Source: Dipteris shenzhenensis (lineage: Eukaryota). From it: a stretch of DNA of 64,000 nucleotides. Below the pieces are notes generated by a model. That model saw only the letters and a program-made list of their open reading frames with translations, was not told where the DNA came from and did not search any database. The stretch is from NCBI GenBank assembly GCA_047967505.1, contig CM106538.1; one strand, written 5' to 3'. The position numbers and the translations under genes were made by a program. Below are positions 1 to 64,000 of the stretch, piece after piece; positions within the stretch are counted from its first letter, which is position 1; the number at the start of each line of letters is the position of its first letter.

Positions 1-2013
1 ACCCAACCAAAAAAAATTATATAATGCACGTACATTTTACTTTTACTTATGGAAGCACGTTCTCTGCGGGCAATGTGCCTTTGCGGAAATCAATTTATAC
101 AAAATCCAATGTGAACAAACCAATTTATACAACATATGTACATTTTTTTTAAAATTTATGGAAGTACTTACAATGGGGCGCCACTCAAAGGACTGGGTGG
201 GGAATGTACAATGTGATGTCAAAACACAATGTTTCTACAAAAGCAAGAAACTAACTAGTAGCTGCTGTGCAAGAGAATAGGGGAATGCAAGCTCGATAAA
301 TAAAGAGTGCAAAGGGGCATGTACAATGAGTGGCCGCATGAGTAAAATCTTTCTGTCTAGGCTACCTTAGTGAACGATGTCACGAAGCCGAAGCTATTGA
401 TTGTGAACTCCCCAAAGGGCCGCTTCTCTGAAAGCATAGTACCGGGTTGCAACAACACTACGGGCATGAAACTCCAGAAATAGGAAATGCAACCCAAGCA
501 CGTCGTCCACATGTGGCCCTCGAACCTGCACAATGACTCGGTTGCCATCACAGAGAACAACACACCCTTTCAAGGAAGGAACTTGGGAAATGGCTTGGGC
601 TCCATCGTAGCTATAGCAGTAGGGGTGTGCTGGGTCTCTGCTCACGCGTGTGCCGGTACTCAATAAGGGGGTTATTCAAGGAGCTGATTAAATGGAGGAC
701 ACCAACTACTTGCAAGAGAAGGAGTTTTGATTAAAAAATAACAGCGGGGCCAATAACATGCGTATACGCACAATTGTTGTAATGTTCACCTTTTTTTCAT
801 ATCCCAACTGTGAGACCTGACGTGTGAATGCCTCCTACAGAGTCGAATGAAGATTCCCCTTCGGAAGTGCTCTGATAATGGTGAAGTCAAAAACACCTAT
901 TGCGTGTCGTGCTTGCATGTATGAAATATTTTTCGCAACATACATTACGACGCCCTCCGTAATGAATTCTTCCACCAAGCGCGCAAGGGTGTGCCTCCTA
1001 TTGGCTATAAAAGACAATTGGTAGGTGCGAGGGGAGGTAGGTTAGCAGATGTTGTTGTGCTATCTACCTTATTGAATAACCACATTAGAGTAAAGGAAAG
1101 AAAGCGGCTTACCATAGCGCGGTCCTCGAGGTTTGGCCCATCAACAATGATGACCTGCTCTGCTGGCAGCCCATCTAGGTACACCTTCACAATGACGAAG
1201 GTGAGGGTGTGTCGATAACTGAAGTGAATGGTATGTGCATGTTTTCCATTTGATTAGCCGCCCATGGTGCATACCATTTGATGACATTATCTGGCACGAA
1301 CGAAATCTCTCCATCGAATGGTTTCTCCTTCAAAATAGTGGTGGTTGCATCTACGGGCAGGGAAAAAGATGATGTGCCTCCCTTGCCGAATGCACGTGCT
1401 TTGTATGTACCATACTTTGCCAAAACCCTACCCTTGAAGGCAAAACGGTGTGGCAAACGAAGGTATATTGGTCCTACTTCCATCCTCCATTACATGTATG
1501 GCTTGGTGATGTTGTGTGGTGCTAGCAACGGGCTCAGCTATGCTCTTTAATTTGGCGGGTACAACGTTAGAGCTAGTTGGGAGAATACATGAAGAAAAGT
1601 TATGAGAAAATGTTGTTCGTTCTTGTTGGCATTACGCAACTTGTACTACAAAACCAATTCTTGTTATACAATTCACTCCGCTTTATGCGAAGCCTCTTCA
1701 AAGTTTTTATTGGTTTTTTGTCTTTAAAAAAGTGCAAGTGTCGTTTCCACAGTGCATGTGCTCAACATTTCTATCTTGTGCTACAAGAAAACACACTTGG
1801 AGCGTGCATAAGTTGTTTGAGAACTGACGCGCGTGAGCAACTGGTTGGTAGGGGTCGCAATAATGCAAAGGGGGTGGTGCTATTATGAACTTGGAAAAAA
1901 AACATTATTCTTGCAAGAATTCTATTTCAAAGGACTGGGTTGCAGCAATAGGATTCAAAAAACCAAGTAAGATAGTTTGGAGTTTCAGTTATTCACTTTT
2001 GTACGTATAACAG

Positions 2014-2415
2014 AGTACTAGTATATTACTTATATAGTACTAAATTGTTTTAATACCAAGAGAGTACTATATAAGAGTACTACAAACCTACTACTATTAT
2101 AGTACTATTATCACAATACTAAAATAGCACAACAATAGGACATACAGAGTACTATTATAGTATTAAAAATCACTGTTATAATGTAAATAGAGTACTCTGT
2201 TACCAAAATACAAACATAGTACTATTACACTACTAAGTAGTACTACAATTATTACTAATGTAGTACTTTATTATAGAACTACCAACATAGTACAATACTA
2301 CGTGCTAAGATAGTACTCCCTTATAGTATTAATATAGTGCACTCTATTACAAAGTAATATCATACAGTATTAAGACAGAGTACTCTCTTACAGAGTTACT
2401 ATCTTACAGTACTAT
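2014..2415. repeat. AT-rich array of the palindromic hexamer AGTACT (about 13 exact copies plus variants)
   Basis: AGTACT recurs at about 2014, 2036, 2063, 2077, 2101, 2148, 2191, 2218, 2240, 2261, 2311, 2379 and 2408. Confidence 0.8.
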
Positions 2416-2702
2416 CCATTAGGAAAAAAGGGGGCTCATTTGGGGTCTTTTGGCCAAAATGAAAAATAGCTCTCAACCATTGGCCATAAGGCCAATGTAA
2501 CATGGGGAAAGTTTAAAATTTTATCTGGATTGTTAGAGCAAGAGAGAATATTTTATTCATGTACAACTATCAATAACAAATAAAATTTTTGGTCGAGCTA
2601 CTAACACGATTCTACTATCGGACAATGTCTTATTCAAAATACATCACCAACTGAAATGTGTTTTCCCTCCCAAACTACTCTCCCCACTCAAAGTACTCTT
2701 CC

Positions 2703-2707
2703 CTCTC

Positions 2708-2763
<56 letters not shown>
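2703..2763. repeat. (CT)n microsatellite
   Basis: Direct read. Confidence 0.97.
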
Positions 2764-2769
<6 letters not shown>

Positions 2770-5196
2770 GCTTTGTCAATCTCTCTCATTGAATTTTCAA
2801 AAGTTTTAGATGAACCAATCTATGCTTTTGTGAAACAGTGTGTTTATCACAATGTTGTAGACTAGAATGTAACTTTTGCAAGTCTTTTATGGGTATGGCA
2901 AACCATTAACACGATCTCATTCTTTGAGAAGCTTTCTTTATCAAAATATCGCGAGGAGCAAGATACAAGAGTGAGCTCTTTGCTTTTTCAATCTCTCTTT
3001 TTGAGATTTTAGAAGTGAAAGTGTTAGGTTGGATAATATTATTTCAGTTTTTGATGAACAAGAGTGTATTTATAAATATGCTTCAGAATGGTATATAAAT
3101 TTTGAAAGTTTTTCGTGGGGACGACAACACAATAACTAGTCCTAGTTCTATAGGAAGCTTTGTTGATCATAATATTGACGCACAAGGTACTAGAACAATG
3201 TCATTGCTTTGTCAATCTCTATCTTTGATAAAATTCTTAAAGTTTTGAATAAGAAGATCGTGCTTATGCAAGACTAGAATATAGTGTGTGCTCTTTAATA
3301 TGTCCATTGAGTTTTAAGGTGTTCGAGTATAAGTTTGGATACTAGTCTCAATGGCATGCATCGATAATTAGAACTGTTCTTGTGCCAAACATCATGTTGA
3401 TCAGACTGTTGAGGACGAAGCTATAGACGTGAGCTCCCTCACTTGTTGAACTCTTTCCTCTATATCTTTTATCAATGTTGCCAACAAGTTATTGTGGATG
3501 GCTGCTGCTGGCAAATACTGACTGTATCAAAAGGAAGTTGGGTGTTCATGTAGCCAAACACAAGGAAGAAGCCACGCTCAAGTAATCTCTTTTTGGAATC
3601 TTGGAAGGGTAGGGTGAAAGATTTTAGAAAATATTGGTTCAACATTTATACATGCATAGAGAGCCTACGTTGCGAGAGAATTATCCATACCAAATTGAAA
3701 TTGACTTCATTGAGAATTTATATTTCATAATCAAATAATTTCTTGAATCTCAATGTCTTGTCAGATATGTATCCTTCATCTTATGAGCAGTGGTAGCCTA
3801 CCAAATGCATTTTAGGATTCATGGATGGGTCCATAGGAGAGTTGCAATATCAAGGTACATCAGCAACATAGTTAGCTCAGTCAGGGGTCTTTTTCTATAA
3901 TCATTTTTACCAACTATTGGATAAATCCAACACACATGGTGTGTTAAAGAAACTAGCTCTCCTTGCATGGAATACCATTGATTGGCCAATTCCTCATGGT
4001 GTTGTTACAGAGTCATATAGAGCCAGGTTGTTTTCAAAAGTACAATGATCCTTACGGCCAGGGATTGCCAGTAGAATCAATAAAATAACTATTTGCATGC
4101 CAATAAGAGTCTTTGTAGAGCTATTCAATAAATTTTCTATCAAGATTTGCAAGACGATGCTCACTTATAATGCAAATGGTGATGAAAGAATTCTTGACTT
4201 CTTAGATTATGGTTGGGGGACATGATAACATTCAACCCAGTATATTGTGAGGTTGTGCACAACTCCATTAAGCTTAAGTACATGATTGCCACCTAAAATT
4301 TTATATTAACCTTTTACTATAGACACAGTAGAATGATTGGGAACCAATTAGTTCTAGTGGATTAAGATTTGAACTCTTTTGGTCTTGAGAATGAAGCATT
4401 TGATATCACCATTAACAAGAATGAAAATTCATTAGGAATTATATCACTTACACAATGATGCACACTCGCTCAACTATGCCAGGCCATTCAAGTGGAGACA
4501 GAGGGTAGTGTTCCAGAAAGATTCTCATTCATTCTAAATAACAAGAAGGTAAACCAAGAGTTGAATATAATTCAATGTTTTTTATTTATTATTGAATGAA
4601 TCATTGATTAACACTACATGTTGATAGGTATTGCAGTGAAGGGAAAGGATAATTTTGTGCAGAGACATCCCAAATGGGATTATTGAGATAATTCAAAATT
4701 CATGATTACAGATACTATATAAATACAGCACACATGTACAAAATGATTATTTACTTAGTATACAGTTAGGATGCAACAGATAAAAATTATACATTATAAT
4801 GTCAAACAAATGGATGATTCTCAAACAATCATTGTTGTTCAAGTAATGGTAGATGCTGTGAAGGGTTGGCATCCAATGCCTAGGATGATCCTATGAAGAA
4901 GGTTGATCAAGGAGCTTCTGTTGTGCTTTTTCCTTGTCCACCACCTTCTCTACCATGTTCTGATCTAGCATCTTTGCCAAAATAGCCTTTGCTCTAGTTG
5001 TTGAACTTTTTTGGCTCCATAATATTGTTGGAGTCAGAGAAGCTCTACAATCGTTTTGGCTCTAAAGTTACAACCATAATCTGCATTGTAACTAAAAATT
5101 TTATCATTTACAAACAACAATGGAGAATCGGTTTCTCTCGTATTGTAACAATTTGTCATTAAAAGTTTGTAATAAATAAATCTATATTCATGAGTC

Positions 5197-5198
<2 letters not shown>

Positions 5199-5288
<90 letters not shown>
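5199..5288. repeat. (CT)n microsatellite
   Basis: Direct read. Confidence 0.97.
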
Positions 5289-8049
5289 ATGTATTACAAA
5301 CCAGAATCTCATATATATATAAATTTCATTAGATGTCATTATGTATTACAAAATTCCAAGAGTACAATTTGCCTCAACTCACATAGGAGGCTCTAAAGTA
5401 GTTAAAGGATTCTCAGGTCCAAGCTTAGTATATGGATGTGTAAGGGGATGAGGATCATGGGGACGGGGCTCAGAATCCTCAGTATTTGTATGGGGAAGGG
5501 GCTCATGATCCTCAGTTCCAAGCTCAGTAGTTTGAAGGGCTGGACGAGGGTCCTCATGTCCAAATTCAGTAGTTAGAGGAAGGTCAGTGGATGGTGGAGG
5601 CATCGGAGGTTGGGCCTCAGGGTCCAAGTCCTATCAGAGAGTCCTCATCCTGCTCTCGAGTGAGGTCCTTCATCAATTTTGATCTTTGTCCCCGATCTAA
5701 TTTCTTATAGCTTTCCTCCTCCCTGCTTTTCTCTTGTGGTAACGAGGAGGCATATTGAAGGAGATCTATGATCATCCTAGCTCTAAAGTTTCACACAAAT
5801 TGATCATCATAGCTTTCCTTTGTCATCTGTAGAAATGCAAACAAAACTTTAGCTTCAAGTTCAGTGTTAAGATTAATGTTATGTATAAATTTTAAATGCA
5901 TCAATAATGGTACTTACAGGACCCGATGTATCCTTTGACAAATAAGCCTCAAAACTGTACTTGGTGTTTATAAGGACCCTCCATCCATAAGAGTGGGCAT
6001 CGTATTGTTGTGATGTCTATGAACCATCGAGTCACTTGTAAGCCTAAAACTATTTTAATTAATTTTTGTCCTATGTCCAAGTGTAGCAGTTCAATTGCAC
6101 CCAACATAGATGGATTTTTTTCATAGAAATCGATTGCAAAAGATAGTCTCTTCATACCACTATAAGTTTCATATGTCAGTGTGAACAACTTTCTACAAAA
6201 TAAATCATTTTTTATTTCAAAAAATTAAGATACTTATTTAAGGCAATTCAAGTTCACTTACAAATCGATCTCTTAATGAGTATGTGTAGCTGAATTGAAG
6301 CAGAAGCATCCTTTTGATGGCATGTGTATTATAGCTAAACTCCAATGTCGACTCCATTTGACAATTGCTGTAAAGATTAGAATTTGTGGATTGAAAATAA
6401 CAATTTAGCTCCTTATGCAATTGTCTCAAAGCAATAAAAAATAGAGTAGGACAAGTTACTGACACAGTCATCCTTACACGACTCAAGTAGGTTTTTATTT
6501 TTATATCTTTTTAGACAACCACTTATTTTGAACGCTATTCTGAATTACTCTGTTGATTTGCAGCTTACTCAAAAAATAGCTACATGAAGAGATTCAAGGT
6601 GTGGTACATATCGAACGTCTAAATACAGTCGGACCTACTATAAGGATAAGTTTTGCAGATGCTCTAGATGATCTCCTTATAGACCCAGTCCTAGGTCATC
6701 GACTACACCTAAGTATGGTATCTTTGATTTCTTCAACATGGAGACTTTTTATAGGCGACTGCTCAAATACTCTATCCCATTGATTGAAGGTTGCTTCATG
6801 ATTCTAGGCTTCAGGTCAGTGTAGATGGCTTCCTCTAATCGGTTCACTTTGAGTGTCAGTTTAGTATTCAAATTCCACAACCGTTTTCACCACAACCCAT
6901 CCTTCCATGAGATTATTCAGGTTGTTGCTAGGGGTTTTTTGCTACACTTCGTAGATTCACCTGTTCATCCATACCTAGTTTGGAGTTCATTATAGCCTCT
7001 CTATCTCCTAAATCTTGCCACCCTTGGTAGCCTTGATGTAGGTATTTCTCTCTCCTGGCCGCATATCGTTGTCTTCTTTTTGCATGCGAATCAAACATCT
7101 TTGACATCCTGGATGATGCAAAGGGTTGCTTAGGAGCACTCCTCAGTCCAAAGACCAACCTTTAAATAGGTTTTTAATATTTTGAAATCAACAGTAGACA
7201 CTCAAAGGAGTTTTTTGAAATAGAGCATTCGACCAAGTAACTATCATAACTCATCATTGGTCAACATAAACTATTGCTTCATGGTTCTATTTGCGCACTT
7301 GGAGCTAAGAATCCTATTCTCAATCCACTCAATCTCCCCACTCATACATTTGAACACCTATCTTTCCCAACACGATCACTAAATATTGATGCTTGGTTCC
7401 ACTCTTGGTTCTACTCACCTCTCAAGCTACCCAGTGCTCAACACTTGGTGAATTGTGTGTGCATAGTGCATTAGTGGAAGATTCTCTCTCTTGCACTCCT
7501 TGGTAATTGGCTCATGTTCCTACCAATTCTTGTTTGTAGAACTGCATTGTGTACTTAACAGGGTTTGTGTTGTGTGGGAGAACATCGTATGAAGATGGGT
7601 GAAAAGAGAAGATTGAAAAGATGGCAACTAAATGCAACACTTATATTAATCAAAGGCACTTAGCCATTACAAATAGCCAAGGGCTGCACATAATCATGCC
7701 TCGACTCAAGGCGAACCACTCATACAACAAGATTCTAGACTCACTCAAACTTGCCTCTTATACAAGACACTACGAGCTAGAAGACCATTTGACTAATACA
7801 ATCAATAACTTATAGACTAGTTCAACTTGCTTCAACTTATAGACTGGTTTAACCATTGATATTTGCACCCTTGAGGAACTTTGTATAGTCTTGGGGTAAG
7901 TGCAAATATAATGAATGGTAAAATTCATATTGTGAAGAGTTCTTTTATGCAATATAAATATGTATATGCTTAGAGCTACACCCATTTTTGGGGTGTTCCA
8001 CTAGAAGTATGCCAGCATAGGATTCTCTTAATATTGGATGCCAAGGCAA

Positions 8050-8790
8050 CCTGTTAACAAAGATACACATAATGAATCTTAAGTATGCCAAGCAATTCAA
8101 AGCCAATCTTAATTAGATAGTCTGAGTGAGCTTCATTTATGCAATTGATCAGATTAATTGGTTATTTCTAATTATGGTGGTGCCCAAGAAGAATGGGAAG
8201 CTCCAAATGTGTGTTAATTATAGGAAGCTTAATGCTTATTAAAAAAATAGAGTTGGACAATCACCCTCATGTTCGAGAGCTCATTCCCACAGAACAAGCT
8301 TTTGAATGAGAACTTTGAATAATTCTTGGCTCTTCTTCCTACTTTTTAATCTTAATTTGGGATCTAAAGTTGATCTACAAATTGTTTGGGTAAGTTCAAA
8401 GCTGACTCTGGTATTTTGAATAGACTTACTTGTATCCTTCATGGACATGTTGCTTGGAGCTACACGAACATGAAAGGTATTGATCCCCAATTCTACCAGC
8501 ATTATATCAATTTCAAAGAAGATGCACCTCCAATTCAACAACAGTGGTATTGAATAAATCTAAACTATGTTTCCAATTCAACAATAACAGCATTGAATGA
8601 ATCCAAATGATCGTAAAAGGGTCCAAGACAAAATTGACAAATTTCTATAGGTTGGATTTATCTATTTGATTGATCAAGCTAGATGGATCTATAGTGATTA
8701 TTCCTAAGAAGAATAAGAAGCCACAAGTTTGCATAGATTAATGTTGACACTTTTACCGATCCATTCCCATTACCCTTTATGGATTCTTTG
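8050..8790 (+). pseudogene. Degenerate Ty3/Gypsy reverse-transcriptase fragments (two partial copies)
   Basis: Translates to IMVVPKKNGKLQMCVNYRKLNA (about 8171), GIDPQFYQHYINFKEDAPPIQQ (about 8476) and VIIPKKNKKPQVCID (about 8694); many stops and frameshifts. Confidence 0.75.
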
Positions 8791-11700
8791 CTACTACTGC
8801 ACTTGGAGAAAAAACAGAACCTCATAGGTAAATTGGCTCAATGGATGTTGCTTCTATAAAACTTTACGATTGCATGTAGTGAACAAACGAAATCTCATAG
8901 GTAAATTGCTCGATGGATGTCATGCCTACAAATATGCTAAGCAACTACTAATAGTTGGACAACCTAGTGATTGACTCAAGATGCCACATAATCCGATCCT
9001 ATTCATGGGGCACAATTTGCTATCATTAGGCATCATGCATGCGCATGCATGAGTGCCCTATATTACCTCTAGTACACCTTCCAACGATGTGCACCATTAT
9101 GCTCCTTCATGTTCTCTGCAAAGCCCCTATACTCTTGCATTTACCTGTGTTTTTTCTTACACCATTCTTTAGAACTCGCTTGCACTCTCATCAACTACCC
9201 TTTCATCTTCCATTGATATCACCCTCACCCTATAACTATTTACTCTCAACTCGATTCTCTTACACAAACTTGCTTACACTTTGCTTGCTCTCTTCATCAT
9301 CTAAGCTTTTGCCCAGAAACCTGCTTCTTGAAAAATGGGTAGTTTATGCACTCCTCACCCCTTTCTTCACTGTATCTCCTACTACTCGAAATGGGCTCAC
9401 CACAGCATGACTTGATCGGGCAGCCATAACCCCCTTGGATGACACACCCTTTACCCTAAAGCCAAGAACTAGAAATTAAATTATCTTGAATTATTATAAT
9501 AACTGCAAAGTCGACATTCACATATTTTTCCAGAGTTTTTCCTACAATGCTGAAATTGAAAAGAAATCCCTAGCAAGGCCTATAGTGATAAAATCGCATT
9601 CCGAACTTCCCATTTTTGGATGGCATAGTTGGAAAGAGTTGACCTTTTAACTTGGTAGTTGCAATCCAATGCCACGATTGGAGCAATTTTAACCATGTTT
9701 TGTTTTGTTTTGAGCGAGGCTTTGTTGTGTGAGGCATTTACACCCACCATACATCTCATGTAGAACTCTTTCCTCCCACCTTATAGAGCTAGACTTCATG
9801 TTTTACGGAAGGAACAAATTTGCCTAATCCTCCAACCTGACGACAACATTGAGGCAGATCTAGATGCAGATGTGAGAAGTGTGGCATTGCCTCGAGTGAG
9901 CTCTATACCACTCACAGGTCGAGCAATGGAAAAGGGCGAGGTTAAGGAAGTGAGAACCACCAAAAGCACATAACCAAATGGCAACCAGACTACTGCCATG
10001 ATCCGAAGCAAGCCAGTACTGATGCATGCCCTCACCTTACTGGCAGACCTGGTTCAAGGACCATCAATGAAAGATCCAGCCATTCGGACCTTCAAAGAAA
10101 ACTCGCTTGCCCTATAGCAAAACTATGATGTTGTACAAGACCGCTTGGTGGCAATAAAAATGGTGTTACACAATGAGGGCCACAAGGAAATACCAAGGAG
10201 GTTCAAGACCAGTGGTTGGAGATTCAAAATCTCTAGCAGCAAAAACAATACATTGTGCTCCTATCTCTAGATCTGAAAAGCGCAGAACAATTGGAAGATC
10301 TAGAGCCTCTAGATGCCCCTTCCACTCCACCACTATCTTCAACTCTGACACTACATTCACCCATTTTCTCACATGGAGCTTTTCCGCCAACGAGGCCAAC
10401 CTTACAGAAGATCTAGTAGAGAGTCAATGCCAATAGAATATCCAGCTCTAGATGATTCATCAAGCATCTGACGCCTCGCTAAAATAGTGGCCGTAGTCCA
10501 ACTAGCACAACCATAATGGTGTCCATACCTTTCTGGCTATGTGTAGTGGTGCACCTAGAATCCAACCCCTTTTGCCTCAACTCCAACCTTTGCAACTTAT
10601 ATGGCCACTTGCTCCTATTGTTGCTCCTGCTCCACCAATTGATGAGCATGCCTCGGCCAATGATCTCCGGAGATTTGTAGTCATCCCGCGATTAGCAAGG
10701 AAATTTTGGGTAACGCAAATACAAAATAGATGCAACAATGAAAGAAGTAAATCCCCTCATCCCTCAACACATGTTGATTGATATACGAGCAAAATGGCAA
10801 GGAGGCATGATGAGTTAGGATCAATAAAGACTCATGGTTCCAAACCATTCGATCCATCTTCTCCATCCAAATTACTAACATCTTTCAAGTCATGTCGACT
10901 TCGCTTCAACAAGGTTTAGTACCACCAAGAGTGCAAGGTGTGTTGGGCAGATCCGATAGCAAGATAATACTGTTGCAACAACTCCACTCGTGTGCAAAAT
11001 CCATGCACAAAATTTTGTTGTATAATTGTATACTAGAATATTTTGATTGTTTAGCTTTGCTACCTGAACCTGTACATGCTTTAAACAAGTATTACTGTTG
11101 GAGAGATTCATGCCCTTAAATGGGTATTAGTAACTAGGATTAATGATCGGTGGGATTAGAATTGCCCAATACTTGGTGGGGTCAGATGGTCGGGGCCAAA
11201 ATTTGACACAACTGTGTGAGGTGAACACATGAGGGTGCTCCTCCTTTAATTCTCTGTTGTCCCTCCTTTTTTCAAACATAGCATGCGCAAAATTCGAGTG
11301 CCTTCCAACACGGACGTAAGATAAATGGAACCTTTTAGCAACATGCTCACATATGAGGAAGCATTTAAGATATTTTAACAAATGTCCTCATTACTTCTTA
11401 GATAGACAAAGATACTAGTACTTTTCATGCAAATGATGTCTTAACAAACATTGGAGGCATGTTACTAGCTTCGATTGTTAGGCACAATTGTCGATTTATC
11501 ATGTTTGATACTTCATTGTTTAATGTGTAAGATGGTTAATGAGTCATGTTTACATTTGAAATTCCTTAACATTTCAATGATTACTATTTATAAAAGGATT
11601 AAGCCATAGGTTTAGTTCTCAAAAAAAAGTCTAAATTACAAGTGCCTTTTGGAACCTATGAGATTCTATTTCGTCTTAGAAAGCAACAATTCAAAGAGAT

Positions 11701-12443
11701 GATCGGCACTGTTCAAAATGGCACTATCATTGAATATCCTTTTAGAAATTTACTAGGTTGAATACGTGCTACTTGTTCAAACCAATTAGAGTTGAGGCAA
11801 CCTTTGGGTCTGAATAAGTGAGGTAATCCACCAAAGCCAATTCCCTTCATCCATTGGTCCTTAGAAGGGAAAATATCATTTTCGTGTTTTCAAAGAGAAC
11901 CTAAATTTCTATAGTGCCTCTATGACCATCTTTAATTCTTTCCACACATAGTAGGACCTTCTATACTAGTTATAAACATCCGTTTTTTGCAATAAATTCT
12001 CTTGCCGTGCTTGACTTGCAATGATTCTTCTAAAGGACCCAGTGACCCCAAATATTTTAATGAAATGAGTAAATGCCAGCCTATATTGATGCAGAGCCTT
12101 GATATGAGCACTAAAATGTTCACCATAATGAGACTTGCTCATTTTCCTCCTTCACTGATAATATACTGCGAAGATAACAGGATAGATAATTCGATCCTTT
12201 GCATCAGATCTCCATTTACAAGGTTGAATATGTAAACTTCAAGGATGTGCAGCCTCTAATAAGCCTTGGAAGCTAATGAGCTTCAAAGAAGAAAAAATCA
12301 CCCTTAACCATAAAATCTGACAAGACCAATGACCAATAAGAACTTCCAGTTTGTTATACTCACGTTCATAGCAACAGTACTGCCCATCACCATGGGGACG
12401 GAACAATGAAAGCATCATCAAAGAGATGAACTCCCAAAACAAT

Positions 12444-12586
12444 TTAAGAAAGTTTTTTGGAATGAGCCTTTGTTTGACTGTCATAATACAATTTACACCA
12501 CCATACAATGAGGAAACATGCAAATGCCAGCCCCAGACAAACCCAGAACAAAAATATCCAATGTGGCATGGAATTCAGATACAAAC
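12444..12586 (-). CDS. PSS1: Phosphatidylserine synthase, last coding exon ([47 protein letters not shown])
   Basis: AG acceptor at 12588-12587; phase fits the previous exon; resembles the plant PSS1 C-terminal TM helix (GLYPxxMPxW); TAA at 12446-12444. Confidence 0.85.
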
Positions 12587-12675
12587 CTGCACAGAGAATC
12601 TTGCATTACATATCGAAAAGAAATTGCGGTGACAGAACTGGAGTGGTGTAAACTTAATGGCAAGATAGATCATAC

Positions 12676-12764
12676 CCTGACCAAATTTGATGCATATCAA
12701 CACTTCAACAATACAAATGGCAAGAGAAAGCCAAGCAAAGGCTCCAACCTTCTTAATGGGCTTC
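12676..12764 (-). CDS. PSS1: PSS1 exon ([30 protein letters not shown])
   Basis: TAACAG acceptor and G|GTATG donor; matches the plant PSS1 motif KPVKKVGAFCWLSL. Confidence 0.93.
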
Positions 12765-12945
12765 CTGTTACCGACAACAAAGAACACCAAAAATCAGATA
12801 CGAATTGCCTAATGATGACTAGAGTGTGAACATACAAGGATATCCTGTTACTCTAAAAAAAGGTGCTGGAATGGAGCAAAAAGTATATCAACCTGAAAAC
12901 AAGAAACAAGGAGCAAGCTAGCAAAAACAGGGTGAGATAAATTAC

Positions 12946-13199
12946 CGATCTTGCAGATATGCATTATACTCACGAATAGCTGGGTTAGCTATGAGCCACC
13001 AGATAATCAACCTGTATGTATTCAGTGGGTTTGAAGGAGGAACCCACAGACAAAATTTGAGGAAGAAAGCATTAAGCTCAACTGTGAGTATGATTATTAT
13101 TAGCCCAAGAACCTGGACAAAACGTAAAGGGCCTGACAAAGGGTGCCACTCATCCTTGTCCCAATATGCAGGGGTGAATTGACCTAAGGAACGCTTCAC
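12946..13199 (-). CDS. PSS1: PSS1 exon ([20 protein letters not shown]...[10 protein letters not shown])
   Basis: TTTCAG acceptor and CG|GTAAT donor; diagnostic motifs QFTPxxW, ELNxFFLKF and REY. Confidence 0.95.
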
Positions 13200-14028
13200 C
13201 TGAAATAAAGCAGAAACACAGAAAAGACCATTAGAGAAAAGTTTCATAACTGGGCAAAGGACCTTCCACACCCACAGCATCGCTTTTTTAAGAATTCATG
13301 ATGATGGAAAACTCATACAGGTTGTCAAAACAGGAACTGAAATGCTTTTTCTGAGACAATCCTAGCAAGGCACTGCCTGACAGTCTTTAAAAAACAAAGC
13401 TATAAATTAGCTGTGCTTAAGATGTAGTGTGATTGACCCTGATCTAGATAGAGGGCTGTATTGAACAGAGAATTACAAGTGACTACTTAGTACTGATCAA
13501 CTCAATCACCCATGTGCAAAGAACTTCTCCAGTAGATACCACACATTTTGAAAGAGCTAAGCCTACACCGCAACACACACACCCCCTTTTATCCGTTCCC
13601 CCAACTATAGATGGATCCCTGTTGACTCTGAAAACATCAGGATAGTGACTTCAGTACATCGGCGGATAGCATCACAATGCAGCACGATTATTCTTGGCAA
13701 GATTTTGCCCAAATTTTTTCCCTGTTAACACATGCAGACTTTTATAAAAGTTAGGAACTGTGTTCTCTGACTAGTTTGGGGTTTATTGATTTGCCCCAAA
13801 CATGGCCTGCCTTCAGATATATTAGAGAGTTCACTTTCCAGATATATCCAACACAATGACACTACACTTGTTTGATGCCAAAACTAATGCAGGAACCCAG
13901 GATATGTCAATTCCTTCTGCTAGAGTTCCATCCTGGGATACTATTAGTGACCCCAATACATTAAAACCAAAATACACAGATATGAAAGCCTTATTGAGGC
14001 AATGTCACCAACACAAAGAAATTCTATG

Positions 14029-16637
14029 TGTTAACACCAAAGAAAAGCGGTGTTAAAACTTAACATCAACAACGAAGGCTGAAGACGAGAAACGAAGACG
14101 AAGGACGAAGAAGCCTAGGTCTGGCCAGGGAGAAAAGCCAAAAGCGAAAGAAAAAGGCAAAAGGCAGGACACATAAACTTTCCATGTATGTATTGTAACC
14201 TTTGGGTTCAAATTTTGGTAAGAGGTAGGACAACGAAGAGCATCTGATATAATGAGACATGCTACAGGCATGGGCCAAAAAACAAAAGACAACAAACGAA
14301 GGTCGAAGGTCGAAATCAACCTATGAAGATCCAAGGTCGAATGAGCCGGAACGAAGGGCAAATTGCAAAAGACCACGAACTCGAGAAATGATGGGGCCAA
14401 GCAAGCACAAATGGGCCCTTGATGGTGCGAAGCTAGAAGAAAACGATGTCAAGACAGCTCCACCGTGTACAACCTCACCAGACGAAGAAAACAAGAGGCC
14501 AAGCATGCATGAAGGAGCAATGGGCTGTGTGTGACCAAAAGAAGGCCAACAACAACGAGCTTCGAGGGATGCAGCCTCCATAAGGAAAAGAAGAGGGGGC
14601 AGTTGGCATGAAGAAAAGACCGTCAAAGAATGGCAAAGTACGAGAGTGCTGACACATGAAGATGCGTCCTCGAAGGATGCAGACTCCGAACAGCAATGCA
14701 GCATGGGAGCGCCAATGCAACCACTTTGCATGGACGGGGCCATATGAGGGCTCACACAAAGGGGGTTAACGAAAGTCAACTTCACTAACGCATGTTCATA
14801 GAAGCCGATGAAAGGTCAAAGAACGAATGTGTCCCAACGAAGGGAGCAGCCCAAAATTTTGAAGACCGAAGGACGAACATTTGACCATAGGATGGAACAA
14901 GGGGAGACAAAGGAGCACATTCGGACTATGCGAGACCAAAAAAAGGCCAGCAGCCAGGTGGTGACAAGGTGACTCCAAGACCGTATGTCCATGGGCAAGC
15001 AAAGTGTTGGCCACTTTGCACCAAGAGGCCCAACTAACGAAGGGTGGGCGAAAAGCATAAGAAAAGACTAGACTAGACCCAACACCCAAGGACGAGGGCC
15101 GACACCGAAGCTGAAGATCGATGATCGAAAACCCAAGAAGGGCCAAAGACAAACCGAAGGACCAAGAACAACCATGAACCATGAAGTATCAACATCCATC
15201 CAATGTGCAAGACTAGAAGGACTAGAAGGCGGCCGGCAACAATGAAGACAAAGAATGGCGACTTCAACAACATGATCAAGGAAGCATCGAGGTCCATGAG
15301 GCCATGGACAAATTCACAGGGGGGGATAAATGTTACACTGAAAATAAGCGGTGTTAGCATCAACCGACGATGGCCAAAGACAAGGAATGAAGATGAAGGA
15401 CGAAGAGCGAAGATCCTGGTCAAGGGAAGACCAGGCAAAAGAGGGGAAAAAGCCAACATCGAAAGCGAAAGGCGAGACATTGACAGATAAGGACGGTGGA
15501 CTGACAGGTGCCCCAGGACTTGGTAGTCAAGACCTACAACTATCATGGCGATTGGTGGGGATGCCGGGACAAGGAATTGCTGAGGAAATCCAAGCGAGAG
15601 CGCAAGTGGGTGAGAGAATCCAAGTGGACGTCACGGCCAAAATGCTATAAAAGGGTATGCTCTCTTCCATTGATAGAACTATTGGGTCGCACGGGGTATA
15701 GATTGTATAGTAAGATGGAAGTCTATGTGAACATTGCTGATTCAGCTCTGCATGTGTATAGTTAGGTGTGTTGCGGGAGTAGGCTCTCCATTTGCCTAGA
15801 GGCACAAGGATGGACCAAAGCATACGAAAAGACCAAACTAGATCCAGAGGGAAGCAATAAAGAGACCAAAGACCAAAGGACAAAGGATGACGACCCAAGC
15901 GAAAGTGAAGGCCAGCTAAAGGGATCCCAACACCCAAGGACGAGGGCCAACACCAAAGCTGAAGACCGATGATCGAAAACCCAAGAAGGGCCAAAGACAG
16001 ACCTAAGGACCAAGAACGACCATGAACCATGAAGCATCAACATTCATCGAATGCGCAAGACTAGAAGGCGGCCGGCAACAATGAAGACAAAGAATGGCGA
16101 CTTCAACAACATGATCAAGGAAGCATCGAGGTCCATGAGGCCATGGACAAATTCAAAGGGGGGGATAAATGTTACAATGAAGAAAAGCGGTGTTAGCATC
16201 GACCGACAAAGGCCAAGGACAATGAAGGATAAAGAGCGAAGGTCCCGCTAGGGGAAAACCAGGCAAAAGAGGGCAAAAAGCCAACATCGAAAGCGAAAGG
16301 TGAGACATTGACAAATGAAGCCACAAGGCCAAGGACGGTGGACTAACGGGCACCCCAGGACTCGGTAGTCAAGACCTACAACCATCATGACGATTGGTGG
16401 GGATGTCGGAATAAGGAATTGCCGAGGAAATCCAAGCGAGTGCACAAGTGGGTGAAAGAATTTAAGCGGAAGTCATGGCCAAAATGCATCCCCTCTTCCG
16501 TTGACAGAACTATTGGGTCGCACAGGGTATAGATTGTATAGTAAGATGGAAGTCGATGTGAACATTGCTGATTCGGCTCTGCATGTGTATAGTTAGGTGT
16601 GTTGCGGGTGTAGGCTCTCCATTTGCCTGGAGGCACA
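14029..16637 (+). mobile_element. Non-coding tandem LTR-internal-LTR array (TRIM-like)
   Basis: TGTTA-starting blocks at 14029, 15331 and 16170; the last two are each preceded by the polypurine tract GGGGGGGATAAA; 839-bp period between copies 2 and 3. Confidence 0.6.
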
Positions 16638-18250
16638 TGTCACAAATTTGTAACTTCTCCTAAGAAATAAAGAGAAATCTTTTATATTGACTTTGGCAAA
16701 CTAGAACAAGTTTTTACATTGCATTAGTTAAAGTTCTGGGGACGGCCACAAGGGACTGATTTTTCCACATTTTAAGGAAAACACAAGACAAATGGCCACT
16801 GGCACCCCACTTGGATGGAGGGCCCACATGAGACAAAAGCAAAAGAGGTGCCCCCTTCTAGAAGAAAGCACTCCCTCTTGGAGAAAAGCTCTAAAGCCCG
16901 CTTTTGGAAAGCTAAGAAGGCTCCCCACTTTAGGGAAATCCAATAAAGCTCCAGCTTTTGGAAAGGAGGAGGCAGGAGAGGGGGGGACTGCTTTTGGAAA
17001 GCATGTTCTTTCTACCTACCCACCCCATTCTATGAATTGAGAGGAGAGGGGGAAAAGAGGGGGGGGGGACTTTTGGAAAGCATGTGCTTCTAGCTACCCA
17101 CCCCAGTCTATGAATGGAGAGCCCTTGTGCTCCTACAATCGGTGAGATTTGTACTTTGCTTGCTCCCTTGTGAGCCACTTTGTGCTCAGCTATTCTATTG
17201 CAATAAAGACCTCCGGGTGGAGAGGGGGGGAAGCCCTTATTTCTGGCCCCTAGTGTGGTGTCTTCTTTCCCTCTATCTCAATCCGCTCTCTAGCAATTTC
17301 ACTTTATCTCTCTGTTGAAGTTTCCTTTGTTGTTGCAAAGTTTCCAGCCACCAATTGGAGAAGAGACTGAAGTGCACATCAGTTCCAAGTGCTCCTTTAT
17401 CTGCTACCTAATTTCCAACCACTTGTGGATGTGATTCTTGAAGTGCGATTTAACTAGAAGGATTGCGATTCGGTTGAGTTGTAAGCTTTTGATCCCAACG
17501 TGGGATCAGGATGGTCTCACGTTCGAACAGCGGACTCACATAGGCCAAGCCAGCTCTTTAGGGGCTTGGATGAGGCTCCCCACGGAGGGAGGGGTATGGC
17601 TCGTTGCTATTTCTCATCTCCAAGGGGCACGCTTGCAGATGAGGGGGATCGATGAAGCCATTCCTAAGTCGTGGCGGGTAGGACTCCATATACTAGTAGT
17701 CAGTTCAGTGGGTGGGTCAATCCTCTCGGACAGAGGTTCCTTCGAGGATTCTGTTTAGGCACAGCGAGTAGGGCTGGGAGGGCTCCTTCAGCCATTGTAT
17801 GAGGGAGACCCAAAGATGGACGGGAGCTTGGATTCCCTTCAATGATAGATGATTAGAGTCGTGGGCCAGTTGGGCATAGTCGTCCATCGACCCACCATTC
17901 ATTTCAGACCAGAATGCACATCGGTGGTGCCTTTGGCTTTGGGAGTTCCATCCCCTTCATGATGTCCAGTGGGATCTAGGAGAATGGTTTTGGACATCCA
18001 AAGTAGGCCACTCGAAGCACGTGGAGGAAGTGGCCTTCTCCTATATAGGAATGGTGTCTTCAACAAGGAGGCACTGTCATGGACACTGGGCTGAGCACCA
18101 GGTGCCTTGGGAGGTTAGATCTAGATTTTGGACACGGTTATGATCCAGCCAGCGGCCACATAAGATCTCTTATTTCTTCTGGATGGTTTAGCCCATGGCC
18201 AGAGTAGATGTGTGGATGGCAATGTCACCGTTGCACTGATGGAGTTCTTG
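16638..18250. mobile_element. Probable LTR with degenerate adjoining internal sequence
   Basis: Starts TGTCACA exactly where the preceding repeat is cut off; internal short duplications; no intact ORF. Confidence 0.35.
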
Positions 18251-19104
18251 AGTCGATCCCTCACTACTTATCGCATGAAAGAACAATAGCCAACCTCAAG
18301 TTAGGATTTTAGGGTAGCAAAAAGCTAGCTAACCTAACTCAAATTGTGGACATGATTAACTAGGGTTTAGATCAACAAGATGAATCAAATTTAATCTATG
18401 GTTGAAGTTGAGGTAAACTTAACCATATCTTTAAAAGTTTGCCACATGACCTCTCTATCCTTGCATTTAATTAGCTAATTAGTTTCAAGGCCTCCAAATT
18501 TCCTAAGTACTAGGGCTCATCAATAGTGCTAGAGATTTCAAAGTCGTGTCCCAAAATTCATTCAAATGATTCATATCATGTGCTCGAGCTCTAGACCTAT
18601 CCTAAGCATCTAGAAGTACAGATGACTAAGGTCACACTCGGCAAGAAGTTGCACTTTTGTACGTTGCCTTAAGAAAACGAATTGGTCATGACTGCAAATA
18701 TTAAGTGCTTGGTGCATCGCAAAATGCTAACCACAAAAGTTTGAAGTTGGAGCTCTATGTGTAGAAGGATGAATCATATTATTGTGAGTGACATCAACCA
18801 TGGGCAAATGCTTTTCGTATAAAGTTTAGTGGTCATGAACTTATCTTTTCAGGAGTTCAAGCAACCTTTGCCCATCCTAGGGATAAACGATGAGGGAAAA
18901 ACTATACCTTGGCTCTCGAAGTACAAATAAAGCTCTTCAACAATTATTTATGAGCTCGTCGTCCTTATTGGCTGAGAATGCTATGATAAGCAAAAAATAC
19001 ACTCCGATGAGGAAAGAATCAATGCCACAGCAGCTGGTTTCAGATTTTGGCACTTGCAAAGGTTAACGTTACCTTAGGCTTTTGGTTCTATCATACATAC
19101 CTTT

Positions 19105-21040
19105 CTTTTCTTTTTTTTAGAGGAAAGAACATTTTATTAATAAACTCCTTAGTGACACGGACACCAAGGAAAATACAACTCCCTACTGAAGGGTGCAATA
19201 TAAAAACACAAGGATATCCCCCCGGCTCAGGGATTACCTCATACACACGGCTGAACAAAATAGCCACTCTGGTGGTTTATAATGCAATATTCTACCACCA
19301 TCTTTAAATGAAGGAAAGGCCCTAGCTCAAATATACTGATAAAAGCCTCCCTTCTGCGCCTAGCACGATCCGAATCTCCCTAGAAACCATCCTCAAAGCT
19401 CTCCTCCAAACCTCTTGTGCTAGTGGGTGATATCACGGGGACGTGAATGTATGAACCGTGACTTTAGGGGACTAGCCCGGGGAAGCGACACTTTCCATAA
19501 GTCCCTAGGTGCCCACACTAGGCCTACATGCTAGGGGCAAGGCAAGCTTTCGAGGGGTCTAAAGGTTAGGCCCAAGAGAAACCAATGTTTCATTGATTAG
19601 AAGGGTTAGGATTTAAGTCTGAGGCGCAAACCAATGTTCCATTGGTTTTGTGGGGTTAGAGCATTAATGAGAGGGCCACGTGGCAGCCCCTCATGCACAC
19701 CTACCTCTTCCTCTCCTTCCAAGGCAAAAAGGTCCGAGAATTTTGACATGGGTGGCTGCTCTCTCTTTTTCTCACGCATCCCGAGGTCCTCTCTTTCTCC
19801 AAGGCTTCCGTACGGCTGTACGGAAAAATTTATTATTGATTGCACGGGCTGTTGCACGGAATCCAAGGCGGACATCCTTTTTGGTGGCTGTACGAAAGAG
19901 GCACGCATCCCTAGGCTGTTTGTACGGACAATTGCACGCTTCTCGTGGCAATTTGGCGCTGATTTTGAGACTGGTGTAGGGCTGTTTTCAGCACATTGTT
20001 CGAGGTGCACACTTCCCTCGGCGGATCTTGCAAGCTGCATTGATCTCTTCCTCCTCCTCCTGCCTGTGATCCTCCTCCTCCTCCTGCCCGTGATCCTCCT
20101 GCTCTTCTCCTCTCTCTGATCTCCAGCCCGTTATCTCTCTTCCTTCCCCTCTCCAAGCTACCATTTCCTCCTGCTAGCCTCCACACTGGATCTGCTGCAC
20201 GTGTTCTGGACTGGATTGGAGTTCCTTGAAGCTGATCTGGAGCTAGATTGAAGTCGTTTGAAGCTGGTTTGAGTTCTCTTGTCACTATCCCTTTCATGTT
20301 GATTGCATTTGTGGATTTTGGAAGCTCGTTATTGCTCCATTTGTTGTTGGAAGCCCCTCTTGGCCATTCAGGTAGTGATTGGGCACCTAGTCACAGAGGG
20401 TGTAACCAGATTGGGGTCAAAGGGGCAGTGCATGGATTTTTTTCCTGTATTGTGGTCACTTGTTCAGTCTGAGATCGGTGTTGAAGCTTGGTCACCCTGG
20501 GAGGCTGTTCAGCGGGTTGTGGGATTGCCAGTCCTGGTTGAGCAAGTTGGATGCTTTGTGGAATGCTTAGACACCCTTACAGTTGGTCATGGACAATGGT
20601 GAATGCCTTAGCCTTGCCTTGGCACTTGGGTACTAGTGTGTGCACTAGGATGGAATGCAAGTTGTAGCCAAAGTTTGGCTTGGATAGTGAAACTGCCAGT
20701 GGGGCAGAGCACAAGGGTGAGCCCTTGTTGTATGTACCAATTGCATTCCTAAAGAAATAAATAAATACCGGAAGGGGCGCCAAGTGTTTGAACTTTGGGG
20801 CCAGTGTGGTGTCTTGTACTTGGTTTCATTGAGCAGGGGCACTCTAGCCTCCATCCAGTTATTTCTCAAATTGTTTCTAAGTGGTATTGTTTAAAGTTAA
20901 CTGGTTGGAAATGACGCAATGTGGTTGTGAGTAATGAATATGCAATGCAAGTTATGGTCTACTACCCTTTAGAAAATTGAAGGCCGGTTACAGGTGATCT
21001 CTGAAAATATGTGCCTCCGAGAGTCCTTTGCGAAACCACA
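19105..21040 (-). mobile_element. 3' fragment of an L1 LINE, interrupted by a solo LTR
   Basis: T-run plus TTTATTAA at about 19105-19140 (polyA end on minus); joining across the LTR gives the zf-RVT-like peptide HIFRDHPLAQEVWRRALRM. Confidence 0.6.
19431..20992. mobile_element. Solo LTR, 1562 bp, with 5-bp TSD GGTGA
   Basis: GGTGA at 19426-19430 and 20993-20997; termini TATCAC...GTTACA (one end mutated from TG); the flanking LINE frame rejoins when it is removed. Confidence 0.8.
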
Positions 21041-21459
21041 TCAAGAGCATGTCACTTGAAAACAACCAAGCCCAAGCCATTGAACAGCCAAAGGAAGAGG
21101 AAGACCTTCCTTGGTCTATGCCTATGCCCAAAATCCTCAAGAAACCCCAGAGAGCCTAGAGCCTATGCCAAAAATCCTCACGAAACCCCGAAGAGAGTCC
21201 CTTTTTGTGCCAATGCTCTATTGCAGCTAGCGTTCCATCAATCCATCTCGATCCTCACTGAATAGCTGAAAAAAGGAAGATCGGAGGCATCTTGAATGAA
21301 AGTGGCTCTCCAAAACCCATGGGTCCCACTGAAGCCTCTGCAAGGGTGTCTTTTCCCAAACCCAAAACCTCCAAGCCTCCTCCTTTGTTGTGCATGGATC
21401 TAGCTGACTTTATAAGGTGCCCTGGTGTACAAACTTTACTCTTTCAAAAAAGCTGAGCA

Positions 21460-23950
21460 TTCCGAATGGAATACTCTCTAATTTTCCCAAGATGGGCATT
21501 CCAAGCTTGTAATTCATCCCGCACACATTTGAAGAAATCATCTTCATCGGCATAGACGATCTTTGTGATTCATACTACTAATTCTGCTCAAGGCATCAGC
21601 TACCCTTTTGGTACATCCTTTTCAATAATGAATCTCGAAGTCAAATTCTTACATAAGCTCAAATATCCTTATCTCATGATATCCCATTCTCAAATTGACC
21701 TTCATGAAATATGTGGCTCCATAGAGCCAATGATGAGATCGTCTATCCTTGACAAGGTATTCCTGAAATTTCATCACCCTTAGTTGAACTAACCCTATTA
21801 AGGCTACCTGAAAAACTGTGCACCAGGCACAAATTCAATCTTGTGGTCGATGCTCCTCTTAGAAGGGAGACCGTAGGGAAGTTCCTTTGAGAAAGTTTAT
21901 TCTTAGGAGTAAGACGGTAGGAAAGTTCCTTTGGAAACAAGTCAGAATACTATGACATAATCTCTCAAATTAGTTGAGCCTCAGATGAATGATCACTCCA
22001 AGCGCTCCAACTAATCGAGTTAGTCACCTCAATGACCCAAATATACCTTTCAACCAGCTGACCTTCATCATAATAATACCGAGTAGTTTGGTAGCCCTTC
22101 TGAGACTGCTCACAACCATAGCAATGACTGAAGTATAATCATGAGAGAAATCAGAATCAGAAAACTTAGCTCCATTTTTGTTTTGCAGGACAACAACAAG
22201 ACTTTCATCATTACTGCATAAGAGAATTACTTCATAAGTCTCTCTATCCCAATATTGCAACAAATCCTTATTAAAAAACAAGCATCACATTCACCCGTTT
22301 GTAATTAATAAAATGTTTCCGAAGCAACACAGAAATGTTGCTGAGTCCGAGCACATGAATTCACATCAATATGAAATGCCCTTTTTACCATTGGCCCACA
22401 AAGAGCACCATGAAGAGCGAAAAGCTTTTCATTATATTGAAATTTGAAATTGCATTACATGATTCAGATAATCAACGTTCATAAGAGGAATCTTGCTGTA
22501 ACACCACTCCATCCCTAACAAAATGTCTACCCTATCCAATCTCATAACATGGAATGACAGCTCTTTCGGGCATATGAATATTCGAAATCATCTCTTCCTA
22601 CGCAGATCAAAAAGTACCAGTGGCTGCTGAAAACCACTAGGATGCAAAGTCTCTGCACAAGAGAGGTATCAATAAAGTTATGAGTCCTCCCATCATCAAA
22701 TAAAACATGAATTGGATGCCCATTAACCAGACCCACCATCGGATTAAATCATGGGATCAAAATACGTCAACATTGAAATGGCAATGGTTACAATTTGTAT
22801 CTAAAGAAAAGACATCAAGTCTAGCAATGTTAAGATAATTACCAGACTCAACTAAGTGGACTGCCACTTTATCCTTACCATGGTTTGAAGGGCATGTGTC
22901 GAGAAGTGACCAAGCTGAGGCATAGTCCTTTAGCCCAAAAATCAACCTGTGCTGGTGAATCTGTACAAGGCTTCTTTGCAAGAGACCCCATGTCTAATTA
23001 GTCCATTTAGGCTTGGAGTTAGAGTTGTTGGCTTGGGGTTCTTTCGGTTGTTTCTCTTCTTTGGTTTTTCACTTTGATTGCCCACCAAAGGTCCTGCATC
23101 CTTCTGTGCCAGGATGCTATCATAGACATTCGCAAAGCGGATTGCCTCATTGAGTGTATCGAGTTTGTTACACCTCACCTCACTCTGATAGTCTTTTGGT
23201 GGACTAAAAATGAAGAAAAAGCGAAGTGTCTGTTGGCTTTAGTCGTGATCTGTCTGAACTCCTGCGTAAAGGAATTCGAGGAAGTTGTTTAACTCGTCCA
23301 GCTTCCTCTGTGACAGCCTTACAGAACTCATTCCAGGTTGTAGAAGCGGAGAGATTTTGCTTCAAATCTCACCACCACAAAGAGGGGTTTCCGTGGAGAT
23401 AGATCTCCACAAGGCATGGTTGTCAGAAACGTCAGGTACGAAACGTTAGGTACGTTTTAGGGTCGAGTACCTTAAGTACCTAAACTTAAGAAACTTTAGA
23501 AACATATAAATAAATAAATTATATATATATATATATATATAAAAGATATCTTATTAGTTATTAGTAATTTATAGTAGATACTGAGATGTATCATGCTGCA
23601 TGTGCCATGGCCCATGCACATTGCACTTACTACTAGAACATACATGATACATCATACAATATACAAAATCCAAGGCAAGTACTCAAAACTTTGCTGAGGG
23701 CAGGCTGAAAGCACACAAGGCTCCAAGATCGACACACGGGATTGCAAGATTCATGCATCGAGCAGCTCGAGGTGTTGGAAATGGCGCCGTACAACGTACA
23801 GCCGTCGACCTTAACCCAAGGTGCAATTTTTGGGGAAAAGCCCTAAATTTTAAGGCAGGTTTCTAACGTTTCTAACCTTTAGAAACACGTATCTATCCAA
23901 CCATGCCACAAGGATAGCGCACATATGGTCAAGGTAGTTAGTTGGTGATG
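21460..23950 (-). pseudogene. Degenerate Gypsy gag-protease remnant
   Basis: gag-like YLHGNPSLWW and DTLNEAIRFA; protease-like GHPIHVLFDDGRTHNFID (22542-22739). Confidence 0.7.
23415..23905. mobile_element. Non-autonomous hAT-type element (MITE), 491 bp
   Basis: TIR CATGGTTG...CAACCATG; perfect 8-bp TSD CCACAAGG at 23407-23414 and 23906-23913; subterminal GAAACG/CGTTTC motifs. Confidence 0.88.
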
Positions 23951-24015
23951 GCAAAATGTGCCTCCCACCTACTTAACCTTTAGTATACATACATTCCTTT
24001 TTTCCTCCTGGATAG

Positions 24016-24152
24016 ATTTTAGCTGCATCCCATTGCGTAAACGTTGGGACTATAACTCTGCTGCAGCAAGAGAACGTGCTAATATATTGCCTGCATCTGC
24101 TACAATAGATTTTGCAGTACCTGAGAATGAATCTAGACAACCTATACTTGAG
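24016..24152 (+). other. Candidate orphan exon or gene fragment, antisense to PSS1
   Basis: Branch-like CTTAAC, pyrimidine tract and TAG acceptor; protein-like frame DFSCIPLRKRWDYNSAAARERANILPASATIDFAVPENESRQPILE; GAG|GT donor. Confidence 0.35.
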
Positions 24153-26946
24153 GTGGTGCAGAAGTTTAGGAGCATCGAAGGGTTGTGTTCCCTCTCCAAG
24201 ATTCATATTGGTGTTTATAAGTCGTTGCAAGCAAGAAACAACAAATAAACAATCAATGCTTAACGACAAATTTTGGCAAGCGTACATGCGAGAATTCACA
24301 AAAAACTGAACTTCCAAAGTAAAGAAAACATGATTCCAAAGAATTTTATGTGTGTGCAACACATGCATCTCCACCCATGCAAAGCAAAATCTCAACATAC
24401 CTGGAGGTTTCTTAGAGAAAGGATGAAAGGAGAGTGCAGAGGTCAAGCGTACCCCAAACAAGTGATCCCCCATGTAAGACTACATGTCCCATACCATACA
24501 ACCCCATTTGTACACACAAGTGGTGGTGGGCTGAGGGCTCCATCCTAGTTGGATGGTTTAGAGAGGCCCCTCTCCCAAGGATGCCCCACATGAGCTGAGG
24601 CTCATACTTATATTGGTATAGGATGCGTTAGTGCCCCAACCATAAGACTACCCTAACTGTATCAAGAGTATGTCATGTCCTAACTATCCTAGGATTAGGT
24701 TACATGACCCTAGATTACTCTTAGTTCCATAACATTAGCCATGTTATGTCTAGAGGTGGACATGATAGAAAGCATGTTGTTCCTCTGTCAACCAAGATGC
24801 CACGGCCCAAGTGAAGTCACGTCCTGGGTACGTCGCATTTGTCCACCATCCTGAAGGAGCACTGCCAGATCCTTTGAGCCGTTGGACAGCTATCATCTCA
24901 AGGTCACAAGAGTCACTGTAGTGACAGATTTCGTCCACCCTGATCTGTTCCAACGATGGTCCTATGGACCGAATTCCATGAACCTTAGCCCAAATTATGT
25001 CCATGAACCATCAGCCAAATTGAAATAAAAAAATATTTCTCAGTCGTAGGTTAGTCCAAAGGCGGGTCCAAAACTTGGTAAGGACCACCTGCTCCTCGAA
25101 CCAGTGTCGCTCTTGTAAGAAAGTCCAAGCCAACATGTCCAGCTGAAGTCTTCTACCAATGCTGGTGGGAATGGAGGACCTACTTGGTGCCAAACAACAA
25201 TCTCCACAACAGAGACGACGCAACAGAGCAGGTTCAAGTTCCATCGCTTGCATATCTTAGATGTCCCTCCATAGGCCAATGATATCCCCTCTGAAATTAG
25301 AAGGAAACTCCTTGTATCACGCACCCCCTCGCACAAATGGATGTGTTTTACAATGCAAACGTCTCTCCTATTCAAGTAAGAACTCATTATTTGGAATTGG
25401 TTGTTTGGATTTTGTCACAATGAGAGTTCACGGCCTAGTGGCCCAACAACCTTTTAACCAACTGTTGAATACTCCTACTTCAAAGTTGCATCAACCGCTC
25501 CTCTGTATGGGCATTTCTTCTTCTTTTTGTGTTTTTTCTACTGCTTCTTGCCAGCATTGGAATTGAATTGTAGACACTTGGAAAGTTCATCGTGCAAGTA
25601 CCTACCATCCTATGCCTTTTGTTTGGTACCTTGCAAGCCCAAATCTTGTACTTGCAAGTTGTTCCTTTAGTCGATCTAGCCATTCGTAGAATCTTCCTGC
25701 CCTTATGAGCTACAGTTTGTAGGAGAAGCTCCCACCTAGGCTAGAGTTTTTGAGAGATTCATGCCCTTCAAAAGATTCTTGTTGCCATGATATTGACCAA
25801 TTTAGACAAGCCAATTGTTAATTGTCAACTCCTCCAAGAATTGGGTTTTATAAAATATAGTAAGGGTTTTTTAAAATAGCTTTCATCTACATCCCGGATA
25901 GGAGCCCCTCCTTGAACTTAAGGGCCGATCAGTCAATGTCTCTACACAAAACTTGCAGATTGCTTTTGCTCTATAATTACCATATTTCTTGAAGCTAGAC
26001 TCGGCTATGAACACTCCAATAGCACATAAGACAAGGGGATATCACGCAAGATAATACCAACTAACAATGGAGAGCCAAGGGGAGAAGAGGATGAAGGTGG
26101 GATCCGGTACAATGCAAGGAAGGGTAAAACTTGGTGGCAAAATGAAACCATATGGCCAAATTTCATTTTTAGGGCTAGGGGAATGGCCTTGCAAGGCCAT
26201 CTCATAAAAACGCTTCAAGCACAAAATGTTTCTAAACACCATTTGAGACATGTTTTGTGGTGTGGCTCTTGTAGCTAATTAGTCAGACAATATCAGTTAG
26301 GGTGAGTGAGTTGTTAATTATCTTAGTAGATGGCTCCTCTACAACGTTGGTTTGCCTATGAGCTAGTCTATGCATTTTTTTAAATTATTGGGTTAGTTCT
26401 TTGGGTCTTCTTCATAATTGATTCAAATCCACCGCTTATGCTTGTGGGGTGTATATGCTTGTTTTAAGCTCTTGCTTACCAAGCTTTATACTTGGATCAT
26501 ATTTTGATTAGAGACTTGCAACAAGCTTGACGATGGACATTACCATAGACACTATTATCATTATGATCTTGGCACATGTCATAACGCCTTTCCACACATG
26601 ATAATGCCTTCCCTTCGTTATTTGAAGGGCATTGAACAAACACATTGATTTCTCAAACTTCATCTCAATGACTTCTTGTATGATAATATTCCAAAGAATT
26701 GTTATATCAATGAAAATCGACTTGAAATCAGATTTTGATATTTTCATAGAAACATTTATTAGGAACTCTCTGGATATTCCTCTCTTCAACTATTCTCATT
26801 GTATACTATTCCAGTTATATCAATGAAAATCAGACTTTAGCACTCTCATAGAGGACCTTCCTCTCTTCATACACATGAGAAAAATGTTTTTGTTAAATTT
26901 CAACCATATTATAGTATCACAATGAGTAGAGCAGCCATTCACGTAC

Positions 26947-27038
26947 TTTACCAATAATATTGGGTTGAAGACTTAGCCCCACCCACTCATATGTCTTGCC
27001 ATCAAAGTAGCGCACAGTTTTCATTCCGGCCCATATAC
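26947..27038 (-). CDS. PSS1: PSS1 exon ([31 protein letters not shown])
   Basis: AAAG acceptor and AAA|GTACGT donor; near-identical to plant PSS1 as recalled; phase 0 joins to 13199. Confidence 0.95.
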
Positions 27039-27209
27039 CTTTTCAAAAAACAAGAGGGAAAAAGAAGAAGAAGAAAATCAATACCAAGTTGGAATAGAAA
27101 ACAATCATTGAGAAGCTGATTCTAGATAATGCATAATATCATAGCAAAAAATATGTTAATGGCACTATCTTCCTCAAACAAACATGCCACATGTTACAAG
27201 AAAACATAC

Positions 27210-27294
27210 CAAACCAATTGCAAACGAGGATGTCAAGTATAATGCTATCCCACCAACATTCATTGAAATTTGGCAGCATGTGCTTGAATGTCAC
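27210..27294 (-). CDS. PSS1: PSS1 exon ([29 protein letters not shown])
   Basis: TTCTAG acceptor and G|GTATG donor; hallmark PSS motif LPNFxECWWD. Confidence 0.96.
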
Positions 27295-27989
27295 CTAGAA
27301 TCATGGTTAATCGCCCAACAAAGACAAAAACATGTTACCCATAACCATAGTTGTTGATAAAAATCATGTAAACCACAAACCCTTTATAAAAACTCTCTCA
27401 AAAATTAAAGTGACATACTACTCTTTCTAATTGCATACATTGAGAGGAATATCCTCCCAGTGGAACAAGCATGGAAATTGCACTCAAGCTACTAAGTATG
27501 CAAGTAACCAACTTTTGCATGAAGGGGAATACACCTGAAAAGACATACTATTCGCACGAGATAATCCATGAATTACATGTGCAAGACAAATGAGGCAGAA
27601 GCCATCAATAATTGAAATTACATGGGTATTATGAATGAATCAAACTTGAACAGTATTTGTAGCAACTGAACAGCTGCATCAGCTTTGGAAGGAAGGACAC
27701 ATTAGTGTCCTTAAACAAGTTCCAACCATACTTGCATGATAGGCTATGCAAACATTTGCAACATATGCCTATGATACAAAAACTTCATAACCGGGGAGGA
27801 GGAGATGTTGGGTTTCCTCCTCTTCAAAAATTGCTGCCACTTCTGCCAAAGTTTTTTGCAAACTTTTGTGAATCTCAATGAATAATTTCAGCTGAATTAT
27901 CATATAACCTGCAGGGACTTGCCGTGCGGAAAGAGATGAATGCAAAAGGAGAACTCAAGCATGAGAGACACAAGAGATCTTCCTAACTA

Positions 27990-30900
27990 TTGTACACTGC
28001 TTTATTTATGATGCTGGCATAAATGCCCTAACTACTGTCTATACATGAGTCCACATACAAAACTGAGCTGAAAATTTCCCATTAACTGCGGGAGCACGAG
28101 CTATACTACTGAAATAGGCTGCCCGAACCTTGAGCTTGCTGCTGTCCAAACCCGCCTGTGTGCTGCGTGTATAGGCTGCCAACAATCGCAACCTACTGAA
28201 GGCAAATTTGCTGCTGTATTTGGTCCTGTACAGGCACTGCAAGGGAGCTGGAACAAGGCTGTAAGGGCTGGAACTGAATGCCAAACAAGGACTGGAGCAG
28301 CCCCTTAAATAGGCCCAAAACTGGCCAGTCTAGGTTGACCGATTGACTGGGTCGGGTCAACCGATTGACTGGCCAGCAAAGCCTGCTGACCTTAGGTGAC
28401 CCAGCTGCCCCTTGGTTGGGCTACTGGAAGGACCTCAAAAGGTGCTGAATTCTTGCCCAAATACTCTTGCGAATCACTAATTGTGCAGCCAGATGTCATT
28501 GCCACCTGTACATCGCACTGGTGCATGTGACATTCCCCTCTACTAAACTTGTTGCTAAGGTGGATACTTTGCAATGCTTTGCCCTGGCAACCCGAACTGT
28601 TCCGCAATGGCCTACGATACGGGGGCTGGGAATGGATCCACATAGTTCGTGCCTGACTCGTCCTTTGACTAGGGCTCACAAAGGGGAAACCACATATAGC
28701 AAAATAAATTGGGTCTGAATGTGTCGCAATGCACCCTAGTGCAGGGATGCATGTGACATTCCCTCCTACTTAAATTCTAGATGGTGATAGATACTAAGGG
28801 ACTGAATGCTGCCCGAAACTTTACTCTCCTCCCAAAGAAATGGGGGATAACAGTCAGACACTGAAACCGTGATTGTATCATTGTGAATAATGCCCTGCTG
28901 CGGTCAAACTATGGCTCGATGTAGACTCCTGAGAACCGATACTGCCGCAAAGACTGAAACCCGAATAGCTGTGTCCAATCATTCCACTGCGCTCTCCTAC
29001 GAACTCTTTGATCACTGAGTGGTATGGCACTCTGATAGGCTCCTAGAAATTTGAACTGCCTCGTGAACTGTTGAGGACTGATTGGACTGTTGATACGGAG
29101 GTAGTGAACTCGGGAAGGCTAATGGCACGATACTGGCTACCAACTGCTGGCATGCACTCTCTCTACTATGGAAGAACCACCCACATAGAACTGCTGGTGA
29201 TACTCATAAAATGCTAGGGTGATGACAAAACCACTATGACTAGGCAACCAAAAGTGAACGCCTGGAAACTGCAAAATACTCAAATGCACTCCTAGAAACT
29301 GAGGTATTACTGTCAGCATGAATGTTATGAGAGAAAGCTGGAATACACCTGCCTCCTCTGCTGGAGTGATAATTGCTGAGGGAAAAACTCTACCACCCTC
29401 CTAGAATCTGGAACTGTGAATTTATGCCTCCCGAAGAACCTAAAGGACGCTAGGAGCTGCTAAAACTGTGGCTGTGTCCCAATGGGACTAAGAGATGCCT
29501 GGACTGATAAGCATTCCTCTAATGATGGACTGAAGAGGATGCTACCCGAAGGAATCCGAGCACCCCTCCACTGAATCTATTGATTGGGATGCTGCCTGAA
29601 AGGAGTGTGAGATGTCTGGAACTGCTGAGAACACCTTGAATGAAGTAGCTGCATCTTGGAAGAAATGCTCCTCAAAAGGATGAAGAACTATCTAAAACTA
29701 AGGGCATCAACCTCTCTACTGACGGGTACTGCAAATGCTGCCTTCCTAAAGAATTGAGAAAGGGGAATTGTGGAGGGAGCTACATGACTATTCTCATGAA
29801 GGGGAATTGAGGAGGGAACTACATGACTATTCTCATTGACTGTCGAGGAATCGCCAACCTCCAGACTGCTCAAAGCTACAGCTGCTACTCTAGCTACGAG
29901 GGTACCCCATCTTGCTAGGCCTAAAACTGGTCTAGAAGAGTCCTGAGACTCCCCCTCCTGTTGAGCTTCAAGGCCAGTGGGACTGAAAATTGAGTCCGCT
30001 AGTCCTGAAAACTCATGATGAGAAGGTGTGAGTCAACCCAACTAAAGCTGATGTGGCCAATGGAGCTCCAAAGGTGGAAGACCCATAGGAACTAAGTGTA
30101 GCGAATGAAGAGTCCTGATGAGTGGAAGACCCATTCGAACTCTTGCTACAACTGGGATGTCTACTTGGAAGGAATCCCCAAGAGAACTAATAGGGGAACT
30201 AGACAACCCCCTTGGGGCGTGGACCCAAGAGGCTCATCTATTGCAAGTATTGATGGGTCCGAGATGTCTCCAAGGATGCAAGACCCATCGTGAAAACTGT
30301 GTGCTCCCCTGATAAAGCTGATCCAGCTAACTGAGCTCCCTGGGTGGAAGACCAAACAAACTAGCTGGACTTGATGCAGCTACTGGACGAGTGAAAGACA
30401 CATCCAACTTAACTGCACTGACCGAATGATCCCCTTGGGTGGGAAGAGAAGAAGCTGTTGAAACTGGATGATCCCCATGGGTGGTAGACCCAAGAGACTC
30501 ATCATTTATATATGTTAACTGAGCTGAGATGACCCCAGGGATGGAAGACCCTTGAGAGCTAGCTGTGAAAATGATTGCAATAACCTCATGGGTGGAAGAC
30601 CCTGAGGAACTACTGCAGAAACTAAATGGTCCCCTGGACACAATGTCTTAAATTGCTGCAGAATAGTTCACTGAACTGTGCTCTGAGATGGAAGACTCTT
30701 GAGCTAAAAAAAGAACTGCATACGGATGAAGAACTGCCTATGGGTGCTGCGGGAGGATAGTCCACTACAATGTGCTCTGGTATATAAGACCCCTGAACGG
30801 ATAATAAACCCACACTGGTAGCTGTTGATGGGAGAGGGGCTGTAAGGCTGTGAGAAACTGTTGATGTTGTAAAATCATCTCCTCTCGGTCTCGCCCGCAT

Positions 30901-31000
30901 TGGAGCTCCCACGCTGCCAAGTAGGCACAACATCGAGCCCGATGCGCGGCCGCCTCAAGGCATTCCTATTCTGGAAATCGTCCAATGTTGTTGCATCCTC
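27990..31000 (-). mobile_element. Degenerate LTR-retroelement remnant with low-complexity Ser/Pro-rich coding relic; boundaries approximate
   Basis: Two PPT+TGTCACA junctions on minus (about 28531 and 28758); repeated GTGGAAGACCC motif at 30070-30790. Confidence 0.45.
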
Positions 31001-33027
31001 TTTGTCTTGCTGCTCTCAGAAGAGCTAGAGCTCCTCAGAAAGGAGCCGAATTTGCTCAAGGAGACGATCCTGCTCCCTAAATGCTCACATGAGATCTCCT
31101 ATGCTAGATGGGTCCATGATGAAAGACTAGTAGACCCATCAACTACTATGACACTGATTGCCAGGAAAAAAAAAGAACCTCCTTACTTGGCCGCAAGGTG
31201 TACATGGACACAGGTGAAGACAAGAGCTATCTTGATGCACGATGAATGGCGCAAGCCTATACAAAGAGCAAAAGAAATTCTAGTATGAAAATTACAATCT
31301 GCTCCAGTTTATTGGAGTACTCTTGATTTGCATTCCAACCACAATTCTTATTGGCAGAACTCTTACATGTTTCATGAAAATTTTTGTACAGCGTGCCTCC
31401 ATTAAAAAATGGCATGGACACCAATTGTGGAAGACTTATTGACACAACAACTACTCGTATTAGCATATTGTGCTTCACCTGCATGGATGACTCCTTCATA
31501 AAGCTTATTAACTTTGCCTTTGCGGTGTCTTTAAAGGTTTTAGTGACAAAGTCCCTAGTTGAATCTAAGTTAACAACCCCATATATCCTAGCCTAAAATG
31601 TTTCACCCTCCGAACAAGCACCGAGTTTCTTGTCCATAAATGCTTTGTACGCATCTTGTTGCAACCAAGCAATGTAGCTCCTTGTTGAGAATCTCAAACC
31701 AAAAACTTTGGCCTCTAAAATGAACTTTGCATTGCTCAGTGTCCTTGTTTTGATTTTTGAAGATTGTGCAACATCCTTTGTGTTAATCTTCTTCTTGGAT
31801 TTCACTCTCTCCACATCCCATCACAAAGTAGTTGCTTCTCACTTGGAAGCTTGACCTCATCACTATGATGTTTCATGTTTCCTATGATTGTGGTGGTGAT
31901 CCGCTAGTGTAACTCAATTGACTTAACTTCATCAGTTACACTTGTAAGTTGATAATTGAGAACGTATAGCTAGCATATACTTCCTTTTGCTTAACCTTTG
32001 CACAATGTTTTCTTTCAACACCTCTAGTAAACTGTTGTCAAGTCTAAGCCTCTAGATCATTGTATAATCCATGTGTAAAATAGCTAAGACAAGCACATGA
32101 CCGGATATTTTCTTCCACTCCCTTACAGCATCTTTAGTTCCCATACCTCTACACACATTACGCAATGCATCTGGATTCTGAAAAACTAAGAAAAAGCTAA
32201 ATAAAGATTCGGAAAAGATCATTCAACACAAAAATGTACATGCAAATGGATGCTAATACTGGAACCCTATCACAGATACAAGATAGTGCTACAAAACCTC
32301 AGCTTTTGCTTACGCACATGAAGCACGAGCTCATTTTAAACATTTACAAAGGAGGGCACCTCCCAACTTTCATACATGTCACTAATATCTATTGACTTTA
32401 CAACTCTAAGGTGACGTACAAATGCCGCCAATTCCATGTACTTCTTACTTGTACTCTGTACTTCTTACTTGTAAGAGTACCCCATTGTAACAAGTCACAC
32501 TTAAAAGTACATTATCTCATAAAGGACAACACAACGAGCTCACGCGAGCACTCCCCTCCAAATGGCATCATTAACTGCACATGGACTATACTTTCAACGT
32601 TTGCCTATGCAACATTCATATACCCTACAATTCCCCCCGGGAAAAAAAAAAAAAAAAAGCCCAGCGAGTATTTTAAAGTGCAAAGAACGTTTTTTCAAGG
32701 TGGCATAATTTTCTAAGCTAGCACATGAAATTGTAATGAGAGGTGCAACTTAACAAAGAAACATGTTGTAAGTCACCCACAACCATGAATCATAAACAAT
32801 GAGAAAGCAATCACTACATTTGAAACTGTATGTATGTATGTGGGTATTCTCTGCACTACAAGCAATTCCTTATGCTTATTGAAGATCCTTAAGGGATCTA
32901 ATACTCAGGTTCAGATGTGTATAGGACCCATAGTCACAAGAAACATTCTGTCTATAGCGTGGTTTTGTCGTATCGATATGTTCTTGTTACGCTCTATCCG
33001 AGGTCATGCTACCTCGGCTAGAGCGTT

Positions 33028-33039
33028 TGGTATCAGAGC
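33028..33039 (+). promoter_or_regulatory. Primer binding site, tRNA-iMet
   Basis: TGGTATCAGAGC. Confidence 0.9.
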
Positions 33040-33540
33040 GACAGGAAGAGAAACTTAGTTGAATCTGCCCCAACTTGAGGTATTCTTCCAATTGTCTACG
33101 CACCTCCGCCTCTTCAGTAAAACTCATTCTATAGGGAGGTCTATTTACAGGTTTTGCCCCTGGGATCAGCTCAATCTTATGCTGAACATTCCGCTCTGGA
33201 GATAACCCATAAGGTAACTCATCCCTAAAACATTCAGAGAACTCCTCTGCTATTAGATTAGCCAGCTTGGCCATCTCACCACTTTGAACAACATCAGTGC
33301 TAGCCGAAGAATCATCAACCGGCTCTACCGATGCCATACAAAGGAATAAAAACTCTTCTTGAGCTTTTCGGATTTCCATCACGGAAACCAACGGTCCCTG
33401 AGGTCCATCTTTCTCACCTCGTAAGACATACAGTACATCATTCATCTTGAATTGATATACGTGCTTTTTTCAATCAATGGTTGGATTCTTCCTAGAATGC
33501 CACGCCATACCCAGGGCTATATCTGCATGAGCAAGCTTAG

Positions 33541-34446
33541 TCATTTCAAAATCAAGCTTCTCAGCATAGTCCTGAATACGAAGCTCCAACTGGGTAACCC
33601 TTTGGTCCCATACTGGGTTCCGACCTGTGCAAACCCACTTGGCCTGCTACCCTTGGCATCTTCATAGTTCAGGGCTATGGCTATTGCATCATCCAACGTG
33701 TTCGCATACTTAGCCCGAACTTCCATTTTAATCCGATCATTCAATCCAAATATGAAATCTTTCACTTGGATTGATTGAGGTAGGGGTTCATCAGCCTTCA
33801 TTACGCTCTCTCGAAACTTATCAGTGTATTCTGCCACTGACAAATTTCTCTGACGAAGGTTTCTATACTGATCCCAAGCTCGGGATGCTTCGTCAGGAGA
33901 TAAGAAGTGTTTTCTGAATTCCCTTTTAAACCCCTCCCAGGTAGTGGACGCAATACCATCCTTTTGTTGTTTAATCCACCACCGATCCGCTGCCTCACTA
34001 AACATGTGGGTGGCCTCGCGGATCTTCTTAATATCATTTCTGATTTCACAAATGGCGAACGCCTTGTCCCATTTGTGTAACCAGGTCTCAATGACATCAG
34101 AACTACGGTCATTCATCCGACCAGAATACTTTTTCGGCCTATAATTGGCAATATTAGGTACTTTAGCCTTTCTAGGCTCGACCGTATGGACACTAGACTC
34201 CGGTTCCATCAGAGCCTTTCCTTTCTCATCTCGAGAAGGTCTGGCAGACATACTGTGTATCACTCTTCTAAGTTCAGACTGCCATGCATTTGCCTGTAAC
34301 TGTTGCGCTAATAACTGCTGCAAGGCATCCTCAAGTAATGCTATCCTGTCAGATAAGGTGTGAACTACTGGGCGCGACACCTGCTGGGTCGGCCGGACTC
34401 CTGACTCACCAGGGTCCCTCCTAGAAGCTCCTTCTTCTGCTTCCAT
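33541..34446 (-). CDS. gag: Retrotransposon Gag, inverted relative to its PBS and pol, C-terminally deleted
   Basis: 301-aa ORF with AADRWW, TWEGFKREF, LRQRNLSVAEYTDKF and FIFGL; no CCHC knuckle. Confidence 0.9.
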   Translation of the reverse strand: MEAEEGASRRDPGESGVRPTQQVSRPVVHTLSDRIALLEDALQQLLAQQLQANAWQSELRRVIHSMSARPSRDEKGKALMEPESSVHTVEPRKAKVPNIANYRPKKYSGRMNDRSSDVIETWLHKWDKAFAICEIRNDIKKIREATHMFSEAADRWWIKQQKDGIASTTWEGFKREFRKHFLSPDEASRAWDQYRNLRQRNLSVAEYTDKFRESVMKADEPLPQSIQVKDFIFGLNDRIKMEVRAKYANTLDDAIAIALNYEDAKGSRPSGFAQVGTQYGTKGLPSWSFVFRTMLRSLILK

Positions 34447-35307
34447 TCAGGTCAATGAGTGTTTTGCTTTCTTTTTTTTTTTTTTTAAACACCGCTAGAA
34501 CACTGTATTTACAAACTGACACAATTTCCTATACTGTTTCGAGAGAGCGTAATGAAGGTTGATGAACCCCTACCTCAATCAATCCAAGTGAAAGATTTTG
34601 GATTGAATGGCAAAAGGTGAGAAACTTGGTTGAATCTGCCCCAACTTGAGGTATTCTTCCAGTTGTCTACGCACCTCTACCTCTTCAGTAAAACTCATTC
34701 TATACTATATAGGGAGGTCTATTTACAGGTTTTGCCCCCGGGATCAGTTCAATCTTATGCTGAACATTCCACTCTGGAGGTAATCCATAAGGTAACTCAT
34801 CCCTAAAACATTCAGAGAACTCCTCTGCTATTAGATTAGCCAACTTGGCCATCTCACCACTTTGAACAACATCAGTGCTAGCCGAAGAATCATCAACCGG
34901 CTCTACCGATGCCGTACAAAGGAATAAAAACTCTTCTTGAGCTTTTCGGATTTCCATCACGGAAACCAACGGTCCCTGAGGTCCATCTTTCTCACCTCGT
35001 AAGACATACAGCACATCATTCATCTTGAATTGATATACGTGCTTTTTCCAATCAATGGCTGGATTCTTCCTAGAATGCCACGCCATACCCAGGGCTATAT
35101 CTGCATGAGCAAGCTTAGTCATTTCAAAATCAAGCTTCTCAGCATAGTCCTGAATACGAAGCTCCAACTGGGTAACCCTTTGGTCCCATACTGGGTTCCG
35201 ACCTATGCAAACCCACTTGGCCTGCTGCCCTTGGCATCTTCATAGTTCAGGGCTATGGCTATTGCATCATCCAACGTGTTCGTATACTTAGCGTGAACGT
35301 CCATTTT

Positions 35308-37890
35308 GCCTCTGTATAGATTATAGAGCATTGAATAATATCACTGTTAAGTACAGGTATCCGATGGCTTGGATTGATGATTTGCTAGATGCATTACATG
35401 GAGCCGTGATTTTCAACAAGATAGATCTTAAGTGTGGCTACCATCAGATCCAGATTAGAGCCGAGGATGTGCATAAAACCGCTTTCAGAAGCAAATTTCG
35501 TCATTATGAGTTTTTGGTAATGCCCTTCGGACTTACCAATGCTCCAACTACATTCGTCATGCTTATGAACGATTTACTACGTCCGTATATCGGAAAGTTT
35601 GTAGTACATTTTATTGACGATATTTTAGTGTTCAGTAAAAGTATTACTGAGCATCGTGAACACTTAAGAATAGTGTTCAGTACTTTGAGGAAAGCCAGTC
35701 TTTATGTAAATAAAAGGAAAACTATATTGTGTATCGTTAGACTTGAATATTTGGGATTCATAATTACTCCAGAGGGGGTAGAAATGGAACCAAAGAAAGT
35801 GGTTGCGATACTGACTTGGCCAATCCCTCAGAGTGTGACCACTTTGCGACATTCTTGGGATTTGTCCAATTTTATAGAAGGCATATCAAAGGATATTCCA
35901 AAATAGTATTGCCATTGACTGATCTGACCTTAGATAAAGTACCTTTTATATGGGGACAGAATCAACAAGAAAGTTTTAACACCATAAAACAAGTTGTGGT
36001 CACAGGACCGGTGTTAAAAATAGTTGATCCCCAGAAACCGTTAGTCCTGAAAACCCATGCAAGTGGCATTGCGGTAGGAGCAGTTCTCCTTCAAGAGGAA
36101 AGGCCAGTAGCCTTTGAAAGCAAGCAGTTTTCTCCCTCCCAAAGGAATTGGCCAACTCATGAATTGGAGTTGTATGCTGTTATCCATGCTTTGAAAACAT
36201 GGAGGCATTATTTGTATGGTTCTGAGTTTTATGTGGATGTGGATCATGATATAACATTTTTGTAAACAGCCTGACTTGAGGGGCCGCCAAGCTAGGTGAG
36301 CAGAGCTCATGCAGGAGTTTAATTTGACGATTCGGTACCGAAGAGGGAAGGATAATAAGGTTGCTCATGCGTTGTCTCGCATTATGCACAATATGAGTTT
36401 TACGGTATTAGAGAGTGGTCTAATGACCGAGATTAGAGAAACTCAAAAGGTGGACGAGTTTGTCTAGAGCTTATGGCCTAAAGCTCATGTGTTTAGACCA
36501 GGGGAAGAAAAGCATGACCTGGCATCCAGAAAAGACCAAACTTATGCAAGATATAACATAAGGGATGGTATGCTGAAAAGAAATGGCAAGGTAGTAGTAC
36601 CTAGTCAGAATGACCTCAGGCAGAGAGTCATTCAATAGTGCCATGATAGCCCATATGCGGGACATCCAAGAGTCGAGAAGACATATGATCTCGTGAAGCG
36701 AGATTTCTTTTGGCCAAAGATGAAAAAGCATATTCATGAATATGTGACACGGTGTTTTTCGTGTCAGGTAAGCAAGGCCGAGCGGGTGAAGCCACCCGGA
36801 CTTTTACAGCCCTTGGAGATACCACTACGTAAGTGGGAAAAAATTTCCATGGACTTTATTGTAGGGCTGCCTACGACACAAGGTGGATATGATTCTATCC
36901 TTGTGGTGGTTGATCGTCTAACCAAGATGGCTCACTTCATTCCGACTAGAGAGTCTGTTAGTGCCCCGCAAGTGGCGGATTTGTTTATTAGACATATATT
37001 TCGTCTGCATGGATTGCCTAGATCCATAGTGTCAGACAGAGATGTCAGATTTACCGGTCATTTTTGGACAGCATTATTTGAGACGCTAAGGACTGAGTTA
37101 GGAATGAGTAGTGGGGATCATCCTGAAACGGATGGTCAGACGGAGAGAGTCAACCAAATTTTAGAGGATATGCTGAGGGCATATGTGTCATTGAGGCAAC
37201 ATACGTGGGACAAGTGGTTGCCATTGTTAGAGTTTGCCTACAATAATAGAAAACATTCCTCTACGAAGTTTAGTCCGTTTTGAATTGAATTATGGTTATA
37301 GACCAGCAAATCCAACTACAGTTGGAATACCTCAGAGAGTGCCTAGTGCCGTGAACTTTGTGGTTCAGATGCGGGAGATGCTAGCACTTGCGAGAGCTAA
37401 TATCCGCCAGGCTATGGATAGAGCCAAGGCGTATGCGGATGAAAACCGGTCTATAAGAGAATTTAAGGAAGGAGAAAAAGTTTTTCTCAGAGTTCCTTCG
37501 CACTCGAAGTCGTTAACTTCAGGAGAGTGTGCTAAGTTATCACCTCGATATTGTGGGCCGTGGTTAATTCTAAAGAGAATAGGGAAGGTAGCCTATAAAT
37601 TAGAATTGCCACAGGGGTGTAAGGTGCATCCAGTGTTTCATGTTTCGCACTTAAAGAAATTTTTACATACAGATGACTCACTAATCAAAGGTGTGGTTTT
37701 GTTTCAGGAGATAGAGGATAATGCAAGGCGCAAACCAACAAGAATCCTCGACTGAGAAACAATGCAAATACGAAATCGGAAGATACCCACGGTGTTGGTT
37801 GCATAGCATGGTCTGCCTCTATCAAAAGCTACCTGAGAATCCGTATACCAGTTGCGGAGAGTGTTCCCGGACTTTATCATCGAGGACGCT
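35308..37890 (+). pseudogene. pol: Gypsy pol (RT-RNase H-integrase-chromodomain), with frameshifts and stops
   Basis: LCIDYRALN, MPFGLTNAP and FIDD; RPVAFES...ELELYAV; ISMDFI, SDRD and QTERVN; YCGPW GPY/F motif; degenerate chromodomain after PTRILD. Confidence 0.93.
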
Positions 37891-38759
37891 GATGTCTTAA
37901 GAGGGAAGGAATGTTACGCTCTAGCCGAGGTAGCATGACCTCAGAAGAATCAGTCGACATTTCCCTTAAAGGATCTCTGTTTGTAATATATCTGTTTGCG
38001 CTTCATGTAAATGATCGGGAGAGAATTAATGTCAAGGTCCTAGGTGAGGGCTGATAGCACCAGACTAGGTGGATCTAAGGCTAAGGGCCTAGTGCAAGAA
38101 ATGTGCCTAGGGGCAATTGGAATTAAAGTATCCCAAGAGAGGGGTGAAAAGATGCATTACCTTCACGTATGATTTTGGATTTTGACTCTCTGTGAGCTCT
38201 TACTCTTAACAGGATTTGGCTGGGAGGTTACTCTATGGTGCTACTCCCGTGATCTGCTGTAGTTAGTTGAAGAGATTGTAATAGTTCCGTTTCGTTTTTC
38301 ATCTCTTCGAACGAAACGAAAAGATTTTGAACTGATACTTAATAGTCAACAAAGAGAAATAAAAGCCAAGGCTCCTAAAAAGGAAATTCAAAACACAAAC
38401 ACATTCTTCAAATTTATATACAAGGATAGGGGCAAATAAGCTATGTTATATTCAAGTTTTGAGTGAATAAAGAGAAATATAAGTCGACACCTAAAAAGAA
38501 AATTCAAAACACAAACACATTCTTCAAATTTATTTAAATTCAAGCTTTTGTTCTCCTTTCTCAAGTTTCAACTTTCGACCCAAAACTTAAAAGCATATGG
38601 ATTCTAGAAAAATGGGGCAAAAATGTGTATTTTGATTTGGGCAAAACAGAGGTTTCGTTGGGAGTGTTTTGTCATGTTTCAAAAAATTTCGTTTGGTTCC
38701 TCGTTTCGAGGTTTCAACGGGACGAATCGGGTCTTCATGTAGCCATCTCTCGTACAAGC

Positions 38760-39309
38760 CTCGGCTTCACCATCTTCCTGAGGCCTATTGGTCCGTGTCA
38801 TCTAGCTGGAAAAACTCATTGATCATGCTTTGATGTTGTGCACCCGATCTCTGTGCTCGACGCCCTCATGAATAGAAGTCACCCAAAGCATCTCTGATCT
38901 AGGTAAGGCAAGAAATGGGAGAGGGGTCCATGCCCATCCTTAAAGAGACAATGGTAATAAATGGTAATGGCCTCAAATCTTGTAGTATATGGGGCATTTG
39001 AGAGCGAAGTGCTCATCTGACTCAATCTCCTACTTATCACATAAAGTACAGATGTGACCCTCTCTAGGTATGCCCTCAACCCGCCCACTCTCAATGCATA
39101 GTCTGTTCGATGAGACACGGAATTGCTGATCGATATCCTCAGGTAATAGGGAAGGTGATCCGTGTATAGCCTGGTGGGTCGATGAAGCCCTCCTTGAAAT
39201 TCGTAAGAAATGGTCTCTATCAAAGTTGAGCTTTCACAAGAATCTCACCAAGTGCCAACTAGGTCCTAAATGTGTTACACCCGTTCATAGAAGATGAACA
39301 GTAACAGTG
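38760..39309 (-). mobile_element. 3' fragment of an RTE/RTEX-like LINE (same family as 61363-64000)
   Basis: YHCLFKDGHGPLSHFLPYLDQRC aligns by eye with YCLFRDNFGILSRFLSFPDQRC in ORF 61731-62255. Confidence 0.65.
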
Positions 39310-39314
39310 CCACT

Positions 39315-40304
39315 TTTAACCGGAAATGTAATCGAGACCAGAGGCTATAGACTAAGTATGGCGACGCTCAAAGGCCATAGAGAAGAGGAGAGCATGAGGG
39401 CGAAGGGATGACATAGGGGTGAAAAAGGAATTAGAAGGGGAGGGAAGGAAAAGGGAGACTATGACACAAGGGGAAAGGGAGAGGGGGAAGAGAAGCATGA
39501 ACATGATAGGAGGAGGAATGTTGAGATGTAGACATCAAGGGAAGTGATCCATACTTTATTGGAAAGAAGGGATGAGAGGGAAATATCAAAATACTAGCTA
39601 GGTGGCTTTACAAGAATGAGCGTGTCTCATCAAGGAATAGCCCCTTCCTTTTATAGCCAAAAGAGGGGGTCTCTCCACATTAATGTCTCCTCCCACATGC
39701 ATGGTGTGTGTGGAAAAGTCTCCCATGTGGGCTAGGTGGGTACGCACTCTCAATTGTGTGCGACAACCCTTTGCCTCAATTTTCCACATAAATCAAGCTC
39801 CATATCTCAAGTCTATGATACTCCCTTGGTCTCTTTCCAATTTTATAATAGGTTCAAACCTCTAGGAGGACAAGTGGAGGGTTGGCACAAGGAATCTTGC
39901 CACCTCATCCTACTTTCCCCATTATTTAACTAGCTCTCTTTGTCCTTCTATACCTCCCCCACATGGGCCTATCCCATATGGAGGGAATAACTCAATATAA
40001 TAGCCATCTCCACCCATTTTATATTGCTTCTCCCATGGACTTTGAGCCATATCTCACTTAATGCATCCTAGGTGGAGGGGTGGCACATGGAGGAGCCATG
40101 CCACCTTGCATTTTATAATATTACTATCATGGATTATGTACAACACACCTTATGGGTCCTCTTACATGGAAGGGTGGCACATGGTCATGCCTTGCCACCT
40201 CAACCTTGGGCCCTATGCACACCATATTTGATTATACTATTGCCACATATACAAACACACATACATATTAATGCCTTTTTCCTTAGACAATTTTATCCAT
40301 AACA
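39315..40304 (-). repeat. 3' LTR (990 bp)
   Basis: Direct repeat of 47301-48290 with about 4 substitutions by eye; preceded on minus by the PPT GGGGGGGGGAAC. Confidence 0.95.
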
Positions 40305-43300
40305 GTTCCCCCCCCCAGGCAGGGAATGCACCGCATTTCCATGCCTGGGACCATCACGCACGAAGAAAGGCTTGAGGTAGCGCTTGTTGATCACCTTCTT
40401 GCCATATGGTTCATGCAGCTCCTGAACTTGTACAGACCCATTGCTACGTTCTTTGATGACTTTGTATGGACCAGCCCACAGTGGCAGAAACTTCTTATCC
40501 ATTTGGTGGTCCAATCTGTTATCAAAGCATAGCACAACATCCCCCTCAGCAAAGTGTCTTTCCCATCCCTTGCGAATCTTAGCATCCAATCGGGCCTTTT
40601 GTCGATTCTTTTGGATCTCTGTCTGGTGTAGTGCAAGGCGTCGGGTCTCATCTAACTTCTCAAGTTGTACCAATCTGGCCTCTACACATTCATCTTCTGT
40701 CATCCTCTGTTCCTGCGCCAATCTCAAGGCCGGAATCTCTATCTCTAGTGGTAAAACTGCCTCAGTACCATACACCAACTCAAAAGGGGTGTGACCTGTA
40801 GATGTTTTATGAGTGATGTTGTAAGCCCACACTGCTTCAGTGACCTTCTGATCCCATTGGCTCCTATTCCCTGCGGCCATTTTTCCAATGGTTTTACAGA
40901 GGAGGCCATTGGTCCGCTCTGTTTGACCCATGGATGCTGGATAATAGATGCTAGAAGTGCGATGATCAATGCCCATGCGATCCATGAGTAATTCTACTGC
41001 TTCATTTAAGAATGGACTCCCATGGTCAGAGACTATCTCCATGGGTGTCCCAAACCTTGTGCAGATACGTTTAAAGATGAAATTTGAAACTGCCTTGCCA
41101 TTTGCAGCAGAGAGGGCGATAGCTTCAGCCCACTTAGTGACATACTGAGTGGCTACCAAAAGATACTTCTTTTTGCGGGCAGTCATGGGCAAGGGTCCGA
41201 CAAAATCTATGCCCCACTTCTGAAACGGATGGATGGACATCACTGGGTGATGTTGCCCAGGACGCAAATCCTTCCTACCGAAGAATTGACATGGTTCACA
41301 GGTTTTGCAATACAATGTGACATCCTTGAACAAGGTCGGCCAATAGTATCCAGCATGTAAAATCTTCTTAGCTGTATAGTCACTGGCATAGTGGCCTCCA
41401 CAAAATCCATCATGATAATGCTTCAATACCTTAGGCACTTCATCTGCATCAATGGCCCGTCTGAGCACCCCATCCATGCCTTGACGGTACAACACCCCAT
41501 CAAGGAGGGTATAGCGCCTACTATCTCTGCGGATCTTCTTTCTCTCATAACTAGTACTTTCTGAAGGAAAGGAGAAAGCGGTCAAAAACTTATAGATACC
41601 ACCATACCAAGGATCCCCAACTTCTATGGCTGCTACAAGGGTTACATCAAGGCACTCCTCTAAATCAATCAAAGCATTCTTCAAGTTGGAACAACCCCCT
41701 TTTACAATTTTGAAAGAAAAATCATATTCTTGTAGAACTGCCAACCATTTGGCCAACCGGCCCATGGGATTTGGTGATTGAAGAACCTGCTTTGCAAGAC
41801 CAGTGTCAGTGAGTATAAAGAAGGGCCTTCCAGCCACATAATGCTTAAATTTCTCAATGCAAAACACCAAAGACAAGGCATGCTTGTCGGCCTCTGAATA
41901 GCGTCGCTCGGTGTCGAGCAATTGTCGAGAAGCAAATCGAACGGGGTACATGAATCGATCCTCCTCTTGCTGGAGAAGAATACCTGCTAGAGTGTGCTTA
42001 CCAAACCCAGGATTGATATAGAAGGTCTTTGACTAGTCTGGATTGCGTAGAATGGGTTCTGAAGCCAGAGCATTCTTGATTTGTGCAAACCCATGATCAC
42101 AATCCTCATTCCAAGAGAAATCAACCCCATCTTTTAATAGCATAGTCATGGGCCGTGTCAAAGCAGCATACTGATCAATGAAGCGGCGATAGTATCCTGC
42201 TAGATTGACAAATGAGCGTACCTGACGTTTGGTTGTAGGTGGGGAGAGCTTGAGGATGGCTTCTACCTTCTCGGGGTCAGGCTTGATGCCCTCGGATGAG
42301 ACAACATGTCCCAATAACCTCCCTTGAGTGGCTCCAATGGTGCATTTCTCAGGGTTGAGACTGCCATTTGCATCATTGACCCTTTGGAAGGCCAATCTAA
42401 CCTTCATGACGTGCTCCTTACGTGATGAGAATATACAGAAATCATCTAAAAACACCTCCAAGAAATCCCCCAAATAAGGAGCAAACACCATCTGCATAAA
42501 TCTTCGAAAGGTGGCAGGAGCATTGGTGAGGCCAAATGGCATTACTTTGAATGCAAATGTCCCCCAGGGTGTGGCAAATGTGGTTTTAAGCACATCTTCC
42601 TCGGCAATTCTGATTTGATAAAACCCAGAGTAACCATCACAGAAAGTATACATCTCATGACCACTCACCTTCTCAAGAATGAGGCCTTGAAAGGGTAGAG
42701 GATGATGATCCCTCTTGGTGGCAGCATTGAGCTTCTTATAGTCGATGCAGACCCGCCACTTGTTGTTTTTCTTTGGAATGACTACCACTGGTGAAACCCA
42801 TTCAGTATTGTGAACCGGAACAATAAACCCAGCCTCTACAAGCTTCTGCAACTCTGAGCGCAAAGCATCGGTCTGCAGGGGCCCTAATCTCCGATACTTC
42901 TGAGCCACAGGCTTTGCATCAGGCTTCAGCTCTATCTTGTGCTCTATGGCAGTCACATGGCGAAGGTGGTGGTAGCTAGTTGCAAAGAGGTCAGGGAAAT
43001 CTTTGAACATTTCAAGAAACTCATCTTTCTCACCTGGAGTGAGGTCTGGAGAAAGCATTGATTCGAGCTGTTGAGGACTAGCTGTTATCTTTTCTGCAGG
43101 TGGCAGGGTCGGAGACACCCCCATCATGTAGACTTCCTCCTCTGAGAATTCGTCCCCCCCGTCTGATTCTTCCATGGACTCAGACACTGAAGATGAGATA
43201 GTATCACTGTCTTGCACCTCTTCTTCTTCCGGTTCCATGGCACCAGGTTGCACAGGGATTTTCTCCTTGGAAGCACCAAAAGACATGTGTCCTGTCTTCC

Positions 43301-44309
43301 AATAGCTGACTGCATCACTTTTTCTCAACCATGGTCTCCCGAGTATGGCTGGGTAACTTCTGCCTGTATCTTCAATGTCCACTACATAGAAATTGACAGT
43401 GGTGGTCAACCCGTTGACAGTGATGGGCAAATCCTCAATGACTCCCATGGTGGCGAGTCGTCGACCATCTGCTACCTTGATGCGAGTGGAGGAACGCCTT
43501 GTACATTTCAAATTTAATTTCTTCATGATGCGGGGCACCATGATATTACATGCAGCTCCCCCATCAACACACACATTTTTGACACGACAATTATCTATGA
43601 TGACATCTACTGTGTGTGGGTGCCGATCAATTTCTTCAGAGATAGAAGATACCTCTCGTACCTTTCCCTTCTTCTTGCTCTTCCTTGTTGAGAGACCTTG
43701 CTGCAGCTCACGTCTCACCTTAGGGCTTAATGCTATTAGTTGAGGGAGTGTGATGCTCAAAGACCGATGAGCAAGGTCCTGAACGACCGAATAGTCTTCT
43801 TGCCCTGAGCCGATGGGAAAATCCGAGGGTGACCACTTACTCCTGCGAGATCTTTTAGTCTTCTCTGTTGGTGGGTCTGCCATCTCAGCATCTGAGGGCT
43901 CTGAGAAGGACACCTTCTTCCTGGGGCGGCCTGGTCCACGGTTTGGAGAGGGGTCCGAGGTAGCACGAGTTCTTTTCCCGAGATCAAGGATCTCCACATC
44001 AGAATCCTCAGTGCCTGACTCACTTAGAAGATTCACCCTTGGAATATTGGGGCATTCTGTGCGATAATGACCCTTCTGGTGGCACTCGTAGCATACAACA
44101 TTAGCACGATCTCTTGGAGGGCGGTTGGCTTGATTTCTGATGCCCACCATCTCAAGCCGAAGATCATTCAGGGCCTTGGCTAGGTCATTGACTCCAGGTT
44201 CTGTTGCAGGGGGGGGCATCTTTAGTTGGAGGGGCCACGGGAGTAGAGAGGAGGGGGGCTCGTGGGCGAGGCTGGGGAAATCTTCGAGGCGGAGGATGAG
44301 GATATCCAC
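40293..44309 (-). CDS. pol: Gag C-terminus plus Pol (CCHC, protease, RT, degenerate RNase H, integrase); one in-frame TAG at 42033-42035
   Basis: CYECHQKGHYRTEC; VCVDGGA; FLDD; ORFs 42033-44309 and 40293-41951 share a frame (27 open codons between them); integrase HHCC plus GIDF/SDHG/QTER. Confidence 0.93.
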
Positions 44310-44985
44310 CTTGTTGAGGGCAAGTATCTAAGGGAGGACCATACATTTGAGGTGGAGGCGGTGGATACATCCCTGATGAGGGGTGGGGGTATACCCCTGA
44401 GTTAGACCCCCCAGGTTGTTGTTGCAGGAATGGAGGGGGATGCGGAGGGACAATCGTCTTCTTTGAAGCGGGGTCAGACTGAACTTTGTCAAACTTTTGA
44501 GCAATCTCATGTGCTAGCACCATAGTTTCGGGATTCTCCCATTTAAGCTTGAGGCGAAATTCATCACTCGCTCCTGCTACAAGGTAGCCCAGCACATGCT
44601 GAGTCATTCCAGCTCGAAACCCGGCATTGTCATCCTGTGTGGCAATCAAACGGTCCAGGAGCACGGCCGCTCGATCCACATATCGACACGCCGTCTCACC
44701 TTCTGACTGCTTCAAATTTGCCACCTGCAGGTACACATTCTCCGGCTCCTCTTCTTTGCCGAAATACTCAATCATTGCTGCTGTCAACCTTGGCCAGCTT
44801 TGGCGAACATCTTCGGCTTGCTTCTCATACCACACTTGAGCCAAACCTTCTAGAAATGTGGGAAGAACCAATAGCCATCTGTCTTCAGTAAGAAAGTTGA
44901 GAGAAACACAACGGCGCTTGAAAGCCACAAGATACTCATTTGGATTTTCTTCTACCCGTCCACAAAACACGGGAATGTCAGCCAT
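44185..44985 (-). CDS. gag: Gag capsid domain
   Basis: FLEGLAQVWY, LKQSEGETACRY and a Pro-rich linker; shifts into the pol frame near the G8 run at about 44209-44216. Confidence 0.9.
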   Translation of the reverse strand: MADIPVFCGRVEENPNEYLVAFKRRCVSLNFLTEDRWLLVLPTFLEGLAQVWYEKQAEDVRQSWPRLTAAMIEYFGKEEEPENVYLQVANLKQSEGETACRYVDRAAVLLDRLIATQDDNAGFRAGMTQHVLGYLVAGASDEFRLKLKWENPETMVLAHEIAQKFDKVQSDPASKKTIVPPHPPPFLQQQPGGSNSGVYPHPSSGMYPPPPPQMYGPPLDTCPQQGGYPHPPPRRFPQPRPRAPLLSTPVAPPTKDAPPCNRTWSQ

Positions 44986-45200
44986 GCTTGGAAGATGGAA
45001 AAGAGGGGCTTATCTATGGACGGACAATAGTAAGAGGAAGCTTGAACTGAAAATCGGGCGAAGATACATCCAAAAAGCACACATAGGCAGGGTAAGGTGT
45101 GACTGGTGTAGTGTGAAATATTACACGAGAAGAATCTTCAGCATAGAATAGCACATAGACAATCTTAAAAGGACCAATCCTCATGATATCACTTTGATCA

Positions 45201-45365
45201 TTACACGCGAGGGTTAGAGGTGCGGCGTCGCATGAGGTTGTTCATCAAGGCAAACAAGAATGCCATGACAAATGTCAACAGTTGGAGAGCTTGCACATCA
45301 CCTTCAGCTTCTTCCAGTTCTTGTAGTCGCCATTCTATTTCCTCAAGGGGTGTGCGGTCTGGCAT
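45201..45365 (-). CDS. Small upstream ORF, 54 aa: charged helix plus hydrophobic segment
   Basis: MPDRTPLEEIEWRLQELEEAEGDVQALQLLTFVMAFLFALMNNLMRRRTSNPRV*; its ATG overlaps the end of the previous ORF. Confidence 0.45.
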   Translation of the reverse strand: MPDRTPLEEIEWRLQELEEAEGDVQALQLLTFVMAFLFALMNNLMRRRTSNPRV

Positions 45366-45543
45366 TCTTCTTTTGAGCAATGTCCTTGAGAACCCTCCTG
45401 ATGGTCTGCCGAAGTCGGTGAACTCGTATCAAGTAGGCCCAACACTTAGTTTCATGATGACCACAACCTTTGCATTCCTTACAAACAATCACCCTCCTTC
45501 GTGGCTTGCGGCCTTGTTGGGGTGGCGCTTCCACTCGCGTCAT
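45343..45543 (-). CDS. Small basic CCHC zinc-knuckle protein, 66 aa
   Basis: MTRVEAPPQQGRKPRRRVIVCKECKGCGHHETKCW...; exact C-X2-C-X4-H-X4-C spacing. Confidence 0.6.
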   Translation of the reverse strand: MTRVEAPPQQGRKPRRRVIVCKECKGCGHHETKCWAYLIRVHRLRQTIRRVLKDIAQKKNARPHTP

Positions 45544-45943
45544 GCGTGTTGGAAATACAAGCTTCACGTGCCAAGAAATCAGCAACAAGATTTCGAGCTC
45601 GAGGGATATGCTGAATTTTTACCTCTTCAAACTGGTTGCAAAGTTCCAAGGCCTGTTGATGTCGTAGAACCAAGCCTTTGCTCCGCACCTTCCATCTTCC
45701 ACTAACTTGTTCACACACTAGTTGAGAATCTCCTTGCACCTCCAATTGCTTGGCCTGATGTTCTTGTGCCTTTTGTAACCCAAAAATGAGCGCCAAGTAC
45801 TCAGCTTGATTGCAAGTACTTGCGGGCGAAGACTTGCTGTAACAAAACTCCTCACCACCCGGTGAAGTGAGCTTCACACCCACGCCAGCCGCCTTGGTCG
45901 AAGGTTTGTAAGCTCCATCAAATTGAAGAATCCAAGATGTCAT
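45479..45943 (-). CDS. Stand-alone archaeal/plant-type ribonuclease HI (aRH), 154 aa from ATG
   Basis: WILQFDGA, TCNQAEYLALIFGL, LEVQGDSQLV and HIPRARNLVADFLA; the D-E-D-D catalytic set is intact. Confidence 0.93.
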   Translation of the reverse strand: MTSWILQFDGAYKPSTKAAGVGVKLTSPGGEEFCYSKSSPASTCNQAEYLALIFGLQKAQEHQAKQLEVQGDSQLVCEQVSGRWKVRSKGLVLRHQQALELCNQFEEVKIQHIPRARNLVADFLAREACISNTHDASGSATPTRPQATKEGDCL

Positions 45944-46988
45944 CACACCAAGACGAGAATTTGGACATCCCAAGTTTCTCGGTAATCCAAAATAGGTAGG
46001 AGGAGAGGGTGGGGAGAATTCAACACTTAAGCCAAACGTTCAGCACCAAATAAACTTGCAATTCTTTGTTCATAGTTTATCTTAAGCCCAAAAAGAATTA
46101 CAATTTGAAGCTCGAAATGAGGCACAAAAGGCTGATTAGGTACAAATGGATTCCTTGGCCGAAACATTACCAACCATAGCCAAGCCCTAGAAACCTTTGT
46201 AATGAGATTGTGAATAAACCATTCAGGACGAGCTTTTCCACAGGAATCAACAAGCAGATGCGCCAAATCTCCCCCCAAGCTTGGGGAGCATCCCACCCTT
46301 CGAAGAAGGAAACCGTTTTGATTACCTCTAAAGCAGCAAGTAGTTCGATCACCGCACAATGAGTAGAAGTAAAGTCAAAATCCTCCCAGCGTATCAGTAG
46401 TTCGTCACCTTGAATTATCCACGGTGTGTCATTCCACCCGTCATCACCATCAATAATGCACTGGGACAATTAGCCTGGACAATTAGCCGTTGAAGGTCGA
46501 CATGAAGATCAAGGAAGACATCTCGTGCATTGGTAGCCGTAAGGTGCGGAGGAACAGGCACCAATTCCTTAAACGCGTCGAGAAGTGACATAAATGTCCA
46601 CTCTTCTCGTGAGGCGTGCGTCCGTGAAGTGGGCTTGGAGAAGTTCTGAATTGGCGATCTAGCAAGAGAAGTGGATAGAGAACATAAAATGAAATATTTT
46701 TGCTTTTTACAACAAGAGCAAACTCCTTATGGTTAGAGAGTTACAGCTCCCGCGATTTCAATATATGAACAAAAATCATTACATTTTTACCACTTCCAAC
46801 TTGTTGGCCCAATGATAAGACTTTCTTTTGTGAAGGGGGAGGTCTTGGGTTCCAATCCTACTCTTTAATAAAAAGAGAGGAGAGGAGAGGAGAAGGAGAA
46901 GAGAAAGAGAAAGAGAAAGAGAAGAAGAGAAGAGATAGGGGGGGCGCGGGATCTGCTGTTACTCTTTTGCAGCGCGACCAGAGCAGTC

Positions 46989-47175
46989 CAGAAAACAGTC
47001 CGCGACCAGAGAACTGTCGCGCAGAAAACAGTCCGCGACCAGAGAACTGTCGCACAGAAAACAGTCCGCGACCAGAGAACTGTCGCACAGAAAACTGTCC
47101 GCAACCAGAAGTCGCGGCAGTCCAGAGAACTGAAGCGCAGAAAACTGTCCGCAACAGTCCAGTGAACTGTCGCGC
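46989..47175. repeat. 33-bp tandem repeat in the element leader (3 near-perfect copies plus degenerate ones)
   Basis: Unit CAGAAAACAGTCCGCGACCAGAGAACTGTCGC(G/A). Confidence 0.9.
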
Positions 47176-47277
47176 AGGAGACGCACGAATCGAATGCTTA
47201 GAAAGAGCACAGATGGTATAGTTTTGTTGATGTAACCCGTACGAATAGAAGATTCGCCACCAGCCGTGGAGATTCGT

Positions 47278-47295
47278 ATCCCAGCAGCCACACCA
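47278..47295 (-). promoter_or_regulatory. Primer binding site, complementary to the tRNA-His(GUG) 3' end
   Basis: TGGTGTGGCTGCTGGGAT lies 5 nt inside the 5' LTR; plus strand reads ATCCCAGCAGCCACA-CCA, as in plant tRNA-His recalled from memory. Confidence 0.8.
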
Positions 47296-47300
47296 AAACT

Positions 47301-48290
47301 TTTAACCGGAAATGTAATCGAGACCAGAGGCTATAGACTCAGTATGGCGACGCTCAAAGGCAATAGAGAAGAGGAGAGCATGAGGGCGAAGGGATGACAT
47401 AGGGGTGAAAAAGGAATTAGAAGGGGAGGGAAGGAAAAGGGAGACTATGACACAAGGGGAAAGGGAGAGGGGGAAGAGAAGCATGAACATGATAGGAGGA
47501 GGAATGTTGAGATGTAGACATCAAGGGAAGTGATCCATACTTTATTGGAAAGAAGGGATGAGAGGGAAATATCAAAATACTAGCTAGGTGGCTTTACAAA
47601 AATGAGCGTGTCTCATCAAGGAATAGCCCCTTCCTTTTATAGCCAAAAGAGGGGGTCTCTCCACATTAATGTCTCCTCCCACATGCATGGTGTGTGTGGA
47701 AAAGTCTCCCATGTGGGCTAGGTGGGTACGCACTCTCAATTGTGTGCGACAACCCTTTGCCTCAATTTTCCACATAAATCAAGCCCCATATCTCAAGTCT
47801 ATGATACTCCCTTGGTCTCTTTCCAATTTTATAATAGGTTCAAACCTCTAGGAGGACAAGTGGAGGGTTGGCACAAGGAATCTTGCCACCTCATCCTACT
47901 TTCCCCATTATTTAACTAGCTCTCTTTGTCCTTCTATACCTCCCCCACATGGGCCTATCCCATATGGAGGGAATAACTCAATATAATAGCCATCTCCACC
48001 CATTTTATATTGCTTCTCCCATGGACTTTGAGCCATATCTCACTTAATGCATCCTAGGTGGAGGGGTGGCACATGGAGGAGCCATGCCACCTTGCATTTT
48101 ATAATATTACTATCATGGATTATGTACAACACACCTTATGGGTCCTCTTACATGGAAGGGTGGCACATGGTCATGCCTTGCCACCTCAACCTTGGGCCCT
48201 ATGCACACCATATTTGATTATACTATTGCCACATATACAAACACACATACATATTAATGCCTTTTTCCTTAGACAATTTTATCCATAACA
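47301..48290 (-). repeat. 5' LTR (990 bp)
   Basis: Direct repeat of 39315-40304; starts TGTTATGG on minus; followed by the PBS. Confidence 0.95.
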
Positions 48291-49360
48291 CCACCTAAGT
48301 CAAGGTAGGGGCTTTGAAACCAACTATAAAAAGAAGAGAGATGCAATCATTATGCACATTTTAAGGCACGGATTAAACCACAAGATCCAAAGTCTCCCAA
48401 GCCCAATATACCAAGGGACGAGAGGGGACATAAGGAGGGACGTTGAACCATGAGCTCTTGATGAGCACTTCCCTGCACTCACTGGTGGCTCGAGTAAGCA
48501 CGCTGGCCAGTCTGAACCACTCGTACGCCTCTTGTCAGGGCTGCAGCCTCCCTTATTTCAGCACTGCATCGCCATCCTAGCAGATCTGTTTGAGGGCCTA
48601 CTAACATAGCAATATAATGCCCAAGCATTGTGAATCGCTGGAAAACTTTGATATTCCATGCAATTGGATGAAACAGCCTGCAATTGATCTTCCATGCAAT
48701 TGGATGAAACAGCCTGCAACATTCTTGCAGGCCTCTTAATGTTGAAGCCCCCATGGGGGCCCATTTCTTCAATGCTAGCTTGAGCACTAAATTGTTGAAC
48801 CTCCACCATTGGCAGCAACGTGGGGAGCTCTTCTAAAGTAGCTAGTAAACATGAGGAAAAAATATCAAAGCGTAAAAAGTTCGGAGACAATCAAGCTTAA
48901 TTGTTCATAATCACGAGCCATCCACTCTAGAAAGCTTCGGCCTAAAACCTACTTGCGAAAAGTAGCAACTATTTTATTCATTTTCCACTTGTCTAATGTT
49001 TTGTGGCTATGTGTTTTAAAGACTTTTACTCTTGCCCAACCATTTTAAGCTTTCAACATGGAGGCCTTGCCATTTTCCAGCTTTTTAAGATCCATCTTGA
49101 TACCACATTTGTAATAACCTCATCTAAGACTCCTCTTTGATTTTTGCATCCTCACTATCATATCCTTGACTCTATTGTCCCATTCCTAACTATCCTTACA
49201 GGTAATCTTCATGAGAAATCTCAAGAATTTCTCTAAAGCTTATGAAATCGATCATGTTATTCTCTCTTGAGAAAATTAACCTTTTTTGTCCTTATCAACC
49301 TTTTCCCATAGCTATTTTGTTCATAGCTACTATTATTTTCGACATTTCCCTTGCATTATG

Positions 49361-49449
49361 ACATTCCCTATGACATCATGCATTGCATGGCCATTCCCTA
49401 TTACACCATGCATTACATGGCCATTCCCTATTACACTGGCCATTCCCTT
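49361..49449. repeat. 30-bp tandem repeat inside degenerate retroelement-like sequence
   Basis: CATTCCCTAT(G/T)ACA(T/C)CATGCATT(G/A)CATGGC, about 3 copies. Confidence 0.8.
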
Positions 49450-51179
49450 ACTTCTTTGGCTTTCAAAGAGGCATTTATGAGTTGTTTCTTCCATTATCTT
49501 TGTAAACTCACTGCTCATTGTTGGGTTTGTTGGACAGCTTACCCTCCATTCACTTGGAGCTCGAGACATTTTCTTGTTGCTATCTATACGCATGAGATTT
49601 GTTGCAGTCCATCTTCAATAATGTGGCGACTTTGCATTCCCCACTATCCCACTTTGAGAATTTCATCTAATGAAGCGTTAGCATAATTATGATTATGCTG
49701 GACCCTTTTCATAGCCCTCTCTATTCATGCATATCCTAGCTCTATCTCTTACTTGCATATGGACACCACAAAGGGTTAGAATGTTCTTGATGTCTTCCTT
49801 TGACCACATAGCACTATCAAACAAACGAGGGAGATGTAGCAAGGTAGTACCTCTACAATATCTCTATGATTTGTTTCGGACAATTTGTAGTCTCCTATTG
49901 GACATCTAGATTTCGCAACTATCCTTTACAAATCCAATCAAACTATTCTCGACACGTGTGAAGGCCCCACAAGGAGCAAGGAAATATAGGTCACCCATAT
50001 CCATGTGTGCCCTTGTCCCAACCTTGAGCTACACCTTCATTCACATGGATGTTTTAGGGGTCCCTTGTCCAAAAAAGGAGCATCATCAAACACTGGGTGA
50101 GGTCCTTGAAACAAGCAATCTAATATCTCAAACCTAACACAATTTTTAAAAACAAGAAAAATTTGTGCTTATCAATAACGTAAACATTTGTGTTTATGTT
50201 GCATTGACCAAAAGGTGAGCTATAGAAAAGAATCCCAAGATCACAAAAGTTCATGTTCATTTGTAAACTTCCAATTGCCTTTAACTTCAACATTAGCATC
50301 TAAAGCTTTCACTAACTCTTTAGCTTGCTACATCATCAAGTTGATTTAGGCCAAGGAGGATGCTAAAGACCCATTTCAACAGCACACATATTTATTACGA
50401 AGATAAACTTCTCAACAATGTGCTAGAGGATAGTTTCCATCTCGCCCATCTTCAATTCACCCTAACTTATGCTTAGTTCCATAGGGCAAGGTGCTACTCT
50501 ACACAACCATATGTTGACCCTCTTCGACTTCATTTCATTTGTCATCTAAATAACTCTATTCACATTGGAATGAGCTTCAGTTTATTACGCATCACCCTTA
50601 TGAAAATATATTTGGCATGCTTGAGTGTGAAACAACTCCCAATAACCAAGATGGCCCACGGTGTGTGAGTTCTAAGAAAACTTTGAGAATGGAATATGTA
50701 TCCATGGCGGCACCAAGCTCGAAGCAAGCCTTTCCTTGTGTATGTCTCGAATTGGAAATTATGCTACTCCTTGCGGATTCGACCTCCTTACTACTCTTTC
50801 AATCCTTTACCTACTACAAGCACTTTTCTTTCATAGGCCTACACAACCAAATGCTGCATGTACTACTTGAACCTACTTTGGGTTCCGATTACTTTGATCT
50901 AGTGGGTTTCTTACATATGCAACTTCAAAGCCATTCCAATAGACTGCTAACAAGAACCCAACCCCTTTCCCCTAGAACACCACAAAAAAGGAGTCCTCTT
51001 TTCTTTCTTTCTTTTTGTTGTATGTTTTGGTTGCTTTAAATAATAATAATAATAATATAATAAAGACGGGGCGGAGGGAGTATAGGTAGGAAAGATGCGT
51101 TTGCACCCTCTAAAAATATGCAAATGTTGCAATCTTGGATTGGCCAAAACAATGTTCAAGATCAAAATAGAATGGCATA

Positions 51180-52380
51180 TATATATAGATGAATCCGAGA
51201 ACAAGCCCAAAATCATCCTCTAATAACACAACACAGTGTGCGGTTCAATCCCATGACAGTCACTCACAAGATTGAAAACCATAAACTCCATCATGCATAG
51301 TAAGGACTAGCTAACGGTGGGTGTAGACCATAGTATAAATATAGACCCTCACATACAAATCCACACATCCACATACTTGGGTCTTCATACTGGGTTTCTA
51401 TCAGCACTCCGAAGTTGAAGGGAAAACTCAGCCATGACAAAGGCTAGCACTAAAGGAGAAGGCTAATCAAAAAGCAGTCCATATTCTCTTCATTCAAGCT
51501 ACAATTGCTTGTGAAGACTATACAATTCATTTTAGTCTCTCCCAAACGAGCACTCAAAGCAAAAAATGCTTAGATAATCTAGCCGATAGGGCAACGCACC
51601 ACTTGAGATAGATAGAATTCATCGCAATATCAGCAAGCCGCAAACGTGGACAAAAACTTCACGAGGTGGTTGCATGTCCGCTAATATGGGGAGAACATAT
51701 ATCTAGATGAATTCGGGAACATGCCTAAACTTATCCCCTAACAACACAACACATAGTGCAATTTCGATCTGACGATAATCACTCACAAGATTAAAACCAT
51801 AAACTCCATCACGCATGGCAAGGACTAACACTAGGTGTAGACCATAGTACAAATATATGCTCTCACACATACAACTAACACATACTTGTGCATCCATTTA
51901 AACCAAAGCCTCCGTATTGAGTTTTCACAATATCAGCAAGCCGCAACGTGGATGAAAACTTCACAAGGTGAAAAGATGCATATCTGCTAATATAGCGAGA
52001 ACATATATCTAGATGAATCTCGAAACATGCCAAACTCATCCTCTAACACACATAGTGCAGTTTCAATCTCATGATAGTCACTTGACGTCATCACCGACGT
52101 CATCAGCACCCAACACTGGGTGTAGACCATAGTAAAAATATATACTCTCACACATACAAATCCACACATCTACACATACTTGAGCATCCGCTTATACAAA
52201 GACCTTCATACTGAGTTTCTCTCATCGCTTTAGAGGTGAAGGGAAGCCTCAGTTGTGATAAAGGCTAGCACTAAAGGAGAAAGCTAATAAAAAAGCTGAC
52301 CATATTCTCTTTATTCAAGCTACAATTGCTTGTGAAGACTAATGGTCTCTCCCAAATGAGCAGTCAAAACAAAAAATTCT
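51180..52380. repeat. Diverged local duplications, about 300-bp modules
   Basis: AATATCAGCAAGCCGCAA at about 51627 and 51929; AAGGCTAGCACTAAAGGAGAA...TGTGAAGACTA at about 51440 and 52261; GTGTAGACCATAGTA three times. Confidence 0.75.
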
Positions 52381-53449
52381 TGAATACATGGCATATCAAT
52401 CTACAAATCTTTGATGTCGCATTTTTATGACAAGCTACCAACTCATCATGTATAGCAAAGAAACTTCAATGGCATCCATACCAACTTCCAATGTAAGTCC
52501 CTACATACATGTGGGCATACTTATCCATCCTATGTATTTGATCTCTAGTCTCAAGGCAATTATCTCCATAGAAGTCAACATGGAATCTAGACCATACACT
52601 GCAAAGGTCTAGATGGAGAGCCGGTAGTAACCATAGGTTTACTACATTAAGCCATCCCTGAGCCTAAGACCTAGAGAATCCTTAGCAAGCCCATATGGAG
52701 GTAAGAGCCTTCATTCCACACCACAACCCCTCATCTCAAAGGATGACCATCTGAGATCCCAATGCTTTGAGGCCTATCATCATCTCCACACTTTAGGCAA
52801 ATCCTTGCCTAAGAGTGCCTCACAATGATCCTTGCTTATATTGACAAAGTAGGATCAGCTATAAACCCTTTATACTATGACAAAATAGCAATGCCCAATC
52901 CTCAAGGCCTCAATACATGCTAGATCTGGTCTCAAGCATCAATTATTTCTAGTCTCTAGTGAGAGTGTGTGATCAAATCCCGTATCATTACACATCTTAG
53001 CCCCACATGGCCCCAACCATAGGTTATTCCAACCTTAAGTTAGGCCATGGTTAGCATGTTGGACGTGTAACATCCTCAAAGACAAAAGTGTAGATCTCTC
53101 TGTGTAAACATAGGCTCAAATACATGCACACATGTCCACATACTCTACATACCAACTTCCAAGCTCAAGCACACAACATGATGAAGACTAACACCTTGGA
53201 ACAAGGCCTATCGTATTTTATTACTGCACAGGATGACTCATATCATCGGAACCATAGGATTTCATTGTTGGTTTACATATTTTTCTATCACAAAATTTTT
53301 TTTTCACAAGAAAATTACTTCATTAAGTATGAATGAAGACCGCGAGAGCCAACTCAAATGCGGGAGTACATCATGCGATGCATGAGGAAAAAACAGCTCA
53401 AAGTGAGCTAATAAAAAACCAAGGCGGAGGCTCAAAATGCCATCTCAAC

Positions 53450-56400
53450 CCTGAAGGAAACTCAGAGAAGAAAGGAGATCCCCTCCAAACTCTGAAAAAA
53501 GTAACTCTCCTGGCAGTGGCTGCTCTGTGGAGGATCCCTGCATGCTCGCACAAATGGCCATCAAAGTGTGTACTGTGTTAGTCCAAATACTGGCCATAGT
53601 CTGGGAAGGGTAAACCTGGATACCCTCCATCGCCTCTAGACACCTGGCTCTCCAAATATGCCAAGCTACAATGCTAGCCAAAATCTCCCAAGACGTGTCT
53701 ACTGAGGCATGAGCAGCTCTGAAAGGAGTGAGGGGAATATCTTGGAGGGAACAAGACTCCACTGAGTGTCACCGTACAATGAAAGTTGGATCTGGATCAA
53801 ATCCCTCGAAAAACACCTATGGGCCAGTAAGAGATAACCAAGCCACTTAAACCCAGGTCATATAGAAAGGTGTTGTATGAAAGATGCTGAAAATCCTAGA
53901 GACACCTTTCCAGATCGTCCTCGCCTGTCTGCACTCCCAAAGGCAATGTTGTACTAACTCAACTGCCATGTGACAACGAGGACAAGTAGGGTCAACCCCG
54001 AACCTGGATCTCCACAAGTTCACTGCAATCCCTCCATGAATAGAAAGCCAAAAGAAAAGAGTGATCTTTCTATTCCTGAGGGATTTCCAGAGCCAACACC
54101 AAAGTTCTTTCGCACAGCTGCGAAAATCTAAAAACTATCCCAATGTGGCACTCTGAGGGGCCTCCAATCTCTACTACTGAGCTGAAACCTCCGGGCATTT
54201 CTAACTGTGTAGCAAAAGAAGGGAAAGCTCTTCTCTCGGTGCCCCTCATCAATCCATTCCCACTCCCCTAGGTCCCACTGCAAGAACCTAATAGGGGAAC
54301 CACCATACAGCCAGAGTCTCCAAGACCGCAGCGCAAAGAGAATGGGATCAGGGGCAAGATACCACTATGAATCCCTGCCCCACTCCATGAATCCTGCAAT
54401 CCTGACAGGCTGAAATGCAACCTCCAAAAGAATATCATCAGAAGATCTGATAAGCCTGCCTCCCGACTGAACATTAAAGACAAGGGTATCCTCCTGTGCA
54501 TCCTGCAATGCAATGATCTGTAACGGAATGCTCGTCTCTGAGAACGCTCCCCACCAAGTGGACTTTGTAAGCGGCATGTCATCTGTGTCAATCCACTCTG
54601 GCGGAATGGCTGCCTATATCTGCTATATCCTGAGTGCACTCCCTCTGAGGTGGCCAGCTGCTAAAGTCTCTGCCTCTGGAAGTCTCATAAAGGCCTGCCA
54701 AGCACCTACAGTAGAGGCAGGTCCCCTCTCCCATCTAGACCACTACATATAATGTCACACTCCAAGTGGCCTGCCATGATGATCCAAAATCGAGTCATTC
54801 CACATGACTGGCTGCCTTTCAATCTCTTCACGAGAAGTGGGTGGAACTCTGCGAAGTGTGTTTCTGAAGCAGCCCCAAGCTTTCAGAATAGCAGCCATGA
54901 GAGGGGAAGGCTGAAGTAAAGATCCATCTGCTGCTGTCCAACCAATCTCCCCCATGAGAAGGGGTGCAAGACTGAATGCCGCGTGAGAAAAAATCCTTCC
55001 AGGGCTGCTGTCCAGGTACCAATCCACATACTACAAACTTGCAGAGCAAGGCCATACACTGCAAGCTCGGGTCAATAATATTGAGACCCCCTTCTCCTGT
55101 GGGGAGAATGAGGGTCTCCCAAGCCACCCTAGCTACAACATCTAAGGTGCCATCTAAACCGCTCCATAGAAAGTTCTTGATAGGTCTCATGAGCTGAGCG
55201 ATACAACCTCTAGATCTGCAGCAACATGAGCAAACAAACCAAGCAATGGCCAACAATACCTGGTTCACAACCACAACTCTAGATGCAAGGTCAAGTCTGG
55301 CTGAACTCCAAATAATGAGTTTCCTCCTAATACTCTCCAACACAGGAGTGAACTGCTATGCCAGAGAGATGCCCAACCCAACCTAGCATCCCAGATATCT
55401 GACAGAGACTCCCCTCTAAATCCAAGTGAACCCTATGTCATCACTAATCCAAAAGCCATTGGATTTGTTCCAATTAATGTGTGCACCTGCCGCAATGCAA
55501 AACAAATCCAATGCTGTCCTAAATGAATTCAGTGTCGATGAATTGGCATCCAAAAATACAGCCGTGTCATCTGCCAACTCACTGTCTAAGAGCTCCTCCT
55601 TTTGCCTCAGAGGAAGCCTGAGCCCTACGATTCCAGCTTGAGCTCTAATGTAATAGCTCATAGCCTCAGCCACAAAAAGGAATAAAAGGGAGGCTAGGGG
55701 GCATCGCTGACGGACTGATCTGGTAATCTCAAACCTATCTCCCCTGACTCCACCAATAAAAACCTGGTTGTGGGCTGATTTGTAGAGGACTGACACCCCT
55801 CTGATCCATGCATCTGAGAAGCCAAAACGAGTAAGTGTGCCCTCCAGAAAGCCCCAATCTACCCTGTCATAAGCTTTCTCAAAGTCCAAGAGTAGAATGG
55901 CCAGCCTGTGGCCATTATGCATGGCCCAATCCAAAGCCTCTCAAAATGAGAAGATGTTATCAAAGATGCTCCTGCCATGCACAAAACCCGTCTGCGTATC
56001 ATGGATAAGATCTGGTAGAAAGGGCTGCAGACGAAGGCTAATAGCTTTAGCTAGGATTTTGTACAAGGTACCCAGCAAGGTAATTGGTCTCCACTAAGAC
56101 ACTAAATTCCTGCAACCCCCTTTTGGAATCAAATGAATGAGGCCCTCCGTAAGTGAGTCTGGCATCTCACCTGAGTCCCATACACCCTGTAGGGCTAAGG
56201 TAATATGATCCCCAATCTAATCCCAAAAAGGTTTAAAAAATAAGGAGGTAAGTCCATCTAAACTAGCGCTCCTGAATCGAAGCATTTGTAGGCCTCTTCT
56301 GCTTCTCCCTCTGGAGGGCAGCCAACTACTGGCGGATATCTATCTCACGCCTGAGGATCTCACCCCTTCTGATACGAGCAATTGAATGATAAAAGTCACT

Positions 56401-57300
56401 GATATCAAAGAGGGCTGCGGCTAAGTATGAAGGAGAAAGCTGCCCATCCAGCAAATGAGATACCCAGGTCCTCAACACTGTCTCTGTAAGGCCCTCCTCT
56501 GCATAGAAAGAATCTGGAATCCTAACACCGGCAGAGCGGTGCCTCACATGGAGATCTGAGACCATCAAAACCACTAGAAAATGATCCGAAGTGGACACCC
56601 CAGCTGCAATGCAAACAGTACCACCTTTGTCAAGAACCCAATCATCCACATAAAATATGTCAATCCGTGCATGTATAGGCATCTGCCATCTCCTGTTCGA
56701 CCAAGAAAACATGAGAGAATGTGGCTGAGTGTGAAAAGCATCATCATGCCAAGCATCCCTACCACTGTATTGAAAAAGGAAGGCATCCCACGCTGCTCTC
56801 TCTAGGGAGTGAATGCCACCTTCCCTACCACCCCTTTTGTCTGAGGGCATTTCAACCATGTTGAAATCGCCCCCTATAATCCAAGCATCTGCAATATGTG
56901 ACCAAGAGAGCAGTTCCTTCCAAAAAAGAACACGATCCCCTCTAGAATTGGGTGCATAAAGGTTTAAGAGACCAACCTTATGCCCATCAATCAAAAGTAT
57001 AATCCACTGAGCTCTAGAAGGGACTATGATCCCGTGTCCAATCACCAAGGGGAGTATAGAAGAAGAAACAGAACTGCAAGTACCTCCCCTGGTGCCCAAG
57101 GCGGGTGACCAAAAAGTGTGGCCTGAGAGAAGCTTACCCGACTTAGACCAATCCTTGGCATCCAATTTGTGTTCCTGAATCATCAAAATGTCCATGGGAC
57201 GCCCAGTAACACCTGGATGAAGTTGGTTACGAATCAGTTGCCTGCGGCGACGGTGAGGTATACCCTCGAGGCCCTGAATGTTCCAACTAACAATCCTCAT
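53450..57300 (-). pseudogene. L1 ORF2 (AP endonuclease, RT, C-terminal region), disrupted
   Basis: MRIVSWNIQGL, IQEH, NLYAPN, GGDFN and SDH; LDFEKAYDRV, VRQRCPL and LADD; WHIWRARC. Confidence 0.92.
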
Positions 57301-58699
57301 CTGCGAGAGGAGGAGGCCAAATTGAATATCCTTCCCGACTTGGTAGCGGAGAAAGCCCTCTCATGCGAAAAATTCCTCCTATCAAGAGGAGGGAAGTCAA
57401 CTAGGAAAAGCACCCCCCCCTGCTGAGGGGGAAACTCTGTCCTGGAAGATATGCTCCCCAAGCGTGGAGGGTACAAACTCCTCCTCTGCCTCAAACTCAA
57501 CCAAGTCTGCCATAACTGAAAATGAATTCTTGCGAAGTACCTCTGGCCAGGAGTGTGAAGGAGCTCTGGCGCAGGAGTGCGAAGGAGCCCTGCACAAGGA
57601 GGAGTGGAACCAATAACCCCCTTACCTCAGTCGGGTGTAGACAAATGTGGCCACAACTGCATGACCTCAGCCACAACTTTGTCATTGTCTTAAAGCACGG
57701 TTCTCTGCAGAAAGATTCTCCCTAGATCAACGCTCTTGTATCTGAACAAGGTCAGGAGCAGTCTCATCTACATATGGAACCAAGACAGGGATGTCTCCTG
57801 CCTGAAGAGACGGGCAAAGGCAGTCAGGTCCGATGGGGTACCGCATGTTAGAGTCATTGTCTCTGACCCTAACATCTCGGATGGCCACATTATGCTTCGG
57901 CGTCCAGATGGCTCCTTCTTCAGACAGAGAGTCAAGATTGCAAGGAGATAGGATCAATGTAGGATTTGCAGGACCCTTGGGCACTTTGCCAGAGATTGTC
58001 CAAGGAAAAAGAAAAGACCAAAAAGATCCACAGGTGCGCCTCATAGCTTCACCAGACCTGGACCTTCTTCACGACCAGTTCCTTCGACTTCACAGCCAGG
58101 ACCATCAGCCTCTCGTTCTGGTACTTCTATAGCACGGACATGACAGCTAGCACATCTTGCTTCGGTCCTCCCCCATTGGGTGCCTATCAAAAGTTGGTGA
58201 GCCAGTACCTCAGGCTACCACTGATGGGGCCACGGACACCTGAGGAAGGCCTGAAAATCTGATGAAGAGTGACGTCGTCCGGCTGTCTTCCTCGACAGGA
58301 TCAAACCCCAGTGAAAAAGGGGTCAATAAAATCCTCCTGAAGCCCAGTGCTAGCGGACTAGCCTGAAGCACTGTACGTGCTACCTCCGAGGAGTCAAAAA
58401 CAATATGGAAGAACCTTGCCCAAGCAGACAAACATCTGAGAAGTGCCCTGCGAAGTCTCCAGGTAGAGCGCGGCGAGTATCCAATCCCTGGCTTGTAACC
58501 TAGAAGGGGACCCATGGATGCGAGCAAAGAGTGAAGTCGAGCTCTCTTGCTCTATATCTTTTTTGAGCTACTGTAACTCATCTTTAAATGATGGTTTTTG
58601 CGGCCGATGGAAGTGGGTGAGGATTGGTTGAAGGCAGAGCCATTGTCAATCAGGGTGGAAAGGCCAAGCGAGCACAGTTGAACTCCATCCGACTAAAAT

Positions 58700-59200
58700 G
58701 CTGCAAGGAGAAGGAAGAGGCTGAAGGGAGGAGACAGGAAGGGATAGAGCTGAGGTAGGCAGGGAGAAGCTGAGGGGAGGAGAAGGGCTGAAAGAGGGAG
58801 GAGGGGTGAGGATAGGGGCAGGGGAAAGGAGGTGGAAGAGGGGCTGAAGGGAGCGGGGGTAGAGAAGAGGAGAAGGGGCTGAGGGTAGAGGAGAGGGTAG
58901 GAGGGGGTAGGGGCTGAGAGAGGGGGCTGTAGAGGGCGAAGTAGGGGCGGGGTAGGGGCTGAGAGTAGAGGCGGAGGTAGGGGCGGGGGTAGGGGCTGAG
59001 AGAGGGGGGGCTGGAAGGGCGGAGCAGAGGCGGGGGTAGGGGCGGAGGAAGGGGCGGGGCTAGGGGCAGAAGAAAGGGTGGGGATAGGGGCGGGGAAAGG
59101 CGGGGGAAGAGGCGGGGAAATGGGGCAGGGAAGAGAGGGTAGGGAGGGGGCTGAGGGGAGGGAGGAGAGAGGGGCGGGGAAGGGAGGTAGAGCAGCAGCA
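58700..59200 (+). repeat. Purine/G-run-rich tract in the L1 5' region
   Basis: Dense GGGG(C/T)/AGGGG/GAGGGG repeats with few pyrimidines on plus. Confidence 0.9.
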
Positions 59201-59354
59201 TGGAAGGTGGGGAGCTCTATCACAATTTGTCTCACCACATATCACAAACCAACTTGAGCAACCCATTGCAACCTTTCACCCCATCCATGCCCCGTATTTA
59301 TGTGAAGAAATGTCTTCCATCCATAGGTACAATTATAAAAATGGCAAACATTAC

Positions 59355-59471
59355 CTCCATCATCTCAAACCCAATTGATAGTATCCACAAAAGTGTACTG
59401 TTGCGTAGCATTATAGCTTTACACCACCAACCAAGCACATGGGCTATTACAAACTCGTCGAGAACAGTCTC
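59355..59471 (-). CDS. PSS1: PSS1 exon ([39 protein letters not shown])
   Basis: TTGCAG acceptor and GAG|GTAATG donor; 117 nt, phase 0/0; PSS motifs DEFxxAHxxGW and SIGFExxE; joins in frame to 27294. Confidence 0.95.
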
Positions 59472-60226
59472 CTGCAATGAAGGTTATAACCATTTCACAA
59501 TTTGGTAGAGTAAATAATACATCCTCTGATACAACAAAAATGTGCTCGTGTAATCTAACAATGACATTAAATGAGAAAGAATCCAAACACATGACTAAAG
59601 CCAAAACATCAAATTTGAACCTGTTTTCCCTTTCACTCTTTATCATCTTTCAAGAGCACTAGAAATTGTAACACATCCAACTCGATGAGTAGATTAAACT
59701 AGGGTGACCAACCCTTGTGAGAATATTCACATTGCTCTTCTAGCACCATTACTTACCTCACAATTCACAAATGGTATGTCAACTTGGGAGTCGATTGCAG
59801 AAGAACTTTCCCAATCTCATTTAAGAGTAAACACTTCAAGAGGGAAAGAATGTTATTACCTGGATGCTAATCCTCGGACTAATGGCCTTAATCTAGCAGG
59901 GTTAGGGGGCTCTCAGATTAAGGAAAGCACGCTCACGTGGGTCTAGAGAACTTGGGCGATAGCAAAGAGCCAACTGGCTATAATTAGTCAAGGATGCTTA
60001 ATACAACGGGATGCTCTTATGTATAATAGTGGACAAGGCTAGTGTGCACACAGCACTGATAATCTGGTTTAGATTGAGAGCCAAGGCTCTTGCCATCTAC
60101 ATGAGGTTGCTGGTGTAGAAAAAGGCCTAGGGCTGATTAGAGAAAGGGGCTAGAAGAGTGGAAGGAAGAGATCGGAAGACCAAAGGGTCTATGAGAGAGA
60201 TAGGGAAGGCGAGAGAGAAAGAGATG

Positions 60227-60230
<4 letters not shown>

Positions 60231-60268
<38 letters not shown>
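60231..60268. repeat. (GA)n microsatellite
   Basis: Direct read. Confidence 0.95.
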
Positions 60269-60271
<3 letters not shown>

Positions 60272-60424
60272 ACGTCCACAGGAGACCTCACGCGTGTATG
60301 GGACAAAATGCACACCAAAATCGTCAACGAGGTAGAAAGAAAAAGAGTCTATGGGGGAGTATAGCAGCTCAGCCCCAAATTATTATAGCATAACTACATT
60401 ATTGTGGTCTGAATAACATCAGTC

Positions 60425-61302
60425 TAAGACTCAGAGTCTTTGGGTTTAGGTTTGAAATCTCTAATGAGTGCTTGCCTGTCTCGATAAACCGCCCATTTAC
60501 CTTCTTTCCTTGCTTCTTTCACTTTGATAAGTTCATTTGTCCTTTGTTTGAGTTGGGTCGGAGTGAGCTCTTCAGATATCCAAATCCTAGTACCCTTGCA
60601 CTTGTTGGTTTGTCTAAGGATCTTGGTTCTTCAAATCCTTTCTTTGAAACAAATATGTGCTTGGTTTCCCTTTCGAGTGATAAGACTTATGTAATTTTCA
60701 TCCCAACCGATTTGTGGCACTGCCTTCTTGAGTTGGATAATCTTTTCCTCATCAATACATTCCTCTTCCTCTTCCATTTCAAAATAACTAAGGCAACTAT
60801 CTTGCAATCCCCCAATCCGTAAAATCTATTTGTTGCTTGCTATGGCTTGCTGCTCTCTTACCTCTGTATAGACATCACATTTCTCGATCTTGTTATGTAT
60901 TGTTGCTGTAATTTCCTGTCCCATGGTTTTGAGCTGAGTGGTGACCATTTCTTGGACCTTGGCTACAAGCTATGGTGTAGGAGTTGCAGTATTGCATTGT
61001 TGTAGGACTTCTTGGATTACCTCATGTCTGCCTTCATTCTTCATTTCTGAAACTGTCTTCTCTAGGGAAGCAATGCAGAGCTTTGCATCTTTGAATTCTT
61101 GTTGTAGGAAGTAGATCCGCTCATGTGGATCAAGATTGCTTTGAAATCTGTGAAAAGTCAAGGCATAAGGAGAAGGTGTCGACGCCATGGCAGTGTAGGA
61201 TGGCTTCTTGTTAGCTGGAGTCGATGGAAAGAGCTTCCTCTTCGGGAACTCCATGCTGGGAAAGACCTGTGCAATCCAGGACCCCTTTGTTGAAGCTAAC
61301 AC
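60425..61302 (-). pseudogene. LINE ORF1 relic (coiled coil plus RRM/CTD-like region), a few in-frame stops
   Basis: Frame reads through stops to KGTRIWISEELTPTQLKQRTNELIKVKEARKEGKWAVYRD, a typical LINE ORF1 C-terminus. Confidence 0.65.
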
Positions 61303-61362
61303 CCTAGACTGAGCCAGGGGCTCAGCTCAGCCTGAGGTTGGACGATGACCCCCCTGTTGTTG

Positions 61363-64000
61363 AGAGAGAGAGAGAGAAAGAAAGAAAGAAAAAAAGTTTA
61401 TTAAAGTCTTCGAAAGACCGATGGGTCTATGAGACTGTAAAAAATCCTGATACAACAAGCGGTGTGGGTGAAGCTACTAAACGAGCATCCACTCCAATGC
61501 ATAATGCAAAATGATAAGCGGTGAGTGCTCCATAGTCATGACAGAATGATGATTGTCTACACAACACTAACATCCTCGGACGTGGTCCTGTGTCATCTTC
61601 TGGCCGTAGCGCTATGTCTGCTCATAAGGGCTACAGTGACCCCTATTGGTGGAGCTCCACAACTCTGAACAAGGGAGGGGTATCCCAAGTGTAATATGTG
61701 CCTCAACCCTCTGTCTGAACTGTCGTGTCACTAGCTCTGTGTCATGATCATGGCGGGGCCTCGTGGTGTGGGATTCCACATGGACTGGCTAGAAGAAATC
61801 AGTGATTGAGCTCTCAAGGAGGTCTGCTCTTGTCTCTGTGATCGAAGTAAACGCTCGTGGTGTCTAACTATCTCGTGAATGAAGGCGGCTAAGCATCTCT
61901 GGTCTGGAAAGGAGAGAAAGCGGGACAATATCCCAAAATTGTCTCTGAAGAGGCAATACAGGCGTCCTCGAATCTCATAGTATACTGGGCATCTAAAAAT
62001 GAAATGCTCCTCCGACTCAATCTCATGTGTGTCACATAATGTGCATATGTGCCTCTCCCTAAGCAAACCCTCAGCTATGCCACTCTCTATGCGAAGTCTA
62101 TGTGAAGAGACCCGAAGCTGCCCAATAGAGATCCTCAATGAGTGGGATAGGTGGATTTGTGTATATCCGAGTGGGTCAATAAAACCCTCCGCTGTGACAC
62201 GTAAACAATGATCCCTATAGAAGCTGAGCTTCACTGGAAGCTCGCTCGGTCCCAACAGGTCCGGAAAGTGTGTAGCTGCAAAAGATCCTCACTAATGACC
62301 TAGTTGACCTCATGAGATGTGAAGGGAGGAAAAGGCACGTCAATGCTATACTGGAAGGGGGGGTCCGGGGAGTCGAGTCCCAGTCACTCAAACCATCTCT
62401 CTGTGCGTGCAAACCAGCATCTCTGGTCACTTGCTGCTGCTGACAGTGCCATAAAGGAGGACAATGCTAGCCGCGGAACTCTACTGCATCTGGAAGTGTA
62501 ATCTCTGTACCTCCTAACTCGAAATAGGTAAGTAATAACCTGAAATGCTGCATCAAGCTATAGTGGAGATGACCCAAACTCAGCCTGAATGATATGGTGA
62601 GGAACTGATGGCTTACTGCTGCGAATCATCTATGATATCATAAGAACCTGTAGGTGCTCCACCCGAGTCCACTCTATATCCGACAGATCCGGCCCCCAAC
62701 TAGAGCTGCCATACATCCCAGCTGGACGGACGAGGGAGTCAAAAAGTTAGACCTTGTCCGCGGGTCCTAGAAATGTGAGCGAAAGCACTGCCTCTCTAGT
62801 CTGGCTAAAGAAGCGTATCATCTACTCAGTCGGGCCTGCATCACTAGTCTCATAGTATAGATAGGTCCAGAGAAGAGAACCGCTAGGTATGTATATGACG
62901 AAACAATCTCCACCAACGACCCGCCGAAGGTGAACTGCTCCCGGTGCAAAGTGGCTCGAGATGTGTTGAAGATCCTGACCTTGGTTTTACCAAGGTTGAC
63001 CTTCAAATCATGGAAATCACAAAAGGACTGTAGTGCATCTAGGAAGATAAGAGTGCCACGTCATTCACGTATAACAAGATCTGGATCAAAGTGCTAGCAA
63101 GCATCCCTCCCCCCCAGTGTCTGCATAACTGTCTCAAGCTCATCAATGTAGAGGCCAAACAGGGTTGGTGATAAAGGACACCTTTGTTTGACCCCAATAG
63201 TACTCATGATCTCATCTGTCCATCCAAACCCTATCCAAACTCTGCCTGAGACCCGCTCGTAAAGTGCCATGACAGCCCAAATGATCTCCTAGTCAAAACC
63301 CAAGTCCTGCAAAGGCTGATGAGGCGGGCTCTCGAAACCGTATCAAAGGCTTTGCGAAAATCCACAAAGCAGTAATAAATCCTCTGTTTCCATGCCCTCG
63401 CCTCCTCAATGATACACCTAAGTGATCCATGGTCCCATGATCACGTAGCGTCTCTGGTTCGTTCGGGAGGTGGTTTTTGGTTTCGAATCTAAGTTGACGG
63501 CATAAAGCCTTGCACTCATCATCGTACCAGCTATTACAAGGGACGGTCCCAGGTGGTGGTGGAGCGAGTAGTGTGAGGAAAAGCGTTAAATGAAGTCTCG
63601 TGTAGTGAGCGGGTGACTAAAGTAGCACGGTCCTCTAGTAAGGGTATATGTGAAGTATGTAAAGGCAAGCTAAATATATAAGCGAAAGGTTGCGGTCGAA
63701 ATGTATGTCATGATAAGTGGTGTGAGTGATCTGTGGTGTGGGAGGTACCGTGAGATGGGGTGTAGAAAGAGGTATGTGTGATCAGCCTCAGGAGGACAGG
63801 CTGCGACAGTAAAACCAATGATACAAGAGGTGAAGGTAGAGGATCCCATGATGTAATCAACAACACTAGAGCCCCCTCCATGTGGGAAGCAGGTAAAACT
63901 ACTTGAAAAGGGCCATCTATCAAGACCATTATAAATAATATCATGCATTCTTCCTAGATCTAACAAGGCCTGCCCGTAAGATGTGACCGGAGCTCGTCTA
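61363..64000 (-). mobile_element. RTE/RTEX-like LINE, degenerate ORF2 and 3' end; runs off the window
   Basis: SSVVDYI (EN end); CFVDFRKAFDTV and GVKQRCPLSPTLFGLYID (RT); RVSSHRLRIE...CTLCD...EEHFIFRCP; AATAAA followed by a (CTTT)/(CT) tail. Confidence 0.85.

Follow-up and report, generated by a model that had tools for sequence, protein, structure and literature searches.

A retrotransposon with an RNase H reading frame upstream of gag

The window, a stretch of 64,000 nucleotides of Dipteris shenzhenensis DNA, carries on its minus strand (39312-48290) an LTR retrotransposon of 8979 bp, a single unit bounded by two LTRs. The LTRs are 99.6% identical by blastn, with mismatches at 4 of their 993 positions. 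Read 5' to 3', the element consists of the LTR, a 1.35-kb leader, an ORF for a putative archaeal-type RNase H (aRH), a spacer, gag, PR-RT-RH-INT, a PPT and the second LTR:

47298-48290, minus strand: 5' LTR, 993 bp (blastn of both ends); first letters TGTTATGG
near 47640, minus strand: TATA-like CTATAAAAGG within the 5' LTR (sequence reading)
47271-47295, minus strand: PBS-like stretch (TGGTGTGGCTGCTGGG..., TGG...), two bases past the end of the 5' LTR (sequence reading)
46989-47109, minus strand: leader tandem repeat, 3.7 copies of a 33-bp unit (TRF score 221, 96% matches; self-blast)
46873-46935, minus strand: CT/AG-rich microsatellite after the leader tandem repeat (TRF and self-blast of this section of the leader)
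45479-45943, minus strand: free-standing putative aRH ORF, 154 aa plus stop (Pfam, PDB alignment, sister ORFs)
45442-45483, minus strand: candidate CX2CX4HX4C zinc-knuckle motif CKECKGCGHHETKC, +1 frame (six-frame motif count)
44986-45478, minus strand: spacer from aRH stop to gag ATG, 493 nt (ORF coordinates)
44185-44985, minus strand: gag ORF (capsid part), stop at 44187-44185 (Pfam Retrotrans_gag, 2.5e-05)
42033-44327, minus strand: first part of the pol frame, with NC zinc knuckle, aspartic protease and reverse transcriptase (Pfam, frame reading)
41718-42032, minus strand: native gypsy-type RNase H, predicted catalytic set degenerate (Pfam RT_RNaseH, Ty3 alignment, MAFFT)
40938-41450, minus strand: integrase, H2C2 zinc-binding domain and catalytic core (Pfam Integrase_H2C2 1.7e-12, rve 2.8e-13)
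40305-40316, minus strand: G-rich PPT GGGGGGGGGAAC, abutting the 3' LTR (sequence reading)
39312-40304, minus strand: 3' LTR, 993 bp (blastn; contigs from DNA runs)

Pfam returns the domains in the order gag, Asp protease, RVT_1, RT_RNaseH, Integrase_H2C2 and rve, and the NC zinc knuckle of the pol frame is located at 44093. With its LTRs, its PBS-like and PPT stretches and its PR-RT-RH-INT order, the element belongs to Ty3/gypsy (Metaviridae). The integrase ORF runs on to 40293, within the 3' LTR, and the end of pol is joined to the start of the LTR in contigs from DNA runs X1 and X2. ARAGORN found no tRNA genes over 38000-49500.

This copy is young, as judged by the identity of its LTRs, yet defective. 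An in-frame TAG (42035-42033) interrupts pol directly before the native RNase H; it is private to this copy, being absent from 14 of the 14 sister contigs that overlie position 42034. There is also a +1 offset between the gag ORF, which extends to 44185, and the pol frame, which is open from 44327. Because synthesis of RH-INT would need readthrough of the TAG, this copy is not directly informative about activity.

The two RNase H domains of the element

The aRH ORF starts with an ATG at 45943 and stops at 45481-45479. Its product matches Pfam RVT_3 (3e-26) and RNase_H (9e-08), and aligns end to end with its best solved relatives, the archaeal-type RNase H structures 3HST (2e-17) and 4E19 (5e-16), the latter being Halobacterium RNase HI. 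In this alignment D9, E48, D72 and D122 make up a complete DEDD set, and by these residues the ORF is a predicted archaeal-type RNase H with all of its catalytic positions filled. Its frame differs from that of gag, and stops lie between the two. The initial annotation had described the aRH as an independent ORF between the LTRs, on the same strand and about 500 bp 5' of gag; the spacer measures 493 nt. It had also found no other aRH in the element, and this holds as well: Pfam detected no second aRH in the four ORFs of the element, and the only match at E<0.01 in a tblastn search across the whole 64 kb was the aRH ORF itself. As pol stays open until it has entered the 3' LTR, there is nothing after integrase.

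The native RNase H of pol was aligned to Ty3 (4OL8/7Q5B) and, by MAFFT, to 14 relatives, and reads G9, D49, D76 and N119 at the DEDD positions. Two catalytic carboxylates are gone (D to G and D to N) and a third is altered (E to D). The first Asp and the Glu were both thought to be missing; the loss of the first Asp stands, but the Glu is not simply missing, an Asp being found in its place. Beyond that earlier reading, the fourth Asp is also lost and the third Asp, in ILTD, is kept. The domain still scores 74.7 bits against Pfam RT_RNaseH, compared with 138.8 bits for P0079, an intact, aRH-less relative from Marchantia. The native RNase H is, by these alignments, a catalytically degenerate domain that has retained the signature of its fold, and its remaining carboxylates D49 and D76 may allow residual metal binding. 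Among the relatives, DEDD is kept by those without an aRH, whereas the first Asp is lost in every aRH-bearing relative aligned; it is absent in 6 of 6 aligned rows, namely five members of the aRH clade and P0080, which has no RVT_3 match.

In a quick IQ-TREE analysis of the RT (112 rows, after 9 of 120 matches with <85% RT coverage were dropped), an unfinished maximum likelihood search placed the RT of the window as sister (SH-aLRT 96) to a clade of 33 rows, 26 of which have an aRH within Pol; the rows are unnamed and fern relatives, without curated Tat or Athila references, and the window branch is long (0.46). Two relatives illustrate the in-Pol arrangement, P0067 with the order gag-PR-RT-RH-aRH-INT and P0073 with PR-RT-RH-aRH-INT. 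The placement points to the Tat lineage. Both the extra archaeal-type RNase H that is a trait of Tat elements and the degraded native RH core of the aRH-bearing Tat structures are present in the element.

Conservation among sister copies and relation to known Tat structures

A search with the aRH protein gave 28 matches, 9 of them close relatives. Two clusters of related proteins have 8 and 25 members, and the taxon recorded for the nearest clusters is Streptophyta. A length of 154 aa was found for 6 of the 8 members read in the first cluster and for 8 of the 15 listed in the second. There are at least 14 distinct full-length sister ORFs of 154 aa, with identities of 79-82%. D9, E48, D72 and D122 are kept in 14 full-length sisters and in one 145-aa fragment, and are invariant in 16 of 16 rows. 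Among the aligned sisters the divergence is 14.1% over the aRH core (residues 1-130) and 48.5% over the tail (131-154); the core has 33/130 variable columns and the tail 16/24 (Fisher p ~2e-4, indicative only since the rows are related). The element family is represented by many near-identical copies across several public DNA runs, and contigs from four of these runs cover 30, 30, 29 and 29 of its 30 bins. One contig of 1027 nt spans 45060-46083 ungapped, with 66 differences. In P0009 the upstream frame of the window (46170-46040) is joined to the aRH, so the 5' context is also common to the family. That the aRH is more than a chance capture in a single copy is borne out by the 14 distinct sister ORFs with their four catalytic residues kept. 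On these comparisons the aRH ORF is a feature of the family, apparently held open under constraint, at the same length in many sister copies, and no private capture.

This layout has a precedent. Biryukov & Ustyantsev (2023, Genome Biol Evol; PMC10508981) described as Tat 'structure #4' an aRH that forms its own ORF upstream of gag, recorded from four mosses (Tat B) as well as from the clubmoss Selaginella tamariscina (Tat C), and reported that the native RH is degraded in all aRH-bearing Tat structures. In Prokopeva et al. (2026; PMC13468544), the aRH-before-gag layout is named 'pre-capsid', and a post-integrase aRH is treated as ambiguous, either part of pol or a separate ORF in the 3'-UTR. 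The element studied here has the same layout: its aRH ORF (45943-45479) lies between the 5' LTR (48290-47298) and the gag ATG at 44985, a degenerate native RH follows the RT in a gypsy pol order, and in the unfinished tree its RT adjoins those of non-seed-plant Tat elements. We found no architectural difference. The proposal in the initial annotation that the architecture is new, and the lineage possibly as well, therefore falls, since the layout was published in 2023 and also appears as 'pre-capsid' in the 2026 paper. What the element does offer is a cleanly bounded example of a pre-gag aRH, together with added evidence of constraint on a solo aRH across copies. With both LTRs, the PBS and the PPT identified, a position before gag cannot be mistaken for one after integrase.

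The nearest full-length relatives belong to Tat structure #1, the retrovirus-like layout with a dual RH seen in Ogre, Retand and the fern and hornwort Tat elements (RT-RH identity 43-51%). In these the first catalytic Asp of the native RH is likewise lost, but the third Asp, kept here, is lost as well, and the aRH is fused in Pol right after the dead RH, whereas in our element it forms an ORF of its own, some 3.4 kb upstream of that site. Structure #3, of conifers, Cycas and Ginkgo, shares a solo aRH ORF outside pol and poses the same question of action in trans; there, however, the aRH is downstream of integrase, whereas here it is 5' of gag within unambiguous LTR limits. Retroviral RT, as Malik and Eickbush (2001, cited in PMC10508981) are said to have set out, has a connection ('tether') domain plus an acquired RNase H. 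The likeness would be that an ancestral RH, now degenerate, is retained for its structure and catalysis falls to a newly gained RH; in retroviruses, however, the new RH is covalently in RT, whereas the element described here would need to recruit a separate protein.

A separately encoded RNase H in reverse transcription

We consider that the locus holds a single copy of a Ty3/gypsy element of the Tat lineage with the structure #4 or pre-capsid layout and a trans-acting aRH, and give this explanation as a whole a probability of roughly 0.8 (see also PMC6317226 and PMC4408406). The identity and layout of the element are very probable. That the aRH acts in trans, as a separate polypeptide in reverse transcription, is put forward with less assurance, as the somewhat better bet. 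By analogy with retroviruses and other Tat elements, the dead RH would act as a spacer (a 'tether' or connection) behind the RT, and the RNA strand would be degraded for reverse transcription by the aRH, supplied in trans. Being made separately, the aRH would therefore have to get to the Gag particle bound to Gag, to RT or to the RNA:DNA hybrid. The leader before the aRH is 1354 nt long, and its 16 upstream ATGs speak against simple scanning to the aRH ORF. The spacer is also rich in ATGs (15 over 44977-45478, that of gag included), and the gag ATG at 44985 has a strong context. Since many ATGs precede both ORFs, translation of either aRH or gag from a full-length RNA is called into question.

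The aRH might, instead of being free, be spliced to Gag or Gag-Pol, or be extended by recoding, and so be delivered within a larger protein. A CX2CX4HX4C motif in the +1 frame (45483-45442) sits precisely where the aRH ORF ends, beginning in its last codons; over all six frames the 64 kb contains only three such motifs, whereas 30 shuffles gave 0.13 on average and never more than 1. The knuckle frame is open from 45618 and equals the gag frame, and pol too is shifted by +1 relative to gag. The aRH tail also contains GCG AGT G, which we take to resemble the +1 site of yeast Ty3. However, 14 of 14 full-length sister aRH ORFs share the position of the stop codon, without any extension, and the most variable section of the aRH is the very tail that overlaps the basic lead-in of the knuckle. 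The knuckle ORF has no homologue among proteins of 50-160 aa and no Pfam match, and is parted from gag by stops in their common frame; among longer aRH relatives, the 10 with the best scores were scanned and 0 carry gag. Delivery within a larger protein is on this evidence unlikely. Its most specific form, in which +1 recoding near the aRH stop (or a splice) would yield an RNase H-knuckle protein packaged through its binding to genomic RNA, is highly improbable; if true, such a fusion would explain how a trans-encoded RNase H enters 'pre-capsid' Tat particles.

The aRH could also be a passenger outside reverse transcription, either a captured fragment of a host or LINE RNase H or a host-acting gene, for instance against silencing, in which case the element would depend on host RNase H or on residual activity of its native RH. 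Identity between the aRH and the in-Pol aRH of its nearest Tat relatives is just 33-37%. Stand-alone RNases H and multi-RNase-H proteins from elsewhere are about as close to it as each other, at 36-45%, so that these comparisons single out no source for the aRH, whose origin is left unsettled in PMC10508981 too. It also lies outside pol, and the authors of that study themselves query how it could act from there. Against a passenger stand the open frame and invariant catalytic residues over 14 distinct sister ORFs, with a core far less variable than the tail, and a search for LINE sequence flanking the aRH ORF that found none. Moreover, a native RH without its first Asp goes with the presence of an aRH in the aligned relatives, a pattern expected if the aRH replaced the native RH. 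We hold a passenger to be distinctly unlikely. Finally, the split could be an artefact of one decayed copy, with recent RH substitutions, stop and frame offsets in a family whose RH is intact and normal. The private TAG and the out-of-frame gag and pol fit such decay, but an LTR divergence of 4/993 is too little to turn TDAS into NPGF and ADxLSR into KNALID. Moreover, relatives of just 33-40% identity show the same first-Asp loss within an 'NP' motif, and this part of the RH is covered by a sister contig of 612 nt that has 18 differences. Decay of a single copy is barely credible as an explanation.

Trans action of the aRH thus remains our preferred reading, and the family would be a reasonable test system for the way in which reverse transcription makes use of an RNase H encoded outside pol.

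Boundaries and layout of the element

The unit that carries the split RNase H system is a Ty3/gypsy LTR retrotransposon of 8979 bp on the minus strand. Its parts, including an archaeal-type RNase H (aRH) encoded as a solo ORF and Pol's own gypsy-type enzyme (native RH), lie as follows.

Parts of the element, in the order of transcription
47298-48290, minus: 5' LTR, a 993-bp direct repeat starting TGTTATGG
Between 5' LTR and aRH ORF, minus: leader, 1354 nt with 16 ATGs
46873-47109, minus: 33-bp tandem repeat of the leader (3.7 copies, 96% matches) and adjoining CT/AG-rich microsatellite
45943-45479, minus: aRH ORF, 154 aa
Between aRH ORF and gag, minus: spacer, 493 nt
44985 (ATG) to 44185 (end), minus: gag
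From 44327, minus: first part of the pol frame, with zinc knuckle, aspartic protease and RT
42035-42033, minus: in-frame TAG between RT and native RH
To 40293, inside the 3' LTR, minus: RNase H and integrase
39312-40304, minus: 3' LTR, 993 bp, from blastn of the two flanks; 99.6% identical to the 5' LTR

As read from the sequence, a PBS-like stretch initiated by TGG lies 2 bases past the end of the 5' LTR, and a G-rich polypurine tract, GGGGGGGGGAAC, adjoins the 3' LTR. The boundary of the latter is confirmed by contigs of two public DNA runs, in which the end of pol runs directly into the LTR start. If the LTR end is set two bases earlier, the element may have a 4-bp target duplication (GTGG). 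In the leader, the microsatellite (46864-46935) appears to interrupt the contigs of one DNA run. To the eye, the sequence around 46790-46860 resembled a tRNA; this was dismissed, since neither ARAGORN nor Rfam (E up to 1) returned anything.

Since the LTRs differ at only 4 of 993 bp, the window copy is young. The pol frame is offset by +1 from the gag ORF and overlaps it by 142 nt (44185-44327); the zinc knuckle of the nucleocapsid (44093) comes after the gag stop and is read in the pol frame. This offset may be a mutation, a feature of the family or a programmed +1 shift. The TAG before the RNase H is private to this copy: all 14 contigs that cover position 42034 (1, 1, 4 and 8 in four runs) have another letter there. 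Consequently, the RH-integrase part of Pol cannot be made by this copy itself without readthrough. The window also holds another Ty3/gypsy remnant at 33541-37283, 24-35% identical to the pol of the element, with gag/Ty3_capsid at 33541-34446 (minus), RT at 35292-35906 (plus) and integrase at 36639-37283 (plus).

A degenerate and an intact RNase H in one element

The solo ORF matches Pfam RVT_3 (3e-26) and RNase_H (9e-08). Two archaeal-type RNases H of solved structure align with it over its length, the N-terminal domain of Rv2228c (3HST, 2e-17) and an enzyme of Halobacterium (4E19, 5e-16). Each of the motifs FDGA, AEY, GDS and AD has its counterpart there, and the full catalytic set is D9, E48, D72 and D122. 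The aRH is complete and free-standing, upstream of gag and within the LTRs, as the initial annotation had it. The same annotation placed no second aRH in the element; a tblastn search of the whole 64 kb with the aRH bears this out, as its one hit below E 0.01 is the ORF.

The native RH scores 74.7 bits against Pfam RT_RNaseH, compared with 138.8 bits for a Marchantia relative that has no aRH. In a MAFFT alignment with 14 relatives, the columns of the catalytic D, E, D and D hold G9, D49, D76 and N119. In an alignment with Ty3, E401 likewise faces an Asp, and D426 the Asp of ILTD (chain numbering from the alignment). The claim that the Pol enzyme is dead, made because the first Asp and the Glu were missing, therefore stands in substance, with two refinements: an Asp takes the place of the Glu, which is not just missing, and the fourth Asp has been lost as well. 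A predicted complex of the dead RH (140 aa) and the aRH, run without controls, gave a score of 0.00 and "no answer", which is evidence neither way.

Conservation, lineage and source of the solo aRH

Among 5.8 billion clustered proteins searched, 28 match the aRH; nine of them are close (69-82% identical), and the best two are themselves 154 aa long. The clusters of these two have 8 and 25 members; a length of 154 aa is found in 6/8 of the first and in 8 of the 15 members listed of the second. We aligned 16 distinct sequences, comprising the window aRH, 14 full-length sisters and one fragment, and D9, E48, D72 and D122 are kept in all of them. The window aRH differs from its sisters by 14.1% in the core (residues 1-130) and by 48.5% in the C-terminal tail; variable columns number 33/130 and 16/24, respectively (Fisher p ~2e-4, only indicative since the rows are related). 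Even so, this contrast, seen at the protein level, is the one that purifying selection on the enzyme would produce.

The order of parts was followed in Logan contigs of four DNA runs, mapped on 40305-48290 at a likeness of at least 80%. They cover 30, 30, 29 and 29 of 30 bins, and one run alone supplies 100 contigs at 99% likeness or more. A 1027-nt contig from another run covers 45060-46083, and so the aRH together with most of the spacer; it is ungapped and shows 66 differences. Contigs of two other runs, which are more diverged, are collinear from pol through gag and a piece of the spacer to the 5' flank of the aRH; this collinearity concerns the flanks only, the aRH interior being uncovered at the 80% threshold. 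In a decayed relative (protein P0009), a translated upstream segment, corresponding to about 46170-46040, is joined to the aRH, indicating that the 5' context is also common to the family. Scanning metagenome contigs with the aRH alignment yielded only three distant loci (L001-L003, 32-35% identity), which were set aside, and scanning viral contigs yielded none. With 14 full-length sister ORFs keeping the catalytic set and contigs of four DNA runs covering the element, capture of the aRH by chance in a single copy is refuted. The dead native RH, the intact and constrained solo aRH and their fixed order within the LTRs are properties of the element.

The best full-length relatives of the RT-RH region are 43-51% identical over 93-97% of it and are proteins from ENA and from the fern Adiantum nelumboides with RVT_3; the aRH-less Marchantia protein is 46% identical to the same query. 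In a quick, provisional maximum-likelihood RT tree of 112 rows (9 of 120 hits were left out for short coverage), the window element is sister, with an SH-aLRT of 96, to a clade of 33 rows, 26 of which have an aRH in Pol. Unlike in the window element, the aRH is part of Pol in the retrovirus-like Tat layout, as seen from the Pfam domains of two database proteins (gag-PR-RT-RH-aRH-INT in P0067, PR-RT-RH-aRH-INT in P0073). The first catalytic Asp of the native RH is missing in 6/6 rows, five members of the aRH-bearing clade and the ENA protein P0080, and is kept in all seven aRH-less outgroup rows. The loss in all six of these rows and the retention in the outgroup indicate that the degeneration is old and lineage-wide and is not a decay of the window copy. 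P0080 (1126 aa, on a 6379-nt contig) is a Pol without RVT_3 whose native RH reads NPT instead of TDA, and it may represent another element with its aRH outside pol. It stands apart in the RT tree, on a long branch with P0092, another database protein.

The window aRH shares no more than 33-37% identity with the in-Pol aRH of its RT relatives, and its likeness to unrelated stand-alone RNases H is about as great. Likeness therefore does not point to one source, and PMC10508981 takes the same view of the origin. In the representative library, the best matches outside the family (P0171-P0176) have RVT_3 in two or three tandem copies; P0171 and P0175 also have an N-terminal SAP domain, and none of the six has retrotransposon domains. 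An origin from the LINE at 54.8-57.4 kb was rejected, as this has no detectable aRH. That LINE-like element (54828-57360, minus) has an endonuclease/exonuclease/phosphatase domain and RVT_1; not far from it, at 57958 (plus), is a CCHC motif.

Probable supply of RNase H activity and published precedents

Could the aRH product be extended by recoding or splicing? The last aRH codons coincide with the start of a retroviral-type zinc-knuckle motif, CX2CX4HX4C (45442-45483, minus), which has a basic stretch before it and is read in the frame of gag, +1 to the aRH ORF. The motif is rare, with only three occurrences in the six frames of the 64 kb, one of them the element's own nucleocapsid knuckle, and a mean of 0.13 in 30 shuffles. 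However, a search of proteins 50-160 aa long returned no homologue of the knuckle ORF. Neither this ORF nor five others of the leader or spacer match Pfam, and a seventh reaches only chance level (E 0.078). The position of the stop codon, moreover, is identical in all sister aRH ORFs. We therefore give an extended product a low probability. As for a fusion of aRH with gag, none of the ten best longer representatives scanned contains gag; they have several RVT_3 stretches, two with SAP.

Provision of RNase H from a separate ORF is most likely, in agreement with the published view. The aRH would be made as a 154-aa protein in its own right and would act in trans, supplying RNase H activity while reverse transcription proceeds; for this, it would have to be brought to the particle. 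The dead native RH would remain behind RT in the role of a spacer, a situation also seen in retroviruses and in other Tat elements. On a full-length RNA, 16 ATGs precede the aRH and about 14 precede gag; since these would hinder translation, splicing of the message or internal initiation is plausible.

The initial annotation gave Tat aRH as lying within the polyprotein, which matches the three in-polyprotein positions described by Ustyantsev et al. 2015 and Neumann et al. 2019. Its observation of a split RNase H system, with a dead native RH and an intact solo aRH upstream of gag, is confirmed. Its proposal of a new architecture, possibly a new lineage, is not upheld, because the arrangement is already catalogued (PMC10508981, PMC13468544). 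The former, by Biryukov & Ustyantsev 2023, is a survey of 92 plant genomes; the latter, by Prokopeva et al. 2026, names the pre-gag layout "pre-capsid" and credits it to the 2023 paper and to Wang et al. 2021 (New Phytol). The element is thus a further, well-bounded example of the already described pre-capsid Tat layout.

Follow-up and report, generated by a model that had tools for sequence, protein, structure and literature searches.

Directly behind the stand-alone archaeal-type RNase H (aRH) ORF of a Ty3/Gypsy retrotransposon, the next frame (ORF2) encodes an Arg/Lys-rich peptide with a zinc knuckle of the nucleocapsid type, as a sequence-only reading of this DNA had proposed. The motif, CKECKGCGHHETKC at 45483-45442, has the exact CX2CX4HX4C spacing, and the 66 residues of ORF2 hold 18 K+R against 4 D+E. 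Judged from its sequence, the knuckle is a real-looking module, unreported behind aRH, in an element of a known type. We lean, tentatively, toward a leftover of the aRH module that is not translated.

The overlapping ORFs belong to a complete LTR retrotransposon of the Ty3/Gypsy type that occupies 39312-48290 on the minus strand (Table 1) and that Pfam and self-BLAST delimit within the window, that is, the whole 64-kb stretch of DNA analyzed. The two LTRs, 993 bp each, are 99.6% identical (99.597% in self-BLAST) and differ by 4 mismatches. Pfam domains on the minus strand run in the order gag, knuckle-PR-RT, and RH-INT, which is the Ty3/Gypsy order gag-PR-RT-RH-INT; no Chromo domain was matched in the integrase ORF, and self-BLAST found no second copy of the element within the 64-kb window. 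From the LTRs, the domain order, and the position of aRH, we assign the element to the Tat lineage of Ty3/Gypsy, with the layout known as "structure #4" or pre-capsid. It is a young element, recently inserted and slightly damaged. The integrase ORF crosses the polypurine run and stops 12 nt inside the 3' LTR (40293-40304). The leader contains an imperfect repeat (47006-47177) of ~56 nt with 82% identity, which gives repetitive peptides in several frames. Elsewhere in the window are pieces of other retroelements: a Ty3-type gag (33541-34446, minus strand), fragments of RT and integrase (35364-37283, plus strand), and a LINE-like endonuclease with RT (55416-57300, minus strand).

Table 1. Features of the retrotransposon and of the ORFs around the aRH-gag interval
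Feature	Position in window	Strand	Details
5' LTR	47298..48290	-	993 bp; matches 39312-40304; minus-strand start TGTTATGG
Primer-binding-site-like stretch	47272..47295 (ends approximate)	-	Begins TGG; 2-3 nt past the 5' LTR
Leader	45944..47297	-	1,354 nt; 16 ATGs; internal repeat 47006-47057 / 47122-47177
Stand-alone aRH ORF	45479..45943	-	154 aa; Pfam RVT_3 1.7e-26
ORF2	45343..45543	-	66 aa, basic; +1 relative to aRH; frame equals that of gag, with 7 stops between
Zinc knuckle of ORF2, CX2CX4HX4C	45442..45483	-	Motif scan, window against shuffles
ORF3	45201..45365	-	54 aa; +1 relative to ORF2; acidic N-terminal part, hydrophobic stretch
Antisense ORF	45232..45705	+	157 aa; spans ORF3, ORF2, and the aRH tail
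gag ORF	44185..44985	-	266 aa; Pfam Retrotrans_gag 2.4e-5
pol part 1: NC knuckle (44093-44052), protease, RT	42033..44219	-	+1 relative to gag across an eight-C run
In-frame TAG between RT and native RH	42033..42035	-	Within ...NPD*SK...; the frame then continues into RH-INT
pol part 2: native RH and integrase	40293..41951	-	Pfam RT_RNaseH 3.9e-17, rve 2.5e-13, Integrase_H2C2 1.6e-12
3' LTR	39312..40304	-	G-rich polypurine run ahead of the LTR

The placement of aRH before gag, which had at first been taken as unusual, is an arrangement already in print: elements that carry aRH as an ORF of its own upstream of gag make up the Tat "structure #4" of Biryukov & Ustyantsev 2023 (PMC10508981), which is listed there for four mosses and Selaginella tamariscina, and the same layout is named "pre-capsid" by Prokopeva et al. 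2026 (PMC13468544). The defining trait of the Tat clade is an additional RNase H of the archaeal type (PMC6317226). With the structure #4 or pre-capsid elements, the present one shares the Ty3/Gypsy domain order and an independent 5' aRH ORF ahead of gag. The words "zinc" and "CCHC" do not occur in the main texts of PMC10508981 and PMC13468544, so these texts do not describe a +1-frame knuckle after aRH, and the supplements of these papers may hold the same family. Tat elements of the structure #3 or post-integrase type (conifers, Cycas, Ginkgo) also carry aRH outside pol, in an ORF of its own, and raise the same question about the route into the reverse-transcription complex, but their aRH ORF sits at the other end of the element. 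Ogre/Tat elements have extra ORFs upstream of gag (PMC4408406) and resemble this element in having additional frames within the long leader of a Tat-clade element; those ORFs are large and related to the plant mobile domain or to transposase 28, whereas ORF2 is a 66-aa knuckle.

For aRH, Pfam matches RNase_H (4.9e-8) besides RVT_3 (Table 1), and the DEDD core is intact, with D9, E48, D72, and D122 invariant or nearly so in an alignment of 22 sequences. AlphaFold2 returns an RNase H fold with a pLDDT of 87.8 overall, above 90 for residues 1-132 and below 50 for residues 133-154; in this model, the fold is confined to residues 1-132, and residues 133-154 are predicted to be disordered. At the start of the native RH (41952-42032), by contrast, no TDAS-type first-Asp motif was seen by eye, and INPGFG follows the stop. 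A HMMER alignment with the Ty3 RT/RNase H (4ol8) places an Asp at the position that we take to be the catalytic Glu of Ty3 RNase H, with the first Asp outside the alignment. Read by eye and through an alignment that ends short of the first Asp, the native RH may fit the degradation published for Tat, in which it affects all aRH-bearing structures (PMC10508981), structure #4 with its altered catalytic positions among them. Because the native RH after RT appears to have lost catalytic residues, we infer that aRH would supply RNase H in trans.

Among the 150 matches listed for aRH in a collection of protein representatives, only two were ~80% identical, both of them fragments. In IMG/VR, aRH retrieved 70 loci (L001-L070), many of them on GVMAG-labelled contigs; their RNase H is only 27-41% identical, and we rejected them as members of the family. 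A search of JGI metagenome contigs with the aRH alignment or gag gave pattern matches and no relative, prokaryote genome contigs contained no family member, and pol found none in IMG/VR.

With ORFs called from ATG to stop in the standard code, the listing reproduced the coordinates, lengths, overlaps, and peptide features of aRH, ORF2, and ORF3 as they had first been described. The ATG of ORF2 lies 65 nt inside aRH and that of ORF3 lies 23 nt inside ORF2, each step being a +1 change of frame. With followers counted from 50 aa upward, an anchor ORF was trailed by two overlapping ones at 2 of 198 anchors in the window and at none of 2,063 in shuffles, and by a single one at 16/198 and 102/2,063 anchors, respectively. 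A double train is hence uncommon but not decisive, because the scan inspects so many ORFs. A polycistronic leader read by reinitiation or frameshifting is not supported; with 16 ATGs in the leader ahead of the aRH start and 17 further ones from there to the start of gag, this is no clean polycistron. Translation of aRH and gag behind so many upstream ATGs probably needs splicing, shunting, or internal entry.

Three features mark the position of the knuckle relative to aRH. First, the +1 frame is open from 45618 for 91 codons, and the ORF2 ATG and all four knuckle ligands are intact. Second, the start of ORF2 coincides with the end of the aRH fold in the AlphaFold2 model. Third, the codon for the first knuckle Cys overlaps the aRH stop codon (45481-45479). 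The knuckle of ORF2 shares with the nucleocapsid knuckle (PF00098) the exact CX2CX4HX4C spacing, the position of GH, and the basic surroundings; it differs in being encoded by a short frame of its own, apart from gag, and in falling below the Pfam reporting threshold. A single-sequence fold of ORF2 (mean pLDDT 66.5, ~55 at the knuckle) has one long helix at residues 31-60 and no knuckle, and is not informative. A recent origin of the knuckle by copying from the NC of this element was rejected as well: 22 of 42 bases agree in register, and, with a fraction of 0.05 of 300 shuffles reaching the local alignment score, we do not count the DNA similarity as significant.

One explanation for the train would be that its breaks are private to this copy, so that intact copies would have one long aRH-knuckle(-peptide) ORF. 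The copy does carry damage elsewhere. There is an in-frame TAG in pol, and the +1 frame change from gag to NC-PR-RT, with the NC knuckle in the pol frame, falls at an eight-C run (44209-44216, minus strand) in which, at 44209/44210, contigs from two of the sequencing runs used below (X1, depth 25/28.2; X2, 4.51/4.51) are one base shorter, while contigs from a third (X3) are not. The shorter form may reflect variation of a homopolymer between copies or assemblies, or else a slippage site.

Sister copies give a different answer for the aRH-ORF2-ORF3 interval. In the protein collection there is a sister lineage whose aRH is 79-82% identical. Among the 24 sister proteins listed, 14 have exactly 154 aa and terminate at the same codon as aRH, 10 are shorter fragments, and none is longer than 154 aa. 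Sister DNA was drawn from Logan contigs of four coded runs (share of words at most 0.16). None of these runs was listed as RNA, though X4 might be. One X2 contig of 1,027 nt, 93.6% identical, covers 45060-46083 and thereby spans aRH, ORF2, and ORF3 with 66 differences and no gaps; further contig pieces are gap-free over 45210-45500, 45231-45446, and 45478-45726. None of the indels seen falls within 45201-45943, among the 12 of 26 indels listed. Because the sisters end at the same codon and the contig is free of gaps, it is very improbable indeed that the breaks are private to this copy, and no fused ORF was seen among these sisters. From these comparisons, the aRH stop and the frame layout are a property of the family and not a private mutation. 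Also borne out is the proposed free state of aRH: its ORF (45943-45479) stands by itself upstream of gag, and 14 sisters share its stop.

Constraint on the ORF2 frame itself is a separate question. Identity of the sisters to the aRH in the window is 84-88% over residues 1-129 but 44-52% over residues 130-154, the stretch that overlaps ORF2. Parsimony from 11 sister aRH tails gives an ORF2 frame that is open over its first 22 codons, with the ATG kept in 11/11, and with 4-5 codons changed in the ORF2 frame versus 10-12 in the aRH frame. The inferred sister changes at 45513, 45526, and 45539 are present in real contigs. This estimate is biased toward conservation of ORF2, since changes that are silent in aRH are invisible to it, and a neutral simulation conditioned on the changes visible in aRH reached an outcome this good with p = 0.068. 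This hints weakly, and no more, that the first 22 codons of ORF2 are constrained in their own frame.

Two of the differences listed (40 of 364) fall in the remainder of ORF2, knuckle included: V51, which is synonymous, and N60D. As this listing is ranked by support, the density of its differences per region was left aside. Piece by piece, divergence is 4.2-5.5% in ORF2/ORF3, 4.1-5.2% in the aRH domain, 5.8% in the non-coding leader, and 2.1-2.2% in the gag N-terminus. ORF2/ORF3 divergence is therefore no lower than that of the aRH domain or the leader, and it is higher than that of the gag N-terminus. No ORF2 homologue of 36-116 aa was found in a collection of 5.8 billion proteins, and none of the 189 proteins fetched, among them the best 150 representatives for aRH, contains the CX2CX4HX4C pattern.

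Such divergence would also be expected if ORF2, its CCHC motif, and ORF3 were all accidents of a non-coding spacer, a spacer that holds the 17 further ATGs mentioned above and many short ORFs. Other observations point the same way: Pfam gives ORF2 no zf-CCHC match even with E values as high as 10 and no family that passes the cut-off, and very many windows were scanned. The Pfam result should be read beside that for the element's bona fide NC knuckle, which itself reaches only E 0.03 and 14.8 bits. Against an accident stands the frequency of the motif. Over six frames, 30 shuffles gave CX2CX4HX4C 0.07 times on average and once at most, while the 64-kb window has it three times, a non-random occurrence; the other two motifs are the element's own NC knuckle in pol and one on the plus strand (57958-57999). 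The ORF2 motif, moreover, sits within 1 nt of the end of an RNase H ORF and between basic flanks, and the double train of followers was not reproduced at any shuffled anchor. We consider chance a decidedly improbable source of the whole arrangement.

The explanation to which we lean, with slightly less than even confidence, treats the knuckle as a remnant of the aRH module that goes untranslated. It would have arrived when that module recombined into the leader, or would derive from an older aRH-knuckle fusion, and it would have been kept mainly by the youth of the element. The lack of an ORF2 homologue, the lack of the CCHC pattern in the 189 proteins, and a divergence like that of the flanks all point toward a leftover. 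Several observations speak against it. An old relic should decay, yet the ligands, the ATG, and the 91-codon frame are intact. The start of ORF2 at the end of the fold and the start of the knuckle at the aRH stop look designed. Recognition of ORF2 by a language model is 2538, above the 2300 line. The tail simulation gives a weak hint in the same direction.

A functional knuckle, made either as a fusion by a +1 shift or as a separate small protein, might load aRH into particles; we regard this as possible, though on the unlikely side. In such a mechanism, the knuckle would tether the trans-encoded RNase H to the element RNA and so bring it into virus-like particles. Under frameshifting, some ribosomes would shift +1 in the disordered aRH tail (codons ~133-154) and produce an aRH-linker-knuckle fusion that binds RNA and enters particles. 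The geometry seen in the sequence fits a +1 frameshift: the frame is open, the ORF2 ATG is at the end of the fold, and the Cys codon lies on the aRH stop. The tail that such a shift would cross is poorly conserved in the aRH frame and better conserved in the ORF2 frame (p ~0.07).

The programmed +1 frameshift of Ty3 GAG3-POL3 takes place at GCG AGU U. In the aRH frame, GCG AGT G (45538-45532, minus strand) matches this site at 6/7 bases, and GCGAGT is rare, with only 12 occurrences in the window on both strands. The two systems are thus alike in the +1 relation of consecutive ORFs and in a 6/7 heptamer in the right frame. They differ in that the host here is of the plant type, the junction is aRH/knuckle and not gag/pol, and the product is hypothetical. 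They differ also in the fate of the motif among relatives: at the putative shift site, 14/14 full-length sisters have Thr-Ser in place of Ala-Ser, and the site is not conserved. The aRH/ORF2 overlap contains neither a further known +1 heptamer nor an X XXY YYZ motif, no fused protein was met among the relatives found, and a direct in-frame fusion would have been simpler. That the action of aRH from a separate ORF has been called an open question (PMC10508981) leaves room for a device of this kind. On balance, a frameshift fusion is unlikely. Splicing as another means to fuse aRH with the knuckle was rejected; the only GT..AG candidates span 40-55 nt, which we judged too short for plant-type introns.

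ORF2 might instead be translated alone, by leaky scanning or reinitiation, as a 66-aa nucleocapsid-like RNA chaperone, and ORF3 perhaps likewise. The ATG kept in all 11 inferred sisters is consistent with this, and so are the basic composition and the canonical knuckle; the nearest Atlas clusters to ORF2 are small zf-CCHC proteins (score 0.90, a lead only). However, the ATG context is weak (ACGCATGA), and two intervening ATGs lie inside aRH. The protein searches returned no homologue of 36-116 aa, the single-sequence fold forms no knuckle (pLDDT 55 there), and the element already has an NC knuckle at 44093-44052. Adding the probable break of ORF3 in a relative, described next, we hold separate translation to be improbable.

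ORF3 contains 9 D+E, a hydrophobic stretch (LLTFVMAFLFALM), and RRR, and it had been suggested to encode a membrane anchor. Its best 19-residue Kyte-Doolittle window scores a marginal 1.78, versus the classical 1.6, but the uninterrupted core is only 13 residues long. Pfam assigns ORF3 to no family, and its language-model recognition is low (1781). In the relative P0168, parsimony, with unseen synonymous bases assumed unchanged, places a stop at ORF3 codon 13 and changes 9/54 residues. The open frame on which a membrane anchor would depend is thus apparently not kept in this relative, and ORF3 most likely arose by chance in the 494 nt that separate the stop of aRH from the start of gag.

P0168 came to light through the antisense ORF, of which it is the one homologue. 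The similarity of this 195-aa protein is confined to 45208-45426, and its continuation is unrelated; with one partial homologue and no family, the 157-aa antisense ORF was rejected as a real gene. The loose-end consensus of three X3 contigs behind 45403 leads, by eye, into the RLKLVDS stretch of P0168. Together, P0168 and the X3 loose ends suggest that a more distant family has the side from ORF3 to gag and not the aRH-knuckle side. Since only the ORF3-to-gag side would be common to that family, a homology boundary is expected to lie inside ORF2.

Retroelements with two RNases H are a model for how retroviruses acquired RNase H. An aRH outside pol is the hard case, because it is a free 17-kDa enzyme without an obvious route into the particle. 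If the knuckle behind aRH were conserved and expressed, it would provide a concrete packaging mechanism for an RNase H encoded outside pol and would answer how a trans-encoded RNase H replaces the degraded native one; if made by a shift, it might also be a rare instance of +1 frameshifting in a plant-type retroelement. If it is a leftover, as we tentatively favor, the knuckle would still mark the boundary, and possibly the origin, of the aRH module that moved into the leader.
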